This document shows, one piece after another, positions 1-28,061 of a DNA stretch of 28,061 bases. The DNA is taken from IMG/VR virus record IMGVR_UViG_3300036956_000151; one strand, given 5' to 3'. Positions within the stretch are counted from its first letter, which is position 1. Each line of letters opens with the position of its first letter. Origin of the DNA: a virus (taxonomy: Duplodnaviria; Heunggongvirae; Uroviricota; Caudoviricetes). The notes beneath the pieces were generated by a model, which saw only the letters and a list, made by a program, of their open reading frames with translations, was not told where the DNA came from and searched no databases. The position numbers and the translations under genes were made by a program.

Positions 1-14
1 ACAAACTCGCCCCG

Positions 15-1892
15 ATGATCGCCGAGGCGCCCTCGGCGGAAGAGGCCGAGGTTCGCCGGACCCGGCTCAAGACCCTGATCGCCCTCGGCAAGGAACGGGG
101 CTACCTGACCTACGCCGAGATCAACGACCACCTGCCTGACGACCTCGTCGACGCCGAGCAGATCGAATCGATCATCAGCACCTTCAACGACATGGGTATC
201 CAGGTGTTCGACGTGGCCCCGGCCGCCGAAGACCTGCTCATGTCCGAAGTCGCGCCCACCGTGGTGGACGACGAACAGGCCGAAGCCGAAGCCGAGCAGA
301 CCCTGTCCGCCGTGGACTCCGAATTCGGCCGCACCACCGACCCCGTCCGCATGTACATGCGTGAGATGGGCACCGTGGAGCTCCTCACCCGCGAAGGCGA
401 AATCGAAATCGCCAAGCGGATCGAGGAAGGCCTGAAGCACATGATCCAGGCAATCTCTGCCTGTCCGACCACCATCGCCGACATCCTTGAAGCCGCCGAC
501 AAGATCGGCCGTGAAGAGATGCGCATCGACGAGCTGATCGACGGCCTGATCGACCCGAATGCCGCGGACAACATCGAAGCCCTCGCCGAGAGCGAAGACC
601 TCGAAGTGGATGATGCCGAAGCCGAGGACGACGACGCCGAAGCCGACCCCAGCGGCGCCCAGTCGGCATCCCTCCTCAAGCTGAAGGCCGAGGCCCTCGA
701 ACGCTTCGCCAACCTGCGCAGCCTCTACGAGAAGATGCTCCCCGCCCTCCAGAAGAAGGGCCCCCAGGACAAGACCTCCGCCAAGATCCAGGAGCAGATC
801 TCCAACGAGCTGATGAACATCCGTTTCACGGCCCGGACCACCGAGCGCCTGTGCGACGCGGTGCGTCACATGGTCGACCAGGCCCGCGCCCATGAACGCA
901 AGATCCTGCATCTCTGCGTGGACAAGTCCAGCATGCCGCGCCCGCACTTCATCAAGAGCTTCCCGGGCAACGAAACCAACCTGGACTGGCTCAAGGGCGA
1001 GATCTCCGGCGGCCCGGCCAACATCCCGGTCCTGATGCGCATGCAGCCGGCGGTGCTCGAAGAGCAGCAAAAGCTCATCGACCTGCAGACCCGCATCGGC
1101 ATCCCGCTGAAAGACCTCAAGGACATCAACAAGCAGATGTCCACCGGCGAAGCCAAGGCACGCCGCGCCAAGCGCGAAATGACCGAGGCCAACCTGCGTC
1201 TGGTGATCTCCATCGCCAAGAAGTACACCAACCGCGGCCTGCAGTTCCTCGACCTGATCCAGGAAGGCAACATCGGCCTGATGAAGGCGGTGGACAAGTT
1301 CGAATACCGTCGCGGCTACAAGTTCTCCACGTACGCCACGTGGTGGATCCGTCAGGCCATCACCCGCTCGATCGCCGACCAGGCGCGGACCATCCGCATC
1401 CCGGTGCACATGATCGAAACGATCAACAAGATGAACCGGATCTCCCGCCAGATCCTGCAGGAAACCGGCAACGAGCCGGATCCCGCCACGCTGGCCGAGA
1501 AGATGGAAATGCCCGAGGAGAAGATCCGCAAGATCCTCAAGATCTCCAAGGAACCCATTTCCATGGAAACGCCGATCGGTGACGACGACGATTCCCACCT
1601 TGGCGACTTCATCGAGGATAATGCGACCCTCGCGCCGGCCGAAGCAGCGCTGTACTCCAGCCTGCGTGACGCTACCAAGGAAGTCCTCGACTCGCTCACC
1701 CCGAGGGAAGCCAAGGTTCTGCGCATGCGCTTCGGCATCGAGATGAACACCGACCACACGCTGGAAGAAGTCGGCAAGCAGTTCGACGTGACCCGCGAAC
1801 GCATCCGCCAGATCGAAGCCAAGGCCCTGCGCAAGCTGCGTCACCCGAGCCGCTCGGAACGTCTGCGCAGCTTCCTCGACAACGAGGCGTAA
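15..1892 (+). CDS. rpoD: RNA polymerase primary sigma factor sigma-70 (RpoD); starts at first in-window ATG but the frame is open to the window edge, so the true start could lie upstream
   Basis: 625-aa ORF with canonical sigma-70 blocks: [13 protein letters not shown] (region 1.1), [66 protein letters not shown] (region 2), [30 protein letters not shown] (region 4.2). Confidence 0.95.
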
Positions 1893-1901
1893 ACAGTTTC
1901 A

Positions 1902-1978
1902 GGGCCGTTAGCTCAGTTGGTTAGAGCAGGCGACTCATAATCGCTTGGTCGCTGGTTCAAGTCCAGCACGGCCCACCA
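1902..1978 (+). tRNA. tRNA with CAU anticodon; anticodon and T arms match what I recall of enterobacterial ileX (tRNA-Ile2, lysidine type) better than elongator tRNA-Met; 77 nt including encoded CCA
   Basis: Acceptor stem GGGCCGT/ACGGCCC, D-arm TAGCTCAGTTGGTTAGAGCA, anticodon loop CTCATAA, T-arm GGTTCAAGTCC, 3' CCA; sits directly after rpoD as ileX does in E. coli. Confidence 0.9.
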
Positions 1979-2028
1979 TACGTATCAAGCACTTAGGCCA
2001 GCCTCACGAGGGCTGGCCTTTTGCTTTC
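1933..2028 (+). repeat. att direct repeat copy 1 (tRNA 3' half from anticodon loop plus terminator); part of the intact tRNA
   Basis: Near-identical to 12407-12502 and 27555-27660. Confidence 0.85.
1996..2027 (+). terminator. Rho-independent terminator of the tRNA (GGCCAGCC-N7-GGCTGGCC followed by TTTTGCTTT); repeated with the att copies at 12470-12501 and 27620-27651
   Basis: 8-bp GC stem plus T-run seen directly. Confidence 0.65.
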
Positions 2029-2036
2029 TGGGCCAA

Positions 2037-2055
2037 TGTAAGCACCTTGTAAGCG
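2037..2055 (+). promoter_or_regulatory. Two TGTAAGC heptamers (2037-2043, 2049-2055) at left end of element A; candidate integrase arm-type sites
   Basis: Same heptamer occurs three times at 12257-12287 at the opposite end, just upstream of the element A integrase start. Confidence 0.4.
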
Positions 2056-2530
2056 CCAGCAGAGGATGCGGGCCTGATGTCTGATGCGTACGTAACTTGT
2101 GTGCGTACCAGACTGCGTACTCGTGCATTGCACGGCCTCACATTGCGGTGCTGGCTATCGCCTTCCAAGCCCACGTTTAAAACGGAGCCTTCGACGGCGT
2201 GCTGAATACTCCGGTTTGAAATCGGAATATTCCCAGCTCCGGACAGCCCTGCGGCGACAGCCTCAAACCTTGACATCTTTGAACATCGGGCCTGACTCGC
2301 AGTAGAGGATGTCGCCGTTCCCGATACCCTGCAAAACCTACAAATCGTCGGCTTTGTGCAAGGGGCGCGAGGCATCCAACGCCATAAGGCACATATCGAA
2401 AGCTGCCTAGCAAGGGGGTGGCGTTTCGCCCACCCCTTTGATGCTCCCCGCAGGGTCGGGAAAACTACGCTATTTCCCGCAGTTTCAAGTTCGACCGTGG
2501 GCACCCTCGCCGGCCCCACCTCGCCCATCA

Positions 2531-2564
2531 ACCAAATTGGTAGATGGAGCAACCAATTTGGTTG
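2531..2564 (+). promoter_or_regulatory. Two adjacent palindromes ACCAAATTGGT and CAACCAATTTGGTTG; operator-like
   Basis: Perfect inverted repeats about 90-120 bp upstream of the Rha-like ORF. Confidence 0.35.
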
Positions 2565-2596
2565 CCACCAGCTTTACCGACCAGCACGGCGAAGGG

Positions 2597-2618
2597 GTGT
2601 CCTCAGTTTTGAGGATAC
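2597..2618 (+). promoter_or_regulatory. Palindrome GTGTCCTCA-GTTTT-GAGGATAC; operator-like, homologous to the site at 15443-15466 in element B
   Basis: Inverted repeat seen directly; 38 bp upstream of the ATG at 2657. Confidence 0.4.
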
Positions 2619-2656
2619 GTCGCCCCCGTCGCCAGCAGATACCCCATCAGCAAACC

Positions 2657-2803
2657 ATGAGCAGCCGCGAGATTGCGGAGCTAACGGGCAAGTGTCACGG
2701 CAACGTGAAGCGGACCATCGACACCTTGTCTGCCAAGGGAGTTATCCCTTTCCCTCATGCTGAGGAAAAGGCTACTGCGGGCCGTCCGCCGCTTGGCCTC
2801 TGA
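2657..2803 (+). CDS. Short ORF (48 aa) resembling only the N-terminal DNA-binding region of Rha/antirepressor-family phage proteins; possibly a truncated remnant
   Basis: MSSREIAELTGKCHGNVKRTIDTLSAKGVI matches the Rha-type N-terminal motif (SxEIAEL-GK-H-NV-R-I); no obvious SD. Confidence 0.4.
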   Translation: MSSREIAELTGKCHGNVKRTIDTLSAKGVIPFPHAEEKATAGRPPLGL

Positions 2804-2994
2804 GGGTGGCGTTTTTAAAACGCCCCCCCATGGAGAGCCAATATGGAGGCCATTTGCGGGAATGGCTCAGTTCTGAGCTATGAAGACCAGAGCCGGAATC
2901 CCTGTTCCACTCCCCATCCCGCCCAAGCCATGAATGCCGGCTGTCGCTGCAACCGTCGTGTGTAACTCTGCCCTGTAACCGCCAGCCAGAAGCG

Positions 2995-3016
2995 AAAAAC
3001 CCGGCGCTTGGCCGGG
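2995..3016 (-). terminator. Rho-independent terminator for the minus-strand gene 3054-3371 (CCCGGC-N5-GCCGGG followed by T5 on the minus strand)
   Basis: Hairpin plus A5 on the plus strand, about 40 bp past the stop codon. Confidence 0.5.
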
Positions 3017-3053
3017 TCTGTCCGTAGTGGGTACTAAACTTCAGGCGACATCT

Positions 3054-3371
3054 CTACCCCTCGGGGGAGCCAAAGTTGCGCAAAACCACACGGGCTAGGC
3101 TGCTGGTGCTGCAAAAACGGTCCTCGATGGCTGACATGACCGAGATGTTCAAGTCCTCGATTCTTGCCGACAGCCCGCGAAGCAATAGGGACTCGTCAAA
3201 GTTCTCCGATGTAAACGTTTCGCGCAGCATTCGGCACAGCCTGTCGATTTCCCAGGTTGCTTCCAGTGCTATGTCTCGGCGAGCCATGGACATAACTATA
3301 TCGTCGCCCTCTTCGCGGAGGTCTTGGTTGGTTCCGGTTTGGGGAAGGCTATCTAGTGTCGTTGCTTGCAT
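3054..3371 (-). CDS. Hypothetical acidic protein, 105 aa (MQATTLDSLPQTGTNQDLREEGDD...)
   Basis: ATG preceded by AAGGAG at 7 nt; terminator downstream; the plus-strand ORF over the same DNA is Ser-rich antisense-like. Confidence 0.5.
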   Translation of the reverse strand: MQATTLDSLPQTGTNQDLREEGDDIVMSMARRDIALEATWEIDRLCRMLRETFTSENFDESLLLRGLSARIEDLNISVMSAIEDRFCSTSSLARVVLRNFGSPEG

Positions 3372-3580
3372 GGTGGCTGCTCCTTGTGTGCGGTGATGTT
3401 CTCCGCAACCCCTTCCTACGGGGGCGGCGGAACCGTGCGGGGCTAGGAATACCGGACACAAGGAACCGGCCAGCCTCGCGGCTGCCCCACACGGCCCGCC
3501 ATTGAACAGGCGTCGCCATGCTTACCGACGTAAAAAAACCGCTTGCGCGGCCCTGTCGGCCTTGTGATTTCCGGGTTCCT
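3372..3580 (-). promoter_or_regulatory. Conserved ~200-bp structured non-coding leader (module 1), homologous to 15029-15235 in element B; possible promoter/5'-UTR or small RNA
   Basis: Alignable by eye with element B (shared GTTCTCCGC, GAACCGTGC, CCATGCTTACCGACGTAAAAAAACCGC-type blocks); conserved stems with compensatory changes; ends in SD plus ATG. Confidence 0.4.
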
Positions 3581-3760
3581 ACGCCCGCCCCTCTGTTTCG
3601 GGGGAAACTGAATCATGGGGCAGGCCGCTCGTTTCAGTCAATATAAAAATGATAATGAAATAGATTGGCTTGCCATAAATTTCGCTTGTACCATCGGCAT
3701 ACGACCACGGGCGTCTCGCAAGATGCAGACTGGCGCTCGCTCAAGACACAAGAGGCCCAC

Positions 3761-4735
3761 ATGAAGCGATTTGTTGTCATCCTCGGAGTATTGATGCTTG
3801 GCGGCTGCGCTACCGCCTATAAGCCTGAAGGTCACGGCGGAGGTTATACCGACGCTAGGTATGGCCCAAACCTCTTTGCAGTCACCGTGCGGGCCAACGG
3901 CTATACATCTTCTGACCGTGCAACAGAGCTGGCAATGCTACGAAGCGCGGAGCTTACATTGCAGAATGGATTCACCCATTTCGTCATCGCCGAGAGGGCT
4001 CAAGAGGCAAAGACCAGCACATTCAGCATGCCGACAACCACTTACACGACCGGAAATATCAACACGCAAGGAAATGCCGCTTACTTGAACGCCCAGACAA
4101 CAACTACAGGCGGGCAAACCTTCAATATTTCGAAGCCTCGCGTTTATTACAAAATAGAGTGTTACCGCAGTCAGCCCGACAGAGCCCTCGGGCTCGCTTA
4201 CGACGCCCGTGCAGTCTGCGAATCGCTTGGCAGCAAGTACGGCGTTGATTGCCAATCTCTCATCGCCACCAATCTCAAGCCTACCCATTCCAATGCCGGC
4301 GAAGTGCGTGCGGAGCTGTCCGCCGACCTGCCAGCCGGCTGGCAACGGCAAACTCTTTCTGACGAACTAGCGCAAAGAGGGGGAAGGCTGTTTGCCACTA
4401 ACAAGACCATAGACGCTGGGGCCTTGGTTTCGATGAGCAAACGGTCTGAAATTGTCGACACAGTCGTTTACGCCAAATCATTGAGAGCAAACCAAGCGAG
4501 CCTCATCGATAAAAGCGAGTGGTCTGAACTATCTGAAATCACCATAAACGGTCGTCGAGCATGGAAATTCTGGGTCACAGGCCTCTCAAAACGCGGCATG
4601 CAGGTTCAGTACCTAGGGACCGTTATTGAAGGCGAGTCACAGATGATTTACGTGAATACCTGGACTTCAAAGAAGAACTTTGACGATAACCGCACTGCTC
4701 TGGAGTCTCTCGCTGGCAGCTTTTCAGGCCTTTAG
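3761..4735 (+). CDS. Predicted lipoprotein, 324 aa, unknown function; low-GC cargo gene
   Basis: MKRFVVILGVLMLGGCATAYK (signal peptide with LGGC lipobox); AGAGG SD; GC visibly lower (~50%) than surroundings; Thr/Asn-rich linker segment. Confidence 0.8.
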   Translation: MKRFVVILGVLMLGGCATAYKPEGHGGGYTDARYGPNLFAVTVRANGYTSSDRATELAMLRSAELTLQNGFTHFVIAERAQEAKTSTFSMPTTTYTTGNINTQGNAAYLNAQTTTTGGQTFNISKPRVYYKIECYRSQPDRALGLAYDARAVCESLGSKYGVDCQSLIATNLKPTHSNAGEVRAELSADLPAGWQRQTLSDELAQRGGRLFATNKTIDAGALVSMSKRSEIVDTVVYAKSLRANQASLIDKSEWSELSEITINGRRAWKFWVTGLSKRGMQVQYLGTVIEGESQMIYVNTWTSKKNFDDNRTALESLAGSFSGL

Positions 4736-4768
4736 GCAGCGCAAGCGACGCCCGACCCCAAAGCGGCT

Positions 4769-4796
4769 ACGCGTGAAAGTGGCGTCTTTCACGCGT
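4769..4796. repeat. Palindromic hairpin repeat ACGCGTGAAAG-N6-CTTTCACGCGT; second copy at 5429-5456
   Basis: 11-bp perfect stems; two direct copies ~660 bp apart bracketing the repeat-rich block. Confidence 0.6.
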
Positions 4797-4907
4797 AACG
4801 ACGGGGCCAAGGGGAGGCCTCGTAGTCGGCTGGGTTGGCGATGAGCGGGGGAGAAGCAGGCTTGGTTTCCAGGGTCGGTTTCCAGCAGAACAGACCTTTT
4901 TCGCCTC

Positions 4908-4977
4908 CTGAAACCTGAACATCTTTCAGCATTCGCCGTCATGCCGTGCGCTTTTCTGTGCGCGTTGCCGGCTGCAT
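4908..4977. repeat. ~65-bp direct repeat (TGAACATCTTTCAGCAT...GTGCGCTTT...TTGCCGG), second copy 5148-5217; iteron-like
   Basis: Two copies ~240 bp apart read directly. Confidence 0.55.
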
Positions 4978-5260
4978 TACATCGAGGACCGGGCCAGCCA
5001 TGCGGTCGATGGCCACCTTGTGTTGTTCTTCAGGATTCAGGATTCAGCCGGGCCGGCACAGTGCTAGCACCGGGCTTGCCCGGTACTGGGGCTGCTTCGC
5101 ACTGCGGCCTGACGTGAAGACGCCCTCCCGCCCGGTCGTTTTGCTTCGTGAAAAGTGAACATCTTTCAGCATCGCATCGGGATGCTGTGCGCTTTCGCGT
5201 GCGGATTGCCGGAATCGGGGCAGGGCCAGTGCCGTCCATCTTCTGGACGCCATCGGTAGC

Positions 5261-5308
5261 GCCGATTTCAGCGCCGATTGACCGGCCGATTGACCGGCCG
5301 ATTGGCTG
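5261..5308. repeat. 12-bp tandem repeat GCCGATTGACCG, about four units, outer units degenerate
   Basis: GCCGATTTCAGC GCCGATTGACCG GCCGATTGACCG GCCGATTGGCTG. Confidence 0.6.
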
Positions 5309-5428
5309 CGCACCGAGCTGCGTACCACTGCCCTGCGTACCCGACTGCCGACGAAGGCCACGCCGCCAGCAGCGGCCACCAGTTCCAGAAAAGCGGCCTA
5401 CTCGCCAGCGTAGAGCTAGTAGCGGCCA

Positions 5429-5456
5429 CGCGTAAAAGTCGCGCCTTTCACGCGTG
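5429..5456. repeat. Second copy of the palindromic hairpin repeat (ACGCGTAAAAG-N6-CTTTCACGCGT)
   Basis: See 4769-4796. Confidence 0.6.
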
Positions 5457-5471
5457 ACGACGCGTGCGAGG

Positions 5472-5499
5472 GGAAGGAAGGAAGGAAGGAAGGAAGGAA
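5472..5499. repeat. (GGAA)7 tetranucleotide microsatellite
   Basis: Seven perfect GGAA units. Confidence 0.9.
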
Positions 5500-5771
5500 C
5501 TCTCTACGAGCGCGTTTGATGCGCCTGGCTACCTGCGCTTCCCTCAGACACGCAGTGCGTTCTTCGGTCTCCAGACGGGCGAGTGCACAGGCCATCCGGG
5601 CCAGGGTCAGAACTTACTGTTTCAGGCTGGCGGATTCTCGTTCCAGGGCGGCGAGTCGTTCAGCCTCCCCAAAACTCCCCAAAACCCCCCATTTATGGGT
5701 GCCGTCCTCCCCAAAACTCCCCACACCACCTTTAAGAGGTGGGGGGAAATGGGGACCATGTGGGGAATGGG

Positions 5772-7745
5772 TTACTTGAGCCACAGCCAGCCCTCCCGAA
5801 GGACGATGCAGCCACGGTTCACAAGTCCGGTAATGGCAAGCTGCGCCCTGTAACGTTTCTGGTCCGGGTCACATGCAAGGCGGGCGCGGGTCTTGTCGAT
5901 AGCCTCTTCCAGTTCAACGCAGGGCCGGCCAGGAGGTCCGCCAGCTTCCCCGAAGTGCCGCGACTCTTTCAGCAGGTCGCGCAGTGCGTCGAGGATGATT
6001 CGCTGATTCCCGCCGGTCGGCAGCTTCACCCGCCCCACGGCATCGGCGGCGCGCTCTTCGGGAACGACGCAGCAGCTTGTGATTTCGTCGCCGTCCTCGT
6101 CGGCCCCGATTTCCACCACTTCCAGCCGAAACGGTTTTCCCAGGTCGTCATTGCCATCCTTGCTCTTCGCGGCCGTCCATTCCCGGCGGTCGTCGGTGCG
6201 GCTCACCTCGATGGCGGCATCAAGCGCAGCGTGAAGGCTGGAATGCCCCCGCAGGCCCTTGGACGCATCCTTGCCGGTGTGATGCACCAGCAGCACCAGC
6301 CCGCCAAGCTCCGCCTGTAGCGCCTTCGTCGCGGCGATGATTTCGCCCATTGCGGCGGAGTCGTTCTCGTCGGCACCCGGCGCGGCGCGGTTCAGCGTGT
6401 CGAGGGCCAACACGCCACCCGAGTAACCGGCAGCGCGGGCGGCGCTCACAAGGTCGGCGCGGTCGGCAGCTTTGCGGATGTCGAGCGGTTGCAGCAGGAA
6501 GCGGAATGCGCCGGCAAGTGGGCCGTGTTTCTCTTGGTGCGCCTGGACGCGTTGCGAGATGCCGGCCTCACCCTCAAGGGCAACATACAGCACTGGGGCG
6601 GCCTTCACGCGGCACCCGAACCACGGCCGGCCAGCGGCGACAGCGGCGAGCATGTCGAGCGCCAGGAAGGATTTGCCGGACCCGCTTGGGCCATACAACG
6701 CGGCAATCCCTTCCTCCGGGAGCACACCACGCACCCGCCAGCGGACAGGGGGCAGCGCGGCCAGTTCAGACGGTGCCAGCAGCCGGAAGCGTTGCGAGTG
6801 CTTCTTCGGATTGGCCAGCAGTGCGGCCAGGGCGTCGAGGCCGTCCCGCTGGTGCATGTCGTTGGCGTCAAAGTTGGCGGGCGAGCCTTCCGGCATTTCC
6901 ACCCATGCGGCGGCGGTGTCCTTGGCGATGCGGGCGCAATGCGACTCCTTGCCGGCATCGGCCACCAACACCCGGCGGGCCAGCGGGTAGCGGTCGGCCA
7001 GCGCCTTGGATGCGGCTTCCATCCGGCCGGCACCGAAGCAGACCGCGGCCGGCGCGTTCGCGGCCTGGTGGCAGCTCCACGCCTGCCCGACGCCCTCGCA
7101 CAGGTAGAGCGTGACGCCTGCGCCCTGGTGCGGGATGCGCCCCACCACGAACAGGCCGTCCATCGGCAGGCCGGGGGCGTTCAGTTTCTTGCCATCGGCC
7201 GGCGGGATGAATTGCGCGCTCTTCAGGGTGCCGTCAATCGCGTAGCACGGCACCACGAGATAGCCGGCCACCGCCTCGCGGGCGATGGTCAGCGGGCCGC
7301 CATAGACGCGCAGGCCGGCGGGTAGGCCATGCTTGCGGGCAATGTAGCCGTGTTCCGCCGTCGCTGGTGCGCAGGATGCCCACAGGGCGGCCACGTCGAG
7401 CGGCGGAGCCTTGGACGGGGCTTCGTGCATCCGGCGCTCGGTCGTGCGTTGTGGGCGGTTCTGGTAAGTCTGGCGCGGTGCGTCGTCGCTCCATCCAGCG
7501 GCGCGGGCCAGTGCGAAGAGCGTACCGGCCTGGATGCCGCCATCCTCGCGGATGCTCCGCCAGACGGCGCGTGCGTCGGCCTCGTTGCGATAGTTGCCGG
7601 CTCCGGCGCTCCAGTCATGGAAGTCCTCGAAGTCGAGGCCGGCAGCCTTTGCAGCCATGCCAGCCCGGACCCATTCGGCGCGTTCGGCACCGGGGTCGAG
7701 GGCGTGCAAGGCAAAGCGGGCGCGGTCAAACTCGCGGGCATCCAT
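5772..7745 (-). CDS. Primase-helicase-type replication protein, 657 aa (PriCT-like N-terminus, Toprim-like centre, RecA-type ATPase C-terminus); ORF-track N-terminal 71 aa rejected
   Basis: MDAREFDRARFALHALDP...GLDFEDFHDWSAG; CEGVGQAW and VLVADAGKE; Walker A YGPSGSGKSFLALD and VLLVHHTGKD; ATG overlaps upstream stop (ATGA). Confidence 0.85.
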   Translation of the reverse strand: MDAREFDRARFALHALDPGAERAEWVRAGMAAKAAGLDFEDFHDWSAGAGNYRNEADARAVWRSIREDGGIQAGTLFALARAAGWSDDAPRQTYQNRPQRTTERRMHEAPSKAPPLDVAALWASCAPATAEHGYIARKHGLPAGLRVYGGPLTIAREAVAGYLVVPCYAIDGTLKSAQFIPPADGKKLNAPGLPMDGLFVVGRIPHQGAGVTLYLCEGVGQAWSCHQAANAPAAVCFGAGRMEAASKALADRYPLARRVLVADAGKESHCARIAKDTAAAWVEMPEGSPANFDANDMHQRDGLDALAALLANPKKHSQRFRLLAPSELAALPPVRWRVRGVLPEEGIAALYGPSGSGKSFLALDMLAAVAAGRPWFGCRVKAAPVLYVALEGEAGISQRVQAHQEKHGPLAGAFRFLLQPLDIRKAADRADLVSAARAAGYSGGVLALDTLNRAAPGADENDSAAMGEIIAATKALQAELGGLVLLVHHTGKDASKGLRGHSSLHAALDAAIEVSRTDDRREWTAAKSKDGNDDLGKPFRLEVVEIGADEDGDEITSCCVVPEERAADAVGRVKLPTGGNQRIILDALRDLLKESRHFGEAGGPPGRPCVELEEAIDKTRARLACDPDQKRYRAQLAITGLVNRGCIVLREGWLWLK

Positions 7746-8194
7746 CACATCACCCCCAGCACGCGCACGAAGGCCGCGACAACGGCGGCGGTCACGGATG
7801 CAGCGGCGAAGACAACGAGCGCGTCGAGGCTGATGGAACCGCGTTGCTGTCGTGCGTTCAGGGCGGCAGCGGTTGCCGGGTGCTGGCGGTCGAGCGCGTA
7901 CTCGGTGATTGTGCTGCGGCAATGGGGGCGGCGGATGTCGCGCTTGCAAAACGCCCACCCGCCATACTCCAGCGACTTAACTGACGCGGCCAGCCGCCAC
8001 CCGTCGCGGTAGTCGGCCTGGTTCTGCGGGCCGGTCAGCAGCGCCTGAAGGGCTTCGTAAGCCCGGGTGTTGTCGTTCGGCCAGCTTGCAGCTTCAACAG
8101 GCGGCAGCGTCTCGGGAAAGAGGTCTTGGGCGTTATAATGGCGAGGCTTGTCCAGGGCGCTCGACTTCTTTTTGGGGGTCGGGCGCTTTTTCAT
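7745..8194 (-). CDS. Hypothetical protein, 149 aa, basic N-terminus and hydrophobic C-terminal helix; coupled to primase gene
   Basis: ATGA overlaps at both ends. Confidence 0.6.
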   Translation of the reverse strand: MKKRPTPKKKSSALDKPRHYNAQDLFPETLPPVEAASWPNDNTRAYEALQALLTGPQNQADYRDGWRLAASVKSLEYGGWAFCKRDIRRPHCRSTITEYALDRQHPATAAALNARQQRGSISLDALVVFAAASVTAAVVAAFVRVLGVM

Positions 8195-8520
8195 GCCGCA
8201 CCAGCCTTTCGGGCCTTCGCTTCGACGAGCGCCATTTCATTGGCAGCGAACTCCTGACCTGCGCTGCCGGCGGCCTCAATGACTTCGACCGGCAGGCGGT
8301 ACTGCGCGAAGGCGCACGACTCGCCGAAGCGGTTGGGACGTTGGATAGTCTCCTTCGCGACGCCCCAGCCCCATTTGGTCAGGAGGAAAACGACGGCGGC
8401 AGTCCGGTAGATGCCCAGCGTCCTCCAGCTTGCAATGGGGCCAATGGCATTGCCAGCCAGAAACGCAGCGAGCAGGCGGGCGCTCTGGGTGCCGTGCTTG
8501 GGGTAGGTGCCGGCCATCAT
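8191..8520 (-). CDS. Hypothetical protein, 109 aa
   Basis: Start overlaps upstream stop (TAATG); stop overlaps downstream start (ATGA). Confidence 0.6.
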   Translation of the reverse strand: MMAGTYPKHGTQSARLLAAFLAGNAIGPIASWRTLGIYRTAAVVFLLTKWGWGVAKETIQRPNRFGESCAFAQYRLPVEVIEAAGSAGQEFAANEMALVEAKARKAGAA

Positions 8521-8750
8521 TACGCCACCTCGCCAGAGGTAAGGGCCTCAACGGCCGCGGCGTCCCACAGCAAGAAGCGGTTGCGGCACTTGACCGGGCG
8601 CAGGCCGAAGTAATGCCCGTCACGGCACAGGGCGGCGCGCAAGGTCTGCGGGCGCACCTTCAGGACGGCGGCGGCCTCAATGGTGGAGTAGTTGCGCAGG
8701 ATGGACGCGATGTCCGTGCGCTTGGTGGTGGGTGTGTTTTGGTGTTGCAT
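8520..8750 (-). CDS. Small HTH DNA-binding protein, 76 aa, AlpA/excisionase-like; first gene of the replication operon
   Basis: STIEAAAVLKVRPQTLRAALCRDGHYFGLRPVKCRNRFLLWDAAAVEAL; AGGAGA SD; same motif pattern as the element B gene at 23916-24098. Confidence 0.7.
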   Translation of the reverse strand: MQHQNTPTTKRTDIASILRNYSTIEAAAVLKVRPQTLRAALCRDGHYFGLRPVKCRNRFLLWDAAAVEALTSGEVA

Positions 8751-8843
8751 TCGCTGGTTCTCCTGCTCGGAAAACCACCGTTGAGAGTCGCCGGATGCAA
8801 CTCAATCAACGCTGGCGAACGCAATGTGTTGCGCCGAAGTCTA

Positions 8844-8859
8844 TTAACAGCCGGCTGTT
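8844..8859. promoter_or_regulatory. Perfect 16-bp palindrome TAACAGCCGGCTGTTA in the promoter region of the element A replication operon
   Basis: Lies between the stop at 8863 and the HTH gene start at 8750. Confidence 0.35.
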
Positions 8860-8862
8860 ATG

Positions 8863-9456
8863 TTACCCGCCATTTCCAAGATGCTGATTTTTAAGGGTCT
8901 TTAGGCTGTTTAGAAATTTGCGCTCTTCGCTACCCCCCTCGGTTCTAAGTCCGTGCTCGTCAGTGAATACAACATACCCCGCGTCGCGCTGCACGACTCC
9001 ACGGCTCTCCAGTTTGTCCAGCATATCCGATGCAGTCAGGAGTCTGTTCTTGTCCCATATGGCCTTTGCCTCTAGTCGCCAGCGGATAGTAGCGGGCCGT
9101 CCTCCTTTGCGTACGACACGCTTCTGCGACGCGGACCTAGCCTGCTGTGCTCTTGCTGCTGCGGCGTAATGCTGCATCATCGGAGACAAGGGACCGACAG
9201 CAAGAATGGCAGACCTTGCAGCCGCAACGGACGCGGCGTGCGCAGCATCAACCATTGGCTGCATCCACTGACGCGTTTTTTCAGGCCACGTCTCCCTTAG
9301 AAGTCCAAGAGGCGGCTCCTGCAAAGGTAGGGTCAGCGAGCTTCTCAGCACCGACTCGAACACGGCGAGCTGGATTTCCTCGGCCCCGCGCCTGAAGTCA
9401 GCCGCGAATGATGCGGACTGACCTCCCATCCCCTGTTTTTTCAAATGCTTTGTCAT
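8863..9456 (-). CDS. Hypothetical protein, 197 aa; contains a GGRPA motif shared with the syntenic 252-aa protein of element B
   Basis: AAGGAG SD 6 nt upstream; directly preceded by conserved hairpin module 2. Confidence 0.6.
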   Translation of the reverse strand: MTKHLKKQGMGGQSASFAADFRRGAEEIQLAVFESVLRSSLTLPLQEPPLGLLRETWPEKTRQWMQPMVDAAHAASVAAARSAILAVGPLSPMMQHYAAAARAQQARSASQKRVVRKGGRPATIRWRLEAKAIWDKNRLLTASDMLDKLESRGVVQRDAGYVVFTDEHGLRTEGGSEERKFLNSLKTLKNQHLGNGG

Positions 9457-9477
9457 CGCGCTCCTTCAAGCGCCTTC

Positions 9478-9552
9478 AAAAGAGGCACCGCGCCAGGCGG
9501 GTGAAGGTTCCCGCTTTTCGGTTGGCCGACCTAGGCGCGGTGGTGGTACTCG
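9478..9552. terminator. Conserved nested-hairpin element (module 2): outer stem CACCGCGCC/GGCGCGGTG enclosing inner hairpin GCGGG-N8-CCCGC plus T4; terminator-like in both orientations; homologous copy at 25028-25104
   Basis: Near-identical flanks in both elements; inner stem differs by compensatory changes (GCGGG/CCCGC versus CGGGG/CCCCG). Confidence 0.45.
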
Positions 9553-9553
9553 G

Positions 9554-9934
9554 TCAGGCGGCAATCGCCTCATTCAAGGGACACGGCTGAATCAGCACGT
9601 CAGCCGGGAGGCCGAGGCCAGAAGACAGGCGGCGAATCATCGTCACCGACAGCGGGCGCGTCCGGTTCATGATGTCGGCCACCCTCCCCCGCGGGCCGAT
9701 GTAAGGCTCCAAGTCCTTGCGCGTCAATCCGCGGGACTCCATGACGTACTCAAGGAAGGCCACCGGGTCCGGGGCTTTAATCAGGAAGTGCGCCTTTTCG
9801 TAGGCTTCCACCAGCATGGCGAGCACCTCCAGGCGGTCGGCCTCGGGGCTTCCATCAGGGGCATCCCACAGGCGTTCGATATCGGCCAGGGCTTCGTTGT
9901 GCTCGGCTTCGGTTCGGATGGGCTTCAGTTCCAT
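9554..9934 (-). CDS. higA: HigA-family antitoxin (HTH), 126 aa
   Basis: Immediately downstream of the HigB-type toxin gene; AGGAG SD; C-terminal HTH-like segment LTRKDLEPYIGPRGRVADIMNRTRPLSVTMIRRL. Confidence 0.8.
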   Translation of the reverse strand: MELKPIRTEAEHNEALADIERLWDAPDGSPEADRLEVLAMLVEAYEKAHFLIKAPDPVAFLEYVMESRGLTRKDLEPYIGPRGRVADIMNRTRPLSVTMIRRLSSGLGLPADVLIQPCPLNEAIAA

Positions 9935-9942
9935 GGCGGCTC

Positions 9943-10236
9943 CTAGATGGTTTCAGCGTCTATCCGGTCGTACTCGGCATGAGTGCCCACGAAACGGATG
10001 AACATCATGGTGGAGGTGTAACGCACAGCCGCCACCAACCGGTAGTCATTGCCCTTGATGTTGAACACCACGCGGTTGTTCGCCAGAAAGCTGGCGTTCC
10101 GGTGCGCGGCCTTGATGTCGGCCGGGGTTTGCCAGGTGGCCCGGCTTGCCTCGGCGTACCAACCACGCAAAGGGGTTTCGGCTTGCGGATGCTTCTCCCA
10201 AAACTCGCGCAGTGCTCGCAGTGCAATGATGTGCAT
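9943..10236 (-). CDS. higB: HigB-family type II toxin (mRNA interferase), 97 aa
   Basis: MHIIALRALREFWEKHP...NNRVVFNIKGNDYRLVAAVRY...IRFVGTHAEYDRIDAETI; toxin-first order. Confidence 0.85.
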   Translation of the reverse strand: MHIIALRALREFWEKHPQAETPLRGWYAEASRATWQTPADIKAAHRNASFLANNRVVFNIKGNDYRLVAAVRYTSTMMFIRFVGTHAEYDRIDAETI

Positions 10237-10319
10237 GACTCAATCTAGCATGTTACCGTTTTGGTAGCAAACACTCAGGCTTTCACCACCCGCAGCCCGG
10301 CCGCCTGCTCTTCGCCCGG

Positions 10320-10604
10320 TCAGGCGGCGATGCGTGCCACGGGTGCCCGGTCCTTGGCGCGCTCGCCGGCTGTCCAGAGGTCGCGCTGCGTTTGCAGGCG
10401 CAGCCAGTAGCCGGGCGAGGTGCCTAGCGCCTCGTGCAGGCGCAGGTCCATATCGGCGGTGACGGCGGCATGCCCGTGCAGGATGCGGGACAACATCACC
10501 CGGCTGATGCCCACATGGGCGGCAAAGGCGGTCACGCTCATATCGAGGTCTTCCAGCCAGCCGGCCAGGATTTCGCCAGGGGTTGAAGGGTCGTGCATGT
10601 CCAT
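10320..10604 (-). CDS. HigA-like antitoxin (XRE-type HTH), 94 aa
   Basis: PGEILAGWLEDLDMSVTAFAAHVGISRVMLSRILHG...ITADMDLRLHEALGTSPGYWLRLQTQRDL; follows the killer-protein toxin gene. Confidence 0.8.
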   Translation of the reverse strand: MDMHDPSTPGEILAGWLEDLDMSVTAFAAHVGISRVMLSRILHGHAAVTADMDLRLHEALGTSPGYWLRLQTQRDLWTAGERAKDRAPVARIAA

Positions 10605-10615
10605 GATGTCGGGCC

Positions 10616-10894
10616 TCAGTGGTAATCCAGATAGTCCAGCAGTTCCACGTTTCCGCCATCGAAGCGGAACACAAGCCGCCAGTTGGCTTGCACCGTCATG
10701 GCGAGGAAGCCGGCGCGGTCGCCGGACAGGCCATGCAGGCGCCAGGACGGGCGGGCGAGGTCTTCCGGGCCGGCGGCGGCGTTCAGGGCGGTCAGCATTT
10801 CCCGTAGGCGCTTGGCGTGAATCGGCTGAATGCCGGCCTGCTTGCCGGTCAGGAAGAAGGCTTCAAGCCCCTTGTGTCGGAACGATAGAATCAT
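10616..10894 (-). CDS. RelE/ParE-superfamily toxin of the HigB killer-protein type, 92 aa
   Basis: MILSFRHKGLEAFFLTGKQAGIQPIHAKRLREMLTALNAA...LLDYLDYH. Confidence 0.85.
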   Translation of the reverse strand: MILSFRHKGLEAFFLTGKQAGIQPIHAKRLREMLTALNAAAGPEDLARPSWRLHGLSGDRAGFLAMTVQANWRLVFRFDGGNVELLDYLDYH

Positions 10895-10898
10895 AGTC

Positions 10899-10917
10899 TG
10901 TAAATCATAGCTTTACA
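10899..10917. promoter_or_regulatory. Inverted repeat TGTAAA-N7-TTTACA upstream of the toxin gene; likely TA operator/promoter
   Basis: Between toxin start (10894) and integrase stop (10926). Confidence 0.4.
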
Positions 10918-10925
10918 ATGTCCGC

Positions 10926-12242
10926 TCAGGTCACAACCCGCAACCCAGGCGCCTGCCCCTCGTCCGGCTGCTCGATGCCGGCCTGCTCCAGAATCCAGCC
11001 CTCTATCTTGATGTGCCACAGGGTCAGCAGGTCGAGCGGCCGGCGGCGATAGTGCTTCTCGGCCAAGGCGCTGGGCTTGTGCCCCTGAATCTGCGCCACC
11101 ACGCCGACGGGCACCTCGCACCACTCCGCCAGGGTGCCGAAGGAGCGGCGCAGGTCATGCAGCGAGAATGGCGGCAGGCCGGCGGCTTCCATCGCTTTGC
11201 GCAGGGGTTTGAGGACTTCCACGATACGGCCATCCGCGGCCGCAGGGCTTGAGAACACCCACTCATTCCGGCGCGGCAGAGAGGCCAGCAGCGAGGCGAC
11301 GAAGGGCGTCAGCGGGATGATGCGGCCCTCTTCCTCCACCTTGTCGGCGATGTGCAGGGACTTCCATTGAAAATCCACGTCAGCCCATTTCAGGCCGGCC
11401 AGTTCCTCGCGCCTCGCGCCGGTCAGGAGCAAGGTTTGCAGGTAGGCGGCGTGCACCGGGTTCCCCAGCTTGCGGACATGCTCGAACCACAGCGGCAATT
11501 GTTCGCGGCGCAGGCTGTCGCCTTTGGTCTTCACCGCCTGCACTTGGTCCCGCACTTCGCTGGTGCGGCAGGCATCCGCACGAACGAGGCCGGCATACTC
11601 CGGGCGCTCGGCACACCAGCCAAGGAAGGCGCGCACGAGGCGGAATATCTTTGCGGCCTGCGTCGCCCCGCGGGCGTTGTTGTCCTGCATCCATGCCGTG
11701 ATGCGTGCCGGGGTCAGGTCCAATAGGCGCACATGCAGCAGCGGATGTACCATGCCGGGCAAAGTGTATTCCCCCTGCCCAGCCTTGCGCCCTCGCGTGA
11801 TGCGCTCGCCGCCGGGCTTTATGGCCTGTGCATGGTCGCGCTGTGAGGACTCGCCCCACTTGTGCGAGCGGGCCAGAACATAGGCGGCCCATGCCTCGCC
11901 AACGGTCACTTCCTGCCGTGCGGACTCTTCCCGCTTGGCCTCGATGGCGGCGCGCTTGTCGGCCTTCTCTTGGCGCGGGTCGATGCCTTGGTCAATCAGG
12001 GTTTGCAGGCGGCGGGCTTCGGCGCGGGCTGCGTCAATGCCCCACGCGCGCACGTCGCCAATCGTGATGCGAAGAGCCTTGCCGTTCAGGCGGCTTTGGA
12101 AGATGAACCCGCGCGCCTCGCTGCCGGGTGTGGCACGCACTGCGAGGCCGGGCGCTTCCGTGTCCCACAGGAAGGCTTGAGCGGTGCCGGTCGGGCATTC
12201 AAATTCGCGGATGCGGCCGGCGGTCAGCTTGTTGCGTGCCAT
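10926..12242 (-). CDS. int: Tyrosine recombinase, P4-type integrase (element A); ATG at 12242 preferred over the ORF-track start at 12248
   Basis: ~438 aa; catalytic-domain blocks LTGARREELAGL, HDLRRSFGT, HKPSALAEKHYRRR; GGAGAA SD; adjacent to att copy 2. Confidence 0.9.
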   Translation of the reverse strand: MARNKLTAGRIREFECPTGTAQAFLWDTEAPGLAVRATPGSEARGFIFQSRLNGKALRITIGDVRAWGIDAARAEARRLQTLIDQGIDPRQEKADKRAAIEAKREESARQEVTVGEAWAAYVLARSHKWGESSQRDHAQAIKPGGERITRGRKAGQGEYTLPGMVHPLLHVRLLDLTPARITAWMQDNNARGATQAAKIFRLVRAFLGWCAERPEYAGLVRADACRTSEVRDQVQAVKTKGDSLRREQLPLWFEHVRKLGNPVHAAYLQTLLLTGARREELAGLKWADVDFQWKSLHIADKVEEEGRIIPLTPFVASLLASLPRRNEWVFSSPAAADGRIVEVLKPLRKAMEAAGLPPFSLHDLRRSFGTLAEWCEVPVGVVAQIQGHKPSALAEKHYRRRPLDLLTLWHIKIEGWILEQAGIEQPDEGQAPGLRVVT

Positions 12243-12256
12243 GTTCAAGTTCTCCG

Positions 12257-12287
12257 TGTAAGCGGCTCATGTAAGCAGCTTGTAAGC
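12257..12287. promoter_or_regulatory. Three TGTAAGC heptamers (12257, 12270, 12281) upstream of the element A integrase; candidate arm-type sites
   Basis: Direct repeats read from sequence; same heptamer at the left end (2037-2055). Confidence 0.4.
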
Positions 12288-12406
12288 GGATTCTAGAACA
12301 CGCTTCAATTTCCATCAACGTCAAAAACGGAATGAATGCTTTATTTTCAATGCCTTGCTGTTTTTATGAAACGCTATTCAATGTCAAAAAACCCCGTAAC
12401 CATTCA

Positions 12407-12502
12407 ACTCATAATCGCTTGGTCGCTGGTTCAAGTCCAGCACGGCCCACCATACGTATCAAGCACTTAGGCCAGCCTCACGAGGGCTGGCCTTTTGCTT
12501 TC
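12407..12502 (+). repeat. att direct repeat copy 2 (junction between element A and element B); tRNA 3' half only, no 5' half
   Basis: ACTCATAATCGCTTGGTCGCTGGTTCAAGTCCAGCACGGCCCACCA plus terminator; preceded by unrelated AT-rich sequence. Confidence 0.85.
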
Positions 12503-12510
12503 CGGCGCCG

Positions 12511-12529
12511 TGTAGCCACCATGTAGCCA
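12511..12529. promoter_or_regulatory. Two TGTAGCCA octamers at left end of element B; candidate arm-type sites
   Basis: Same motif at 27389-27425 (three copies, one inverted) upstream of the element B integrase. Confidence 0.4.
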
Positions 12530-12582
12530 GATTCGAGAAGTCCGCACAACCACATACAAAAGGCCCCATGCTGGAAGCCGGT

Positions 12583-12691
12583 GGAGGGAGCTATCGGCCT
12601 CCCCTCCTCCGCCGTGAGTGCGTGATGGCTCCGTTTTGAGCCATCGTCAGCAACGGCCGAAAGTAAAGGGTGGGCAGATTGTGCCCACCCT
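12583..12691. other. Three consecutive GC-rich hairpins (12583-12607, 12624-12646, 12665-12691) between att copy 2 and the Rha-like fragment
   Basis: Inverted repeats GGAGGGAG/CTCCCCTCC, GATGGCTC/GAGCCATC, AAGGGTGGGCA/TGCCCACCCTT. Confidence 0.3.
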
Positions 12692-12698
12692 TGGCGGG

Positions 12699-12830
12699 TC
12701 AGCAGCTCATGGGCTTCTCCTCAATTTGAGGAGAAGCAATCACGCCGCGCTCAAGCAAGGTTTCGATGGTGCGCTTCACGTTGTCGTGACGCTTCGGCCT
12801 GGTGCCGGCATGGGCGACTGATGCGAACAT
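12699..12830 (-). pseudogene. Decayed Rha-like N-terminal fragment, 43 codons; lacks the usual N-terminal helix
   Basis: Translation ...RPKRHDNVKRTIETLLERGVIASPQIEEK matches the element A ORF at 2657-2803; below the 60-aa ORF-track cutoff. Confidence 0.35.
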
Positions 12831-12847
12831 TGCTCGGGTCAGAACGA

Positions 12848-12872
12848 AGGGTGTCGCTATTCCCGACACCCT
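12848..12872. promoter_or_regulatory. Palindrome AGGGTGTCG-N7-CGACACCCT just upstream of the Rha-like fragment
   Basis: Shares GGTGTC/GACACC half-sites with the palindromes at 2597-2618 and 15443-15466. Confidence 0.35.
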
Positions 12873-13071
12873 TTAAAACCTGGTGAACGTGGGGCCTCGT
12901 TCGCAGAACGACACGCCCGGCCGCCGAGGGCCTGCGTACTGTGCAGTCCCTCTCCGGGTCAGAACTTGGGCCTCGTTCGCAGAAACGGCACCTGATGCGA
13001 ATGAACTACTTCATAGCCCGCAAACCCCGCGTGCCCTAGGATGAAGGCTCCTTTTCTTTCCTGATAGATCT

Positions 13072-13260
13072 ATGGGTCCGATCTCCAAACCGTCCAGAAT
13101 CAGCCAATGGCGCGCCACCACTGCCGCCGGCGAAACCGAAGTCTTCAACCTCAAAATAATCGCCGACGACTGGGCGGGCGTCGGTGGCACGGTCGAAGCC
13201 GTGAATGCTGCCGACCAGAAGGCATTGCAAGGGGGTGGCAAAACACCACCCCATGAATGA
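13072..13260 (+). CDS. Possible small protein, 62 aa, unknown
   Basis: GC-rich third codon positions and non-repetitive composition; no clear SD. Confidence 0.25.
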   Translation: MGPISKPSRISQWRATTAAGETEVFNLKIIADDWAGVGGTVEAVNAADQKALQGGGKTPPHE

Positions 13261-13298
13261 GAACCCCGGCGCGTGACGGGGGCTGGTGGTGAGTCGCG

Positions 13299-13589
13299 TT
13301 ACTGGGTCCGTGCGTGGCCGCTGGGTGGCGGCAGAATGTCCGACAGGGGCAAACCCTGCGCCCAGGCGTGCAACTCGGTAAGAAGCCAGCCTATCCGGTT
13401 GCTCGACGTCTTGCGGGGCGCTGGGAACGTTCCCTTCAGCACCTGTGCGGCGATGTTCGACGGGCTGAGTCCCACAATCGTGCAGGTGGTGTCCCGGTCC
13501 ACGATGACAGGATCGATGTGAATCACCCTGGTGACCCGCAGCGTTCCGCCGCTGGGCGTGCACGCGGGGATCTTCTTCGGCCGTCCCAT
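13299..13589 (-). CDS. alpA: AlpA-family phage transcriptional regulator, 96 aa
   Basis: GLSPSNIAAQVLKGTFPAPRKTSSNRIGWLLTELHAWAQ fits the AlpA pattern; start coupled to upstream stop. Confidence 0.75.
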   Translation of the reverse strand: MGRPKKIPACTPSGGTLRVTRVIHIDPVIVDRDTTCTIVGLSPSNIAAQVLKGTFPAPRKTSSNRIGWLLTELHAWAQGLPLSDILPPPSGHARTQ

Positions 13590-13590
13590 T

Positions 13591-14058
13591 TCAGGTGCTC
13601 CCGGGTGCGTGGGCGGTCGCCTGGCGGCCACCAACGGCACGCAGTTCGTCGGAGAGGCTTAAGGCCTCCCGGGCGAGCGCCTGAAAGTCTGCCTGTGCTG
13701 GGGCCGACCCCGCAAGAAACTGATTGATCCTCCGCATGAGCGAATCTTGGCGCTGCTGGAGGTCCGCCAGGCCGGCAAGGATCACGTCCGCAAGGGGTGG
13801 GAGTTCTGCGCGATTCTCCCAGTCGTCAGCACGGCCGAGGAGGTAATCAGCTGAAACACCATAGACCCGCGCCGCATCGGCAAGCAGCTGGGGCGTGATT
13901 CCCTTTGGGTAGTTCGGATGCTCGGCGCGGGTCAAACGGGATGCACTCTTGATGCCAAGCCGCCGCGCGGCCTCGTCCGTGCCCAGGCATGCGATCTCGC
14001 GGGCGGATTTCAAGCGCTGGCCGACGATGCACTGCGCTACGGGTGGTCTCTTGCTCAT
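13591..14058 (-). CDS. XRE/Cro-CI-type HTH regulator, 155 aa
   Basis: HTH-like segment and motif ARVYGVSADYLLGRADD; paralogous to 20619-21212; AAGGA SD. Confidence 0.7.
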   Translation of the reverse strand: MSKRPPVAQCIVGQRLKSAREIACLGTDEAARRLGIKSASRLTRAEHPNYPKGITPQLLADAARVYGVSADYLLGRADDWENRAELPPLADVILAGLADLQQRQDSLMRRINQFLAGSAPAQADFQALAREALSLSDELRAVGGRQATAHAPGST

Positions 14059-14093
14059 GGTGGTGTCCTTCTCAATTCCAGCGTTTCAGGGGG

Positions 14094-14119
14094 CTGTGCG
14101 CCCGGTTGAAGGCGCACAG
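14094..14119. promoter_or_regulatory. Inverted repeat CTGTGCGCC-N8-GGCGCACAG between the 173-aa gene and the XRE regulator; hairpin or operator
   Basis: 9-bp perfect stems. Confidence 0.35.
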
Positions 14120-14135
14120 ATCCATCCCGCGGGTG

Positions 14136-14657
14136 TCAGGCGGCGTCGCGGCGATAGTTGCTGCCCACGTCTTCCGCTGTGCCGTTGACGAGATCCTGCA
14201 CGGTGCTGGCCATGTCGTGGATCGTCAGCAGGGTGCTATCGAGGTGCGGGCGCAGCGACTCAAGCTGGCCAGAGCCCGCGGCGGCCTTGGTGACCGCGGC
14301 AACGCCCGCGATCTTTCTTGCAGCCTCTTGAACGTAGAGATCCATCAGGTTAGCCGCGGTCTGCAGCTCACGAACCTTGGTCGGGGCGTTGCGGGAGGGG
14401 CAGAAGGCGTAGTCCGTGTCCTGGCAACCTACCACCGTGGCCTGTGCCTTGATATCTGCAGCGGAATCGCGAGCAAGGCCGATGATCGCGTCCATCGCGG
14501 TGCCAGTGCCGGCCGCATCGTCAGACTTAAGGGCGCCTTGTGCCGTGCGCACGAGGCCCATGATTGCGTCGGTGGCCTGTTGCGAATGGCGGTCAATCAG
14601 CTCGACGGTCTTCATCAGGGTGGCGAGGTTGGTGTTCTTGATGGTGGTGGTGGTCAT
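14136..14657 (-). CDS. Hypothetical protein, 173 aa, mostly helical
   Basis: GGAG SD; start 2 nt after upstream stop. Confidence 0.6.
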   Translation of the reverse strand: MTTTTIKNTNLATLMKTVELIDRHSQQATDAIMGLVRTAQGALKSDDAAGTGTAMDAIIGLARDSAADIKAQATVVGCQDTDYAFCPSRNAPTKVRELQTAANLMDLYVQEAARKIAGVAAVTKAAAGSGQLESLRPHLDSTLLTIHDMASTVQDLVNGTAEDVGSNYRRDAA

Positions 14658-14659
14658 GG

Positions 14660-15028
14660 TCAGGCGCTCCAGGCAAAGGAAAGACGATAGGCTGCTACGG
14701 GACCGGCAAGCCGGCGGATGGTGCGGTACATCGAGAGGGACGTGGCGAGGCGAGCGCGGCCGGGACGGCGCGCGGTGCGATCAGCGGCGGCGAGGGCCTG
14801 CTGTGCGGCCTCGAGCAGAGGGGCCGGCAGGAAGCTGTCAGCGCTGGTCGGACGCACGGGCGGGTAATCCATCGTCTCGGTGACGATGGCGCGCAGGGCG
14901 GACACGGGTGACGGTGCAGCAGGACGGGCACGGCCGATGCGGCGATGCGGGCCGCGAACAAGGGCGGGGCTGTGTTTGGGGCGTGAGGTGCTGCAGAGTG
15001 CGGGCGCACTGGGGGCGTGGGTAGCCAT
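14660..15028 (-). CDS. Possible protein, 122 aa, Pro/Ala/Arg-rich; start at the position homologous to the element A gene 3054-3371
   Basis: AAGGAA SD; low-complexity composition makes coding status uncertain. Confidence 0.35.
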   Translation of the reverse strand: MATHAPSAPALCSTSRPKHSPALVRGPHRRIGRARPAAPSPVSALRAIVTETMDYPPVRPTSADSFLPAPLLEAAQQALAAADRTARRPGRARLATSLSMYRTIRRLAGPVAAYRLSFAWSA

Positions 15029-15235
15029 GGTGATGTTCCTTATTTGCGGTCTTGTTCTCCGCTACCCAGCCGCCAAGCTGGGTGAGCAGAACCGTGCAGG
15101 TTGGCGGACCGGAATAAGGACCGGCAGGGTTTCCCCTCCCGCACGGCCCCGCCCAATGAGGCGATACCATGCTACGGACGTAAAAAAACCGCGCAGTGCG
15201 GCGGTTGTCCGCCTTATTTACCCGGGCCGCCAAGC
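15029..15235 (-). promoter_or_regulatory. Conserved structured leader (module 1), element B copy
   Basis: Homologous to 3372-3580; includes hairpin CCGC-N5-GCGG followed by A7 (terminator-like on the minus strand). Confidence 0.4.
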
Positions 15236-15442
15236 CCGTATCACCGTTGTTTGCAGCGACGAAAATATGATGCGCCTGGGCGCCGCTGGTGGTCAAGCAC
15301 TTATTTTGCATGTGTGGCGCCGGAGGGGAGGTGGACACATGAATCATGGGCGCCCGAGGACGGACACGGTAGGTGTCATTTCGGCCGGCGACACCCGCCT
15401 AAAATGGGTGGCCGCGGTAAGTCGAGCACGTCAGGCCGCCGA

Positions 15443-15466
15443 GGTGTCCTCAGTTTTGAGGACACC
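15443..15466. promoter_or_regulatory. Perfect palindrome GGTGTCCTC-AGTTTT-GAGGACACC; operator-like
   Basis: Homologous to the site upstream of the element A Rha-like ORF, but no Rha-like ORF follows here. Confidence 0.4.
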
Positions 15467-15553
15467 GTCACCAATGTGCAAATCTGCACAATATCCAGAC
15501 CCACGCGGCTGCCCTGGATGAAGCCGTCTGCGTCGCTTCTGAGTTTCATCGGA

Positions 15554-16459
15554 TCAGGCCTTCATGAAGGTGTCGAGCTGGGTGAAGGTCATCTGCAGCT
15601 CTGCCAAGGCGTCTTCGCGCCGGGACAAACTGAGCTCGAGGTTAGCCGGTCGAAAATTGCCGATATCCTCATAACCGCCGCGGTTGCTGCCCTTGGTCAC
15701 AAAGGCGTGCACGATCTTGATCCGCACCGCGTAATTTCCGGGAACTCCGACGGTGCCATCCTCGGCCGAGACGGCGGCTTGGTGATCGCGAAACCAGCGC
15801 TTGAGCGTGCCCACCTTGTCGTCGGTCGCCGTCATGCGCAGTTCCATCGGATCGCTTCCGGTGACTGCATCCAGCGTAGCCCCCCCGACCTTCCGTTTCT
15901 CGCCGGTGAGCGTGAAAGGCGCGTAATCCAGATCGGTCACGAACATATTGAAGGGCTGCGAGCTGTCACCCGAAAGTGCGCTTGACACCTCGATCAGGAA
16001 CAGATTCTTTCGGGCCCGCGCGGTGTTTATCGACTCCTCGAAGATCGTCCGGGCCTCAGTAGGGCTCAGGCCTCCGAAAAGGGGCGTAGGACGTCCCCAG
16101 TAGGTAGCCTGGGAAGACACCCCGCCCATACCCGGTATCAGCTTGTCCAGCGCCCCGGAATCGAGCAGGCGCATGCCGGCGCTGTTCCAGTCTCCGGCCA
16201 TCAGGTCGCCGGCAATCCGGCTTGCGGCATCGATCCGGCCGCGGAGCTTCATCGGGATGGCTTTGTTCACCTGCGCCATGGCGGCATTCTTCGCCATGCC
16301 AACACCAATATTGGCGACAGTGTTTGCCAGGATGCCACCGCCAAGCGCACCCGCCGCGCTCTTGGCTACGCTTCCCAGGGCGGAATCCAGGCTGGAAGAA
16401 ATTCCGCCCATCAAGCCCTTGGATGCGAGTGTCTTGCTCACGCCGTTATAGAGGGACAT
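15554..16459 (-). CDS. Hypothetical protein, 301 aa; N-terminal ~70 aa Gly/Ala/Ser-rich with glycine-zipper-like spacing, then a globular domain
   Basis: MSLYNGVSKTLASKGLMGGISSSLDSALGSVAKSAAGALGGGILANTVANIGVGMAKNAAMAQV...; start 5 nt after upstream stop. Confidence 0.65.
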   Translation of the reverse strand: MSLYNGVSKTLASKGLMGGISSSLDSALGSVAKSAAGALGGGILANTVANIGVGMAKNAAMAQVNKAIPMKLRGRIDAASRIAGDLMAGDWNSAGMRLLDSGALDKLIPGMGGVSSQATYWGRPTPLFGGLSPTEARTIFEESINTARARKNLFLIEVSSALSGDSSQPFNMFVTDLDYAPFTLTGEKRKVGGATLDAVTGSDPMELRMTATDDKVGTLKRWFRDHQAAVSAEDGTVGVPGNYAVRIKIVHAFVTKGSNRGGYEDIGNFRPANLELSLSRREDALAELQMTFTQLDTFMKA

Positions 16460-16464
16460 AGGCT

Positions 16465-16632
16465 TTACTCCCCGCTTCCGCCGAATCCGCCAGGCTTCTT
16501 CCCGCCCGGTGTGCCGCCGAATCCACCACCTCCACCACCACCACCAAACCCGCCTCCGCCGCCGGCACGCGTGAGGCTCTTTACGGGCTCGCCAAGCAGG
16601 AAGCCGGCGGCGTCGCTTCGGATCGCTGCCAT
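16465..16632 (-). CDS. Gly-rich small protein, 55 aa
   Basis: MAAIRSDAAGFLLGEPVKSLTRAGGGGGFGGGGGGGGFGGTPGGKKPGGFGGSGE; coupled at both ends (TGAcATG and TAAagcctATG); not in the ORF track because under 60 aa. Confidence 0.45.
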   Translation of the reverse strand: MAAIRSDAAGFLLGEPVKSLTRAGGGGGFGGGGGGGGFGGTPGGKKPGGFGGSGE

Positions 16633-16633
16633 G

Positions 16634-16900
16634 TCAGGTTTTCCCGGCAGGGCGTGCGGCGTCGAGAAGCGCGACGGCGGCGCCTACTCGAGCTTCGGCG
16701 GGGGCTGCAGGGTCTGCGGCCACCTCGGCCAGGGCGGCGACAGCAAGGGCGGCATGCTGGGCGGCGCGGCGCTGCAGGCCGGGTGAAGCCGGAGGGCGGC
16801 CGGCTCCGGTGCGGGCGCCGCCATGAGCGTTTGTCGTAGTGGGCATGCTTGAATCCTCGTGATGCCCGGGCGGCACGGCGGCCACCCGGTGGGAAATCAT
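16634..16900 (-). CDS. Possible protein, 88 aa, Ala/Pro-rich
   Basis: ATGA overlap with upstream gene; low-complexity composition. Confidence 0.35.
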   Translation of the reverse strand: MISHRVAAVPPGHHEDSSMPTTTNAHGGARTGAGRPPASPGLQRRAAQHAALAVAALAEVAADPAAPAEARVGAAVALLDAARPAGKT

Positions 16901-17160
16901 TTCCAGTTCTTGGCGACGCGGGCAATCGACTCAATGGGAGCGAGCGGGACCACCTTGAAACCGGCCGGAAGGTGGGACGGATTTTTGGTCTTGAGGAACA
17001 GCGTCAACTTCGCAATCTCCGCCTCCGCGCTCTTGGCTCGAAGTCGATCCGCTGCAGGGACGTGGTGAGCGCCGGAGTTATCCAGGAGCTGCGCAGGGCC
17101 GCTCAAGTCTAAGAGTCGGCGGGCGGCTGCGGCCATCTGGTCGGCCAGTGAATCAGCCAT
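16897..17160 (-). CDS. Hypothetical protein, 87 aa
   Basis: MADSLADQMAAAARRLLDL...; overlaps upstream stop (ATGGCTGA) and downstream start (ATGA). Confidence 0.5.
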   Translation of the reverse strand: MADSLADQMAAAARRLLDLSGPAQLLDNSGAHHVPAADRLRAKSAEAEIAKLTLFLKTKNPSHLPAGFKVVPLAPIESIARVAKNWK

Positions 17161-17800
17161 TTGCGACCGCCGGCCGGAAGGTGATGCCGGGGACCGCGGG
17201 GCGGGGGGCGAAGTCCTCGGGCAGGGCCGACGCATCACGGGTGCGCAGGAAGGTGCCCAAGGTTTCCACCTCGGCGGCAAGCCGGGCCTGCTCGTCCCGA
17301 AGGTCCGCGGAGCGCTGGGCATTGTCGTCCGCGAGTTTCTTCGTCAGGCCGGTGATTTCAGCAGCGGAGAGGCCGGCGGCCTCGTATTTTGCGCGAGTGG
17401 CCCCGGCGATGCCCGCCACGTACGCGAGTTCCGCGGGAATGTTCTCCAGTCGCGCGGTGCCCTCCAAGACACGCTGGGCCGCCTCGGTGAGAAGGGGAGC
17501 CAGGCGGGCGCGCTCCGCGGACTCGGCCTCTTTAACCTTGTCGCTGATGAATGCCAGGTTCGCGAAGAGCTCGCCAAACTCGTCGGCCAGAATCGCGAGC
17601 GCATCGACCACACGGCCAGGGTGCCGCTGAACGGCAAGGAAGCAAATTGCCACCGGGCCGATGTCGGCCAGATTGGTGCGCAGGCGGGTCAGCAGGGCTT
17701 CAGCGGCGGCCATCGATGCCGGATCGGCACGCAGGGCACGCGCGTCGGCAGCGATCTCGGCCGGGGTGTAGTCGTTGGTGTTGGTGGTGTCGGCGATCAT
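17153..17800 (-). CDS. Hypothetical protein, 215 aa, helical/coiled-coil-like; first gene of a five-gene coupled operon
   Basis: GAGG SD; operator-like repeats directly upstream. Confidence 0.65.
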   Translation of the reverse strand: MIADTTNTNDYTPAEIAADARALRADPASMAAAEALLTRLRTNLADIGPVAICFLAVQRHPGRVVDALAILADEFGELFANLAFISDKVKEAESAERARLAPLLTEAAQRVLEGTARLENIPAELAYVAGIAGATRAKYEAAGLSAAEITGLTKKLADDNAQRSADLRDEQARLAAEVETLGTFLRTRDASALPEDFAPRPAVPGITFRPAVANG

Positions 17801-17812
17801 TTCGGGGCCTCA

Positions 17813-17849
17813 CAAGTTGAAAACTTGATTATTGGGGCCCAAAACTTGA
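17813..17849. promoter_or_regulatory. Operator/promoter-like repeats: palindrome CAAGTT-GAA-AACTTG and direct repeat AAAACTTGA x2 in an AT-rich stretch
   Basis: Upstream of the 215-aa gene. Confidence 0.35.
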
Positions 17850-17918
17850 ATAAATCGGGCGTTTTCCGGGTTCGTTGCGAGCTTCCCTAGGGGGTCGCCG
17901 CAGGTCGGACGACGCCTT

Positions 17919-18608
17919 TCATGGGGCGTCGTTCCAGCGTTTGTTGACCTGCACTACGACCGGGTAGCCGGACGGGTCAGAGGCATCGCCGGGCGTTCCC
18001 TGCCCGTCGTTCGGGTCTGTGTCGGCCGGGCCATCGTAGAGCGGGATTGAAGCCTTCAGCGTGAGATCAATGACCAGCATCGTCAGGTTCTTCGCGTCGG
18101 TTGGAATGGAACTGGCTGGCACATCGGGCGACTCCACCTGCACCGGCCATTCCGTCGCTACACCGGCATGCGTGAAGGTCGCAGGGAAGCGCCGGCCGTG
18201 CACCGTGTCCAGGTACAGAAGGAACTGAGAGGCTATCGAACTGGCCGTGCCGGTGTCGTGCGCAAAGATGGCGATCTGTGCCCGAATGTCACCGGCCGCC
18301 ACCCGCAGCCCGAAAAGCCGTTCTTTCGCATCGCCCGGGATCATTACCGGGATGCTGTCGGCGAGCTGGCGCGTGAAGTCCCGGCCGGTGGGCATGTAGT
18401 CCTTGGCCATGGCAACCAGAATTACCGGCATCTCCGGCGGCATCGTAGTTGCGCTGTCGGTGTCGTTCTTCTGCCAGGCTGCAAGCATCTCCTCCACGGC
18501 ATCAATCATGCATGCGGGAGCCCAAAGAACTGATTTCTTGAGCCCCCGCGTGGTGAATTTCTGCAGGGCTGGCGTGGTGGGGACCAAAGAGGCGTAAAAC
18601 GAGCCCAT
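17919..18608 (-). CDS. Hypothetical protein, 229 aa; internal ATG with GGGGGA SD preferred over the ORF-track start at 18644
   Basis: Divergent from the KilA-N gene; no recognisable motif. Confidence 0.55.
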   Translation of the reverse strand: MGSFYASLVPTTPALQKFTTRGLKKSVLWAPACMIDAVEEMLAAWQKNDTDSATTMPPEMPVILVAMAKDYMPTGRDFTRQLADSIPVMIPGDAKERLFGLRVAAGDIRAQIAIFAHDTGTASSIASQFLLYLDTVHGRRFPATFTHAGVATEWPVQVESPDVPASSIPTDAKNLTMLVIDLTLKASIPLYDGPADTDPNDGQGTPGDASDPSGYPVVVQVNKRWNDAP

Positions 18609-18676
18609 AAATCCCCCAAATCCAATGCGGACAGGTTTGAGCATGGCGCGAAACCGTTGAAAGCGAAGCCTCGAGA

Positions 18677-19351
18677 ATGTCAGCGGGGACGAGGTGGGGA
18701 AGGGCTGGATTTCCCGAAGTCGCCATTCGTACCGATGCCGAGGGCCGCTACTGCCTGAATGATCTGCACAAGGCTGCTGGCGACCTGCCGAAGGATCAGC
18801 CGGCCAAATATTTCGCCAATCAACAAGCGAAAGACCTGATCTCCGAAATCGGAGATCACTCTGTTCATGTGGTCCGTGGCTATGGGAAGGAGCAAGGCAC
18901 CTACGTCTGCAAGGAACTGGTTTACGCCTACGCCATGTGGATCAGCCCAGCCTTCAGCCTGAAAGTGATTCGCGCCTACGATGCCATCGTGCGCGGCGAC
19001 TTCGGATCGGAATACCTCCCGGCCATCCTTCACGAAATTGACCAGCGCCTTTCGATCCGGCTGGTTGATCTTGAGGCCGCCATCGAAACCCGCATTCACG
19101 GCGAGCTCGCCAAGCAGCGCACCGGCATCCGCCACGGCGTCACCGCCGGCCAGGTATGGCACGAACACGGCTTCCCGGCTGATGCCGGAGGATTCGCCGG
19201 GGTCGTAGCTGTCGTTGGTCGCCACTACAAGGCCGTGACGATGGCTGGTGAAGCCCTGAAATCAGTTCAGGGCATGCGCTTTGGCTCGATTCGCAGCCCT
19301 TCGCGCACTGCGAAACCTACGGTGATGTACGGTGAATCTTGGGCATTCTGA
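18677..19351 (+). CDS. KilA-N domain protein, 224 aa
   Basis: RYCLNDLHKAAG...YFANQQAKDLISEI...GTYVCKELVYAYAMWISPAFSLKVIRAYDA matches the KilA-N signature; one of very few plus-strand island genes. Confidence 0.75.
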   Translation: MSAGTRWGRAGFPEVAIRTDAEGRYCLNDLHKAAGDLPKDQPAKYFANQQAKDLISEIGDHSVHVVRGYGKEQGTYVCKELVYAYAMWISPAFSLKVIRAYDAIVRGDFGSEYLPAILHEIDQRLSIRLVDLEAAIETRIHGELAKQRTGIRHGVTAGQVWHEHGFPADAGGFAGVVAVVGRHYKAVTMAGEALKSVQGMRFGSIRSPSRTAKPTVMYGESWAF

Positions 19352-19430
19352 GCTTTCACTGGTCGCCTTTTCGGCCGCGCTATTCAGTCGATTTCCCTGT
19401 GTTCACGCGGGATTGAGGCGGGTCGAAGGT

Positions 19431-19482
19431 TTCCGCGGAAGCGGGGAGAAACTTTCGCGAATCGGGAAACTTTCGCCCCGCT
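19431..19482. repeat. Palindrome TTCCGCGGAA, direct repeat GAAACTTTCGC x2 and stem GCGGGG/CCCCGC followed by TTTT; terminator-like region after the KilA-N gene
   Basis: Read directly between convergent genes. Confidence 0.3.
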
Positions 19483-19534
19483 TTTCCACCGCCATGGATC
19501 AGCCTTGGTGGTGCGGTTTCGGACGGCTGGATCC

Positions 19535-20332
19535 TCAGAGGGATACTGTCTTGAAGTTGGCCCAGATTCCGCGGTCAAGCGCCGTCAGCGTGCAAAGGGT
19601 CATCGGAATCAGCTGCTCTACGAAGCGGCCATTCCGGTCAACCGGTGCATTCAGGGGCTGGCCGATGCTCTCGATCACCAGAGGGAAATAGGTGCAACCC
19701 TTGTACTTCATCGCCAATCGAACCGGCGCGCGAGACGGCATCAGGGCTTCCACGTATGCCATGTCTCCCTTGGCGGTCTTGGCCAGCCTGGCGAGGATTG
19801 AGCCGTCCTTGGAGAGCTCCACCGGTAAAGCCCATTTCATGAGCTTGGCAACTGGCTCCTCGACCTCCTCTACCGGGTCGGCGTAGGCACGGAACACGGC
19901 TACCACCTGAAACTTGACCGGCGCCATGCCGCTGAAAACTTGTGTGCTGTTTAGTAGCGTAACCCCGGTTCGCCCCTCGAATTGCTTCAGAAAATCGCCT
20001 GATTTCTTCTGCGCAGCGGCGCCGTCAACAGACGACCTCGACATACCCAGAAGTACGTTTGCAACGGGCTGCAGGGCACCGGACTGAAGCATCGCCATCA
20101 GGGCCGGGGCCTTTGTTTCAGGCCCGGATTGTTCGAAGGCACTCTGCCAATTCAAGGCCATCTCCATGCTGGCCTCGGTGAGCGGTGCAACCACCGTATC
20201 CGGGTCGGTCTTGTCCGTCCGCTTCCAGACCCCGTTTTCGTTATCGACCTCGAAGAAATGAGCGAGCAGGTGCGGTGAAAGCCCCTTCCAATCCGATTTC
20301 AACTCAGTTGCCGTAAGGCTGGGTGCGGTCAT
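19535..20332 (-). CDS. Hypothetical protein, 265 aa
   Basis: ATGA overlap with the upstream 97-aa gene. Confidence 0.6.
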   Translation of the reverse strand: MTAPSLTATELKSDWKGLSPHLLAHFFEVDNENGVWKRTDKTDPDTVVAPLTEASMEMALNWQSAFEQSGPETKAPALMAMLQSGALQPVANVLLGMSRSSVDGAAAQKKSGDFLKQFEGRTGVTLLNSTQVFSGMAPVKFQVVAVFRAYADPVEEVEEPVAKLMKWALPVELSKDGSILARLAKTAKGDMAYVEALMPSRAPVRLAMKYKGCTYFPLVIESIGQPLNAPVDRNGRFVEQLIPMTLCTLTALDRGIWANFKTVSL

Positions 20333-20622
20333 TCCTCACCGCCCTCGGAATCGGCGCTGGCGGGAGCGATCTGCACGCGGGTGGCGGGTTCGGCGATGGC
20401 CTGGCGAATGCCCTCCAGCGCCACCAGGCAGGCATGCAGCGCGGCGCGCACGGCTTCAGGGGTGTTCGTGCCTGCTTCCAGTGCTCTGGCCTCTGCGGCA
20501 GCAAGGACGGCCTCCGGCGTCGCCCTTGCGACAATGTCACGAAGGGTATCGACGCATGTGGTGGCCAGGGCGTGAGCGATGCCGTCGATTTCACGGGGGA
20601 AATCTGCGTATTTATTAATCAT
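20329..20622 (-). CDS. Hypothetical protein, 97 aa
   Basis: ATGA overlaps at both ends. Confidence 0.5.
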   Translation of the reverse strand: MINKYADFPREIDGIAHALATTCVDTLRDIVARATPEAVLAAAEARALEAGTNTPEAVRAALHACLVALEGIRQAIAEPATRVQIAPASADSEGGEE

Positions 20623-21212
20623 TTTTTCTTCCTCGGCGGGGTCGCCAGTTTGAGACGGAGCCGACGCTCCGCGGCCATGGCGTCGGCTGCTGATTTCTTC
20701 AGGCGGTCGGCGGCGGCGTTGAGGATGGATCCCCCGTGCAGATCGAGGAACGCGTCACCGTTCAGGTCGGTGAGTCGGTTGATCGCATCTATCACGTTTT
20801 GGGCGTCTCGCTGGATCGTTGGGATCACGGAAGTGGCCGCCTCAATTTTCTGTTGCAAGGCAATGATCGCCTGAAGGTCACGCGACCGCATGCGGTCCCA
20901 CTGGTCGAGAAGGTGAGGCGTCATCCCCCGCGGCACCCCGGCCTCAAAGTCGTCCGAAAGGCCGAAAAGGTACTCGGTGGAAACCTCATAAATCCGGGCA
21001 GCATCGCGAATCAGGCGGATCGGGACGGAGTTGGTGTCCGTTGCATTCTCGACTTTTGACAACTTCGACGGATTCGCGTAGCCAAGCCGGCGCGCGGCTT
21101 CGGACAGGGACAGATTGCACAATTCCCGGGACGCCTTCAGGCGCAGGCCGATGGTTTTGACCAATTCCGACTGCACATGTCGGACCGGCGGGGCCTCCTG
21201 GATTACTCGCAT
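20619..21212 (-). CDS. XRE/Cro-CI-type HTH regulator, 197 aa; internal ATG preferred over the ORF-track start
   Basis: LSLSEAARRLGYANPSKLSKVENATDTNSVPIRLIRDAARIYEVSTEYLFGLSDD; AAGGA SD. Confidence 0.7.
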   Translation of the reverse strand: MRVIQEAPPVRHVQSELVKTIGLRLKASRELCNLSLSEAARRLGYANPSKLSKVENATDTNSVPIRLIRDAARIYEVSTEYLFGLSDDFEAGVPRGMTPHLLDQWDRMRSRDLQAIIALQQKIEAATSVIPTIQRDAQNVIDAINRLTDLNGDAFLDLHGGSILNAAADRLKKSAADAMAAERRLRLKLATPPRKKK

Positions 21213-21249
21213 GTATTTATCCTTCCGTGGTTCGGAGGTGACGGCATAA

Positions 21250-21483
21250 TCAGTGCGCCACCTCGTCGGCGTCGTCCCCGTAGAGGTGCGAGCCAAGCTC
21301 CTCCGCCAGAGCCCCGACGAACACGCGAATTTGTTGGTGGAACTCGCCGATGATCGTTTCGGCGACTTGCCGCGCGAGGTTCGGAGCCGCGCCGAAGGTC
21401 TCGACAAACACGCCAGCAAGCGCGTCGACTTCGGCGTCGATGGCCTTTTCGTTGGCGGGGGGCATGGGGAATGTGGTATTCAT
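21250..21483 (-). CDS. Hypothetical acidic protein, 77 aa
   Basis: Internal ATG of the ORF-track entry; weak SD. Confidence 0.4.
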   Translation of the reverse strand: MNTTFPMPPANEKAIDAEVDALAGVFVETFGAAPNLARQVAETIIGEFHQQIRVFVGALAEELGSHLYGDDADEVAH

Positions 21484-21565
21484 TTTGCGTCTTTCTCGAG
21501 TTCGATATTGTGATGTTGCGGGGGCTGAAAAGCCGCGCTGCGGCAGGGTTTCCGGGAAATGGTCG

Positions 21566-22492
21566 TCATTCCCAAAACCCCGCGCGGAGCATGTCGACGG
21601 GCTGCTGAGTGGCGTGCTCGAGGTACTGCATTGAGCCCCTGTCGAAGAACAGCCCGACCTTCCCTTCAAACTCCCCGTTCCGCTGTTTGTCGATAATCAG
21701 GAGTGCGTCCGGCTCTGTCGGCTGGTGGCTTCCGCCGGCCTGCATGGCTTGCTCTTTGGCTTTGTTTCTCCACACGACAACCACGTTATCCACTTGGTCG
21801 GTGATGGAGCCGGAGCCCTTGACGTCCATCTTGCCGGGCGGCAGGGTTTCGTCCTTGAACTTGCGCGAGTGGGCCACGAGGTGAATGTGCATGCCGGTGT
21901 CACGGCCGATGGTGGTGATGGCATCGAGAAAGAGCTTTTGTGCGGTGAAGTCGTCTTCGGCCAGTCCGCATTTCATCAAGCTGTCGACAACGAAGTGCTT
22001 CACCTTTAATTTGTCGGCGGCGTATCTCATGACGGCTAAAATCTTGTCGGCATGCACCTGACCCTGCTGGTCGTAAATCCACAGCCACTCCGACCACAGC
22101 TCGTGCGCACCCAGCACCAACTCCCGGTCGGGCTGACGGCAACCGGCGGTTTGCCGCATCATGCGAGCCAGCGTGACCACGGGCTTCATTTCAAAACTTG
22201 CGATGCAGACCGGCTCGCGCTGGCAGACGAAGCCCACCATCGCCTGTCCCAGCGCCAGGGACTTTCCATGTCCATTCATCCCACTCCAAAGCGTCACTTC
22301 TCCTTCCCGGAAGCGGATCAAATCACGGGTTTTCTTCCAAGGAAGCTTTGCGCCGCGAAGCTGTTCACCGTTCTCGAGATAGTCGGCCACCTCCTCGGCG
22401 TATGCACTTGCCGGGATGATCTTGTGGCCAGCATCGGTGGCCTGCATGTACAGGCTGAAGTCGATGTCATCGCGAATTATGTTGGCGCTCAT
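21566..22492 (-). CDS. RecA-fold replicative helicase (DnaB C-terminal/RepA-like), 308 aa
   Basis: Walker A WSGMNGHGKSLALGQ, Walker B KHFVVDSLMK, downstream HLVAHSRK; ATGA coupling to upstream gene. Confidence 0.8.
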   Translation of the reverse strand: MSANIIRDDIDFSLYMQATDAGHKIIPASAYAEEVADYLENGEQLRGAKLPWKKTRDLIRFREGEVTLWSGMNGHGKSLALGQAMVGFVCQREPVCIASFEMKPVVTLARMMRQTAGCRQPDRELVLGAHELWSEWLWIYDQQGQVHADKILAVMRYAADKLKVKHFVVDSLMKCGLAEDDFTAQKLFLDAITTIGRDTGMHIHLVAHSRKFKDETLPPGKMDVKGSGSITDQVDNVVVVWRNKAKEQAMQAGGSHQPTEPDALLIIDKQRNGEFEGKVGLFFDRGSMQYLEHATQQPVDMLRAGFWE

Positions 22493-22854
22493 ACCTTGCG
22501 CTCCTCTTCCTCGCCGATGCCGATCCACTCTTCCCGCTGCCCCCGCTCCCATCGCATTCCGAGGTCTCCGGGCAGCCAGTCGACCACGAAGCATTCGACG
22601 GCGATGGCGTAGTCCTTCAGGCGGCCCAGGAAGCGCAGAAGGGGTCGGTCGTAGGTGTCGGCAATCACGATGACGCGGAGGCCGACCAACGGGCGGAGAT
22701 CAACCCTCTCAGTGGCGGCGGCGCGCGGGATGGAGATTTCGACGGTGGTGTCGGCCCATCTGTCCCAGCGTGTCGGGGCGTAATCGCCAAGCCACAACCA
22801 GGCGGCGCCGGCCGGGCGCTTGCCGGCGAGGCGCAGGGCCTCCAAAGGCTTCAT
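22489..22854 (-). CDS. Hypothetical protein, ~121 aa (start uncertain; ORF-track start at 22941 would overlap the upstream gene)
   Basis: ATGA overlap with the helicase start. Confidence 0.45.
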   Translation of the reverse strand: MKPLEALRLAGKRPAGAAWLWLGDYAPTRWDRWADTTVEISIPRAAATERVDLRPLVGLRVIVIADTYDRPLLRFLGRLKDYAIAVECFVVDWLPGDLGMRWERGQREEWIGIGEEEERKV

Positions 22855-22868
22855 GTCAGGGATCGTCC

Positions 22869-23615
22869 TCACAAGGCCCCCAAGAACAAGCCGCTGCTGG
22901 CGCTGGGCTCGGTCGTAGTGCAGGGAGTACCGTCCTCCCAACGCCGCTGGTTCAAGTAGGTCAGAGGAGCCGGTGTGAAGTCCTGAAATTGCTTGGTTCC
23001 GGATATCTCTCCAAGGTGGGACAGAATGGCGTCAGCAAAGTGATCCAATCCCTTCGTCTTCCATTTCTTCGCGCACTCGGTTTTTGCCTGCTTCCTTGGG
23101 CCGACAGGCCACGCCTGCCAAAATTCAGCGAAACGCGAAGCGGATCGCGGCTGCGAAGCAGGATCTTTAGCGTCATCCCCCGACGCGCGTTGTATACCTT
23201 CCTTTCCTTCCCTTCCTACCTGTGCGTCACTGGCGCGCACATGTCCGTCACTGTCGCGTGCTCCACGCGTGACCGACGCGTCATCGACGCGTGCCACCTC
23301 GTGAGGGGCGGGAAGCGTGGATTGCGACTCGCGGGGGTTGATGTGCTGATGATCCAAAAACGTGGGGATGTGGGCCAGGCCGTCGCCGTAGAGCACCACG
23401 TGGCCAGTGTCCACGAGGTGCTGGCAGGCATCCACAACGTCAAAGCTATCGCCAGGGAAGTATCGGAGCTTCAGGGTCCGGGGCCGCCACACCAAGCGGC
23501 CCTCTCGATCCGCCTCGCACCACAGGGCGATGTAGAGGAGGCGGACGTGTAGGGGCATGTCCACGACCTCTTCGCTCGTAAAAAAGTCAGGCTTGATTGT
23601 CCGGATGCGGGCCAT
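22869..23615 (-). CDS. Phage-type replication initiation/organiser-like protein, 248 aa; assignment tentative
   Basis: N-terminus MARIRTIKPDFFTSEEVVDMPLHVRLLYIALWCEADREGRL resembles prophage replication-protein N-termini as I recall them; sits directly upstream of the helicase. Confidence 0.55.
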   Translation of the reverse strand: MARIRTIKPDFFTSEEVVDMPLHVRLLYIALWCEADREGRLVWRPRTLKLRYFPGDSFDVVDACQHLVDTGHVVLYGDGLAHIPTFLDHQHINPRESQSTLPAPHEVARVDDASVTRGARDSDGHVRASDAQVGREGKEGIQRASGDDAKDPASQPRSASRFAEFWQAWPVGPRKQAKTECAKKWKTKGLDHFADAILSHLGEISGTKQFQDFTPAPLTYLNQRRWEDGTPCTTTEPSASSGLFLGAL

Positions 23616-23914
23616 CACACGACCCCAGTCACGTATGCGGCGACGGCTGCGCGGGTCGCCTCGTCGGCCATGTCTAGGCGGTACTCGGCGATGATACGGC
23701 CGCAATATGGTACCTCCCGGACGCGGATCGCCCAGTGATCGGCAATAAGCTGTCTGACATATTCGGCGAGTCGCCACGACTCGGTGAACGTGGCCTGCGT
23801 GACCGGGCCCGCGATTAGGGCAGACAGGGTCGCGTGCTTGATCGTGTTCGGTTTCGGGGGGATGGGCGCCGGCTTCGGAGCCGCGCCGACTAGGTCGTGC
23901 TGGTCGGTGGTCAC
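23615..23914 (-). CDS. Hypothetical protein, ~100 aa, putative GTG start
   Basis: Open frame between the HTH gene stop and the replication gene start; ATG alternatives would overlap the HTH gene. Confidence 0.35.
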   Translation of the reverse strand: MTTDQHDLVGAAPKPAPIPPKPNTIKHATLSALIAGPVTQATFTESWRLAEYVRQLIADHWAIRVREVPYCGRIIAEYRLDMADEATRAAVAAYVTGVV

Positions 23915-23915
23915 G

Positions 23916-24098
23916 TTAGGCCACCTGGCCGGTGATGCGCGCCACCGCATCAGCAGGCCACAGGAGGCGCCCGTTCGGCAGGCGGGCCGGCTTGAGGCCG
24001 CAAAAATGCCCATTGCGCCAAACGGCGGTACGGATGCTGGCGGGCTGGCGGTCAATCTGCTTGGCCAGCGTCGCAGTCGTAATTAGGTGCTGTTGCAT
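23916..24098 (-). CDS. Small HTH DNA-binding protein, 60 aa, AlpA/excisionase-like; first gene of the element B replication operon
   Basis: ATLAKQIDRQPASIRTAVWRNGHFCGLKPARLPNGRLLWPADAV; GGAG SD; same pattern as 8520-8750. Confidence 0.65.
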   Translation of the reverse strand: MQQHLITTATLAKQIDRQPASIRTAVWRNGHFCGLKPARLPNGRLLWPADAVARITGQVA

Positions 24099-24137
24099 CG
24101 CGGTCACTCCGTGTGGTTGGATGTGACGCACTCTGCT

Positions 24138-24245
24138 TACCGGTACTTTTTGGGATCCTTACCGCCGATAAGGATCCCCAGCAGTGGCAAGGGTTTGGGG
24201 GGTGACCGCCGGTTTGCTTACCGGCGACTGCCGCCGGTAAGCGTT
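24138..24245. promoter_or_regulatory. Operator cluster: four CTTACCG motifs arranged as inverted repeats (GGGATCCTTA-N7-TAAGGATCCC at 24152-24178; CTTACCGGCG-N5-CGCCGGTAAG at 24217-24241)
   Basis: Upstream of the HTH gene that heads the replication operon. Confidence 0.4.
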
Positions 24246-25001
24246 TCAAAGGAGCGCGGTTAGCTCGCTCCAACGGTCATCCCATTCGGGGAAATTCCGG
24301 CTAATGACGATGCGAGCGGCGCTCTTGGTGAGAAAGCCCTTGCTCACCATACAAAAAGCGAACTGAGCGGGGTCCCATAGTGCCGGCCGGCCTCCCCCTC
24401 GTCCTGGCGTGTATTCCCTGGCGGTCTTCATCCACCCCGGGCAATCAGAAATTGTTCGGGACCAATTCTCTGGCCTGGTGCTCTTGGGGTGTGGAAAAGC
24501 TTCCGACAGCTGTTTGGATGTTACGAGGCTGTGAGGGGGTGGCGATGCAGCGGGGATGCTTGGATTTAGCTCCTCAGGAGCGCTCCCCTGTCGGTCATTC
24601 GTACCAAGATCACTTCTCCGAACGAAAAGCCCCGTTCGCGTCACGACTGGCATTGGAATTACCTTCCCGTCGCCGCCCTTCTCCCAGCACGGCGCCCAAT
24701 ACGCCCCGTCCTTGTCTGGACGGGTGAAGGCGGGAACGTCGGTTCCGACTTCCCCATTCAGTGCACTCGCCAAGTCACGGCGGCTGACGGGAATGTAGAT
24801 GAAGTGCTTGCGCTGCGGCTCCTCGCTGAGCTTGACGATGGTTCCGTCAGGATTCGCACGGAGACGCACAGCCTGCCTATCCTCCCCGAGGAGAAAGTAG
24901 ACGCGCAACTGGCCTTCCAGGCCTGCTGCGATCAGGGAATCTTCTGAACAACAAAAGGTCTTGGCGGCTTCCGATAGTCGGATGTATTCGGGTTCAAACA
25001 T
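24246..25001 (-). CDS. Hypothetical protein, 251 aa; syntenic with the element A 197-aa protein and shares its GGRPA motif; internal ATG chosen because the upstream DNA is conserved module 2
   Basis: GGAG SD; module 2 immediately upstream. Confidence 0.6.
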   Translation of the reverse strand: MFEPEYIRLSEAAKTFCCSEDSLIAAGLEGQLRVYFLLGEDRQAVRLRANPDGTIVKLSEEPQRKHFIYIPVSRRDLASALNGEVGTDVPAFTRPDKDGAYWAPCWEKGGDGKVIPMPVVTRTGLFVRRSDLGTNDRQGSAPEELNPSIPAASPPPHSLVTSKQLSEAFPHPKSTRPENWSRTISDCPGWMKTAREYTPGRGGGRPALWDPAQFAFCMVSKGFLTKSAARIVISRNFPEWDDRWSELTALL

Positions 25002-25027
25002 TCTCGCGCTCCATCTGCGCACCCATC

Positions 25028-25104
25028 GAAAAAGGCACCGCGCCAGCGGGGCGATGGAATCCCCGTTTTCGGTTGGCCGACCTAGGCGCGGTGGTGGTGC
25101 TCGG
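25028..25104. terminator. Conserved nested-hairpin element (module 2), element B copy
   Basis: Outer stem CACCGCGCC/GGCGCGGTG, inner CGGGG-N9-CCCCG plus T4. Confidence 0.45.
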
Positions 25105-25359
25105 TCAGCTACGGTTCCGACGTGCAGCCTCGATGCCGGCCCGCAGTTCTTCGTCCGTGGCCGGGCGGTCGTCCTCGTCCTTACCGTCCCATACAAAGTG
25201 CTTTTCCGGAGAGATATTGCGGACCGCCGTAGCCAGTTCCTTACGCTGCTGTTCAGCCAGGGCAGAGAGCTCGTTGGCCTTCCGAAATGCCGGGTCGCCC
25301 TTGCTGGCTTCCTCGGCATAAGCGCGAGGGTCGAAGGAGCCGGGTTTGTAGTCGCTCAT
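25105..25359 (-). CDS. Hypothetical protein, 84 aa, charged; third gene coupled to the HigBA pair
   Basis: Strong SD GGAGAGGAG; begins about 20 nt after the antitoxin stop. Confidence 0.6.
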   Translation of the reverse strand: MSDYKPGSFDPRAYAEEASKGDPAFRKANELSALAEQQRKELATAVRNISPEKHFVWDGKDEDDRPATDEELRAGIEAARRNRS

Positions 25360-25381
25360 GGTTCGCTCCTCTCCTGCTCGG

Positions 25382-25690
25382 TCAGGCAGCTTCCGCGTGC
25401 ATTGGCCGAATCTCTCGTGCCACCTTCTCGCCTATTGCCGCCTCGGCCTGCTTCAGGTCAAAGGCTGTTTGCAGATTCATCCAGAATTGCGGCGTGGTGT
25501 CGAAGTAGCGGGCGAGGCGCAGGGCAGTGTCAGGCGTCACCGCCCGGCGCTCGCGCACGATGTCGTTAATGCGCGGGGCAGGAACGTGCAAATCCATTGC
25601 CAGGGCGTTGGCGCTGAGTCCAAGCGGCAGCAGGTATTCTTCCCGCAGAATCTCGCCCGGATGAATGGGGCGCATATTGTTCGTAGCCAT
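25382..25690 (-). CDS. higA: HigA-family antitoxin (XRE-type HTH), 102 aa
   Basis: IHPGEILREEYLLPLGLSANALAMDLHVPAPRINDIVRERRAVTPDTALRLARYF; GAGGGA SD. Confidence 0.8.
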   Translation of the reverse strand: MATNNMRPIHPGEILREEYLLPLGLSANALAMDLHVPAPRINDIVRERRAVTPDTALRLARYFDTTPQFWMNLQTAFDLKQAEAAIGEKVAREIRPMHAEAA

Positions 25691-25701
25691 GTTCAAATCC
25701 C

Positions 25702-25983
25702 TCAGTGGTAATCCACGATTTCGACGCCCTCCGGCCCCGTAGCCGTCCAAACGAAGCACACGCGCCACTGGTCATTGATGCGGATGCTGTGCTGTCCGGC
25801 TCGGTTCCCACTGAGCGCTTCGAGACGATTGCCCGGGGGCGAGCGCAAGTCCTTCAGCTCTTCGGCAGCATCAAGCATTTGCAGTTTTCGCTCTGCGACA
25901 GCTTCAATGTTCCGGAATCGCTTCGGGTGCAGCCCTTCGTAAAGGGCTTCGGTGTCTTCGCACCGAAATGAACGGATCGTCAT
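25702..25983 (-). CDS. higB: HigB killer-protein toxin (RelE/ParE superfamily), 93 aa
   Basis: MTIRSFRCEDTEALYEG...PPGNRLEALSGNRAGQHSIRINDQWRVCFVWTATGPEGVEIVDYH. Confidence 0.85.
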   Translation of the reverse strand: MTIRSFRCEDTEALYEGLHPKRFRNIEAVAERKLQMLDAAEELKDLRSPPGNRLEALSGNRAGQHSIRINDQWRVCFVWTATGPEGVEIVDYH

Positions 25984-26007
25984 GGTCTCAGAATAGAACG
26001 CGTTACG

Positions 26008-26026
26008 TTTAACGTCAATCGTTAAA
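26008..26026. promoter_or_regulatory. Inverted repeat TTTAACG-N5-CGTTAAA upstream of the toxin gene; likely TA operator
   Basis: Between toxin start (25983) and integrase stop (26041); same placement as in element A. Confidence 0.35.
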
Positions 26027-26040
26027 GTTGTAAATGGAGG

Positions 26041-27369
26041 TTACTTGACGGCCCTGAGGACTGTCGCGGCCCCCTCTGTCGGCTGCTCGATGCCGGCCTG
26101 TTCCAGAATCCACGCCTCAATCTTGATGTGCCACATACGTAGCAGGTCGAGGGGCCGGCGGCGGTAGTGCTTTTCAGCCAGCGCAGACGGCTTGTGCCCT
26201 TGAATCTGCGCCACCACGCCCACCGGGCATTCCACCCATTCGGACAGGGTGCCGAAGGAGCGGCGCAAGTCATGCAGTGAGAACGGCGGCAGGCCGGCGG
26301 CTTCCATCGCGTTCTTGTGGGGCTTGAGCGGCTCCTGGAGGCGGCCAGATGCCGCGGAGGGGCTGGAGAACACCCACTCATTGCGGCGCGGCAGGGCTGC
26401 CAGCAAGGCCGCAACATAGGGCGTCAGCGGGATGATGCGCTGCCCTTCCACTTTGTCCCGGATGGTCAGGGACTTCCATTGAAAATCGATGCAATCCCAC
26501 GTCAGGCCGGCGAGCTCTTCGCGGCGGGCTCCGGTAAGCAGCAGGGTTTGCAGGTAGGCCACGTGCACCGGATTGCCCAGCTTCCTGACGTGCTCGAACC
26601 ACAGCGGCAACTGCTCCCGCTGCAGGCTGTCGCCCTTGGCTCTGGCCGCCTGCACCTGGTCCCGCACTTCGCTGGTACGGCAGGCGTCGGCCCGGACAAG
26701 GCCGGCATACTCGGGCCGCTCGGCACACCAGCCAAGGAAGGCCCGCACCAAGCGGAAGTTCTTCGCTGCTTCGGTGGCCCCCCGGACGTTGTTCGCCTGC
26801 ATCCAGGCCGTTATGCACGCCGGCGTCAGGTCGATCAGGCAGACCGCCAGCAGCGGATGAACCATGCCCTGCAATGAGAACTCGCCCTGCCCCTTCTTGC
26901 GGCCTCGCGTGATGCGCTCGCCACCGGGCTTGATGGCCTTCTCGTGGTCCCGCTTGGACGATTCGCCCCACTTGTGGGAGCGGGCGGCAACGTAGGCGGC
27001 CCACGCCTCGCCAACGGTCACGGACTGGCGGCGCTGCTCTTCCTGCCCTGCCACCACTGCGGCCTTCTTGGCCTCCACTGCGGCCAGCTTGTCGGCTTTC
27101 TCCTGCCGGGGATCGGTGCCCTGGTCGACAACGGTTTGCAACCGGCGAGCTTCGGCGCGGGCATCGTCCAGGTTCCACGCCCGCACGTCGCCGATGGTTA
27201 CGCGGATTGTTTGCCGGTTTAGCTTGGCCTCGAAGATGAACGACTTCGCGCCCGTGGTCGCACGCACAGCGAGGCGCGGCGCGTCGGTGTCCCAGAGGAA
27301 GGATTGCTTGGCGTCGGCGGGGCAGGAGAAGCGGCGGATTCGGTCGGGCGTGAGGCGTTCGCGTTGCAT
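26041..27369 (-). CDS. int: Tyrosine recombinase, P4-type integrase (element B), 442 aa
   Basis: Collinear with the element A integrase with long identical stretches (HDLRRSFGT, VGVVAQIQGHKPSALAEKHYRRRPLDLL); GGAG SD; adjacent to att copy 3. Confidence 0.9.
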   Translation of the reverse strand: MQRERLTPDRIRRFSCPADAKQSFLWDTDAPRLAVRATTGAKSFIFEAKLNRQTIRVTIGDVRAWNLDDARAEARRLQTVVDQGTDPRQEKADKLAAVEAKKAAVVAGQEEQRRQSVTVGEAWAAYVAARSHKWGESSKRDHEKAIKPGGERITRGRKKGQGEFSLQGMVHPLLAVCLIDLTPACITAWMQANNVRGATEAAKNFRLVRAFLGWCAERPEYAGLVRADACRTSEVRDQVQAARAKGDSLQREQLPLWFEHVRKLGNPVHVAYLQTLLLTGARREELAGLTWDCIDFQWKSLTIRDKVEGQRIIPLTPYVAALLAALPRRNEWVFSSPSAASGRLQEPLKPHKNAMEAAGLPPFSLHDLRRSFGTLSEWVECPVGVVAQIQGHKPSALAEKHYRRRPLDLLRMWHIKIEAWILEQAGIEQPTEGAATVLRAVK

Positions 27370-27388
27370 GGTGACGGGCTCCGAATTT

Positions 27389-27425
27389 GGCTACACAGAC
27401 AGCCCATGTAGCCACGGTGTAGCCA
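27389..27425. promoter_or_regulatory. Three GTAGCCA-type repeats (one inverted) upstream of the element B integrase; candidate arm-type sites
   Basis: GGCTACAC (inverted), TGTAGCCA, TGTAGCCA; matches the left-end pair at 12511-12529. Confidence 0.4.
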
Positions 27426-27554
27426 AATTCTACCTATGCGCGTCTATTTTTGTCTATTCAACAAAACTGCAAAACAACTGGGAACCCAGTATTTACGAGG
27501 GTTTCGCGGTGTTTTGTCGTTTCCTGTCTATGCCTATAAAGCCCGTATTTTTGC

Positions 27555-27660
27555 CGACTCATAATCGCTTGGTCGCTGGTTCAAGTCCAGCACGGCCCAC
27601 CAATAGCATCAAGCACTTAGGCCAGCCTCACGAGGGCTGGCCTTTTGCTTTCCGGCGCCG
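27555..27660 (+). repeat. att direct repeat copy 3 (right end of element B); tRNA 3' half plus terminator, a few substitutions after CCA
   Basis: Same 46-nt tRNA 3' segment and terminator; shares the tail CGGCGCCG with copy 2. Confidence 0.85.
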
Positions 27661-27828
27661 GCATCCGGGAATGACAATAAAATTCTGCAGCGCAACCTGA
27701 ACCATCCAGAACGGCTGCAAAAAGTATGATGCAGCGCCGCAATCCATCACCTATAAAGGAGCATGTACCCGGGTTCGGCGCACTTCGCCCGGCCCCATTC
27801 TCACGACGCTGACATCCCGGAGAATTTC

Positions 27829-28061
27829 ATGCCTGCCTGCACTCATCCCACCCTGCGTCGACAGTTGGCGCGCTGCCTCACTCTCGGTGCGCTGACAGGC
27901 ACCTTCATCGGCCTCGGCGTGCTTCCGGCCTACGCAGCACCGCCCCTGCCCGCCCTGAACATCGACATCAGCCAGACCTCCATCTCCGGTATTTCGTCCG
28001 GTGGCTTCATGAGCGTGCAATTCCAGGTGGCGCACTCGTCCATCATCAAGGGCGCCGGGGT
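27829..28061 (+). CDS. Secreted esterase/PHB-depolymerase-like protein, 5' part only (runs off the window); core gene
   Basis: GGAGAA SD; signal-peptide-like N-terminus ending in AYAAP; GISSGGFM serine-hydrolase-like motif. Confidence 0.55.
   Translation, partial: MPACTHPTLRRQLARCLTLGALTGTFIGLGVLPAYAAPPLPALNIDISQTSISGISSGGFMSVQFQVAHSSIIKGAG

Follow-up and report, generated by a model that had tools for sequence, protein, structure and literature searches.

The int-alpA RNA motif was published by Weinberg et al. in 2017 (NAR 45:10811, PMC5737381), in a paper whose main text carries no discussion of it. As represented by the Rfam family RF02996, the motif is a three-way junction with characteristic junction nucleotides, placed, in the same orientation, behind tyrosine integrase genes and ahead of an alpA-type regulator in prophage- and satellite-like islands, and Rfam types it as an sRNA gene and not as a cis-regulator. 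We found no function for int-alpA RNA in the literature searched, where later papers give it as a table entry or as part of the wording of a gene order. In related integrase-alpA islands, the position immediately behind the integrase is reported to hold variable and often defensive cargo (PMC12595487).

Several other systems share features with this motif. Among them are engineered 5' insulators (RiboJ and the bicistronic designs) and Shine-Dalgarno (SD)-sequestering pseudoknot switches (preQ1-II and SAM-II, and likewise RNA thermometers), in the latter of which a pyrimidine stretch is able to pair with the SD and the pairings are mutually exclusive. The C4 RNA of P1 and P7 and the CI RNA of P4 (RF01695) are structured RNAs that come from the same transcript as their targets, with a loop complementary to two sites, one of which lies at a ribosome-binding site. 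In engineered insulators, a folded RNA followed by an SD-presenting hairpin renders expression less sensitive to the adjoining sequence.

Here we analyse two copies of int-alpA RNA in a single stretch of viral DNA of 28,061 nt (IMG/VR record IMGVR_UViG_3300036956_000151; Caudoviricetes), called the window below, together with their homologues in viral and bacterial contigs. The comparative data supply int-alpA with a testable anatomy (a three-way junction, a covarying pseudoknot between a loop and a decoy box, and an SD hairpin abutting the start codon) and with a setting, that of a fixed leader ahead of a hypervariable cargo slot beside the integrase of PICI/P4-like satellites. We propose that the element is a portable sense-strand leader of about 105 nt that controls the translation of the first cargo gene in cis by a loop/box switch, and that it is not primarily a terminator; we give this explanation as a whole, family membership included, a probability of roughly 55%. 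As far as could be checked, the extended anatomy and the role as a cargo leader were not previously described: no earlier account was found in the main text of Weinberg et al. (2017) or in the later papers searched.

Two tandem islands at one tRNA gene

Two satellite-like islands of about 10.5 and 15.1 kb lie in tandem in the window, integrated at one tRNA-Met gene (1902-1978, plus strand). They are delimited by a 119-nt att direct repeat, the first copy of which lies at 1933-2051 (plus strand) and the others at 12407-12525 and 27557-27675 (93% and 82% identity); the repeats include the 3' half of the tRNA and its terminator hairpin. The islands are phage-satellite or P4/PICI-like, and each presents, in order, an integrase, HigBA toxin-antitoxin (TA) cargo, the int-alpA RNA, an open reading frame (ORF) without a family, and replication genes. 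In both, the integrase is upstream of the RNA and on the same strand with TA cargo in between, which differs from the placement known for the family, although nothing in it excludes membership.

In island 1 (read on the minus strand), Pfam identifies a tyrosine integrase with an Arm-DNA-bind_3 domain (10926-12248), a HigB-like toxin (10616-10894) and an HTH_3 antitoxin (10320-10604), with a promoter-like site at 10918-10890. A second pair follows, consisting of a HigB toxin (9943-10236; PF09907, E = 1.5e-31) and an HTH antitoxin (9554-9934; Pfam, E = 6.2e-5) that lies directly upstream of the first RNA copy, its stop codon 11 nt ahead of the outer stem. Downstream of the RNA is a cargo ORF of 197 aa (8863-9456) with no match in Pfam, PHROGs or PADLOC, followed by a 76-aa ORF (8520-8750) with a weak resemblance to HTH_17 (AlpA/excisionase-like; E = 8.4e-4, below the Pfam cut-off), by small ORFs, and by a PriCT_2/AAA_25 primase-helicase.

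Island 2, also on the minus strand, has a tyrosine integrase (26041-27369) whose gene shares about 80% DNA identity with that of island 1, a promoter-like site (26018-25990), a HigB-like toxin (25702-25983), an HTH_3 antitoxin (within 25382-25768), an 84-aa ORF without a family match (25105-25359), and then the second RNA copy and a cargo ORF of 251 aa, also without a family match (24246-25001). After it come a replication initiator, a DnaB-like helicase and a PmgG-like head-morphogenesis protein; no AlpA-type regulator was recognised in this island. The initial annotation had both RNA copies following the TA operon, which is true of copy 1, adjoining the HigB (PF09907)/HTH pair, but not of copy 2, where the 84-aa ORF intervenes. 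Islands of E. coli with the same motif run from the integrase through the motif, a variable ORF, AlpA, a KilAC antirepressor, an Icd-like protein and a DUF927 primase to capsid and protease genes, an order that is the layout of capsid-forming PICIs.

The interval between integrase and RNA forms a second cargo slot, occupied in the window by TA cassettes with their own promoter-like sites (10890-10918 and 25990-26018), and in many homologues by an ORF of about 90-130 aa. An upstream ORF was called at 119 homologous loci; in 61 of these it is of integrase size (at least 300 aa) and in 58 it is smaller. Its stop codon is mostly 6-12 nt ahead of the RNA, and in the window the scan found no promoter between the upstream ORF and the RNA, the nearest ones preceding the integrase and the first TA gene. 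Because the stop codon is so close and no promoter intervenes, the RNA would be made as part of the upstream mRNA. A promoter inside or just before the element was likewise considered and rejected, since the scan gives none and the 6-12 nt to the upstream stop leave no room.

Each island also contains a C4-family antisense RNA (RF01695), at 3420-3506 and 15078-15160 on the minus strand (67.5 and 48.1 bits). In the one from island 1, UUCCUUGUGU, the second loop, is complementary to a GGAAGG immediately 3' of the C4 RNA. At three other loci (L046, L111 and L155), isrK and C4 accompany the int-alpA RNA on its own strand, at a distance of 0.5-2 kb.

Identity and structure of the two copies

An Rfam scan of the whole window, for which E-values were computed and in which the curated gathering threshold of RF02996 is 35.8 bits, assigns copy 1 to RF02996 "int-alpA RNA" at 9473-9541 (minus strand; 71.9 bits, E = 2.2e-13) and copy 2 to the same family at 25023-25092 (minus strand; 63.0 bits, E = 4.5e-11). 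Both span model positions 1-71 of 71 in cmscan, so that score and full model length alike place them in the family; the junction strands C-UA-G, C-GAAAA-G and C-CU-GG are present in each, and homologous loci rescanned with Rfam were above threshold in 18 of 18 cases (48-72 bits). The two copies are almost certainly members of the int-alpA family, that is, new instances of an already catalogued orphan RNA motif and not a new kind of terminator. They have a core of 33 nt in common, where 0 matches are expected by chance, and besides the integrase genes and att repeats the element is the only sequence common to the two halves of the window (a palindrome is reported separately below).

Two observations of the initial annotation are borne out at this level: the outer 9-bp stem is the same in both copies (CACCGCGCC/GGCGCGGUG), and the inner hairpin reads GCGGG...CCCGC in copy 1 and CGGGG...CCCCG in copy 2, a compensatory change amounting to two pair swaps. 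The fold, described there as a nested hairpin, is instead a three-way junction in which the outer stem (P0) encloses two hairpins (P1 and P2), and RNAfold recovers it (copy 1, z = -3.1). The reported extents (9478-9552 and 25028-25104) do mark the element, but the conserved unit is longer, beginning at the stop codon of the upstream ORF and ending at the start codon of the following one (9454-9556 and 24999-25107). It thereby extends about 35 nt beyond the 71-nt Rfam model, to a covarying SD hairpin (P3) and the start codon itself.

In copy 1 (minus strand; core at 9473-9541 from cmscan, with coordinates mapped from the sequence), P0 is formed by 9534-9542 paired with 9486-9494 and encloses P1 (9520-9531), the GAAAA junction (9515-9519) and P2, with its stem at 9510-9514/9497-9501 and its loop AACCUUCA at 9502-9509. 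A G-poor linker leads to a first purine box, UGAAGG (box 1; 9473-9478). P3, as read from the sequence, occupies 9458-9473 with the stem GCGCU(U)/(G)AGCGC, and presents a second UGAAGG (box 2; 9463-9468) and the SD GGAG (9461-9464) ahead of the AUG of the 197-aa ORF (9454-9456); the same start was chosen in an independent gene call on a metagenome contig (L164).

Copy 2 (minus strand; core at 25023-25092 from cmscan) is built alike: P0 at 25085-25093 paired with 25036-25044, P1 at 25071-25082, the GAAAA junction at 25066-25070, the P2 stem at 25061-25065/25047-25051 with the loop AUUCCAUCG at 25052-25060, and box 1 CGAUGG at 25023-25028. Its P3, again read from the sequence, lies in the region 24999-25021 (stem 25005-25021), with box 2 GAUGG at 25011-25015, the SD GGAG at 25009-25012, and the AUG of the 251-aa ORF at 24999-25001. 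The computed pairing energy of the copy 2 loop is -8.9 kcal/mol with box 1 and -9.3 kcal/mol with box 2.

The CGAUGG-type lineage to which copy 2 belongs (window 24993-25014, minus strand; also L012 and L070) has an AUG inside box 2. In copy 2 this AUG, which has box 1 at SD distance, starts a 6-codon ORF (MERENV) that runs out of frame across the real start; in L012 and L070 the AUG is in frame with the cargo ORF.

Covariation and the functional strand

A scan with the pattern CTAG..CGAAAA..GGG..CCC..CTGG found the element in 41 viral contigs, many of them satellite-sized (14-19 kb), and in at least 120 genome contigs. Among the matches listed, the genome carriers are mostly Beta- and Gammaproteobacteria, and carriers include Zoogloea, Thauera, Azonexus, Accumulibacter, Thiobacillus, Burkholderiales, Rhodanobacter, Dyella and Enterobacterales; the named relative nearest to copy 1, again among the matches listed, is Zoogloea oleivorans Buc (L062). 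Invariance of CUAG, CGAAAA, GGG/CCC and CUGG in this set follows by construction, these positions being fixed by the search pattern; in the Rfam consensus, the junction nucleotides are the most conserved part.

Over 128 distinct homologues, 94.7% of the cells in the three helices hold a pair, as against 77.8% with shuffled columns and 35-45% with slid partners, and 317 cells show changes on both sides of a pair. Selection on RNA structure, which the initial annotation had proposed from the two copies, is thus upheld on a much larger set. Dozens of G-U pairs occur and are frequent in all stems, and since a G-U pair becomes an A-C mismatch on the other strand, the comparison identifies the sense-strand RNA as the selected molecule, and not duplex DNA or a plus-strand transcript. 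The functional strand is accordingly minus, in the same sense as the flanking genes.

A loop, two purine boxes and an SD hairpin

The loop of P2 is pyrimidine-rich and resembles an anti-Shine-Dalgarno sequence (for example, AAACCCUA and ACACCCUUG in addition to the two window loops), and in nearly every homologue it is complementary to two downstream purine boxes. Tail columns of our MAFFT alignment (A1) are out of register between lineages, and pairings of the tail were therefore assessed by anchored-column and permutation tests, which treat sequences as independent and ignore relatedness. The anchors in these tests were the C-run of the loop and the G-run of the box, so that the variable part was not selected for complementarity.

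Box 1 lies at a nearly fixed distance from P0, across a G-poor linker (6% G) with a narrow length range of 7-9 nt (about 7.5), and the 3' end of the RF02996 model coincides with it. In 88 of 132 homologues, every nucleotide of the variable 3' part of the loop has a Watson-Crick partner in the stretch preceding the G-run of box 1, compared with 23.4 +/- 4.1 for permuted loops. Twelve matched sequence types occur (UUCA/UGAA, AUCG/CGAU, UA/UA, UUG/CAA and UUC/GAA among them), and pairing per position is 98/92/79/80% where 92/62/40/68% is expected. On this comparative evidence, the loop and box 1 form a covarying pseudoknot.

Box 2 lies 10-14 nt beyond box 1 and 4-9 nt ahead of the start codon, with the SD inside it. 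Its covariation with the loop is much weaker than that of box 1 (18 of 132, where 9.2 +/- 2.6 are expected), but 4-5 pairs are conserved, the lengths of C-run and G-run tend to match, and cognate loops fit box 2 with 4.80 bp as compared with 4.05 +/- 0.07 bp for permuted loops. Most of the loop:box 2 complementarity could simply reflect a pyrimidine loop set against any purine SD. Mean duplex energies are -7.8 kcal/mol for loop and box 1, -7.35 kcal/mol for loop and box 2, -6.6 kcal/mol for the 16S anti-SD and box 2, and -1.2 kcal/mol for coding-sequence controls.

Box 2 sits in the loop of P3, a third covarying hairpin. Of 132 homologues, 122 have a P3 of 4 bp or more (105 distinct versions) and 81 have one of 5 bp or more, as against 27 in shuffles. 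The longest P3 of roughly one member in four confines the G-run to a 4-nt loop, with which the P2 loop could pair only after partial melting. The 5' strand of P3 begins no more than 2 nt from box 1 in most sequences, and therefore the pseudoknot helix and P3 can stack; the start codon follows 0-4 nt past P3 in most sequences.

A CC dinucleotide (in ACCC, ACCU or UCC) is present in the first 6 nt past P0 in 92 of 132 sequences, and could serve as a local partner for the box 1 G-run and hence as a further alternative structure. Two known functions were also considered for the structured region and rejected: CsrA/RsmA sites, as the boxes are mostly GGG and not GGA, and a hammerhead or other ribozyme, as Rfam gives no match and the junction is without a CUGAUGA core.

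These features bear directly on the reading of the element as an intrinsic terminator or attenuator, in which the outer stem and a U-run would end the integrase and TA transcripts and insulate the downstream module. Like a Rho-independent terminator, each window copy has a GC-rich closing stem (9 bp) followed by a U-rich stretch (CCUCUUUU and CCUUUUUC); the scan flags a small 5-bp sub-hairpin with a tail in copy 2, within the 3' strand of the outer stem; and a stop downstream of TA cassettes with their own promoter-like sites would make sense. Unlike such terminators, the stem closes a branched interior of 46 nt, and a U-run of at least 4 nt within 12 nt of P0 is found in only 16 of 132 homologues (12%), the U-tract being missing in 88% of members. 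The scan calls the three-way junction in neither copy and makes no call at all in copy 1, the U-stretch belongs to the conserved G-poor linker to the pseudoknot partner, and termination accounts neither for the covarying loop:box 1 pairing nor for the SD hairpin. We therefore regard a terminator as a rather unlikely primary function, with partial termination at the UCUUUU and UUUUU of the two window copies being possible.

Termination in either orientation, as the initial annotation had it, thus does not hold up as a conserved function: the plus-strand "terminator" is the antisense of P2 and the invariant GAAAA, and there the G-U pairs would be A-C mismatches. Its further suggestion, that the element controls the downstream gene as an insulator or attenuator, loses the terminator/insulator part and keeps the rest, control being plausible because the SD of that gene belongs to the conserved, covarying unit.

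A portable leader ahead of variable cargo

The genes behind the element are highly diverse. The 140 downstream proteins fall into 76 BLAST clusters, about 96 of 106 are without a Pfam domain, and PADLOC and PHROGs return almost no matches. Between loci, homology breaks off exactly at the two borders of the element, the stop codon on its upstream side and the start codon on its downstream side. Of 246 locus pairs with leaders at least 88% identical, 20 have a conserved upstream flank but a downstream flank at background identity, as exemplified by L005 and L013 (leader 1.00, upstream 0.97, downstream 0.54; background 0.56 +/- 0.03), and for L108 and L121 the leader is 0.96 identical with both flanks at background. 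The Zoogloea oleivorans locus combines a leader of the island 1 type with a homologue of the 251-aa cargo protein of island 2. To judge from these exchanges, the leader is a portable module ahead of a cargo hotspot. Within the window, homology between the islands restarts precisely with the stop codon that ends the last upstream ORF (CTGACCGAG...; 9554-9557 and 25105-25108).

Sharp breakpoints at the edges would also be expected of an element acting as DNA, namely protein-binding repeats (one inverted and two direct 6-bp repeats), a single-strand origin, or an integron attC site, and the boxes are indeed short direct repeats about one helical turn apart. This we hold to be very improbable. The frequent G-U pairs in all stems are A-C mismatches on the other strand, box 2 keeps SD spacing from the start codon, there is one copy per island with no arrays and no IntI-type integrase, the att sites are 1.3-2.9 kb off, next to the integrase start, and iteron-like repeats lie elsewhere, near the primase gene. 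The attC possibility in particular was rejected on the single copy per island, the P4-type integrase with its arm-binding domain, and the RNA-strand signals.

Many otherwise unrelated cargo proteins appear to have a similar N-terminal stretch, W..L.EA..L..GI.P or the HTH-like Y..L.EAA..L (L014, L082, L098, L118, L139, L073, L061, L100 and others, and the window ORF at 24246-25001). This similarity is unconfirmed, as an HMM built from the largest cluster gained no further members in one iteration.

A proposed cis-acting translation leader

We hypothesize that the mRNA of integrase and cargo includes the leader, which would act in cis on how translation of the next gene is initiated. The three-way junction would present the loop of the second hairpin to purine box 1, with which it would form the pseudoknot, while P3, adjoining box 1, would display the SD (box 2) just ahead of the start codon. 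With the loop on decoy box 1 the SD would be free; with the loop on box 2 it would be blocked. P3 and the compact fold may in addition protect the ribosome-binding site from the influence of an exchanged coding sequence. Co-transcription on the sense strand, one loop facing two boxes of near-equal affinity, the SD as one of these boxes in a hairpin at the start codon, the fixed spacing of box 1 and the independence from the gene behind it together make a cis-acting leader the explanation that fits best. If true, the switch would explain how satellites safely express interchangeable cargo, and would provide a compact natural part for context-independent translational control.

The leader proposed here resembles the SD-sequestering switches in having a pyrimidine stretch able to pair with the SD and mutually exclusive pairings; it differs from them in that its pseudoknot partner is a decoy box and not the SD, and in that its downstream genes are mutually unrelated. 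With engineered insulators it shares, by functional analogy, a folded RNA followed by an SD-presenting hairpin, the same int-alpA leader standing before dozens of unrelated genes, whereas the engineered parts are synthetic and RiboJ relies on cleaving itself, of which the int-alpA element shows no sign.

The invariant junction (CUAG, CGAAAA, CUGG) might itself bind a ligand, or a satellite or phage protein, that sets the choice of the loop, in the manner of a riboswitch or protein-responsive aptamer. Such an aptamer would refine the cis-acting leader and not oppose it. The junction nucleotides are the most conserved in the Rfam consensus, and translational riboswitches likewise combine a three-way junction, a pseudoknot and an SD platform; we nevertheless find the idea improbable, as the downstream genes (76 clusters, about 96 of 106 without Pfam) are functionally incoherent, unlike those behind metabolite riboswitches.

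Alternatively, a junction of about 70 nt may be excised from the integrase transcript, accumulate and act in trans as an immunity-type sRNA whose loop pairs with box 1 or box 2 of freshly transcribed leaders, from its own or a related island, and shuts down the cargo or early operon, as P1 C4 and P4 CI do. One loop with two complementary boxes on one transcript, one of them at a ribosome-binding site, is the C4/CI design; RNAs of the C4 family are present in the same islands, the sRNA typing of RF02996 agrees with such a role, and the window islands are orthogonal, with energies of -7.5 to -9.3 kcal/mol for cognate loop and box and -2.4 to -5.0 kcal/mol for cross pairs. Other observations make this unlikely. 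The RNA has no promoter of its own and usually no terminator of its own, and the fixed short linker to box 1 and the adjacency of box 1 and P3 point to an intramolecular fold; the first target of the int-alpA loop is an intramolecular pseudoknot partner at fixed distance, which sets it apart from C4/CI. The C4 model of Rfam, which matches 3420-3506 and 15078-15160, has no match to the int-alpA element, and the fold is another one. Near-identical specificities occur in three other two-copy genomes or contigs (L062/L090, L126/L145 and L048/L135), and orthogonality of co-resident copies, present in the window but absent from these three, was accordingly rejected as evidence for action in trans.

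Extending the cis-acting leader further, one may picture int-alpA RNA as a programmable gate, in which a lineage-specific "address" in the loop, matching decoy and SD, holds back translation of a changing first cargo gene, which may be toxic or directed against phages, until a signal moves the loop from one box to the other; once excised, the RNA might also confer immunity in trans, and co-resident islands such as those of the window would then differ in specificity, each orthogonal to the other. We offer this doubtful extension as speculation. The signal could be helper-phage infection, induction of the island, or a factor at the invariant junction.

Other features of the islands

Iteron-like direct repeats, namely CCTCCCCAAAACTCCCCA... 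(5664-5688 and 5706-5730) and a 34-nt repeat (4899-4932, 5139-5172 and 2253-2286), follow closely on the 3' end of the island 1 primase-helicase gene; they may mark a replication origin. The near-perfect palindrome mentioned above, GGTGTCCTCAGTTTTGAGGA(T/C)AC, is common to both islands (2585-2618 and 15432-15465). Contig JAJZPR010000010.1 (L048 and L135) carries two identical copies of motif and cargo about 7.4 kb apart, which suggests a tandem duplicate of a whole island, similar to the arrangement in the window but undiverged.

Follow-up and report, generated by a model that had tools for sequence, protein, structure and literature searches.

Two toxin-antitoxin (TA) pairs lie in tandem beside the integrase of a mobile island, which raises the question of what such a stack does for the island and how it came about. 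The locus belongs to the window (the whole 28,061-nt stretch of DNA that was analyzed), which is occupied by two tandem int-alpA-primase islands (A and B) at a tRNA-Met gene; their host is probably Zoogloea or another member of the Rhodocyclales. Island A is approximately 10.5 kb long, is flanked by 119-nt repeats from tRNA-Met, and has a PICI-like layout, combining int, an alpA-type regulator, a primase, and att repeats in a small integrative element. The int-alpA-primase layout is listed for PICIs (PMC13612085). The domains PF13356 (Arm-DNA-bind_3) and PF00589 (Phage_integrase) were identified in the integrase gene of the metagenome contig L004, which has 100% DNA identity to the window over this region. 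The island A integrase shares ~80% DNA identity with the integrase of island B and ~90% with the integrases of relatives that carry a single TA pair. The island primase consists of PriCT_2 and AAA_25, and the alpA-like HTH_17 protein gave a weak match (E 8e-4) under the Pfam cut-off. The int-alpA RNA motif is located 17 nt upstream of a 197-aa ORF, which in turn precedes alpA. Family assignments are absent for most island genes, and no psu, sid, delta, or terminase-type matches were found among the ORFs scanned. The features of the locus are listed in Table 1.

Table 1. Positions of the TA genes, their putative regulatory sites, and the island features discussed in the text.
Feature	Coordinates	Strand	Basis or remark
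tRNA-Met repeat, further copy	1933-2051		within/after intact tRNA (1902-1978)
int-alpA RNA motif (Rfam RF02996)	9473-9541	-	71.9 bits vs. gathering score 35.8; right slot boundary
Cassette junction motif CTGACCGAGTA	9547-9557	-	its TGA is the HigA2 stop codon
HigA2 antitoxin, 126 aa, N-terminal helical part and C-terminal HTH	9554-9934	-	
HigB2 toxin, 97 aa, E. coli K-12 HigB (YgjN) type	9943-10236	-	PF09907
Putative HigB2 promoter/operator	10242-10270	-	-35 TTGCTA (10270-10265), -10 TAGATT (10247-10242)
Integrase relic, 45 nt, junction scar between cassettes	10275-10319	-	alignment, BLAST overlap
HigA1, 94 aa, HTH antitoxin	10320-10604	-	TIGR02607
HigB1 toxin, 92 aa, Rts1 / P. vulgaris HigB type	10616-10894	-	PF05015
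Operator-like palindrome TGTAAA-N7-TTTACA	10899-10917	-	perfect 6+6; 4 nt before HigB1 ATG
Island A tyrosine integrase, 440 aa	10926-12248	-	ORF; stop codon is left boundary of cassette slot
A/B island boundary repeat (tRNA-Met 3' part and downstream sequence)	12407-12525	+	
int-alpA RNA motif, second copy	25023-25092		RF02996
Third pair, equivalent slot of island B	25382-25983	-	HigB3 25702-25983, HigA3 25382-25690
tRNA-Met repeat, further copy	27557-27675		

The ORF list places all four TA genes on the minus strand, at exactly the positions given in an earlier note on this DNA, and both pairs have the toxin-first order described there, leaving 11 nt between HigB1 and HigA1 and 8 nt between HigB2 and HigA2. 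The families named in that note were recovered above the cut-offs in profile searches, as PF05015 with TIGR02607 for one pair and PF09907 with HTH_3 for the other. HigB1 matched PF05015 with 61.9 bits against a cut-off of 27 (E 8.5e-17; profile positions 2-91 of 91) and aligned end-to-end and gap-free with PDB 4mct_B (E 2.4e-19). The earlier note had named toxin ORFs that lack catalytic residues as a refutation, and all six residues are kept in HigB1 (H54, N71, R73, D90, Y91, and H92); His54, Asp90, Tyr91, and His92 are the mRNA-cleavage residues of HigB, supported by Arg73 and Asn71 (PMC5027501, PMC7781912). HigB1 is thus predicted to be a ribosome-dependent mRNase toxin. Its partner HigA1, a putative autorepressor of higBA1, matched TIGR02607 (antidote_HigA; 99.8 bits against a cut-off of 47.7; E 5.6e-29) as well as PDB entries 3cec (1.2e-15) and 4mcx_A (P. 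vulgaris HigA; 7.7e-14), and a GAGG lies 11 nt before its ATG.

The operator-like palindrome reported upstream of the array is present, and its half-sites are conserved, with a variable spacer, in seven related loci (L011, L013, L015, L018, L019, L020, and L036). The promoter scan gave a single sigma70-like match (TTGTAA-17-TATGAT, 10918-10890), which overlaps this palindrome. Because the -10 of this only match covers the HigB1 start codon, higBA1 may be read from the integrase transcript. HigB1 begins 31 nt from the integrase stop codon, which agrees with the reported position beside the integrase of island A. In its overall organization, HigBA1 resembles the HigBA of Rts1 and P. vulgaris (PDB 4MCT, 4MCX): the toxin aligns from end to end with the six residues kept, HigA1 fits both TIGR02607 and P. 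vulgaris HigA, the toxin comes first, and a palindrome is found at the putative promoter. However, Rts1 HigBA is located on a plasmid and has two operators (O1 and O2), whereas HigBA1 is located on a chromosomal island, shows one palindrome, stands 31 nt from the integrase stop, and has an uncertain promoter of its own.

HigB2 matched PF09907 over the entire profile (positions 1-74 of 74; 108.9 bits against a cut-off of 27; E 1.5e-31), PDB 5ifg_A (E 5.9e-11 over 92 residues) and 5ycl_B (~6e-11), and the PADLOC profile PD-Lambda-2_A (E 4.3e-41; positions 1-96 of 97). The stretches FN(I/V)xGNxxR and THxEYD are common to HigB2 and E. coli HigB, and no published list of catalytic residues for the E. 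coli-type HigB (PF09907) was found in the accessible literature. In HigA2, HTH_3 was detected at residues 62-114 (23.4 bits against a cut-off of 23), residues 6-111 matched E. coli HigA (5ifg_B; E 0.009), and the protein matched the N-terminal positions 1-120 of the 402 positions of PADLOC PD-Lambda-2_B (E 2.4e-39). Close homologues of HigA2 carry the source label “HigA family antitoxin,” and a GGAG precedes its ATG. The pair shares with E. coli K-12 HigBA (YgjN/YgjM; PDB 5IFG) the PF09907 toxin, the antitoxin layout, and the toxin-first order. It differs in the weak similarity of the antitoxin and in the start of the toxin gene, where the HigB2 ATG follows the putative -10 by 5 nt and suggests that the higBA2 mRNA may be leaderless. 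This promoter was read by eye, matches the consensus at 8 of 12 positions, below the threshold of the scanner, and draws its support from conservation. An imperfect inverted repeat (TGCTACC-N5-GGTAACA, 10269-10251) is located upstream of HigB2, and its TACC-N5-GGTA core and the promoter geometry are conserved in L001, L002, L005, L022, L025, L059, and L063, among them one copy that is not part of an island. Both operator palindromes were read by eye and then checked through conservation in relatives; a generic inverted-repeat search reported neither because the arms are short.

The two pairs are indeed different, as the earlier note had it, since similarity was undetectable between HigB1 and HigB2 and between HigA1 and HigA2, which makes cross-neutralization between the modules unlikely. 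They are predicted to form two complete type II TA operons that are independently regulated and come from two different HigBA families. Searches against NCBIfam gave no matches for HigB1, HigB2, or HigA2, so these proteins were assigned through Pfam, PDB, PADLOC, and PHROGs. In all four genes, synonymous codon changes are more numerous than non-synonymous ones. For HigB1, there were 7-14 synonymous and 0 non-synonymous changes relative to six loci, which were themselves found by exact-protein look-up, and for HigB2, there were 23-24 synonymous and 5-8 non-synonymous changes relative to L022 and L025, which were located independently of the HigB2 protein. Both toxins and antitoxins show purifying selection. 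In themselves, both modules are ordinary HigBA systems on a mobile island, and toxicity, neutralization, antitoxin lability, and repression are expected for both from homology. In a plasmid collection, each pair was matched by itself, the best match having 68% identity over 50% of the query, and the two never occurred together; a phage collection gave no matches to the HigBA pairs.

The site that holds the pairs is a general cassette slot, a feature missed in the earlier note, and comprises the interval from the stop codon of the integrase to the int-alpA RNA motif (RF02996). In 19 related loci, the slot is delimited by this motif as well (L001, L002, L013, L019, L021-L023, L026, L029, L032, L034, L035, L037, L040, L044, L045, L049, L050, and L056). 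The slots of related elements hold from zero to three cassettes, mostly toxin-first TA pairs with Xre-type HTH antitoxins, and 22 distinct states were identified in relatives, including 16 with toxin-first TA pairs, four with unknown small ORFs, and two that are empty. The slot is empty in L029, L045, and L050, and the close relatives of island A (L001, L002, and L005-L010) contain HigBA2 alone. Elsewhere, it contains a HigBA1-type pair (L013, L019, L027, L032, and L034), HigBA3 (island B, L021, and L044), Gp49 pairs (L022, L024, L035, and L037), or DUF4258 with an HTH protein (L056). One island family therefore displays a natural series of empty, single, doubled, and triple slots, and since many relatives have no TA pair in the slot, the modules are dispensable for this type of island. 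Rapid turnover at such a slot is equally typical of defense hotspots.

The equivalent position of island B contains a third HigBA pair, which was also missed in the earlier note. HigB3 matched PF05015 (2.7e-17) and HigA3 matched HTH_3 (2.3e-8), with 32 and 37% identity to HigB1 and HigA1, respectively. Moreover, a protein identical to HigB1 is encoded at the equivalent position of a P2-like element with int-alpA and C4 RNAs. An alignment of 3' ends showed just general homology between the integrase of this element and that of island A, so the unit in common is essentially the HigBA1 cassette, with ~95% DNA identity.

How the doubled state arose is recorded between the two pairs. The relic at this junction matches, with 100% identity, the 3'-terminal 45 nt of the integrase gene in the single-pair relatives, including its stop codon, and meets the HigA1 stop codon through a 4-nt microhomology (ACCG). 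The locus is accordingly a mosaic, in which the integrase is ~90% identical to those of L001 and L002, yet the sequence from the relic onward is 98-100% identical. Because an integrase relic separates the pairs, the stack is best explained as the product of one recent recombination, and the scar reveals how one such stack formed. Tandem arrays at tRNA-Met are present in the window itself. An ancestral tandem array of the form int_X-HigBA1-...-att-int_Y-HigBA2 may have undergone a deletion that fused the stop codon of HigA1 to the 3'-terminal 45 nt of int_Y, and this collapse would have lost everything between the modules while sparing both of them. The exact int_X-HigBA1 donor was not found among the related loci, the nearest being L019 and L020 with ~89-92% identity.

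The earlier note took the stacked modules as a sign of strong selection for retention of the island. That claim does not fit the relatives, which carry a single pair or an empty slot. The doubled HigBA1 and HigBA2 state was seen only in L003, L004, and L014, each 100% identical to the window over 3.3 kb, and the relic marks one recent event. Judged by these observations, the stacking of the two pairs is recent. The idea of retention survives in a modified form, since the rearrangement removed the intervening DNA yet spared both modules, and such a deletion would be what post-segregational killing enforces. According to the families, the first gene of each pair would specify a small toxin with a RelE fold that cuts mRNA at the A site of the ribosome, and the second an HTH antitoxin that binds this toxin and acts at the palindromic operator to repress the operon. 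When resupply of the antitoxin stops, the toxin would arrest or kill the cell, and the modules would in this way make loss or deletion of the island lethal. We therefore consider it probable that the locus represents two HigBA operons in a cargo slot that were stacked by an array deletion and serve retention by post-segregational killing. Retention is the most likely role of the modules as predicted from sequence, possibly with a side role in abortive infection. TA modules are known to prevent loss after excision in SGI1 (sgiAT; PMC5006074), CGI48 (HipAB; PMC8978831), and ICESa2603 (SezAT and AbiE; PMC11062541), and two TA modules can act together on integrative elements (PMC5006074, PMC8978831, PMC11062541). 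The TA families differ from those of the present locus, and retention by the HigBA pairs is predicted here from sequence. The locus offers a concrete, testable case for the idea that TA modules decide which deletions can be survived by a tandem array of islands.

It is less likely, although still a serious alternative, that the modules serve chiefly in anti-phage defense by abortive infection, as cargo of a satellite-type hotspot located next to the integrase, and are selected through conflict among phage, satellite, and host rather than through retention. The resemblance of HigBA2 to PD-lambda-2, which confers abortive-infection defense against lambda-vir (PMC9519451), points in this direction, as HigB2 and HigA2 matched PD-Lambda-2_A and the N-terminal 120 positions of PD-Lambda-2_B, respectively. 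The likeness consists of the HigB-like A protein and the HTH part of the B protein. However, HigA2 lacks the C-terminal ImmA/IrrE-type peptidase domain (no Pfam match, and positions 1-120 of 402 covered), and the third, P4-antitoxin-like gene of PD-lambda-2 is absent at HigBA2. Toxicity resides in the B protein of PD-lambda-2, whose defense also needs the third component (Vassallo et al. 2022; PMC9519451). PADLOC gave no matches for the downstream 197-aa ORF or for the island A ORFs at 3665-4735 and 2004-2552. Membership of HigBA2 in PD-lambda-2 was rejected, given the missing peptidase domain and C gene. HigB1, HigA1, HigB3, and HigA3 also have no significant match to a PADLOC system, which speaks against a mainly defensive role. 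On the other hand, a HigBA2 homologue in L060 adjoins a gene with a PF04851 ResIII domain, and the ORF called as its toxin also matches PF12161 (HsdM_N).

The position of the slot bears on the same alternative. P4-like satellites have their main defense hotspot between int and psu, including the TA-like gop-beta-cII, and a minor one occurs between int and gpA in P2-like phages (PMC9122126, PMC13586616). The slot resembles these hotspots in holding variable cargo beside the integrase of a small integrative element, in the exchange of cargo between element types, and in the partly TA-like nature of that cargo (gop-beta), and the int-alpA integrase-proximal site in wastewater Betaproteobacteria behaves like the cargo hotspots of enterobacterial P4 and P2. 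Hotspot-like turnover of the slot and the identical HigB1 at the same position of the P2-like element with int-alpA and C4 RNAs are consistent with defense. The island differs in being of the int-alpA-primase type (the PICI layout; PMC13612085) rather than int-psu-delta-sid, and its slot is bounded by the int-alpA RNA. Moreover, the cargo is almost exclusively small, toxin-first TA pairs of the RelE family, whereas P4 hotspots mix restriction-modification systems, retrons, and similar systems, and these islands are at most candidate phage satellites. Retention by post-segregational killing remains the preferred role.

A further reading, which we regard as improbable, is that the slot is a dedicated cassette-capture site at which site-specific or short-homology recombination occurs at (GCC)TGACCGAGCA, with both pairs as captured cassettes and perhaps with the adjacent tyrosine integrase as the catalyst, in loose analogy to integron cassettes. 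It is similarly doubtful that such a non-integron locus for addiction or defense modules is common to unrelated elements of the Rhodocyclales (int-alpA-primase islands and P2-like elements). The junction motif trails cassettes of unrelated families and includes the stop codon of their last ORF; in most related loci, it comes after every cassette whose neighbor is the RNA flank or a further cassette. It also recurs at internal junctions of stacked arrays, after both cassettes in island B (25375-25385 and 25098-25108) and three times in L044. In empty slots, the sequence runs int...GCC-TAA-CCGAGCAAT|RNA, which makes the motif equivalent to the end of the native integrase plus its flank. The sequence CTGACCGAG has 38 exact matches in 594 kb, of which ~27 are at cassette ends, and HigBA2 copies outside islands end in GCCTGA|GGTC, without CCGAG. 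However, the two pairs of the window are joined by something other than this motif, namely a shortened version of it that runs into an integrase tail, a hallmark of illegitimate deletion. The motif is unlike the tRNA-Met att repeat, left boundaries resemble it just weakly, and the same pattern would result if unequal crossing-over took place repeatedly between int termini and flanks. The conserved junction motif (GCC-TGA-CCGAGCA) and the int-alpA RNA boundary provide leads on how such hotspots are loaded.

The Vibrio superintegron carries higBA. TA cassettes of chromosomal integrons are credited with guarding the array against deletion (PMC13108822), and the present locus resembles them in having small TA operons arrayed beside a tyrosine recombinase. 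It differs in that no attC-like structured repeat was found between the cassettes, and in that the integrase is of the phage type, targets a tRNA gene, and has an Arm-DNA-bind_3 domain. An integron-like attC reading of the window locus was rejected, as there is just the 45-nt relic between the pairs and the int-alpA motif occurs once, where the array ends.

That the pairs are nonfunctional at present, as inert hitch-hikers or decaying remnants, is very improbable: TA modules are often selfish and many sister islands do not have these modules, but every ORF is full length against its profile, the catalytic residues of HigB1 are intact, synonymous codon changes predominate in all four genes, and the operators and promoter geometry are conserved.

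A minor observation concerns the Ala-Ala C-termini of unrelated antitoxins, which were considered as a candidate ssrA-like ClpXP degron. This candidate was weakened by a comparison of 120 close HigA2 homologues, nearly all of which end in A and 72 of which end in AA, so that the conserved unit is the DNA junction GCC-TGA rather than the dipeptide.

The four minus-strand ORFs beside the island A integrase are two intact and correctly classified HigBA pairs, each with the toxin gene first. In the first pair (HigBA1), HigB1 matched the PF05015 HigB-like_toxin profile (61.9 bits, cut-off 27) and gave a gap-free alignment with P. vulgaris HigB (4mct_B, E 2.4e-19), and HigA1 matched the TIGR02607 antidote_HigA profile (99.8 bits, cut-off 47.7) and aligned to P. 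vulgaris HigA and relatives in a structure-database search. In the second pair (HigBA2), HigB2 covered the full PF09907 HigB_toxin profile (108.9 bits, cut-off 27) and aligned to E. coli K-12 HigB (5ifg_A, E 5.9e-11). HigA2 has an HTH_3 domain in its C-terminal part, a co-linear but weak match to E. coli HigA (5ifg_B, E 0.009), and a strong match to PADLOC PD-Lambda-2_B limited to the N-terminal 120 positions (E 2.4e-39). Pairwise comparison detected no similarity between the two toxins or between the two antitoxins. The earlier note had described two different toxin-first HigB/HigA-type pairs next to the integrase, with an operator-like palindrome upstream, and all of this is borne out, including the exact ORF coordinates and the families. 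Both pairs are rated as further examples of an already known kind of system, of modest interest.

Features of islands A and B and of related locus L044
Feature	Coordinates	Strand	Remarks
HigB1 (ORF1)	10616-10894	-	92 aa
HigA1 (ORF2)	10320-10604	-	94 aa
HigB2 (ORF3)	9943-10236	-	97 aa
HigA2 (ORF4)	9554-9934	-	126 aa
Integrase, island A	10926-12248	-	440-aa ORF; end 31 nt upstream of HigB1
Operator-like palindrome TGTAAA-N7-TTTACA	10899-10917	-	end 4 nt before HigB1 ATG
Integrase-tail relic, 45 nt	10319-10275	-	directly after HigA1 stop
Putative HigB2 -35, TTGCTA	10270-10265	-	read from sequence
Imperfect inverted repeat TGCTACC-N5-GGTAACA	10269-10251	-	upstream of HigB2
Putative HigB2 -10, TAGATT	10247-10242	-	ATG 5 nt further on
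Junction motif, island A	9547-9557	-	
int-alpA RNA motif (RF02996), island A	9473-9541	-	Rfam; 12 nt after HigA2 stop
HigB3	25702-25983	-	PF05015, E 2.7e-17
HigA3	25382-25690	-	HTH_3
84-aa ORF, island B slot	25105-25359	-	without any family
Junction motif, island B	25375-25385, 25098-25108	-	two copies, in a stacked array
int-alpA RNA motif (RF02996), island B	25023-25092	-	Rfam
Junction motif, L044	7991, 8322, 8599		three copies including internal junctions
tRNA-Met	1902-1978		insertion site of the islands
Island A	about 1933-12406		about 10.5 kb; integrase at far end
Island B	about 12453-27556		about 15 kb; integrase at far end
C4-type antisense RNA (RF01695), island A	3420-3506	-	
C4-type antisense RNA (RF01695), island B	15078-15160	-	

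The alignment to P. vulgaris HigB shows that HigB1 has all of His54, Asn71, Arg73, Asp90, Tyr91 and His92; in P. vulgaris HigB, Asn71 sets adenosine specificity (PMC7781912) and the other five are shown or proposed to take part in A-site mRNA cleavage (PMC5027501). The loss of catalytic residues that the earlier note had named as evidence against its reading is not seen in HigB1. HigB2 retains the stretches FN(I/V)xGNxxR and THxEYD common with E. coli HigB, a family for which no published catalytic-residue list was found in the literature. The 7-14 codon differences between HigB1 and its copies at six loci are all synonymous, and as these loci came from an exact-protein look-up the zero non-synonymous count is partly by construction, while the silent count is still informative. 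HigA1 has 9-25 synonymous and 2-5 non-synonymous changes. Compared with L022 and L025, loci found independently via the integrase, HigB2 has 23-24 synonymous and 5-8 non-synonymous changes, and HigA2 has 48 and 20-22, respectively. These codon comparisons show purifying selection on the genes of both pairs, with greater divergence in the antitoxin than in the toxin genes. Judged by their families, the toxins probably perform ribosome-dependent mRNA cleavage (PMC5027501, PMC2814082, PMC11980606), and the antitoxins probably act in toxin neutralisation and autorepression (PMC12266136).

Similarity between islands A and B ends at the integrase 3' end (10956/26071) and restarts exactly at the HigA2 stop codon (9557/25108), and the interval between is a variable cargo slot. 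In island B the same slot, from the integrase to the int-alpA RNA, is occupied by a third pair, HigBA3, and an 84-aa ORF; HigB3 shares 32% identity with HigB1 and HigA3 37% with HigA1, and the position of HigB1 His54 is Glu in HigB3. Looking up exact proteins and scanning one genome per species for the integrase gave 65 loci in all, mostly from Zoogloea, Rhodocyclaceae, Azonexus, Aromatoleum and related MAGs. Taking the slot to run from the integrase stop to the int-alpA match in Rfam, and adding L024, L025 and L027 (integrase-adjacent without an Rfam match), we found 22 distinct slot states; 16 of them have one or more toxin-first pairs whose antitoxin is of the Xre type. The slot may be empty (16-29 nt; L029, L045/L050), or may hold HigBA2 alone (L001 type, L002/L005, L025) or with two small ORFs (L063), HigBA1 or a HigB1-like pair (the P2-like element L013, L027, L032, L034), HigBA1 with a 78-aa ORF (L019), HigBA3 with or without an extra orphan HigA and the 84-aa ORF (island B, L021, L044), a Gp49/RelE-type toxin with an HTH antitoxin (L022, L024, L035, L037), DUF4258 with HTH (L056), or small ORFs of no family (L023, L026, L040, L049). 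HigBA1 and HigBA2 share the slot in the window and in the 100%-identical contigs L003, L004 and L014. In the plasmid collection searched, both types occur singly, annotated as HigB family toxin or as RelE/ParE toxin with HigA antitoxin, and never together; the phage collection searched gave no match to either pair.

The stacking of the two pairs is a recent recombination product in this slot, not a conserved design. In single-pair relatives the higB2 promoter lies immediately after the integrase stop. In the window, the relic between the pairs matches the 3'-terminal 45 nt of the integrase gene of these relatives at 100% identity, stop codon and all, and the sequence beyond runs into the same higB2 promoter. 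To the left of the relic the integrase is about 90% identical to L001/L002, and to the right HigB2 is 100% and HigA2 98-99% identical, so the element is a mosaic with its breakpoint at the relic. The joint reads ...GCCGCCTGACCG|GGCGAAGAG..., where ACCG is common with the integrase sequence. The simplest path would be that a single deletion shortened a tandem array of the form int_X-HigBA1-(rest of X)-att-int_Y-HigBA2-(rest of Y), int_X and int_Y being the integrases of two presumed parental islands X and Y; such arrays are present in the window itself. Lost in it would be X's core, the att site and almost the whole of int_Y. One endpoint would fall exactly on the stop codon of HigA1 and the other 45 nt short of the int_Y end, just upstream of the higB2 promoter.

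The earlier note had taken two stacked modules as a sign of strong selection for island retention; the relic and the single or empty slots of relatives do not bear this out as worded, and retention stands as the favoured role in a modified form. Post-segregational killing would counter-select deletions taking out a toxin-antitoxin pair, so the addiction model predicts that both modules survive, and their survival of the proposed deletion would fit it. In our favoured reading the modules are selected because they retain the island and guard it against deletion, for which SGI1, CGI48 and ICESa2603 are precedents. A serious rival is that the modules are defence cargo. HigBA2 shows kinship with PD-lambda-2, and defence and TA-like cargo is found in the hotspots next to the integrase of P4/P2 elements. 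However, HigBA2 departs from PD-lambda-2 in two defining features and is ruled out as such a system.

In most loci, cassettes adjoining the RNA flank or another cassette end in (GCC)GCC-TGA-CCGAG(C/T)A, also written (GCC)TGACCGAG(C/T)A. Stacked arrays repeat this motif where one cassette meets the next, as in island B and, three times, in L044. The TGA within the motif terminates the last ORF, and unrelated antitoxins therefore end in Ala(-Ala)-stop; a degron is a weak reading of these ends. Empty slots read int...GCC-TAA-CCGAGCAAT|RNA, i.e., the motif equals the integrase terminus plus flank, and HigBA2 copies outside islands end in GCCTGA|GGTC without CCGAG. The motif could mark a preferred crossover site; alternatively it could be a conserved flank, or stem simply from unequal recombination that has recurred between the integrase ends and the flank. 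The internal HigBA1-HigBA2 junction of the window is of a different type.

GAGG or GGAG precedes the ATG of both antitoxin genes and higB1 and higB2 have no such motif, which would tip the balance towards excess antitoxin although the toxin gene comes first. The half-sites of the palindrome before HigB1 are kept in eight diverged copies, some with one mismatch, while the spacer varies (GCTATGA, GCCTAGA, GCGAGGA, TCTATGC), as expected for a putative dimeric HTH operator. The sole sigma70-like site from the promoter scan, TTGTAA-17-TATGAT, has its -10 on the HigB1 start codon, and higBA1 would thus have an unusual promoter or be read from the integrase transcript. The candidate HigB2 promoter matches the consensus at only 8/12 positions; its geometry and the core TACC-N5-GGTA also occur in copies 12-25% diverged, among them one that lies between housekeeping genes of a Competibacteraceae MAG and has a perfect repeat (TGCTACC/GGTAGCA). 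The distance from -10 to ATG suggests a leaderless higB2 mRNA. Many cassettes have a -10-like hexamer ending 5-8 nt before the toxin ATG (window 10242-10236 and 25990-25983; L022, L037, L059, L063) and no Shine-Dalgarno sequence there, which suggests leaderless toxin mRNAs as a common design.

The tRNA-Met insertion site lies downstream of rpoD. The tRNA 3' part, with about 70 nt of sequence following it, has further copies at 12407-12525 (93%) and 27557-27675 (82%), and these three copies indicate two islands in tandem, with integrases about 80% identical in DNA. The flanking repeat of each island is 119 nt, the tRNA 3' part and a downstream hairpin region, the first copy lying within 1902-2051. 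Island A reads int, HigBA1, HigBA2, int-alpA RNA, a 197-aa ORF, an alpA-like HTH (a weak, sub-threshold Pfam match), HTH_39, a 149-aa ORF and a PriCT_2/AAA_25 primase, with the C4-type antisense RNA beyond. Its genes follow the int-alpA-primase arrangement that PMC13612085 gives for PICIs of Gram-negative bacteria. An alternative RNA pairing in island A (arms 9463-9475/9495-9507) overlaps GAAGGAG ahead of the 197-aa ORF start at 9456, and the int-alpA motif could thus regulate this ORF and alpA in cis.

The P2-like elements L011, L013, L015 and L018 adjoin rluB-rimP-nusA, carry gpA, a P2 capsid gene, Ogr/Delta and tail genes, and have a protein-identical HigB1 directly after a different, 474-aa integrase. 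Their HigB1 cassette is about 95% identical in DNA to that of the window and in L013 is followed by the int-alpA RNA, so cassette and slot are common to two unrelated element types. RF01695 occurs together with isrK in L011 and L013, which have HigBA1 in common with the window. In L016 (4792-5749, contig from GCA_030158595.1), about 330 nt at the 3' end of a 215-aa ORF ahead of HigB1 match the island A integrase at 93-100% identity and the remainder is unrelated; the HigB1 cassette apparently travelled along with a 3' piece of an integrase gene. In L060-L062 the HigB2 homologue lies near a gene with a PF04851 ResIII domain; its called ORF is 180 aa long, has an HsdM_N match ahead of the toxin domain, and may represent either a fusion or a wrongly called start. 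Near the island A primase gene, 34-nt direct repeats (4899-4932, 5139-5172, 2253-2286) may be iteron-like, and another 34-nt repeat is common to islands A and B (2585-2618 and 15432-15465).

Follow-up and report, generated by a model that had tools for sequence, protein, structure and literature searches.

Organization of the locus

The window, i.e. the whole 28,061-nucleotide stretch of viral DNA analysed here and in itself an entire JGI metagenome contig, opens with rpoD (15-1892), followed by a tRNA gene with the anticodon CAU (1902-1978). A direct repeat of 119 nt, consisting of the 3' half of this tRNA and of its downstream terminator hairpin, is found in three copies (1933-2051, 12407-12525, and 27557-27675), and these att copies delimit two tandem integrative elements, A (about 2052-12406) and B (about 12526-27556). 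The second copy (12407-12525, plus strand) forms the boundary and is shared by both elements, in agreement with the two elements, A and B, of the first-pass annotation; the tRNA terminator copied into it (TTTGCTTTCC) lies at 12469-12493 on the plus strand. The att repeat (1933-2030, 12407-12505, and 27557-27655) is 77% identical over 91 nt to the attP region of coliphage 186, a region annotated as tRNA-Ile, so that both tandem elements use the tRNA(CAU) site known from this phage.

Each element carries at its end a P4-type integrase gene (int) on the minus strand, at 10926-12248 in A and at 26041-27369 in B, and both contain a C4-type antisense RNA and an int-alpA RNA. Judging from their sequence, two tandem CC(G/A)TGTAGCCA repeats at 12508-12529, with the same pair at 27404-27425, would be the arm-type sites of integrase B and mark the true left end of this element, while a TGTAAGC pair (2037-2055 and 12270-12288) could play the same role in A. 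The members of the AlpA cluster provide an indirect link to a Zoogloea-like host.

Several features accompany this arrangement. In element A, the sequence CCTCCCCAAAACTCCCCA(A/C)A is repeated in tandem at 5664-5730, the two copies being separated by 42 bp, and could represent iterons or a promoter element. In B, whose genes lie nearly all on the minus strand, a HigB/HigA-like toxin-antitoxin pair (25382-25983) adjoins int, and a 301-aa protein (15554-16459) matches phrog_24337 as well as, with a weaker score, a tail-tube family. Genes for a capsid or a terminase were not seen, and B has the appearance of a satellite or of a prophage in degradation. The C4 RNA of B (15078-15160) scores 48.1 bits, barely over the 45-bit threshold, and is followed downstream by genes of 81 aa, 173 aa, an HTH protein (155 aa), and an AlpA-like protein (96 aa). 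In other viral contigs (L071, L073, L080, and L130), the c4-a1b1 / isrK / C4 RNA cluster is found directly upstream of Bro-N antirepressor genes, and the antirepressor slot behind the C4 RNA of B may have been replaced.

Position and folding strength of the hairpins

The left arm of B (about 12526-13070) appears as a non-coding and hairpin-rich region of ~550 bp, the outer end of which would be the hairpin stretch under study. The three inverted repeats that had been noted there were recovered at the same coordinates by an inverted-repeat search. H1 consists of imperfect G-rich and C-rich arms of 10 nt (12579-12588/12602-12611; 90% complementary, one mismatch) around a 13-nt spacer, with no U tract on either strand. 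H2 (12624-12631/12638-12645, minus strand) has perfect 8-nt arms, a 6-nt loop, and no U tract, and sits inside a conserved block of ~40 nt. H3 (12666-12676/12682-12692, minus strand) has perfect 11-nt arms and a 5-nt loop; together with its minus-strand U-rich tract CUUUACUUUCGG, which corresponds to positions 12655-12667 of the plus strand, it covers 12655-12692. A weak fourth hairpin, H0 (12562-12579, minus strand), abuts H1 and is followed by TTTTGTATGT on the minus strand, and further hairpins lie just outside the range first noted, at 12713-12737, 12847-12873, and 12926-12952.

Folding of the 191-nt stretch gives a z-score of about -4.3 on both strands, to which the individual hairpins contribute unequally. 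Taken alone, H3 reaches -23.2 kcal/mol (z -4.8), a value attained by none of 200 shuffled sequences, and H2 reaches -15.3 kcal/mol (z -3.3; 1/200 shuffles as good). H1, at -20.4 kcal/mol, has a z-score of only -1.0 and is equalled by 31/200 shuffles, meaning that a fold of this strength is already expected from its G/C-rich composition, and H0 has a z-score of +0.3. H1 is thus probably a compositional accident of an element-specific segment close to att. A reading of H1 as a cos site of the P2/186 type, suggested by a stretch (GGCGGAGGAGGGGAGG) that loosely resembles the P2 cohesive end, was dropped as unsupported since H1 had no match in the phage and plasmid searches made with 12526-12705. 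The three hairpins are real, but they do not constitute one unit or one structure.

With att copy 2 at 12407-12525 and the arm repeats of B at 12508-12529, the hairpins fall inside B. H1-H3 lie 55-165 bp within this element and beyond its integrase arm repeats, and not exactly at the junction between the elements as had been proposed.

A truncated rha-type gene next to H3

The 11-bp perfect stem of H3 lies, as first described, right after a stop codon: the TGA (12699-12701) of a 56-aa minus-strand ORF (12699-12869) is 6 nt away. This ORF is a decayed fragment of a Rha-family antirepressor gene. Its conserved island (12702-12794, minus strand) encodes KRHDNVKRTIETLLERGVIASPQIEEKP, i.e. residues ~26-53, which align by tblastn with 58% identity to the Ant protein of Cronobacter phage ENT47670, a protein with Pfam Phage_pRha and ANT domains, and the 85 nt underlying the island have counterparts in 530 phage records, with a DNA identity of about 83%. 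The earlier designation of a decayed Rha-like fragment is therefore borne out. Decay is apparent from the replaced N-terminus, from a 51-nt deletion in the related elements L028, L033, L041, and L042, and from a stop codon that appears in the window's version. The complete Phage_pRha domain (PF09669) has ~90 residues, and neither the 56-aa ORF nor the 91-aa ORF of a related element (L048) gave any Pfam match. Pfam and PHROG scans of the small ORFs in 12618-13260 returned nothing except phrog_15709 for the rha fragment.

The extent of the Rha homology bears on the origin of the hairpins. Intact Rha proteins go on as ...TAGRP..YVF.GE.GKRDSIIVVAQ, while the lineage of the window runs into H3 instead, and a tblastn search of the read-through peptide against 50,697 phages gave alignments only up to ...EEKP(MS). 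Rha homology consequently ends 9 nt before H3, which rules against H3 and H2 being surviving Rha coding sequence.

The island itself contains a perfect 12-bp palindrome (12713-12737; z -4.9) that encodes SPQIEEK. It lies within the most conserved stretch of Rha/Roi/Ant genes, and in phage rha/ant genes (L147-L226) 10-11 of its 12 pairs are formed, compared to about 6 under synonymous resampling. Element A keeps this palindrome (2747-2771) with changes on both arms. An independent assembly, the JGI contig Ga0377231_0001172 (15.6 kb; L001/L004), is 100% identical to the window from 12804 on. Its assembly stops inside the Rha island, at 12804, and not at att, which may be due to an inverted second island in A (2690-2728 versus 12794-12756, 90%).

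A module shared with relatives and with element A

The left ends of relatives were collected by protein-anchored searches in wastewater, digester, and sediment metagenomes. H3 and H2 occur in the same relative place behind a truncated rha gene in eight distinct sequences (L028/29, L033, L041, L042, L048, L059, L060, and L061), so that the module is present in at least 8 metagenomic elements having different downstream DNA; the H2 stem is identical in L028, L033, L042, L048, L059, L060, and L061. These relatives are homologous to the window only as far as 12620, where H2 has its outer edge, thereby assigning H1 to a lineage-specific segment close to att, and no copy of H1 or H0 was found in any fetched locus of a relative, both being present in this element only. 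Three continuations are seen beyond 12620: cargo genes in L028, among which a 237-aa ORF converges on H2; in L048, a putative tRNA-Leu-type 3' fragment (recognised by eye, ARAGORN calling no tRNA gene on this locus) and then another integrase; and unrelated DNA in L059 and L061. L036, L040, and L062/63 are devoid of the whole module, and their homology ends at a repeated motif, TTCTGCGAACGAGGCCC.

Element A possesses its own copy of the module in the opposite orientation (2657-2881, plus strand), 770 bp from att. It comprises a rha fragment of 48 aa (2657-2803), in which both the ATG and the first helix are intact, a hairpin placed directly after the TGA (H3A, 2804-2828; z -3.7), and an H2-like block (2862-2881), all on the plus strand. 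Upon comparison of the window with itself, DNA similarity between A and B is limited to int, att, the C4 and int-alpA RNAs, and the module. Since the shared segments include the module in inverted form, the tie of the hairpins to the A/B junction is accidental. The position of the hairpins at a junction, which had been singled out as notable, thus loses its weight, H3 and H2 recurring in relatives next to other downstream DNA and, in A, far from att. Besides, A and B would read the H2 block in different frames and have nonetheless kept it, placing its conservation at the nucleotide rather than at the protein level; from the sequences compared, this would reflect constraint or recency at the nucleotide level.

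These data raise the question of whether the module is a small regulatory cassette, in which the Rha-like HTH peptide would be a real gene and H3 and H2 its 3' UTR or a 3'-derived small RNA, for example stabilising the RNA or binding a protein. The conservation between A and B of the unit formed by the rha fragment, H3, and H2, the nucleotide-level conservation of the H2 block in different frames, the intact start and first helix of the A copy with its stop directly before the hairpin, and the L059 relative, which has a good ribosome-binding site (AAGGAG) and encodes a 113-aa Rha-like peptide intact at its N-terminus, would fit such a cassette. However, most relatives, like B, either carry a different N-terminus or have lost the island. 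H2 is not part of the minimum-energy fold in A and is invariant among relatives, without covariation. In addition, no sigma-70-like promoter site was found near the hairpins, and a search of Rfam 15 over 12300-13300 gave no family at the gathering score nor at E<=10, except noise (at best 18.5 bits against a threshold of 61). Both results also weigh on the small RNA put forward in the first-pass annotation, which is still a candidate. Such a cassette is on the whole improbable.

A second question concerns mobility. The arm is rich in small rearrangements: the region 12835-12985 contains TTCTGCGAACGAGGCCC twice (12892-12908 and 12968-12984) in addition to the hairpins at 12847-12873 and 12926-12952, and CGGGTCAG occurs three times (12695, 12835, and 12955). 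In L033, the inner stem of H3 is replaced by one hairpin of the 12835-12985 stretch. Facing this arm, the plus-strand ORFs 12883-13044 and 13072-13260 are in one frame, separated by a TAG at 13042-13044; in relatives the region 12883-13260 holds called genes of 70-101 aa, and the two ORFs may be an interrupted small gene.

The relatives differ by the presence or absence of whole hairpin units, short direct repeats (CGTTC microhomology) being found at the edges of the indels, and a hairpin of the form GGGTCTGC..GCAGACCC occupies two different positions in different relatives. Clustered, GC-rich, and extragenic, the hairpins, for which a REP-like unit had been considered, might then be REP-like or miniature mobile palindromes scattered in the host genome. 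The copy numbers speak against it: the H3 stem, with any loop, was recovered from 16 genomes among 185,579 species representatives and is single-copy in each of them, H1 and H2 have no match in 72,556 plasmids or 50,697 phages, and in all fetched loci H1, H2, and H3 are found solely at the homologous place. When viral contigs were scanned for exact copies of H2 or of the U-tract linker, there were zero matches, and no RAYT (IS200/IS605-like) transposase was noticed among the annotated ORFs of the window. With a single-copy H3 stem and no Rfam match, the REP and known-RNA readings are left without support, and scattered mobile palindromes are a very improbable origin for the cluster.

Maintenance of pairing in H3

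The common form of H3 is AAGCGTGGGCAcaatcCGCCCACCCT(T/C), and its variation among relatives generally preserves a stem. The window itself has two changes, both restoring pairing; L041 shows a double change from G-C to A-T; L033 has a different, perfect 10-bp inner stem; and two GC<->CG swaps distinguish the A and B copies. In L060, the stem is degraded. In the alignment of the 8 sequences, two pairs are changed on both sides, and the observed covariation score is reached by 5/500 shuffles. Nevertheless, imperfect DNA palindromes are known to be corrected by quasipalindrome template switching, so that two-sided changes alone are no proof of selection. H2 shows no covariation among relatives, and its invariance says nothing about structure. 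Behind H3, all relatives retain the U-rich tract, including those with a swapped stem.

Terminator potential and direction of transcription

Terminator potential was evaluated for each strand from the stem energy, in kcal/mol, and from a TransTermHP-style tail score, a more negative score being better. On the minus strand, H3 has a stem of -17.5 and a tail of -4.06, the latter equal to that of the tRNA terminator of att copy 2 (plus strand, stem -19.1, tail -4.06) located 180 bp away, and H0 combines a stem of -6.2 with a tail of -4.65. H1 and H2 are not terminator-like on either strand, with tail scores of -2.0 or weaker. Regarding geometry, H3 (about -20 kcal/mol) and H2 fit a GC-rich stem of 5-14 bp with a loop of 3-8 nt, while the 13-nt spacer of H1 is outside the usual range of terminator loops. 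H3 is also correctly placed downstream of a gene on the same strand, 6 nt past the TGA of the rha fragment in B and directly after the TGA in A, although the A copy has no U tract. Moreover, in about 12 unrelated genomes the GC stem of H3 is found as an obvious terminator, flanked by an A tract and a T tract.

The strand asymmetry is clear-cut: on the plus strand, the tails of H1-H3 score from -1.5 to -2.95, no U tract is present, and none is usable. The first-pass annotation had suggested stacked terminators insulating B from transcription out of A. The terminator part holds for H3 and weakly for H0, on the minus strand only, and falls for H1 and H2; the insulating role does not survive. Apart from the location of the hairpins between the last gene of A and the first genes of B, the data run counter to a plus-strand stack shielding B: no U tract follows any of the three hairpins on that strand, the adjacent int of A (10926-12248) is a minus-strand gene, the predicted tRNA terminator of att copy 2 (12469-12493) already bars plus-strand transcription from B, and the same hairpins occur in relatives having no upstream element. 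This arrangement, already contradicted by the sequence itself, is hardly credible.

Being terminator-like on the minus strand only, H3 and H0 would instead stop transcripts leaving B toward att and A. The reading that we favour, albeit tentatively and with a probability of roughly 45%, is that H3 is a terminator of leftward transcripts leaving B, located at the end of a small inherited module. This module would consist of an N-terminal rha-type fragment, H3, and then the H2 block, and would be carried around by the element family. H3 would act as a Rho-independent terminator for minus-strand RNA, namely the transcript of the rha fragment and read-through from the leftward genes of B, with H0 possibly serving as a weak back-up. 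Stopping at H3 would keep this RNA from crossing att into the int gene of element A. If B were alone, unstopped transcription would proceed through the tRNA and rpoD in antisense, and in the excised circle the int gene of B would be reached.

The hairpins, their conservation, the compensatory changes, and the strand asymmetry of the U tract are observed in the sequences, while we only infer that termination takes place at H3 and matters there. The traffic to be stopped may be modest: a scan of 11800-13600 gave no upstream promoter-like site on the minus strand, and the leftward alpA operon has its own terminator-like hairpin (13264-13281), so that little RNA may reach H3. The model is also weakened by the A copy of H3, which lacks a U tract, by the degraded stem of L060, by an ORF that runs uninterrupted across H3 and H2 in L048, L059, L060, and L061, and by template switching, through which two-sided changes can arise in a palindrome without selection. 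The terminator model leaves H1 and H2 unexplained. As a feature of the window, the hairpin cluster is largely ordinary. An inherited module and lineage-specific filler together form, as a mosaic, what had looked like one cluster of hairpins at a junction, and the modest finding is that the element appears to close off outward transcription in this way.

A hairpin inside Bro-N antirepressor genes

The search for H3 beyond the element family led to a different class of antirepressor genes. Four exact matches of the H3 stem, as well as all phage and plasmid matches, lie inside Bro-N antirepressor genes, H3-like copies being found in Bro-N ORFs of Microbulbifer, Corynebacterium, Bordetella, and Pseudomonas phages and of Arsenophonus plasmids. 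The Pfam Bro-N domain (PF02498) was confirmed for three of the proteins (from L025, L020, and the Bordetella phage). In these genes, the palindrome encodes ...DEDEK-GG(H/Q)x(V/L)PT-LGG..., and its site, a D-E-K-G-x-x-I-V-x-T-(L/P)-G-G stretch, is presumably the segment coding for the 'wing' of the domain.

A sample of 80 Bro-N genes was then drawn from IMG/VR viral contigs (L067-L146) with protein patterns devoid of the palindrome, none of them being chosen for similarity to H3, and 40 distinct genes, those of standard spacing, were aligned over an 11-pair helix formed by the 27 nt that start at the Lys codon. In these 40 genes, 83% of the cells of the helix are paired, compared to 66.5% in shuffles, and the covariation score is 0.39 versus 0.093, with 0/500 shuffles reaching the observed values and slid controls giving 0.124 or less. 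Adding five seed genes selected with H3 yields 45 core sequences, which form 9.3 of the 11 pairs, compared to 6.3 under synonymous resampling and to 7.4 if each gene receives an arm from another one. The amino-acid pairs encoded by the two arms track codon complementarity (L/Q, R/P, T/R, T/S, V/D, V/H, and V/Y), and base-pair covariation overrides amino-acid identity in 40/40 aligned genes. In 36 further, divergent Bro-N genes, the minimum-energy fold mostly has a stem at the same site, as judged by eye and without a shuffle control. No Rfam family covers this hairpin, and no published description of it was found in a full-text literature search.

Regarding its possible role, 34 of the 40 genes have terminator-like tails on the antisense strand. 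However, synonymous resampling reproduces nearly the same U-richness (-3.96 against -4.07), which follows from the D/E/K codons and thus gives no independent support to an antisense terminator; that reading was set aside. The roles that come into consideration for the hairpin are an antisense-facing terminator, a site of RNA processing or binding, or a recombination hotspot setting the boundaries of antirepressor mosaics. If functional, it would be a so far unrecognised element of antirepressor genes, serving regulation or recombination, and if kept by template switching only, an unusually clean natural case of a self-perpetuating coding palindrome. The SPQIEEK palindrome of Rha-type genes offers a parallel. 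Bro-N being a very abundant phage DNA-binding domain, its hairpin may matter more than the H1-H3 cluster itself.

Whether H3 descends from this hairpin bears directly on how the module is understood. The module could be non-functional debris, a graveyard of antirepressor fragments left by recombination between elements and phages, in which a relic of the Bro-N hairpin was joined by microhomology to a truncated rha gene and persists through youth or through self-correction of the palindrome by template switching. In favour of this, the profile built from the 40 Bro-N genes matches 12665-12705 on the plus strand with an E-value of 9e-6, versus 0.19 in the reverse orientation, and exact or near-exact copies of H3 are carried by Bro-N ORFs of phages and plasmids. 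The decay of the rha fragment described above, the indel polymorphism in hairpin units along the arm, and the many truncated Rha fragments of 50-68 aa ending near ...EEKPTAGR in databases point in the same direction. Yet the arms of a palindrome are not independent, which makes the E-value optimistic, and the GGCGG part of the match could equally represent the Rha codons R-P-A on the other strand. The A copy of H3 (2804-2828) has no match to the Bro-N profile, and the long Bro-N profile finds no Bro-N sequence outside 12665-12698. A larger Bro-N gene relic extending over H2 and H1 was rejected on the same ground, the long DNA and protein profiles matching only this interval, whose conceptual peptide gave no Bro-N match in Pfam. 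Finally, A and B have kept very few DNA segments in common, and that the module is one of them argues for constraint.

Taken together, these data give homology between H3 and the Bro-N hairpin roughly one chance in three, and an origin of the module as mere debris, although a possible account of the locus, is somewhat unlikely. Rather unlikely, too, is that H3 represents a free-standing copy of an undescribed cis-element, namely the hairpin carried inside Bro-N antirepressor genes. Should that hairpin be functional, its persistence at this locus in the absence of the gene would show that it acts on its own.

Comparison with known systems

Compared to intrinsic (Rho-independent) terminators, H3 read on the minus strand shares the GC-rich stem of 9-11 bp, the 5-nt loop, the U-rich tract, and the position behind a stop codon. 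It differs in that its U tract is interrupted (UUUACUUUC) and that its homologue in element A has none, and such a tract is lacking on both strands of H1 and H2. An analogy may also be drawn with the sib/tI system of phage lambda, in which a hairpin located across att from int retroregulates int through RNase III processing. Both arrangements combine strong hairpins near att with a joined partner that changes on integration and excision, but the hairpins would here be upstream of int in the excised circle, and not downstream.

With REP and BIME sequences, the cluster shares imperfect GC-rich palindromes, their location in non-coding DNA, and their presence or absence among relatives. Whereas such repeats exist in tens to hundreds of copies, the hairpins are not multi-copy where tested, and are found at one locus of one element family.

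Two further likenesses concern antirepressor genes. The flanking ORF shares KRHDNVKRTIE.L.ERG.I.SPQIEEKP with hundreds of Rha/Roi/Ant genes (Phage_pRha), which are found in truncated form in temperate phages, but it keeps only about 30-56 residues, with homology extending to ...GRP(A), and has no C-terminal ANT/KilAC domain. As for the coding hairpin of Bro-N (PF02498) genes, H3 has the same form, AAAGGGT-NNN-CA-loop-TG-NNN-ACCCTTGGCGG, but stands free, with no other Bro-N coding sequence around it.

Follow-up and report, generated by a model that had tools for sequence, protein, structure and literature searches.

Introduction

Phages P1 and P7 are heteroimmune through differing a/b sequences. 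In the P1 record AF234172 the parts of the immI region are annotated in the order promoters, a1, b1, c4, a2, b2, icd and ant1. Profiles of C4 and isrK detect immunity RNAs in Gram-negative PICIs (PMC10111431), and in Gifsy-1 of Salmonella the small upstream orf45 is translationally coupled to the antirepressor gene anrP (PMC4825925).

Here we describe two adjacent genes, ORF122 and ORF173, in element B, one of two islands (A and B) in the window, the whole 28,061-nt stretch of DNA that was analysed. We propose, with a probability of about 0.8, that they are the first two cistrons under a C4-gated operon architecture of the P1/P7 immI type. The locus is a new example of a known C4 switch and no new kind of system.

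The C4 leader of element B

The conserved leader ahead of ORF122 is no unknown regulatory element: it holds a phage-type immunity RNA that has been described before, the C4 antisense RNA, in a module built like P1 immI. In a covariance-model scan RF01695 (C4 antisense RNA; Rfam clan CL00128, gathering score 45 bits) matched at 48.1 bits over model positions 1-87 of 87. The following parts were mapped.

15335-15341 and 15309-15315: inverted repeat CATGTGT / ACACATG, directly upstream of the promoter
15267..15296, minus strand: predicted sigma-70 promoter, TTGACC-18-CATCAT (consensus scan)
15182..15260, minus strand: IsrK-like / c4-a1b1-like upstream segment (Rfam scan below gathering score, terminator search)
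15227-15233, minus strand: a1, UUGGCGG, in a hairpin loop
15212-15218, minus strand: b1, AAUAAGG
15182-15204, minus strand: intrinsic terminator hairpin and U7, between a1/b1 and C4
15078..15160, minus strand: C4 antisense RNA, about 83 nt (full-length RF01695 match)
15113-15120, minus strand: b' loop of C4, UCCUUAUU
15101-15107, minus strand: a' segment of C4, CCGCCAA
15037..15076, minus strand: C4 target sites a2 and b2 on the mRNA (complementarity)
15070-15076, minus strand: a2, UUGGCGG, in a hairpin loop
15037-15044, minus strand: b2, AAUAAGGA, holding the ORF122 Shine-Dalgarno sequence and ending 8 nt before the ATG

The promoter is the sole promoter-like site that the consensus scan found within 12400-15600, and its position is common to element B, element A and the related loci L001 and L006. 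Complementarity is perfect over 8 nt between b' UCCUUAUU and b2 AAUAAGGA, the Shine-Dalgarno sequence included, and over 7 nt between a' CCGCCAA and a2 UUGGCGG. The upstream segment scored 44.6 bits with isrK (RF01394, gathering score 50) and 21.6 bits with c4-a1b1 (RF03163, gathering score 46.7), and in the minimum-free-energy fold a1/b1 are paired in cis with a'/b'. A riboswitch or attenuator as an explanation of the leader was rejected on account of the Rfam C4 match and the a/b co-variation described below. Searched against phage records, the leader DNA matched a single entry, and that in part: the beginning of the record of Pseudomonas phage vB_Pae_HB2107-3I, where the genes downstream are unannotated.

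The homologous leader of element A

That element A carries a homologous leader driving an unrelated, acidic 105-aa protein was borne out. Self-BLAST of the window aligned 15026-15192 with 3369-3542 (71.5% identity, E 3e-10), a wider alignment of the two leaders gave 75% mean column identity, and RF01695 matched element A at 67.5 bits, again over model positions 1-87 of 87.

3372..3641, minus strand: homologous leader (Rfam C4 match, loop mapping)
3612-3641, minus strand: promoter, TTGACT-18-CATGAT
3576-3581, minus strand: a1, UAGGAA
3560-3566, minus strand: b1, CACAAGG
3532-3551, minus strand: terminator and U7
3420-3506, minus strand: C4 RNA (67.5 bits)
3456-3464, minus strand: b' of C4, UCCUUGUGU
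3444-3449, minus strand: a' of C4, UUCCUA
3413-3418, minus strand: a2
3381-3389, minus strand: b2, ACACAAGGA, Shine-Dalgarno sequence included
3054..3371, minus strand: ORF105, acidic cargo, 105 aa, pI 4.4, monocistronic
2995-3017: intrinsic terminator hairpin and U5 after ORF105

Here the complementarity covers 9 nt for b (UCCUUGUGU with ACACAAGGA) and 6 nt for a; a window-wide scan at gathering thresholds gave no isrK or c4-a1b1 match on this element. No similarity of ORF105 to ORF122 or ORF173, or to any other sequence from the 47 loci fetched, could be detected, and nothing significant was found for it in Pfam, PHROGs, PADLOC or NCBIfam. Its C/G of 1.02-1.08 is the lowest among the leaders' genes.

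Related leaders and the genes behind them

For a survey of homologous loci, 34 non-redundant leaders were gathered by an exact 22-base leader motif and are therefore a close, phylogenetically non-independent sample. First ORFs were called mechanically, with the call for L023 corrected by hand, and proteins were called Ant-like from the PHROG anti-repressor annotation. RF01695 matched all 32 of 32 complete related leaders at 48-72 bits. In many of these loci isrK matches adjoin the C4 matches, and isrK or c4-a1b1 reaches its gathering score in L009, L010, L013, L014, L023, L027, L030, L031, L034, L035, L039 and L045.

Over the 34 leaders, perfect b':b2 complementarity averages 7.5 nt within a locus versus 3.95 nt between loci, and a':a2 complementarity 7.0 nt versus 4.1 nt, with 27 distinct b loops and 15 distinct a cores in 32 combinations. 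Since C4 loops and targets co-vary, a variable specificity code is written into the leader. Every leader motif is followed, at a distance of 155-170 nt, by an ATG with a Shine-Dalgarno sequence, and in each locus this sequence is overlapped by b2. The leader had been described as fixed; its specificity loops instead differ between loci, and the Shine-Dalgarno region that they pair with changes along with them, so that leader and first cistron form one co-evolving unit.

The catalogue of genes behind these leaders contains no single constant family: the first gene belongs to more than 20 unrelated families, and gene spacings of 2-5 nt or ATGA overlaps recur. The idea of a swappable cargo slot thus holds as far as exchange is concerned, also for gene 2 of element B (see below); the cargo is not arbitrary, however, as about 31 loci include 11 with an antirepressor-type protein (Ant-like, Rha or KilA-N) in slot 1 or 2, as in P1. 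Over the 200 nt that follow the gated ATG the median C/G is 1.65, versus 1.01 further downstream, and it exceeds the downstream value in 27 of 27 leaders (Wilcoxon p 5.6e-6). Such a C-rich start of the first cistron would fit Rho-dependent polarity.

The first cistron

14660..15028, minus strand: ORF122, 122 aa, ATG start, in the position of P1 icd
14136..14657, minus strand: ORF173, 173 aa, ATG start, 2 nt after the ORF122 stop

The 2-nt interval is exact: the TGA of ORF122 is followed by CC and then by the ATG of ORF173, and a Shine-Dalgarno sequence for ORF173 lies within the 3' end of ORF122. Both genes are under purifying selection (dN/dS about 0.2) and are real genes, not artefacts of GC-rich DNA. 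Two plus-strand ORFs (13989-14690 and 14416-14883) were rejected as genes, having lower GC3, and the minus-strand frames are the conserved ones. Neither ORF122 nor ORF173 had a tblastn match in 50,697 phage records.

ORF122 is rich in Pro, Ala and Arg as first reported (12% Pro, 21% Ala and 14% Arg; pI 11.9). Its mRNA contains 46% C and 25.5% G, and the C/G of 1.81 is the highest of 17 window genes compared; the amino acid bias reflects this C-rich, G-poor mRNA. Homologs share 62-93% amino-acid identity, with pairwise dN/dS of 0.14-0.34, most substitutions at third codon positions and indels in frame. The protein has the conserved core LRAIVxETMDYPPVRPTSADSFLPAPL, and its C-terminus carries the motif YRxxRRLAGPxxAYRLSF; a core of 30 residues is almost invariant even between homologs at only 62% identity. 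No significant match was found in Pfam, PHROG, PADLOC or NCBIfam, and the AlphaFold2 model is of low confidence (pLDDT 53.7), too poor for a fold search.

ORF122 might serve solely as a gating and coupling device, as orf45 does in Gifsy-1, so that its translation matters while the protein itself is functionless; we consider this rather unlikely. Short versions of 46-47 aa (L023, L039) retain only the C-terminal motif beside the restart site, the N-terminal 40 residues are predicted to be disordered, the model is of low confidence, and C-rich codons dominate the composition; in Gifsy-1 orf45, moreover, nucleotides are conserved while amino acids vary (PMC4825925). Against a functionless product stand the low dN/dS of ORF122, its near-invariant 30-residue core and the synonymous differences inside the conserved C-terminal motif. 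Its P1 counterpart, Icd, is also annotated in the P1 record as an active cell-division inhibitor.

The second cistron

ORF173 had been called helical, and the prediction agrees: it is modelled as an all-helical four-helix bundle with a mean pLDDT of 76.7. A unit HMM resolved it into a tandem duplication of a helical-hairpin unit of about 80 aa (residues 5-84 and 91-171; consensus ...MD..SQ...KI..IA.LA..AL...IN..AE.VGCNY.D). The duplication was detected by this HMM only, direct BLAST of the N-terminal against the C-terminal half being not significant (E 2.9). Compared with the locus from a Zoogloea oleivorans MAG (L021), dN/dS is 0.16 and 14 of 18 differences fall at third positions.

Searches of Pfam, PHROGs, PADLOC and NCBIfam returned nothing for ORF173, and none of the members of a 30-sequence family alignment had a PHROG match. 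The model matched only generic or designed helical bundles in PDB and BFVD (best E 5.8e-3), and neither sequence nor fold resembled any known antirepressor across these six databases. A word-indexed search with the family profile added few proteins. Units of this family recur at related positions: L045, L018 and L026 have them directly behind isrK and C4, and in L036 the second gene belongs to the family.

The Zoogloea loci L001 and L006 are 83-87% identical to element B over the leader, ORF122 and the 6 codons that open gene 2. Identity returns with the 3 codons that close gene 2 and extends over the two genes behind it, and precisely in place of ORF173 both loci carry a non-alignable 159-aa gene. 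ORF173 behaves as a swappable cassette. The C-terminal 'AA' shared by the gene-2 proteins was discarded as a degradation tag, its codons belonging to the conserved cassette flank.

By its place in the operon, ORF173 fills the effector slot that Ant, Rha or KilA-N antirepressor-type proteins hold in related operons. We tentatively suggest that it may be a specificity-determining, antirepressor-like protein that binds a repressor, either the element's own or a helper phage's. It is more speculative that the unit of about 80 aa, doubled in ORF173 and single elsewhere, constitutes a new class of C4-gated effector, with ORF122 as a conserved partner or cell-directed factor. Single units do occur directly behind C4/IsrK leaders in other satellite-like islands. 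If the class is real, it might act as a new antirepressor or derepress a helper, a function analogous to that of P4 Epsilon; the rapid exchange between ORF173 and the 159-aa gene, with its exact boundaries, would follow the differing repressors or targets of various helper phages, and ORF122 would be more than a mere leader peptide.

Downstream operon and host element

13591..14058, minus strand: third cistron, 155-aa XRE-type helix-turn-helix (HTH) protein, 77 nt downstream of ORF173
13299..13589, minus strand: fourth cistron, 96-aa weakly AlpA-like protein, 1 nt downstream of the HTH gene
13264-13281: weak terminator-like hairpin after the AlpA-like gene
1933-2051, 12407-12525 and 27557-27675: att direct repeats beside tRNA-Met

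The operon thus runs on past the two genes first noted, which the initial annotation had overlooked. The third cistron matches HTH_31 and HTH_19 below cut-off and phrog_7396 at E 3e-8, and is conserved as family F1 in 9 loci (dN/dS 0.38). The fourth matches Phage_AlpA at E 8.5e-4 and 19.6 bits, under the cut-off of 21 (dN/dS 0.14). Further HTH proteins of the element are encoded at 20619-21419 and 25382-25768. Both elements encode integrases, together with a PriCT-2/AAA_25 primase in element A and a replication initiator and DnaB-like helicase in element B. Their sole morphogenesis-like genes are PmgG-like and tail-tube-like, and no capsid or terminase genes were found in either. By gene content they appear to be phage satellite-like islands, P4-like or Gram-negative PICI-like, element B being an integrative island of about 15 kb in a Rhodocyclales-type genome.

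Proposed control of the operon

By analogy with P1, transcription from the promoter (15296 to 15267) would run through the IsrK-like a1/b1 decoy segment with its U7 terminator, C4, a2/b2 and ORF122. Processed C4 RNA would pair through a' and b' with a2 and b2 and block ribosome binding at ORF122; the untranslated ORF122 RNA, exceptionally C-rich and G-poor, would act as a Rho loading zone, and transcription would halt before reaching ORF173 and the HTH and AlpA-like genes. Once C4 is outrun or titrated, for instance by a1/b1 decoy RNA, ORF122 would be translated, ribosomes ending 2 nt before the ORF173 ATG would re-initiate, and the whole operon would be expressed, switching the element from an immune, quiescent state to an active one. 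ORF122 would correspond to P1 icd: a first cistron that gates the operon and at the same time codes for a conserved protein. We infer C4 processing, Rho dependence and translational coupling in element B from the P1 model; the 2-nt spacing, the Shine-Dalgarno sequence in the 3' end of ORF122 and its high C/G are consistent with coupling and Rho polarity. The Rho step cannot be general, since ORF105 is not C-rich and is monocistronic.

Control could alternatively be transcriptional and act at the leader, not translational at ORF122, if the C4-like RNA paired with the upstream, seqA-like a1/b1 as in P4 and forced a stop at the U7 terminator. The a1/b1 copies do stand directly 5' of an intrinsic terminator, with b':b1 and a':a1 complementarity equal to that for a2/b2. 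The elements also look like satellites, with integrase and replication genes and without capsid or terminase, and C4 and isrK profiles are reported to detect relatives of P4 CI and seqA in PICIs (PMC10111431). We judge this version unlikely, however, since pure leader termination needs neither the position of b2 on the Shine-Dalgarno sequence in every locus nor the C-rich first cistron in 27 of 27, whereas P1-type control needs both; moreover, the cis pairing of a1/b1 with a'/b' in the minimum-free-energy fold would sequester C4, not terminate transcription. The two explanations are compatible.

The slot behind the leader could carry accessory 'moron' genes (defence, anti-defence or host-modifying) that benefit the host and stand outside the switch, in line with the great diversity of small unannotated genes behind the leader, the precise exchange of gene 2 as a cassette and the isolated, monocistronic ORF105 with its own terminator. 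This is improbable: genes gated by C4 should be silent in the resident state, whereas a moron is typically expressed constitutively, PADLOC gives no match, the recognisable cargo is of antirepressor type, and ORF173 would share its transcript with an HTH regulator and an AlpA-like gene. Finally, it is most improbable that ORF122 arose by chance as an open frame in GC-rich DNA, with ORF173 the only gene: although its codon position 2 is unusually GC-rich (0.69) and its GC3 (0.74) is not above that of alternative frames, the frame is open in 12 loci with dN/dS well under 1 and a third-position bias, a conserved Shine-Dalgarno sequence and ATG lie exactly at the C4 target, and the odd composition is explained by C-rich mRNA, as in P1 icd.

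With the C4 assignment an unknown conserved leader becomes an annotated regulatory module, and P1-type C4 control is extended to satellite-like islands of Rhodocyclales and Nitrosomonadales, namely of the wastewater genera Zoogloea, Accumulibacter, Thauera and Nitrotoga. The differing a/b codes give a testable model for separate immunity of two tandem islands in one chromosome, and a C-rich first cistron goes with C4 gating across many unrelated first genes. Two uncharacterised protein families are flagged, the ORF122-like proteins and the ORF173 helical unit; placed at an immunity switch, they are good candidates for new antirepressor or helper-manipulation functions.

Comparison with known systems

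Element B resembles Gifsy-1 IsrK-orf45-anrP in its isrK-like upstream segment and in a terminator that allows short and read-through isoforms. Unlike in Gifsy-1, the isrK segment stays under its gathering score (44.6 versus 50) and no Hfq or AntQ component was identified here; the IsrK model is one of trans-activation by a short RNA. With satellite phage P4 and the Gram-negative PICIs with their 'Bro zone' immunity RNAs it shares the type of element, a small island that sits at a tRNA gene and carries an integrase, primase or helicase genes and AlpA; as there, a stable RNA repressor would be cut from the leader of its own operon, and the surrounding gene zone is dynamic and prone to swaps. No Bro-N or Eta homolog overlaps the RNA here, and whereas P4 control is described as premature termination by CI:seqA pairing (seqA/seqC; kil/eta system), the clearest target in element B is the Shine-Dalgarno sequence of the first ORF.

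From P1/P7 immI, element B differs in that neither ORF122 nor ORF173 is detectably similar to Icd or Ant, a 2-nt spacing replaces the ATGA overlap of P1, an intrinsic terminator separates a1/b1 from C4, the operon runs on into an HTH and an AlpA-like gene, no C1-type operator could be recognised here, and the host element is an integrative satellite-like island of about 15 kb, not a plasmid prophage. The likeness to P1/P7 immI lies in part order and spacing as in AF234172, with a small first ORF and the presumed effector gene close behind it; in a leader matching Rfam C4, with b2 on the ribosome-binding site and an a1/b1 duplicate upstream of C4; in a C-rich first ORF (C/G 1.62 for P1 icd versus 1.81 for ORF122, and 1.0 for P1 ant1); and in a specificity that resides in short a/b sequences, different between the co-resident elements A and B.

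Leader identity and organization

The leader of element B, the second of two tandem integrated elements (A and B), is an immunity RNA module of the P1 immI / P4 CI type in satellite-like islands. A full-length C4 antisense RNA (Rfam RF01695) was detected in it (48.1 bits; gathering score 45), and directly upstream lies an isrK / c4-a1b1 match below threshold. The initial annotation had described a leader common to both elements; the stretch from 15029 to about 15300 in element B and its counterpart in element A (3372 to about 3641) are indeed homologous (71.5% identity over 179 nt; E 3e-10), and in A a second C4 copy scores 67.5 bits. In the list below, a1/b1 and a2/b2 are target sites and a' and b' the complementary C4 segments.

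Features of the two leaders and their cistrons
15296 to 15267 (-), B: predicted leader promoter, TTGACC-18-CATCAT
15233 to 15227 (-), B: a1, UUGGCGG presented by a hairpin
15218 to 15212 (-), B: b1, AAUAAGG
15204 to 15182 (-), B: intrinsic terminator with U7
15078-15160 (-), B: C4 RNA, with loop b' UCCUUAUU and segment a' CCGCCAA
15076 to 15070 (-), B: a2, UUGGCGG presented by a hairpin
15044 to 15037 (-), B: b2, AAUAAGGA, the ORF122 Shine-Dalgarno, ending 8 nt before the ATG
14660-15028 (-), B: ORF122, first cistron
14136-14657 (-), B: ORF173, second cistron
3420-3506 (-), A: C4 RNA
3054-3371 (-), A: ORF105

The element A leader follows the same design with other code words (a = UAGGAA, b = ACACAAGGA). 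We put the probability of a C4-gated operon architecture behind the element B leader at about 0.8.

At two related loci, public annotations place genes over the C4 and IsrK RNAs: L006 (8001-8645, a 214-aa over-extended ORF122 homolog) and L045 (2710-2958, an 82-aa ORF on isrK plus C4), so this RNA is routinely mis-annotated as protein-coding.

Related leaders and co-variation of pairing

IMG/VR and one genome per species were scanned with the motif GGTTTTTTTACGTCNGT(N)NGCATGG, common to both copies. Twelve viral contigs and 21 genome contigs carried it, a set that is ascertained by exact motif, phylogenetically clustered and provided with mechanical downstream ORF calls. The genome contigs belong mostly to the Rhodocyclales and Nitrosomonadales, namely Zoogloea, Accumulibacter, Thauera, Dechloromonas, Propionivibrio, Nitrotoga, Ferrigenium, Sulfuricella and Thiobacillus. 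All loci with a complete leader (32/32) gave a C4 match above the gathering score, and many of them also an isrK or c4-a1b1 match above it.

Among 34 non-redundant leaders there are 27 different b' loops and 15 different a' cores. Perfect b':b2 complementarity averaged 7.5 nt within a locus versus 3.95 nt with other loci, and a':a2 complementarity 7.0 nt versus 4.1 nt; the upstream a1/b1 copies behave similarly. Such three-way co-variation provides strong comparative support for the antisense interaction, and it shows the leader to be a scaffold with a variable specificity code rather than a fixed element. Elements A and B, side by side, have different a and different b code words, a pattern that would be expected of two heteroimmune elements; P1 and P7 are heteroimmune and differ in their code words.

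The first cistron

ORF122 and ORF173 lie on the minus strand as originally described, with 'CC' separating the ORF122 TGA from the ORF173 ATG. The gene status of ORF122 looked suspicious from its GC content at codon position 2 (0.69). A cutoff of E <= 0.01 gave 13 cluster-level homologs, those of full length being 62-93% identical. Indels are in frame and leave the reading frame open, dN/dS is 0.14-0.34, third-position changes are two to five times more frequent, and a core, LRAIVxETMDYPPVRPTSADSFLPAPL, is nearly invariant; ORF122 is thus a real gene, and its protein is under selection. No recognised family was found for it in family databases, and its AlphaFold2 model is poor (pLDDT 53.7), with a basic disordered N-terminus followed by three helices.

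The odd amino-acid composition of ORF122 is due to its C-rich, G-poor mRNA (46% C, 25.5% G), with the highest C/G ratio (1.81) of the 17 window genes compared. Median C/G is 1.65 in the first 200 nt past the C4-gated ATG versus 1.01 at 400-700 nt downstream, and the first 200 nt have the higher value in 27/27 non-redundant leaders, whichever protein family follows (Wilcoxon p 5.6e-6). The classical Rho entry signal is untranslated RNA rich in C and poor in G, and in P1 the C4 RNA is held to control ant through a block of icd translation that leads to Rho-dependent termination. On these grounds we infer that ORF122 is a gating cistron and also serves as a rut-like zone.

Short versions of 46-47 aa (in L023, from the second ATG, and in L039) retain only the C-terminal motif YRxxRxxAGPxxAYRLSF. 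L023 is from Zoogloea oleivorans strain Buc (NZ_SDKK01000001.1), with its leader at about 6673-7007(-) of the locus, and its 46-aa first ORF begins MQATTL, as does ORF105, and shares an ATGA overlap with the next gene (164 aa). This mini-version suggests that the first cistron is itself a mosaic.

The second cistron and the variable slot

The initial annotation had proposed a swappable cargo slot behind a fixed regulatory element. Our analysis confirms the observation and bears out part of the interpretation: the cargo varies, and so do the a' and b' sequences of the leader. The element A cargo, the acidic 105-aa ORF105 (pI 4.4), is unrelated to ORF122 and ORF173, and the first genes catalogued behind the 34 leaders fall into more than 20 families. 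Recognisable families occupy slot 1 or 2 at 11 of about 31 loci and are all antirepressor-type: matches to the PHROGs 'anti-repressor' and 'anti-repressor Ant' (family F4), Rha (F11) and KilA-N (F12), usually preceded by a small first ORF of 32-94 aa. These contents point to antirepressor-like effectors.

In the Zoogloea lineage the operon order is an ORF122-like gene, a variable gene, an XRE-type HTH gene and a weakly AlpA-like gene, the AlpA and HTH assignments being below curated cut-offs; dN/dS of all four cistrons (0.14-0.38) shows that they are coding. Element B is 83-87% identical to the related loci L001/L006 from the leader through ORF122 and six initial codons of gene 2, and identity returns at the last three gene 2 codons and runs onward. 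Between these boundaries L001/L006 carry a non-aligning 159-aa gene in place of ORF173. The protein P0018 joins an ORF173-type unit to the C-terminal domain of that 159-aa protein, and the slot is therefore filled by modular relatives. The swappable slot is thus real, sharpest at gene 2 and placed inside a known regulatory logic.

ORF173 (dN/dS 0.16) is predicted to fold as a four-helix bundle (pLDDT 76.7). Word-indexed search returned only two close homologs, and an exhaustive HMM search 30 representatives (E <= 1e-3), which are mostly ~100-aa proteins aligned to residues ~85-172. An HMM of 17 single-unit members has two matches in ORF173, residues 5-84 (E 4.5e-13) and residues 91-171 (E 1e-24), so ORF173 consists of a tandemly duplicated helical-hairpin unit with AE.VGCNY at its end. 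Family members stand first (L018_1, L026_1) or second (L036_2) after the leader, and P0030 of L045 lies directly behind isrK plus C4; its island also carries integrase, capsid, AlpA and DUF927 primase genes. Family and fold databases gave no function for ORF173, and both ORF122 and ORF173 are absent from 50,697 deposited phage genomes. That ORF173 is an antirepressor-like binding protein is a tentative suggestion, somewhat against the odds. Both uncharacterised cargo families merit functional testing.

Genomic context

The 5' end of the window carries an rpoD-like gene and a tRNA-Met gene (1902-1978), followed in tandem by A and B, two different integrative elements at the tRNA-Met 3' end.

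Boundaries of the two elements
1933-2051, 12407-12525, 27557-27675: att repeat, ~119 bp, three copies, 82-95% identical
10926-12248 (-), 26041-27369 (-): tyrosine integrase regions, ~76% nucleotide identity (DNA alignment of A 10956-12510 with B 26071-27660, ~76% identical)

Element A (~10.6 kb) encodes two HigB-type toxins, an AlpA/HTH_17-like protein and a PriCT-2/AAA_25 primase-helicase. Element B (~15 kb) encodes an antitoxin-like HTH protein, a replication initiator, a DnaB-like helicase and PmgG-like, KilA-N and tail-tube-like proteins, with no capsid, terminase or portal gene in its gene content. Both look like phage satellites or PICI-like islands. Their closest relatives are in Zoogloea, and locus L021, from a Z. 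oleivorans MAG, is 89.5% identical across the entire operon.

Three element B proteins are candidate helper-hijacking functions of a satellite: one matching phrog_24337 and a tail-tube PHROG (15554-16459(-)), a phrog_4333 protein (17919-18644(-)) and a PmgG-like head-morphogenesis protein (19535-20332(-)). In element A, two separate HigB/RelE-type toxin genes adjoin the integrase; directly downstream of the first (9943-10236(-)) is a putative HTH antitoxin gene (9554-9934), and no partner was identified for the second (10616-10894(-)). The antitoxin-like HTH gene of element B (25382-25768) occupies the equivalent place. Between the toxin-antitoxin/integrase end of each element and the next gene block lies an int-alpA RNA motif (Rfam RF02996; 9473-9541(-), 71.9 bits; 25023-25092(-), 63 bits), within a stretch of ~100 bp that is conserved in both elements (9456-9557 and 25004-25108, 83%); the motif also occurs in the related loci L010, L020 and L045.

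Each element has one copy of a near-identical 23-nt palindrome, GGTGTCCTCAGTTTTGAGGA(T/C)AC, which lies downstream of the ORF105 operon in A (2596-2618) and between the tail-tube-like gene end (15554) and the leader promoter in B (15443-15465), and could be a shared operator or bidirectional terminator. Near each attL end, in opposite orientations, are short remnants of a Rha-type regulator N-terminus (2657-2803(+), about 12714-12794(-); …EIAELTGKCHGNVKRTIDTL… and …HDNVKRTIETLLERGVI…), forming an 81-nt inverted repeat with 74% complementarity; they look like decayed antirepressor genes. Divergent from the element A leader promoter, a low-GC3 (0.58) gene at 3665-4735(+) encodes a 356-aa CC0125/CC1285-family lipoprotein (NCBIfam E 7e-23; weak N-terminal Cor-like match), a candidate surface or superinfection-exclusion moron. 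Among small ORFs in the low-GC portion of element A are repeated ACGCGTGAAAGTGGCGTCTTTCACGCGT-like palindromic units (4762-4815 / 5421-5474) and 34-nt blocks with ...GAACATCTTTCAGCAT at the end (4899-4932 / 5139-5172).

Proposed mechanism

Sequence and comparison show the C4 identity, the a/b complementarity with its co-variation, the Shine-Dalgarno within b2, the coding status of the four cistrons, the C-rich first cistron and the cassette boundaries. In the scheme we propose, the C4 RNA would be processed out of the transcript and would block ORF122 translation, and Rho would exert polarity over the untranslated ORF122 RNA. When ORF122 is translated, ribosomes may re-initiate at ORF173, and expression of the operon would activate the element by way of its HTH and AlpA-like proteins. 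The a1/b1 RNA may act as a decoy; a1/b1 pair with a'/b' in cis in the minimum-free-energy fold (z-score -3.5).

Comparison with known systems

Dynamic 'Bro zones' with C4/isrK-type immunity RNAs have already been described in Gram-negative PICIs and P4 (PMC10111431), and in Gifsy-1 a small ORF behind IsrK was shown to be coupled to an antirepressor (PMC4825925). Our comparison record was the annotated P1 genome (AF234172). Its order is promoters P2c4/P1c4, a1, b1, c4 (77 nt), a2, b2, icd and ant1, with ant1 overlapping the icd stop, and the element B leader matches it part for part in that order. ORF122 holds the position of icd, whose C/G of 1.62 against 1.0 in ant1 repeats the pattern of the C-rich first cistrons behind the leaders.

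Follow-up and report, generated by a model that had tools for sequence, protein, structure and literature searches.

The locus examined here raises the question of whether a small gene directly downstream of a toxin-antitoxin (TA) pair belongs to that pair or merely lies beside it. The gene, orf84, encodes 84 amino acids and follows the higBA genes of an integrative element (element B) in a 28,061-nt stretch of viral DNA (IMG/VR record IMGVR_UViG_3300036956_000151), hereafter called the window. A second element of the same kind (element A) is present in the same stretch, and related loci (L numbers) and proteins (P numbers) were used for comparison.

The higBA-orf84 array and its satellite context

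The array of element B is bounded on its left by a tyrosine integrase gene (442 aa, 26041–27369, minus strand; PF00589, 1.4e-13; PF13356, 5e-11), which forms the edge of the variable TA slot. The pair that follows has the layout of a type II HigBA module, with the RelE-fold toxin gene higB first (93 aa, 25702–25983; PF05015, 2.7e-17) and the helix-turn-helix (HTH) antitoxin gene higA second (102 aa, 25382–25690; TIGR02607, 6e-34, also PF01381), separated by 11 nt. Both genes and orf84 lie on the minus strand. Compared with a copy of the array in Zoogloea oleivorans, dN/dS was 0.06 for higB and 0.02 for higA.

The initial annotation placed an 84-aa reading frame about 20 nt after the antitoxin stop, behind a strong Shine-Dalgarno sequence and an ATG, and this was borne out. 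The higA stop codon TGA (25382–25384) is followed after 22 nt by the ATG of orf84 at 25359, and the gene (25105–25359, stop included) ends with a TGA at 25105–25107. Its ribosome-binding site, GGAGAGGAG (25366–25374, minus strand, read from the sequence), is situated 6 nt 5' of the ATG and was invariant across all aligned orf84 loci and loci of the antitoxin gene HTH109 (see below). Besides the ORF call and homology, the GC content by codon position (0.68/0.48/0.69) supported the gene, resembling that of higA and higB and unlike that of the overlapping frames. The product is indeed charged, as had been noted (39% charged residues), with a pI of 5.2 and a GRAVY of -1.2. Exactly the same protein was called as a gene on at least seven metagenome contigs with neighbours identical in kind, and one further relative (95% identical) had the same higB-higA-orf84 order; the copy counts from the metagenome scan are lower bounds. 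A scan of viral contigs yielded a single, distant relative.

The sole promoter-like site of the array in a consensus scan is upstream of higB, a candidate sigma-70-like promoter (TTGACG-17-TATTCT, 25990–26018, minus strand). An inverted repeat read from the sequence, TTAACG-N5-CGTTAA (26008–26024), overlaps its -35 element and is kept in L023; it may be the operator of HigA. In a terminator scan, the first terminator-like hairpin was found 3' of orf84, where a hairpin with a T-run (25036–25048, minus strand) falls within an int-alpA RNA. The proposed common operon therefore stands as physical coupling, and consensus scans for promoters and terminators predict that orf84 is most likely carried on the higBA transcript.

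The int-alpA RNA itself (25023–25092, minus strand) was identified with Rfam family RF02996 at 63 bits, against a gathering score of 35.8. Its identification rests on the Rfam covariance model and not on thermodynamics, single-sequence folding of the conserved segment 3' of orf84 being no better than that of shuffled sequences (z 0.06). The RNA is part of the conserved backbone of the element and probably marks the end of the higBA-orf84 transcript. Module 2, which the initial annotation placed directly after orf84, is not there; the RNA comes next and after it a 251-aa gene (24246–25001, minus strand) that matched no TA, Pfam, NCBIfam, PHROG or PADLOC family and was given the same start by gene callers in related contigs.

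Element A offers a parallel within the window. Its integrase gene shares 76% nucleotide identity with that of element B, and its int-alpA RNA (9473–9541, 71.9 bits) is 83% identical to the element B copy. The element A array consists of a HigB-like/HigA pair and then a PF09907 HigB/HTH pair, and the earlier comparison, in which this second pair occupies the position corresponding to orf84, was right. Both arrays finish at one and the same junction. The element, which also encodes a C4/CI-type antisense RNA and an AAA_25/DnaB_C replication gene, is best described as a P4/PICI-like integrative satellite, with the TA array in a variable slot between the integrase gene and the int-alpA RNA.

Two antitoxin genes as sources of orf84

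The tight placement of orf84 on the higBA strand, with neither a promoter-like site nor a terminator in between, and its repeated occurrence in the same order on other contigs would suit a genuine third member of HigBA, either chaperone-like or a regulator of HigA or HigB. Its homology points elsewhere. Searches of Pfam, NCBIfam, PHROG and PADLOC returned nothing above threshold for orf84, including any SecB-like chaperone or DNA-binding regulator family, and no Rfam family matched the orf84 segment. A match to LPD37 (E 0.011, 15.7 bits against a cut-off of 27) was below threshold and was treated as noise; the same weak match was also seen in P0003. The initial annotation had likewise found the protein to resemble nothing recognisable, a description that did not survive profile comparison, which revealed the N-terminal half of the antitoxin BrnA joined to the start of a Gp49-type XRE antitoxin. 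Neither parent belongs to the SecB-like chaperones or to known third regulators, which argues against a third component.

The BrnA-derived segment comprises codons 38–83 (25111–25248, minus strand; hhalign probability 99.5%, E 5e-23), and it aligned to BrnA profile positions 10–55 with 61% identity. The best distant matches were 104-aa BrnA proteins (PF14384) that aligned only to residues of about 38–84. The segment contains the conserved FVWDGKDEDDRP motif of the family and the helix after it. The N-terminal motif of the BrnA subfamily, (F/Y)VWDGKDEDDRP(A/L)T.EEL, is present; its invariant core VWDG.DEDDRP is complete in the window copy, as are all invariant columns (V56, G59, D61, E62, D63, R65, P66, E71, and L72). 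Several other matches were set aside. In an exhaustive search of representative sequences, which gave 74 matches, the second-best, P0043 (4065 aa, 9 repeats), was spurious, pairing "FVWDGKD" with Ig-like repeats in a very large surface protein. Matches of 52–90 aa were not accepted as a stand-alone family, as many look like truncated or frameshifted BrnA among the 20 of 74 sequences that were read. A BrnA-like match at 24304–24444 (E 0.0055), in another frame of the 251-aa gene, was judged to be due to chance and to a GC-rich RGRPAG string.

The end of orf84 (...AARRNRS*) falls just before the RGRP-KEQVAIRID...WQTR region of BrnA. The ribbon-helix-helix domain of BrnA, on which PF14384 is defined, is C-terminal and binds the operator (PMC11980606). 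In an AlphaFold2 model of BrnA this domain, at residues 63–101, was the high-confidence part, and it is missing from orf84, as judged by the end of the alignment and by the AlphaFold2 model of the protein. Since the domain is missing, BrnA-style operator binding by orf84 is impossible. PF14384 gave no match to orf84 even at E ≤ 1 because only about 20 of the 68 profile positions are left, while the full-length BrnA relative P0014 scored 78 bits over residues 35–98. The homology search and structure prediction proposed earlier thus depicted a truncated BrnA-like mosaic without a fold (pLDDT 72, pTM 0.30), in which AlphaFold2 placed three helices but no globular structure, and neither this model nor hhalign indicated a DNA-binding domain.

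The toxin partner of BrnA is absent from the window, where phmmer with BrnT in six frames gave a best E of 2.1, and the gene upstream of orf84 is higA rather than brnT (PF04365). A true BrnT-BrnA pair was found in L012. Sibling islands have complete BrnT-BrnA modules at the same integrase-adjacent position, and the sibling BrnA motif DNA is 93% identical to that of orf84 over 54 nt. Neither single-sequence nor profile searches found a solved structure for BrnA; by domain logic, it is presumably the N-terminal half that contacts the toxin. Compared with the BrnT/BrnA system of Brucella abortus (PF14384/DUF4415), orf84 has the VWDG.DEDDRP...EL motif and the next helix, but lacks the RGRP linker, the ribbon-helix-helix domain and brnT, and it carries a foreign N-terminus of 30 residues.

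This N-terminus (codons 1–30, 25271–25359, minus strand) comes from the start of HTH109, an XRE-HTH antitoxin gene. From 25271 upward the window was 94.5% identical in nucleotide sequence to L015, which carries a higA-HTH109 locus, while from 25263 downward it was 89% identical to L014. At the protein level, residues 1–39 were 73% identical to P0036, and the similarity was confined to these residues. Genes of the HTH109 family are located downstream of Gp49 toxins, their usual partner. Relative to such Gp49 (PF05973)/XRE-HTH modules, orf84 shares the 30 codons, the ribosome-binding site and the 22-nt spacer (about 94% nucleotide identity), but HTH109 residues of about 40–95, which include the HTH, are swapped for BrnA sequence, no XRE HTH domain (PF01381/PF13560) was matched, and there is no Gp49 toxin.

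By its sequence, then, orf84 was pieced together by recombination from two orphaned antitoxin genes, and we regard its identity as a mosaic or truncated antitoxin as very likely. An XRE antitoxin gene of the Gp49-partner type supplied codons 1–30 and the ribosome-binding site. Codons 38–83 are the N-terminal half of BrnA, cut off by the junction exactly before the ribbon-helix-helix.

An optional cassette at a repeated junction

The recombination boundaries of orf84 can be located precisely. The gene lies within a 277-bp cassette flanked by exact 11-bp direct repeats, CTGACCGAGCA. Copy 1 (25375–25385, minus strand) is the left cassette edge and holds the higA stop, and copy 2 (25098–25108, minus strand) is the right edge and gives the stop of orf84. 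We rejected the junction motif as an integrase att core, as the att repeats consist of the 3' part of a tRNA-Met and a terminator and are unrelated to it.

The conservation of the three-gene arrangement, which had been suggested as a check, was found wanting, with orf84 absent, replaced or deleted in relatives. Among the ten contexts displayed for the identical HigA protein, eight lacked orf84, and in those eight TGACCGAGCA of higA runs directly into the int-alpA RNA. The antitoxin preceding orf84 is a different one in Zoogloea, L017 and L014, and the order in Zoogloea oleivorans is higB, higA, an orphan HigA and then orf84. HTH109 fills the same post-higA slot in L015 and L023, and in L023 it is accompanied by the second module of element A. 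In L045 and L046, an out-of-frame deletion between CCGGCAT repeats kills orf84 and leaves HigB and HigA intact. The case for a third component is largely refuted by this missing co-conservation, and we give it almost no weight. Of the suggestion of a third TA gene, the relation to TA systems holds through the BrnA and HTH109 ancestry, while membership in the HigBA module does not. HigBA can in all likelihood dispense with orf84.

Tripartite TA systems, such as HigBA-SecB of Mycobacterium, paaR-paaA-parE, omega-epsilon-zeta and pasABC, resemble the array in having three small genes on the same strand with short spacers. However, the third gene of those systems accompanies the pair and is a member of a defined family, a SecB-like chaperone or a regulator, whereas orf84 is an antitoxin fragment that most copies of this higBA lack. 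The array also resembles the hotspots of P4-like satellites and PICIs (int-alpA-pri; PMC13612085), as it occupies a hypervariable position flanked by int and the int-alpA RNA or alpA. It differs from them in that a short repeated junction, found at each antitoxin stop codon, sets the limits of the slot, a feature of which a limited look at the literature found no description. Variable accessory or defence hotspots beside the integrase of P4-like satellites have reportedly been described by Rousset et al. in 2022.

Toxin-less antitoxins are enriched in these arrays, including HigA-like2 in Zoogloea, HTH109 in L023 and HTH37 in L012. The slot could be pictured as a dedicated cassette-capture site, where TA modules and toxin-less antitoxins are stacked at a junction of the form (G)CC-TGA-CCGAGCA and where orf84-type peptides are selected to soak up BrnT or Gp49 toxins; we consider this improbable. 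Such a junction would also supply the stop codon of each gene. The peptides would be antitoxin "heads" without DNA-binding domains, and the toxins would come from rival islands or phages.

Selection on orf84 and its probable status

Substitution patterns bear on whether the mosaic has a function. Against the Zoogloea oleivorans copy, dN/dS of orf84 was 0.23 in frame and 0.92 to 2.0 in four other frames, although the antisense frame that shares its wobble positions fitted comparably (0.27). The whole-gene ratio of 0.21–0.23 was significantly below 1 (p about 0.002–0.004). The BrnA-derived part taken by itself had a ratio of 0.37, which was not significant (p = 0.11), compared with 0.02 for higA. 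The whole-gene ratio may reflect a degree of purifying selection acting on a translated product, but most of its signal resides in the 5' part, where it may be a legacy of functional HTH109 alleles. At least four divergent copies retain an intact ORF, namely the window, P0001 and Zoogloea/L017 copies together with a shortened form in L014, and near-invariant family residues are changed in two of the loci (W57R in L014 and A74V in L017). P0004, a related 61-aa BrnA remnant from a sister lineage, is a pseudogene with a 4-nt frameshift and recognisable BrnA sequence past its stop, and it adjoins a frameshifted higA.

One alternative is that orf84 works as a mini-antitoxin without a toxin of its own, serving as a toxin sponge or an anti-addiction peptide that would shield the host or the satellite from BrnT-type toxins of competing sibling islands or phages. 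Such a peptide would keep the toxin-neutralising N-terminus of BrnA, and perhaps that of a Gp49-type antitoxin too, and would be expressed constitutively from the higBA operon without a DNA-binding domain. The whole-gene ratio, the intact invariant motif, the strong and conserved ribosome-binding site, the sibling islands with complete BrnT-BrnA and closely similar motif DNA, and the abundance of toxin-less antitoxins in the arrays are all consistent with it. Chromosomal ccd of Erwinia chrysanthemi is an example of an anti-addiction system. Like orphan and anti-addiction antitoxins, orf84 is toxin-less, is borne on a mobile element beside intact TA modules and could in principle, by analogy, neutralise toxins encoded elsewhere. 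Surveys of orphan antitoxins exist for Klebsiella and E. coli (PMC7192599, PMC10790755), and anti-addiction or counter-defence roles are documented for such genes. Known anti-addiction antitoxins are full-length, whereas orf84 combines two parents and has no DNA-binding domain. The non-significant ratio of the BrnA-derived codons, the disrupted or deleted natural alleles, the replacements at near-invariant positions and the frameshifted parallel remnant speak against the idea, as do the lack of BrnT in the window and the presumptive nature of BrnT binding by the N-terminal half. In addition, an antitoxin without its dimerising ribbon-helix-helix domain probably has reduced avidity and stability. 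Overall, we regard a selected mini-antitoxin as possible but rather unlikely.

It could also be argued that the ORF is untranslated and that the 277-bp segment matters only as RNA or DNA, as a 3' spacer before the int-alpA RNA or as a recombination substrate. The junction repeats that bound the segment, the structured RNA immediately 3' of it, the product without a fold and the existence of disrupted alleles would fit this proposal. The conserved ribosome-binding site and ATG do not, nor do the coding-like GC content and frame-specific substitutions, though both of the latter may come from the parent genes, and the segment itself belongs to no Rfam family. We hold this explanation to be a poor prospect.

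The explanation that we favour, by some way short of certainty, is that orf84 is a relic left by the turnover of antitoxin cassettes in a P4/PICI-like satellite, transcribed together with higBA but not part of HigBA; that the relic has no selected function is a slightly weaker preference. The gene is most likely read through from the higBA promoter, with the transcript ending at the int-alpA hairpin, and the strong ribosome-binding site would probably direct synthesis of an acidic, largely unfolded peptide. Any residual activity of this peptide would be binding of a BrnT-type toxin, not of HigB. As an optional mosaic cassette, orf84 is therefore an ordinary by-product of TA cassette turnover in a mobile island.

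For annotation, this means that a hypothetical protein in a TA operon can be described as a truncated, chimeric BrnA-like remnant, and a false call of a tripartite HigBA is avoided. The locus provides a clean, datable example of the turnover of TA cargo beside the integrase of a P4/PICI-like satellite, where toxins disappear and the antitoxin genes left behind are shortened and joined to one another, all at a single short repeated junction. If the fragment does neutralise BrnT, it would be a naturally occurring minimal antitoxin and an instance of anti-addiction between elements.

Satellite setting and gene order of element B

Two integrative elements resembling satellites, A and B, lie in tandem at tRNA-Met (1902-1978) in the window, with att repeats of roughly 100-120 bp (1931-2051, 12407-12525, and 27555-27655) that extend from the anticodon loop through the 3' end of the tRNA and include the terminator. 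Both elements carry an integrase gene (76% nucleotide identity between the two) together with a toxin-antitoxin array, an int-alpA RNA, and an antisense RNA of the C4/CI type; on related contigs, AlpA and replication genes of the AAA_25/DnaB_C kind were found. This organisation is the int-alpA-pri layout known from PICI/P4-like satellites (PMC13612085), and the variable slot that separates int from the int-alpA RNA is filled by the toxin-antitoxin array. The C4 RNAs (3420-3506 and 15078-15160, minus strand; RF01695, 67.5 and 48.1 bits) suggest that these satellites have immunity RNAs of the P4/P1 type.

On the minus strand of element B, the integrase gene (ending at 26041) is followed by higB (25702-25983; 93 aa; PF05015 at 2.7e-17), higA (25382-25690; 102 aa; TIGR02607 at 6e-34, and PF01381), and, after a 22-nt spacer CCGAGCAGGAGAGGAGCGAACC behind the higA stop, the 84-codon orf84 (ATG at 25359, end at 25105). 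Codon-position GC in orf84 was 0.68/0.48/0.69, as in higA and higB, a pattern absent from overlapping frames. On seven metagenome contigs, gene callers predicted the identical protein in the order int-higB-higA-orf84-251 aa, an arrangement also found for a 95% identical copy. The spacer, the codon-position GC, and the recurrence on seven contigs bear out the initial annotation that a real 84-aa gene lies tightly behind the antitoxin, and its comparison with element A was right (a PF05015/HigA pair, then a PF09907/HTH pair). It was mistaken in placing a second module right after orf84: an int-alpA RNA comes next (25023-25092, minus strand; Rfam RF02996, 63 bits against a gathering score of 35.8), then a 251-aa ORF without a family match.

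The second int-alpA RNA (9473-9541, minus strand; RF02996, 71.9 bits) is 83% identical to the first, with pairing-preserving changes in the inner hairpin (CGGGG/CCCCG versus GCGGG/CCCGC), and the arrays of both elements stop exactly at the RNA's 5' flank. The gene directly past the RNA marks a second hypervariable slot (24246-25001, minus strand, in the window; 5298-6356, minus strand, in the Zoogloea oleivorans Buc contig L016; the next genes in L054-L063). Its product has 251 aa in element B and 197 aa in element A, and ranges from 169 to 619 aa in relatives; Pfam matched none of them. The 352-aa Zoogloea protein shares only an ~85-aa C-terminal region with the 251-aa one (36% identity, E 8e-16), with no similarity detected between their N-terminal parts.

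Transcription of orf84 would start from the sole promoter-like site, TTGACG-17-TATTCT (26018-25990), and would end at a hairpin and T-run within the int-alpA RNA (25048-25036). An inverted repeat, TTAACG-N5-CGTTAA (26008-26024), overlaps the -35 of this site ahead of higB, is kept in the related locus L023, and may be a HigA operator.

The junction motif, and the independence of orf84 from HigBA

We examined loci carrying the identical 102-aa HigA protein, with ten distinct contexts among the matches listed. Eight of the ten were plain int-higB-higA without orf84, in which the stop context GCC-TGA-CCGAGCA runs directly into CCACCACCGCGCCTAGG..., the int-alpA RNA; the remaining two, both window-type, carried orf84. 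Within the window, CTGACCGAGCA occurs twice (25375-25385 and 25098-25108), flanking a 277-bp insert that contains the ribosome-binding site and orf84, an optional cassette. The Zoogloea contig L016 (NZ_SDKK01000017.1) has the order higB-higA-second toxin-less HigA-orf84, and orf84 has the same upstream partner in L017 and L014. This toxin-less antitoxin gene (6731-7039, minus strand; TIGR02607, 2e-26) is a second case of an orphan antitoxin stacked in an array. In L023, the slot behind higA holds HTH109, a 109-aa XRE-HTH antitoxin gene, and the second module of element A. An out-of-frame deletion between two CCGGCAT repeats takes out most of orf84 in L045 (1446-2130) and L046 and leaves HigB and HigA intact; in both loci an insertion sequence (HTH_Tnp_1 transposase) sits just after CGCCTAGG, inside the int-alpA RNA.

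The initial annotation had made orf84 a third HigBA gene. It is not conserved in homologous operons, since it is missing, swapped or deleted beside homologous higBA, and it is not part of HigBA; a partnership is extremely improbable. The third gene of tripartite toxin-antitoxin systems is by definition co-conserved, and orf84 is not.

In toxin-antitoxin modules, the last gene nearly always ends in the motif (G)CC-TGA-CCGAG(C/T)A (minus strand at 25375-25385, 25098-25108, and 9547-9557; also L016, L023, L014, L015, L012, and L053). It is common to the unrelated antitoxin genes HigA, second HigA, HTH109, PF09907 partner, HTH_37, and orf84. In the examined loci with integrase-adjacent arrays, each occurrence fell on an in-frame stop, and a chromosomal HTH109 copy (L047) had no such motif. 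Lying just 5' of the int-alpA RNA, the motif resembles a cassette boundary or a recombination junction; this short junction, common to antitoxin genes that are otherwise unrelated and placed at their 3' ends, is a more unusual item than orf84 itself.

Two antitoxin parents of orf84

Residues 1-39 of orf84 share 73% identity with the N-terminus of P0036, an HTH109 protein. From inside higA to orf84 codon 30 the window matches the higA-HTH109 contig L015 (94.5% identity in DNA); starting at codon 33 and continuing to the next gene, the match is to another contig, L014 (89%), which makes orf84 a recombinant. The HTH109 family is large (816 matches). In chromosomal and island contexts its genes lie directly downstream of, and overlap, a Gp49 (PF05973) RelE-superfamily toxin gene, which makes HTH109 the antitoxin in a Gp49/HTH module. 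L015 and L023 carry HTH109 without its toxin behind the same higBA.

A word-indexed search with orf84 returned two near-identical 84-aa proteins, then ~35 matches annotated as the type II antitoxin BrnA/DUF4415 (PF14384), mostly of 93-128 aa, which cover just its second half. In profile comparison, residues 38-83 corresponded to BrnA positions 10-55 (61% identity, probability 99.5%, E 5e-23), with every invariant column of the BrnA N-terminal half (VWDG.DEDDRP...EL) kept. PF14384 spans BrnA residues 35-98, and Pfam misses orf84 because the protein (...AARRNRS*) reaches neither the RGRP linker nor the strand-helix-helix part. The ribbon-helix-helix domain of BrnA is C-terminal and binds the operator (PMC11980606). 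This C-terminal domain is the confident part of the BrnA AlphaFold2 model (pLDDT 87-89 at residues 71-100); the orf84 model has three helices and no compact fold (pTM 0.30). Compared with BrnA, the closest known family, orf84 keeps the N-terminal motif but falls below the Pfam threshold, has lost the DNA-binding domain, and is not linked to brnT, which is absent from the window. It is a BrnA-derived fragment, not a BrnA antitoxin.

Decay or residual function

With 39% charged residues and a pI of 5.2, the orf84 peptide would be acidic, mostly disordered and unable to autoregulate. The toxin-neutralising region of type II antitoxins normally lies outside the DNA-binding domain, so any leftover activity would be expected to be the binding of BrnT-type toxins. 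Sibling islands do encode such toxins at this position (L012: int-BrnT-BrnA). A functional decoy of this kind is possible, if rather unlikely. In its favour, dN/dS of the whole gene was 0.23 against Zoogloea (12 synonymous and 10 non-synonymous changes; p=0.0015) and 0.21 against L017, and was lowest in the annotated frame. The HTH109-derived 5' part had a ratio of 0.11, which may be inherited from functional parent alleles, and the BrnA-derived part 0.37 (p=0.11), compared with 0.02 for higA and 0.06 for higB. By our reading, these ratios suggest relaxed or weak constraint. We think it improbable that orf84 is untranslated.

Broken relatives tell for decay and against function. Some database variants of orf84 are frameshifted or deleted (P0026 and P0040), the L014 copy has in-frame deletions in its N-terminal part and W57R in the near-invariant motif, and the L017 copy has A74V. 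P0004, a related 61-aa BrnA remnant that occurs in 74 blocks of the collection, has lost 4 nt after GRGR, with BrnA sequence (KEQVAIRID...) recognisable out of frame past the stop. It adjoins a higA that a frameshift has broken into ORFs of 49 and 47 aa. On balance we lean towards orf84 being a relic.

Sibling arrays (L010/L007 2324-3154; L012 1899-3703) run int, Gp49, HTH_37, a frameshifted 61-aa BrnA remnant, an orphan HigA-like gene (102 aa), and a split higA (49 + 47 aa); in L012 a complete BrnT-BrnA pair replaces the Gp49 toxin, leaving HTH_37 orphaned. Orphan antitoxin genes and decaying ones are already known as a phenomenon, and orf84 is a new, well-documented example.
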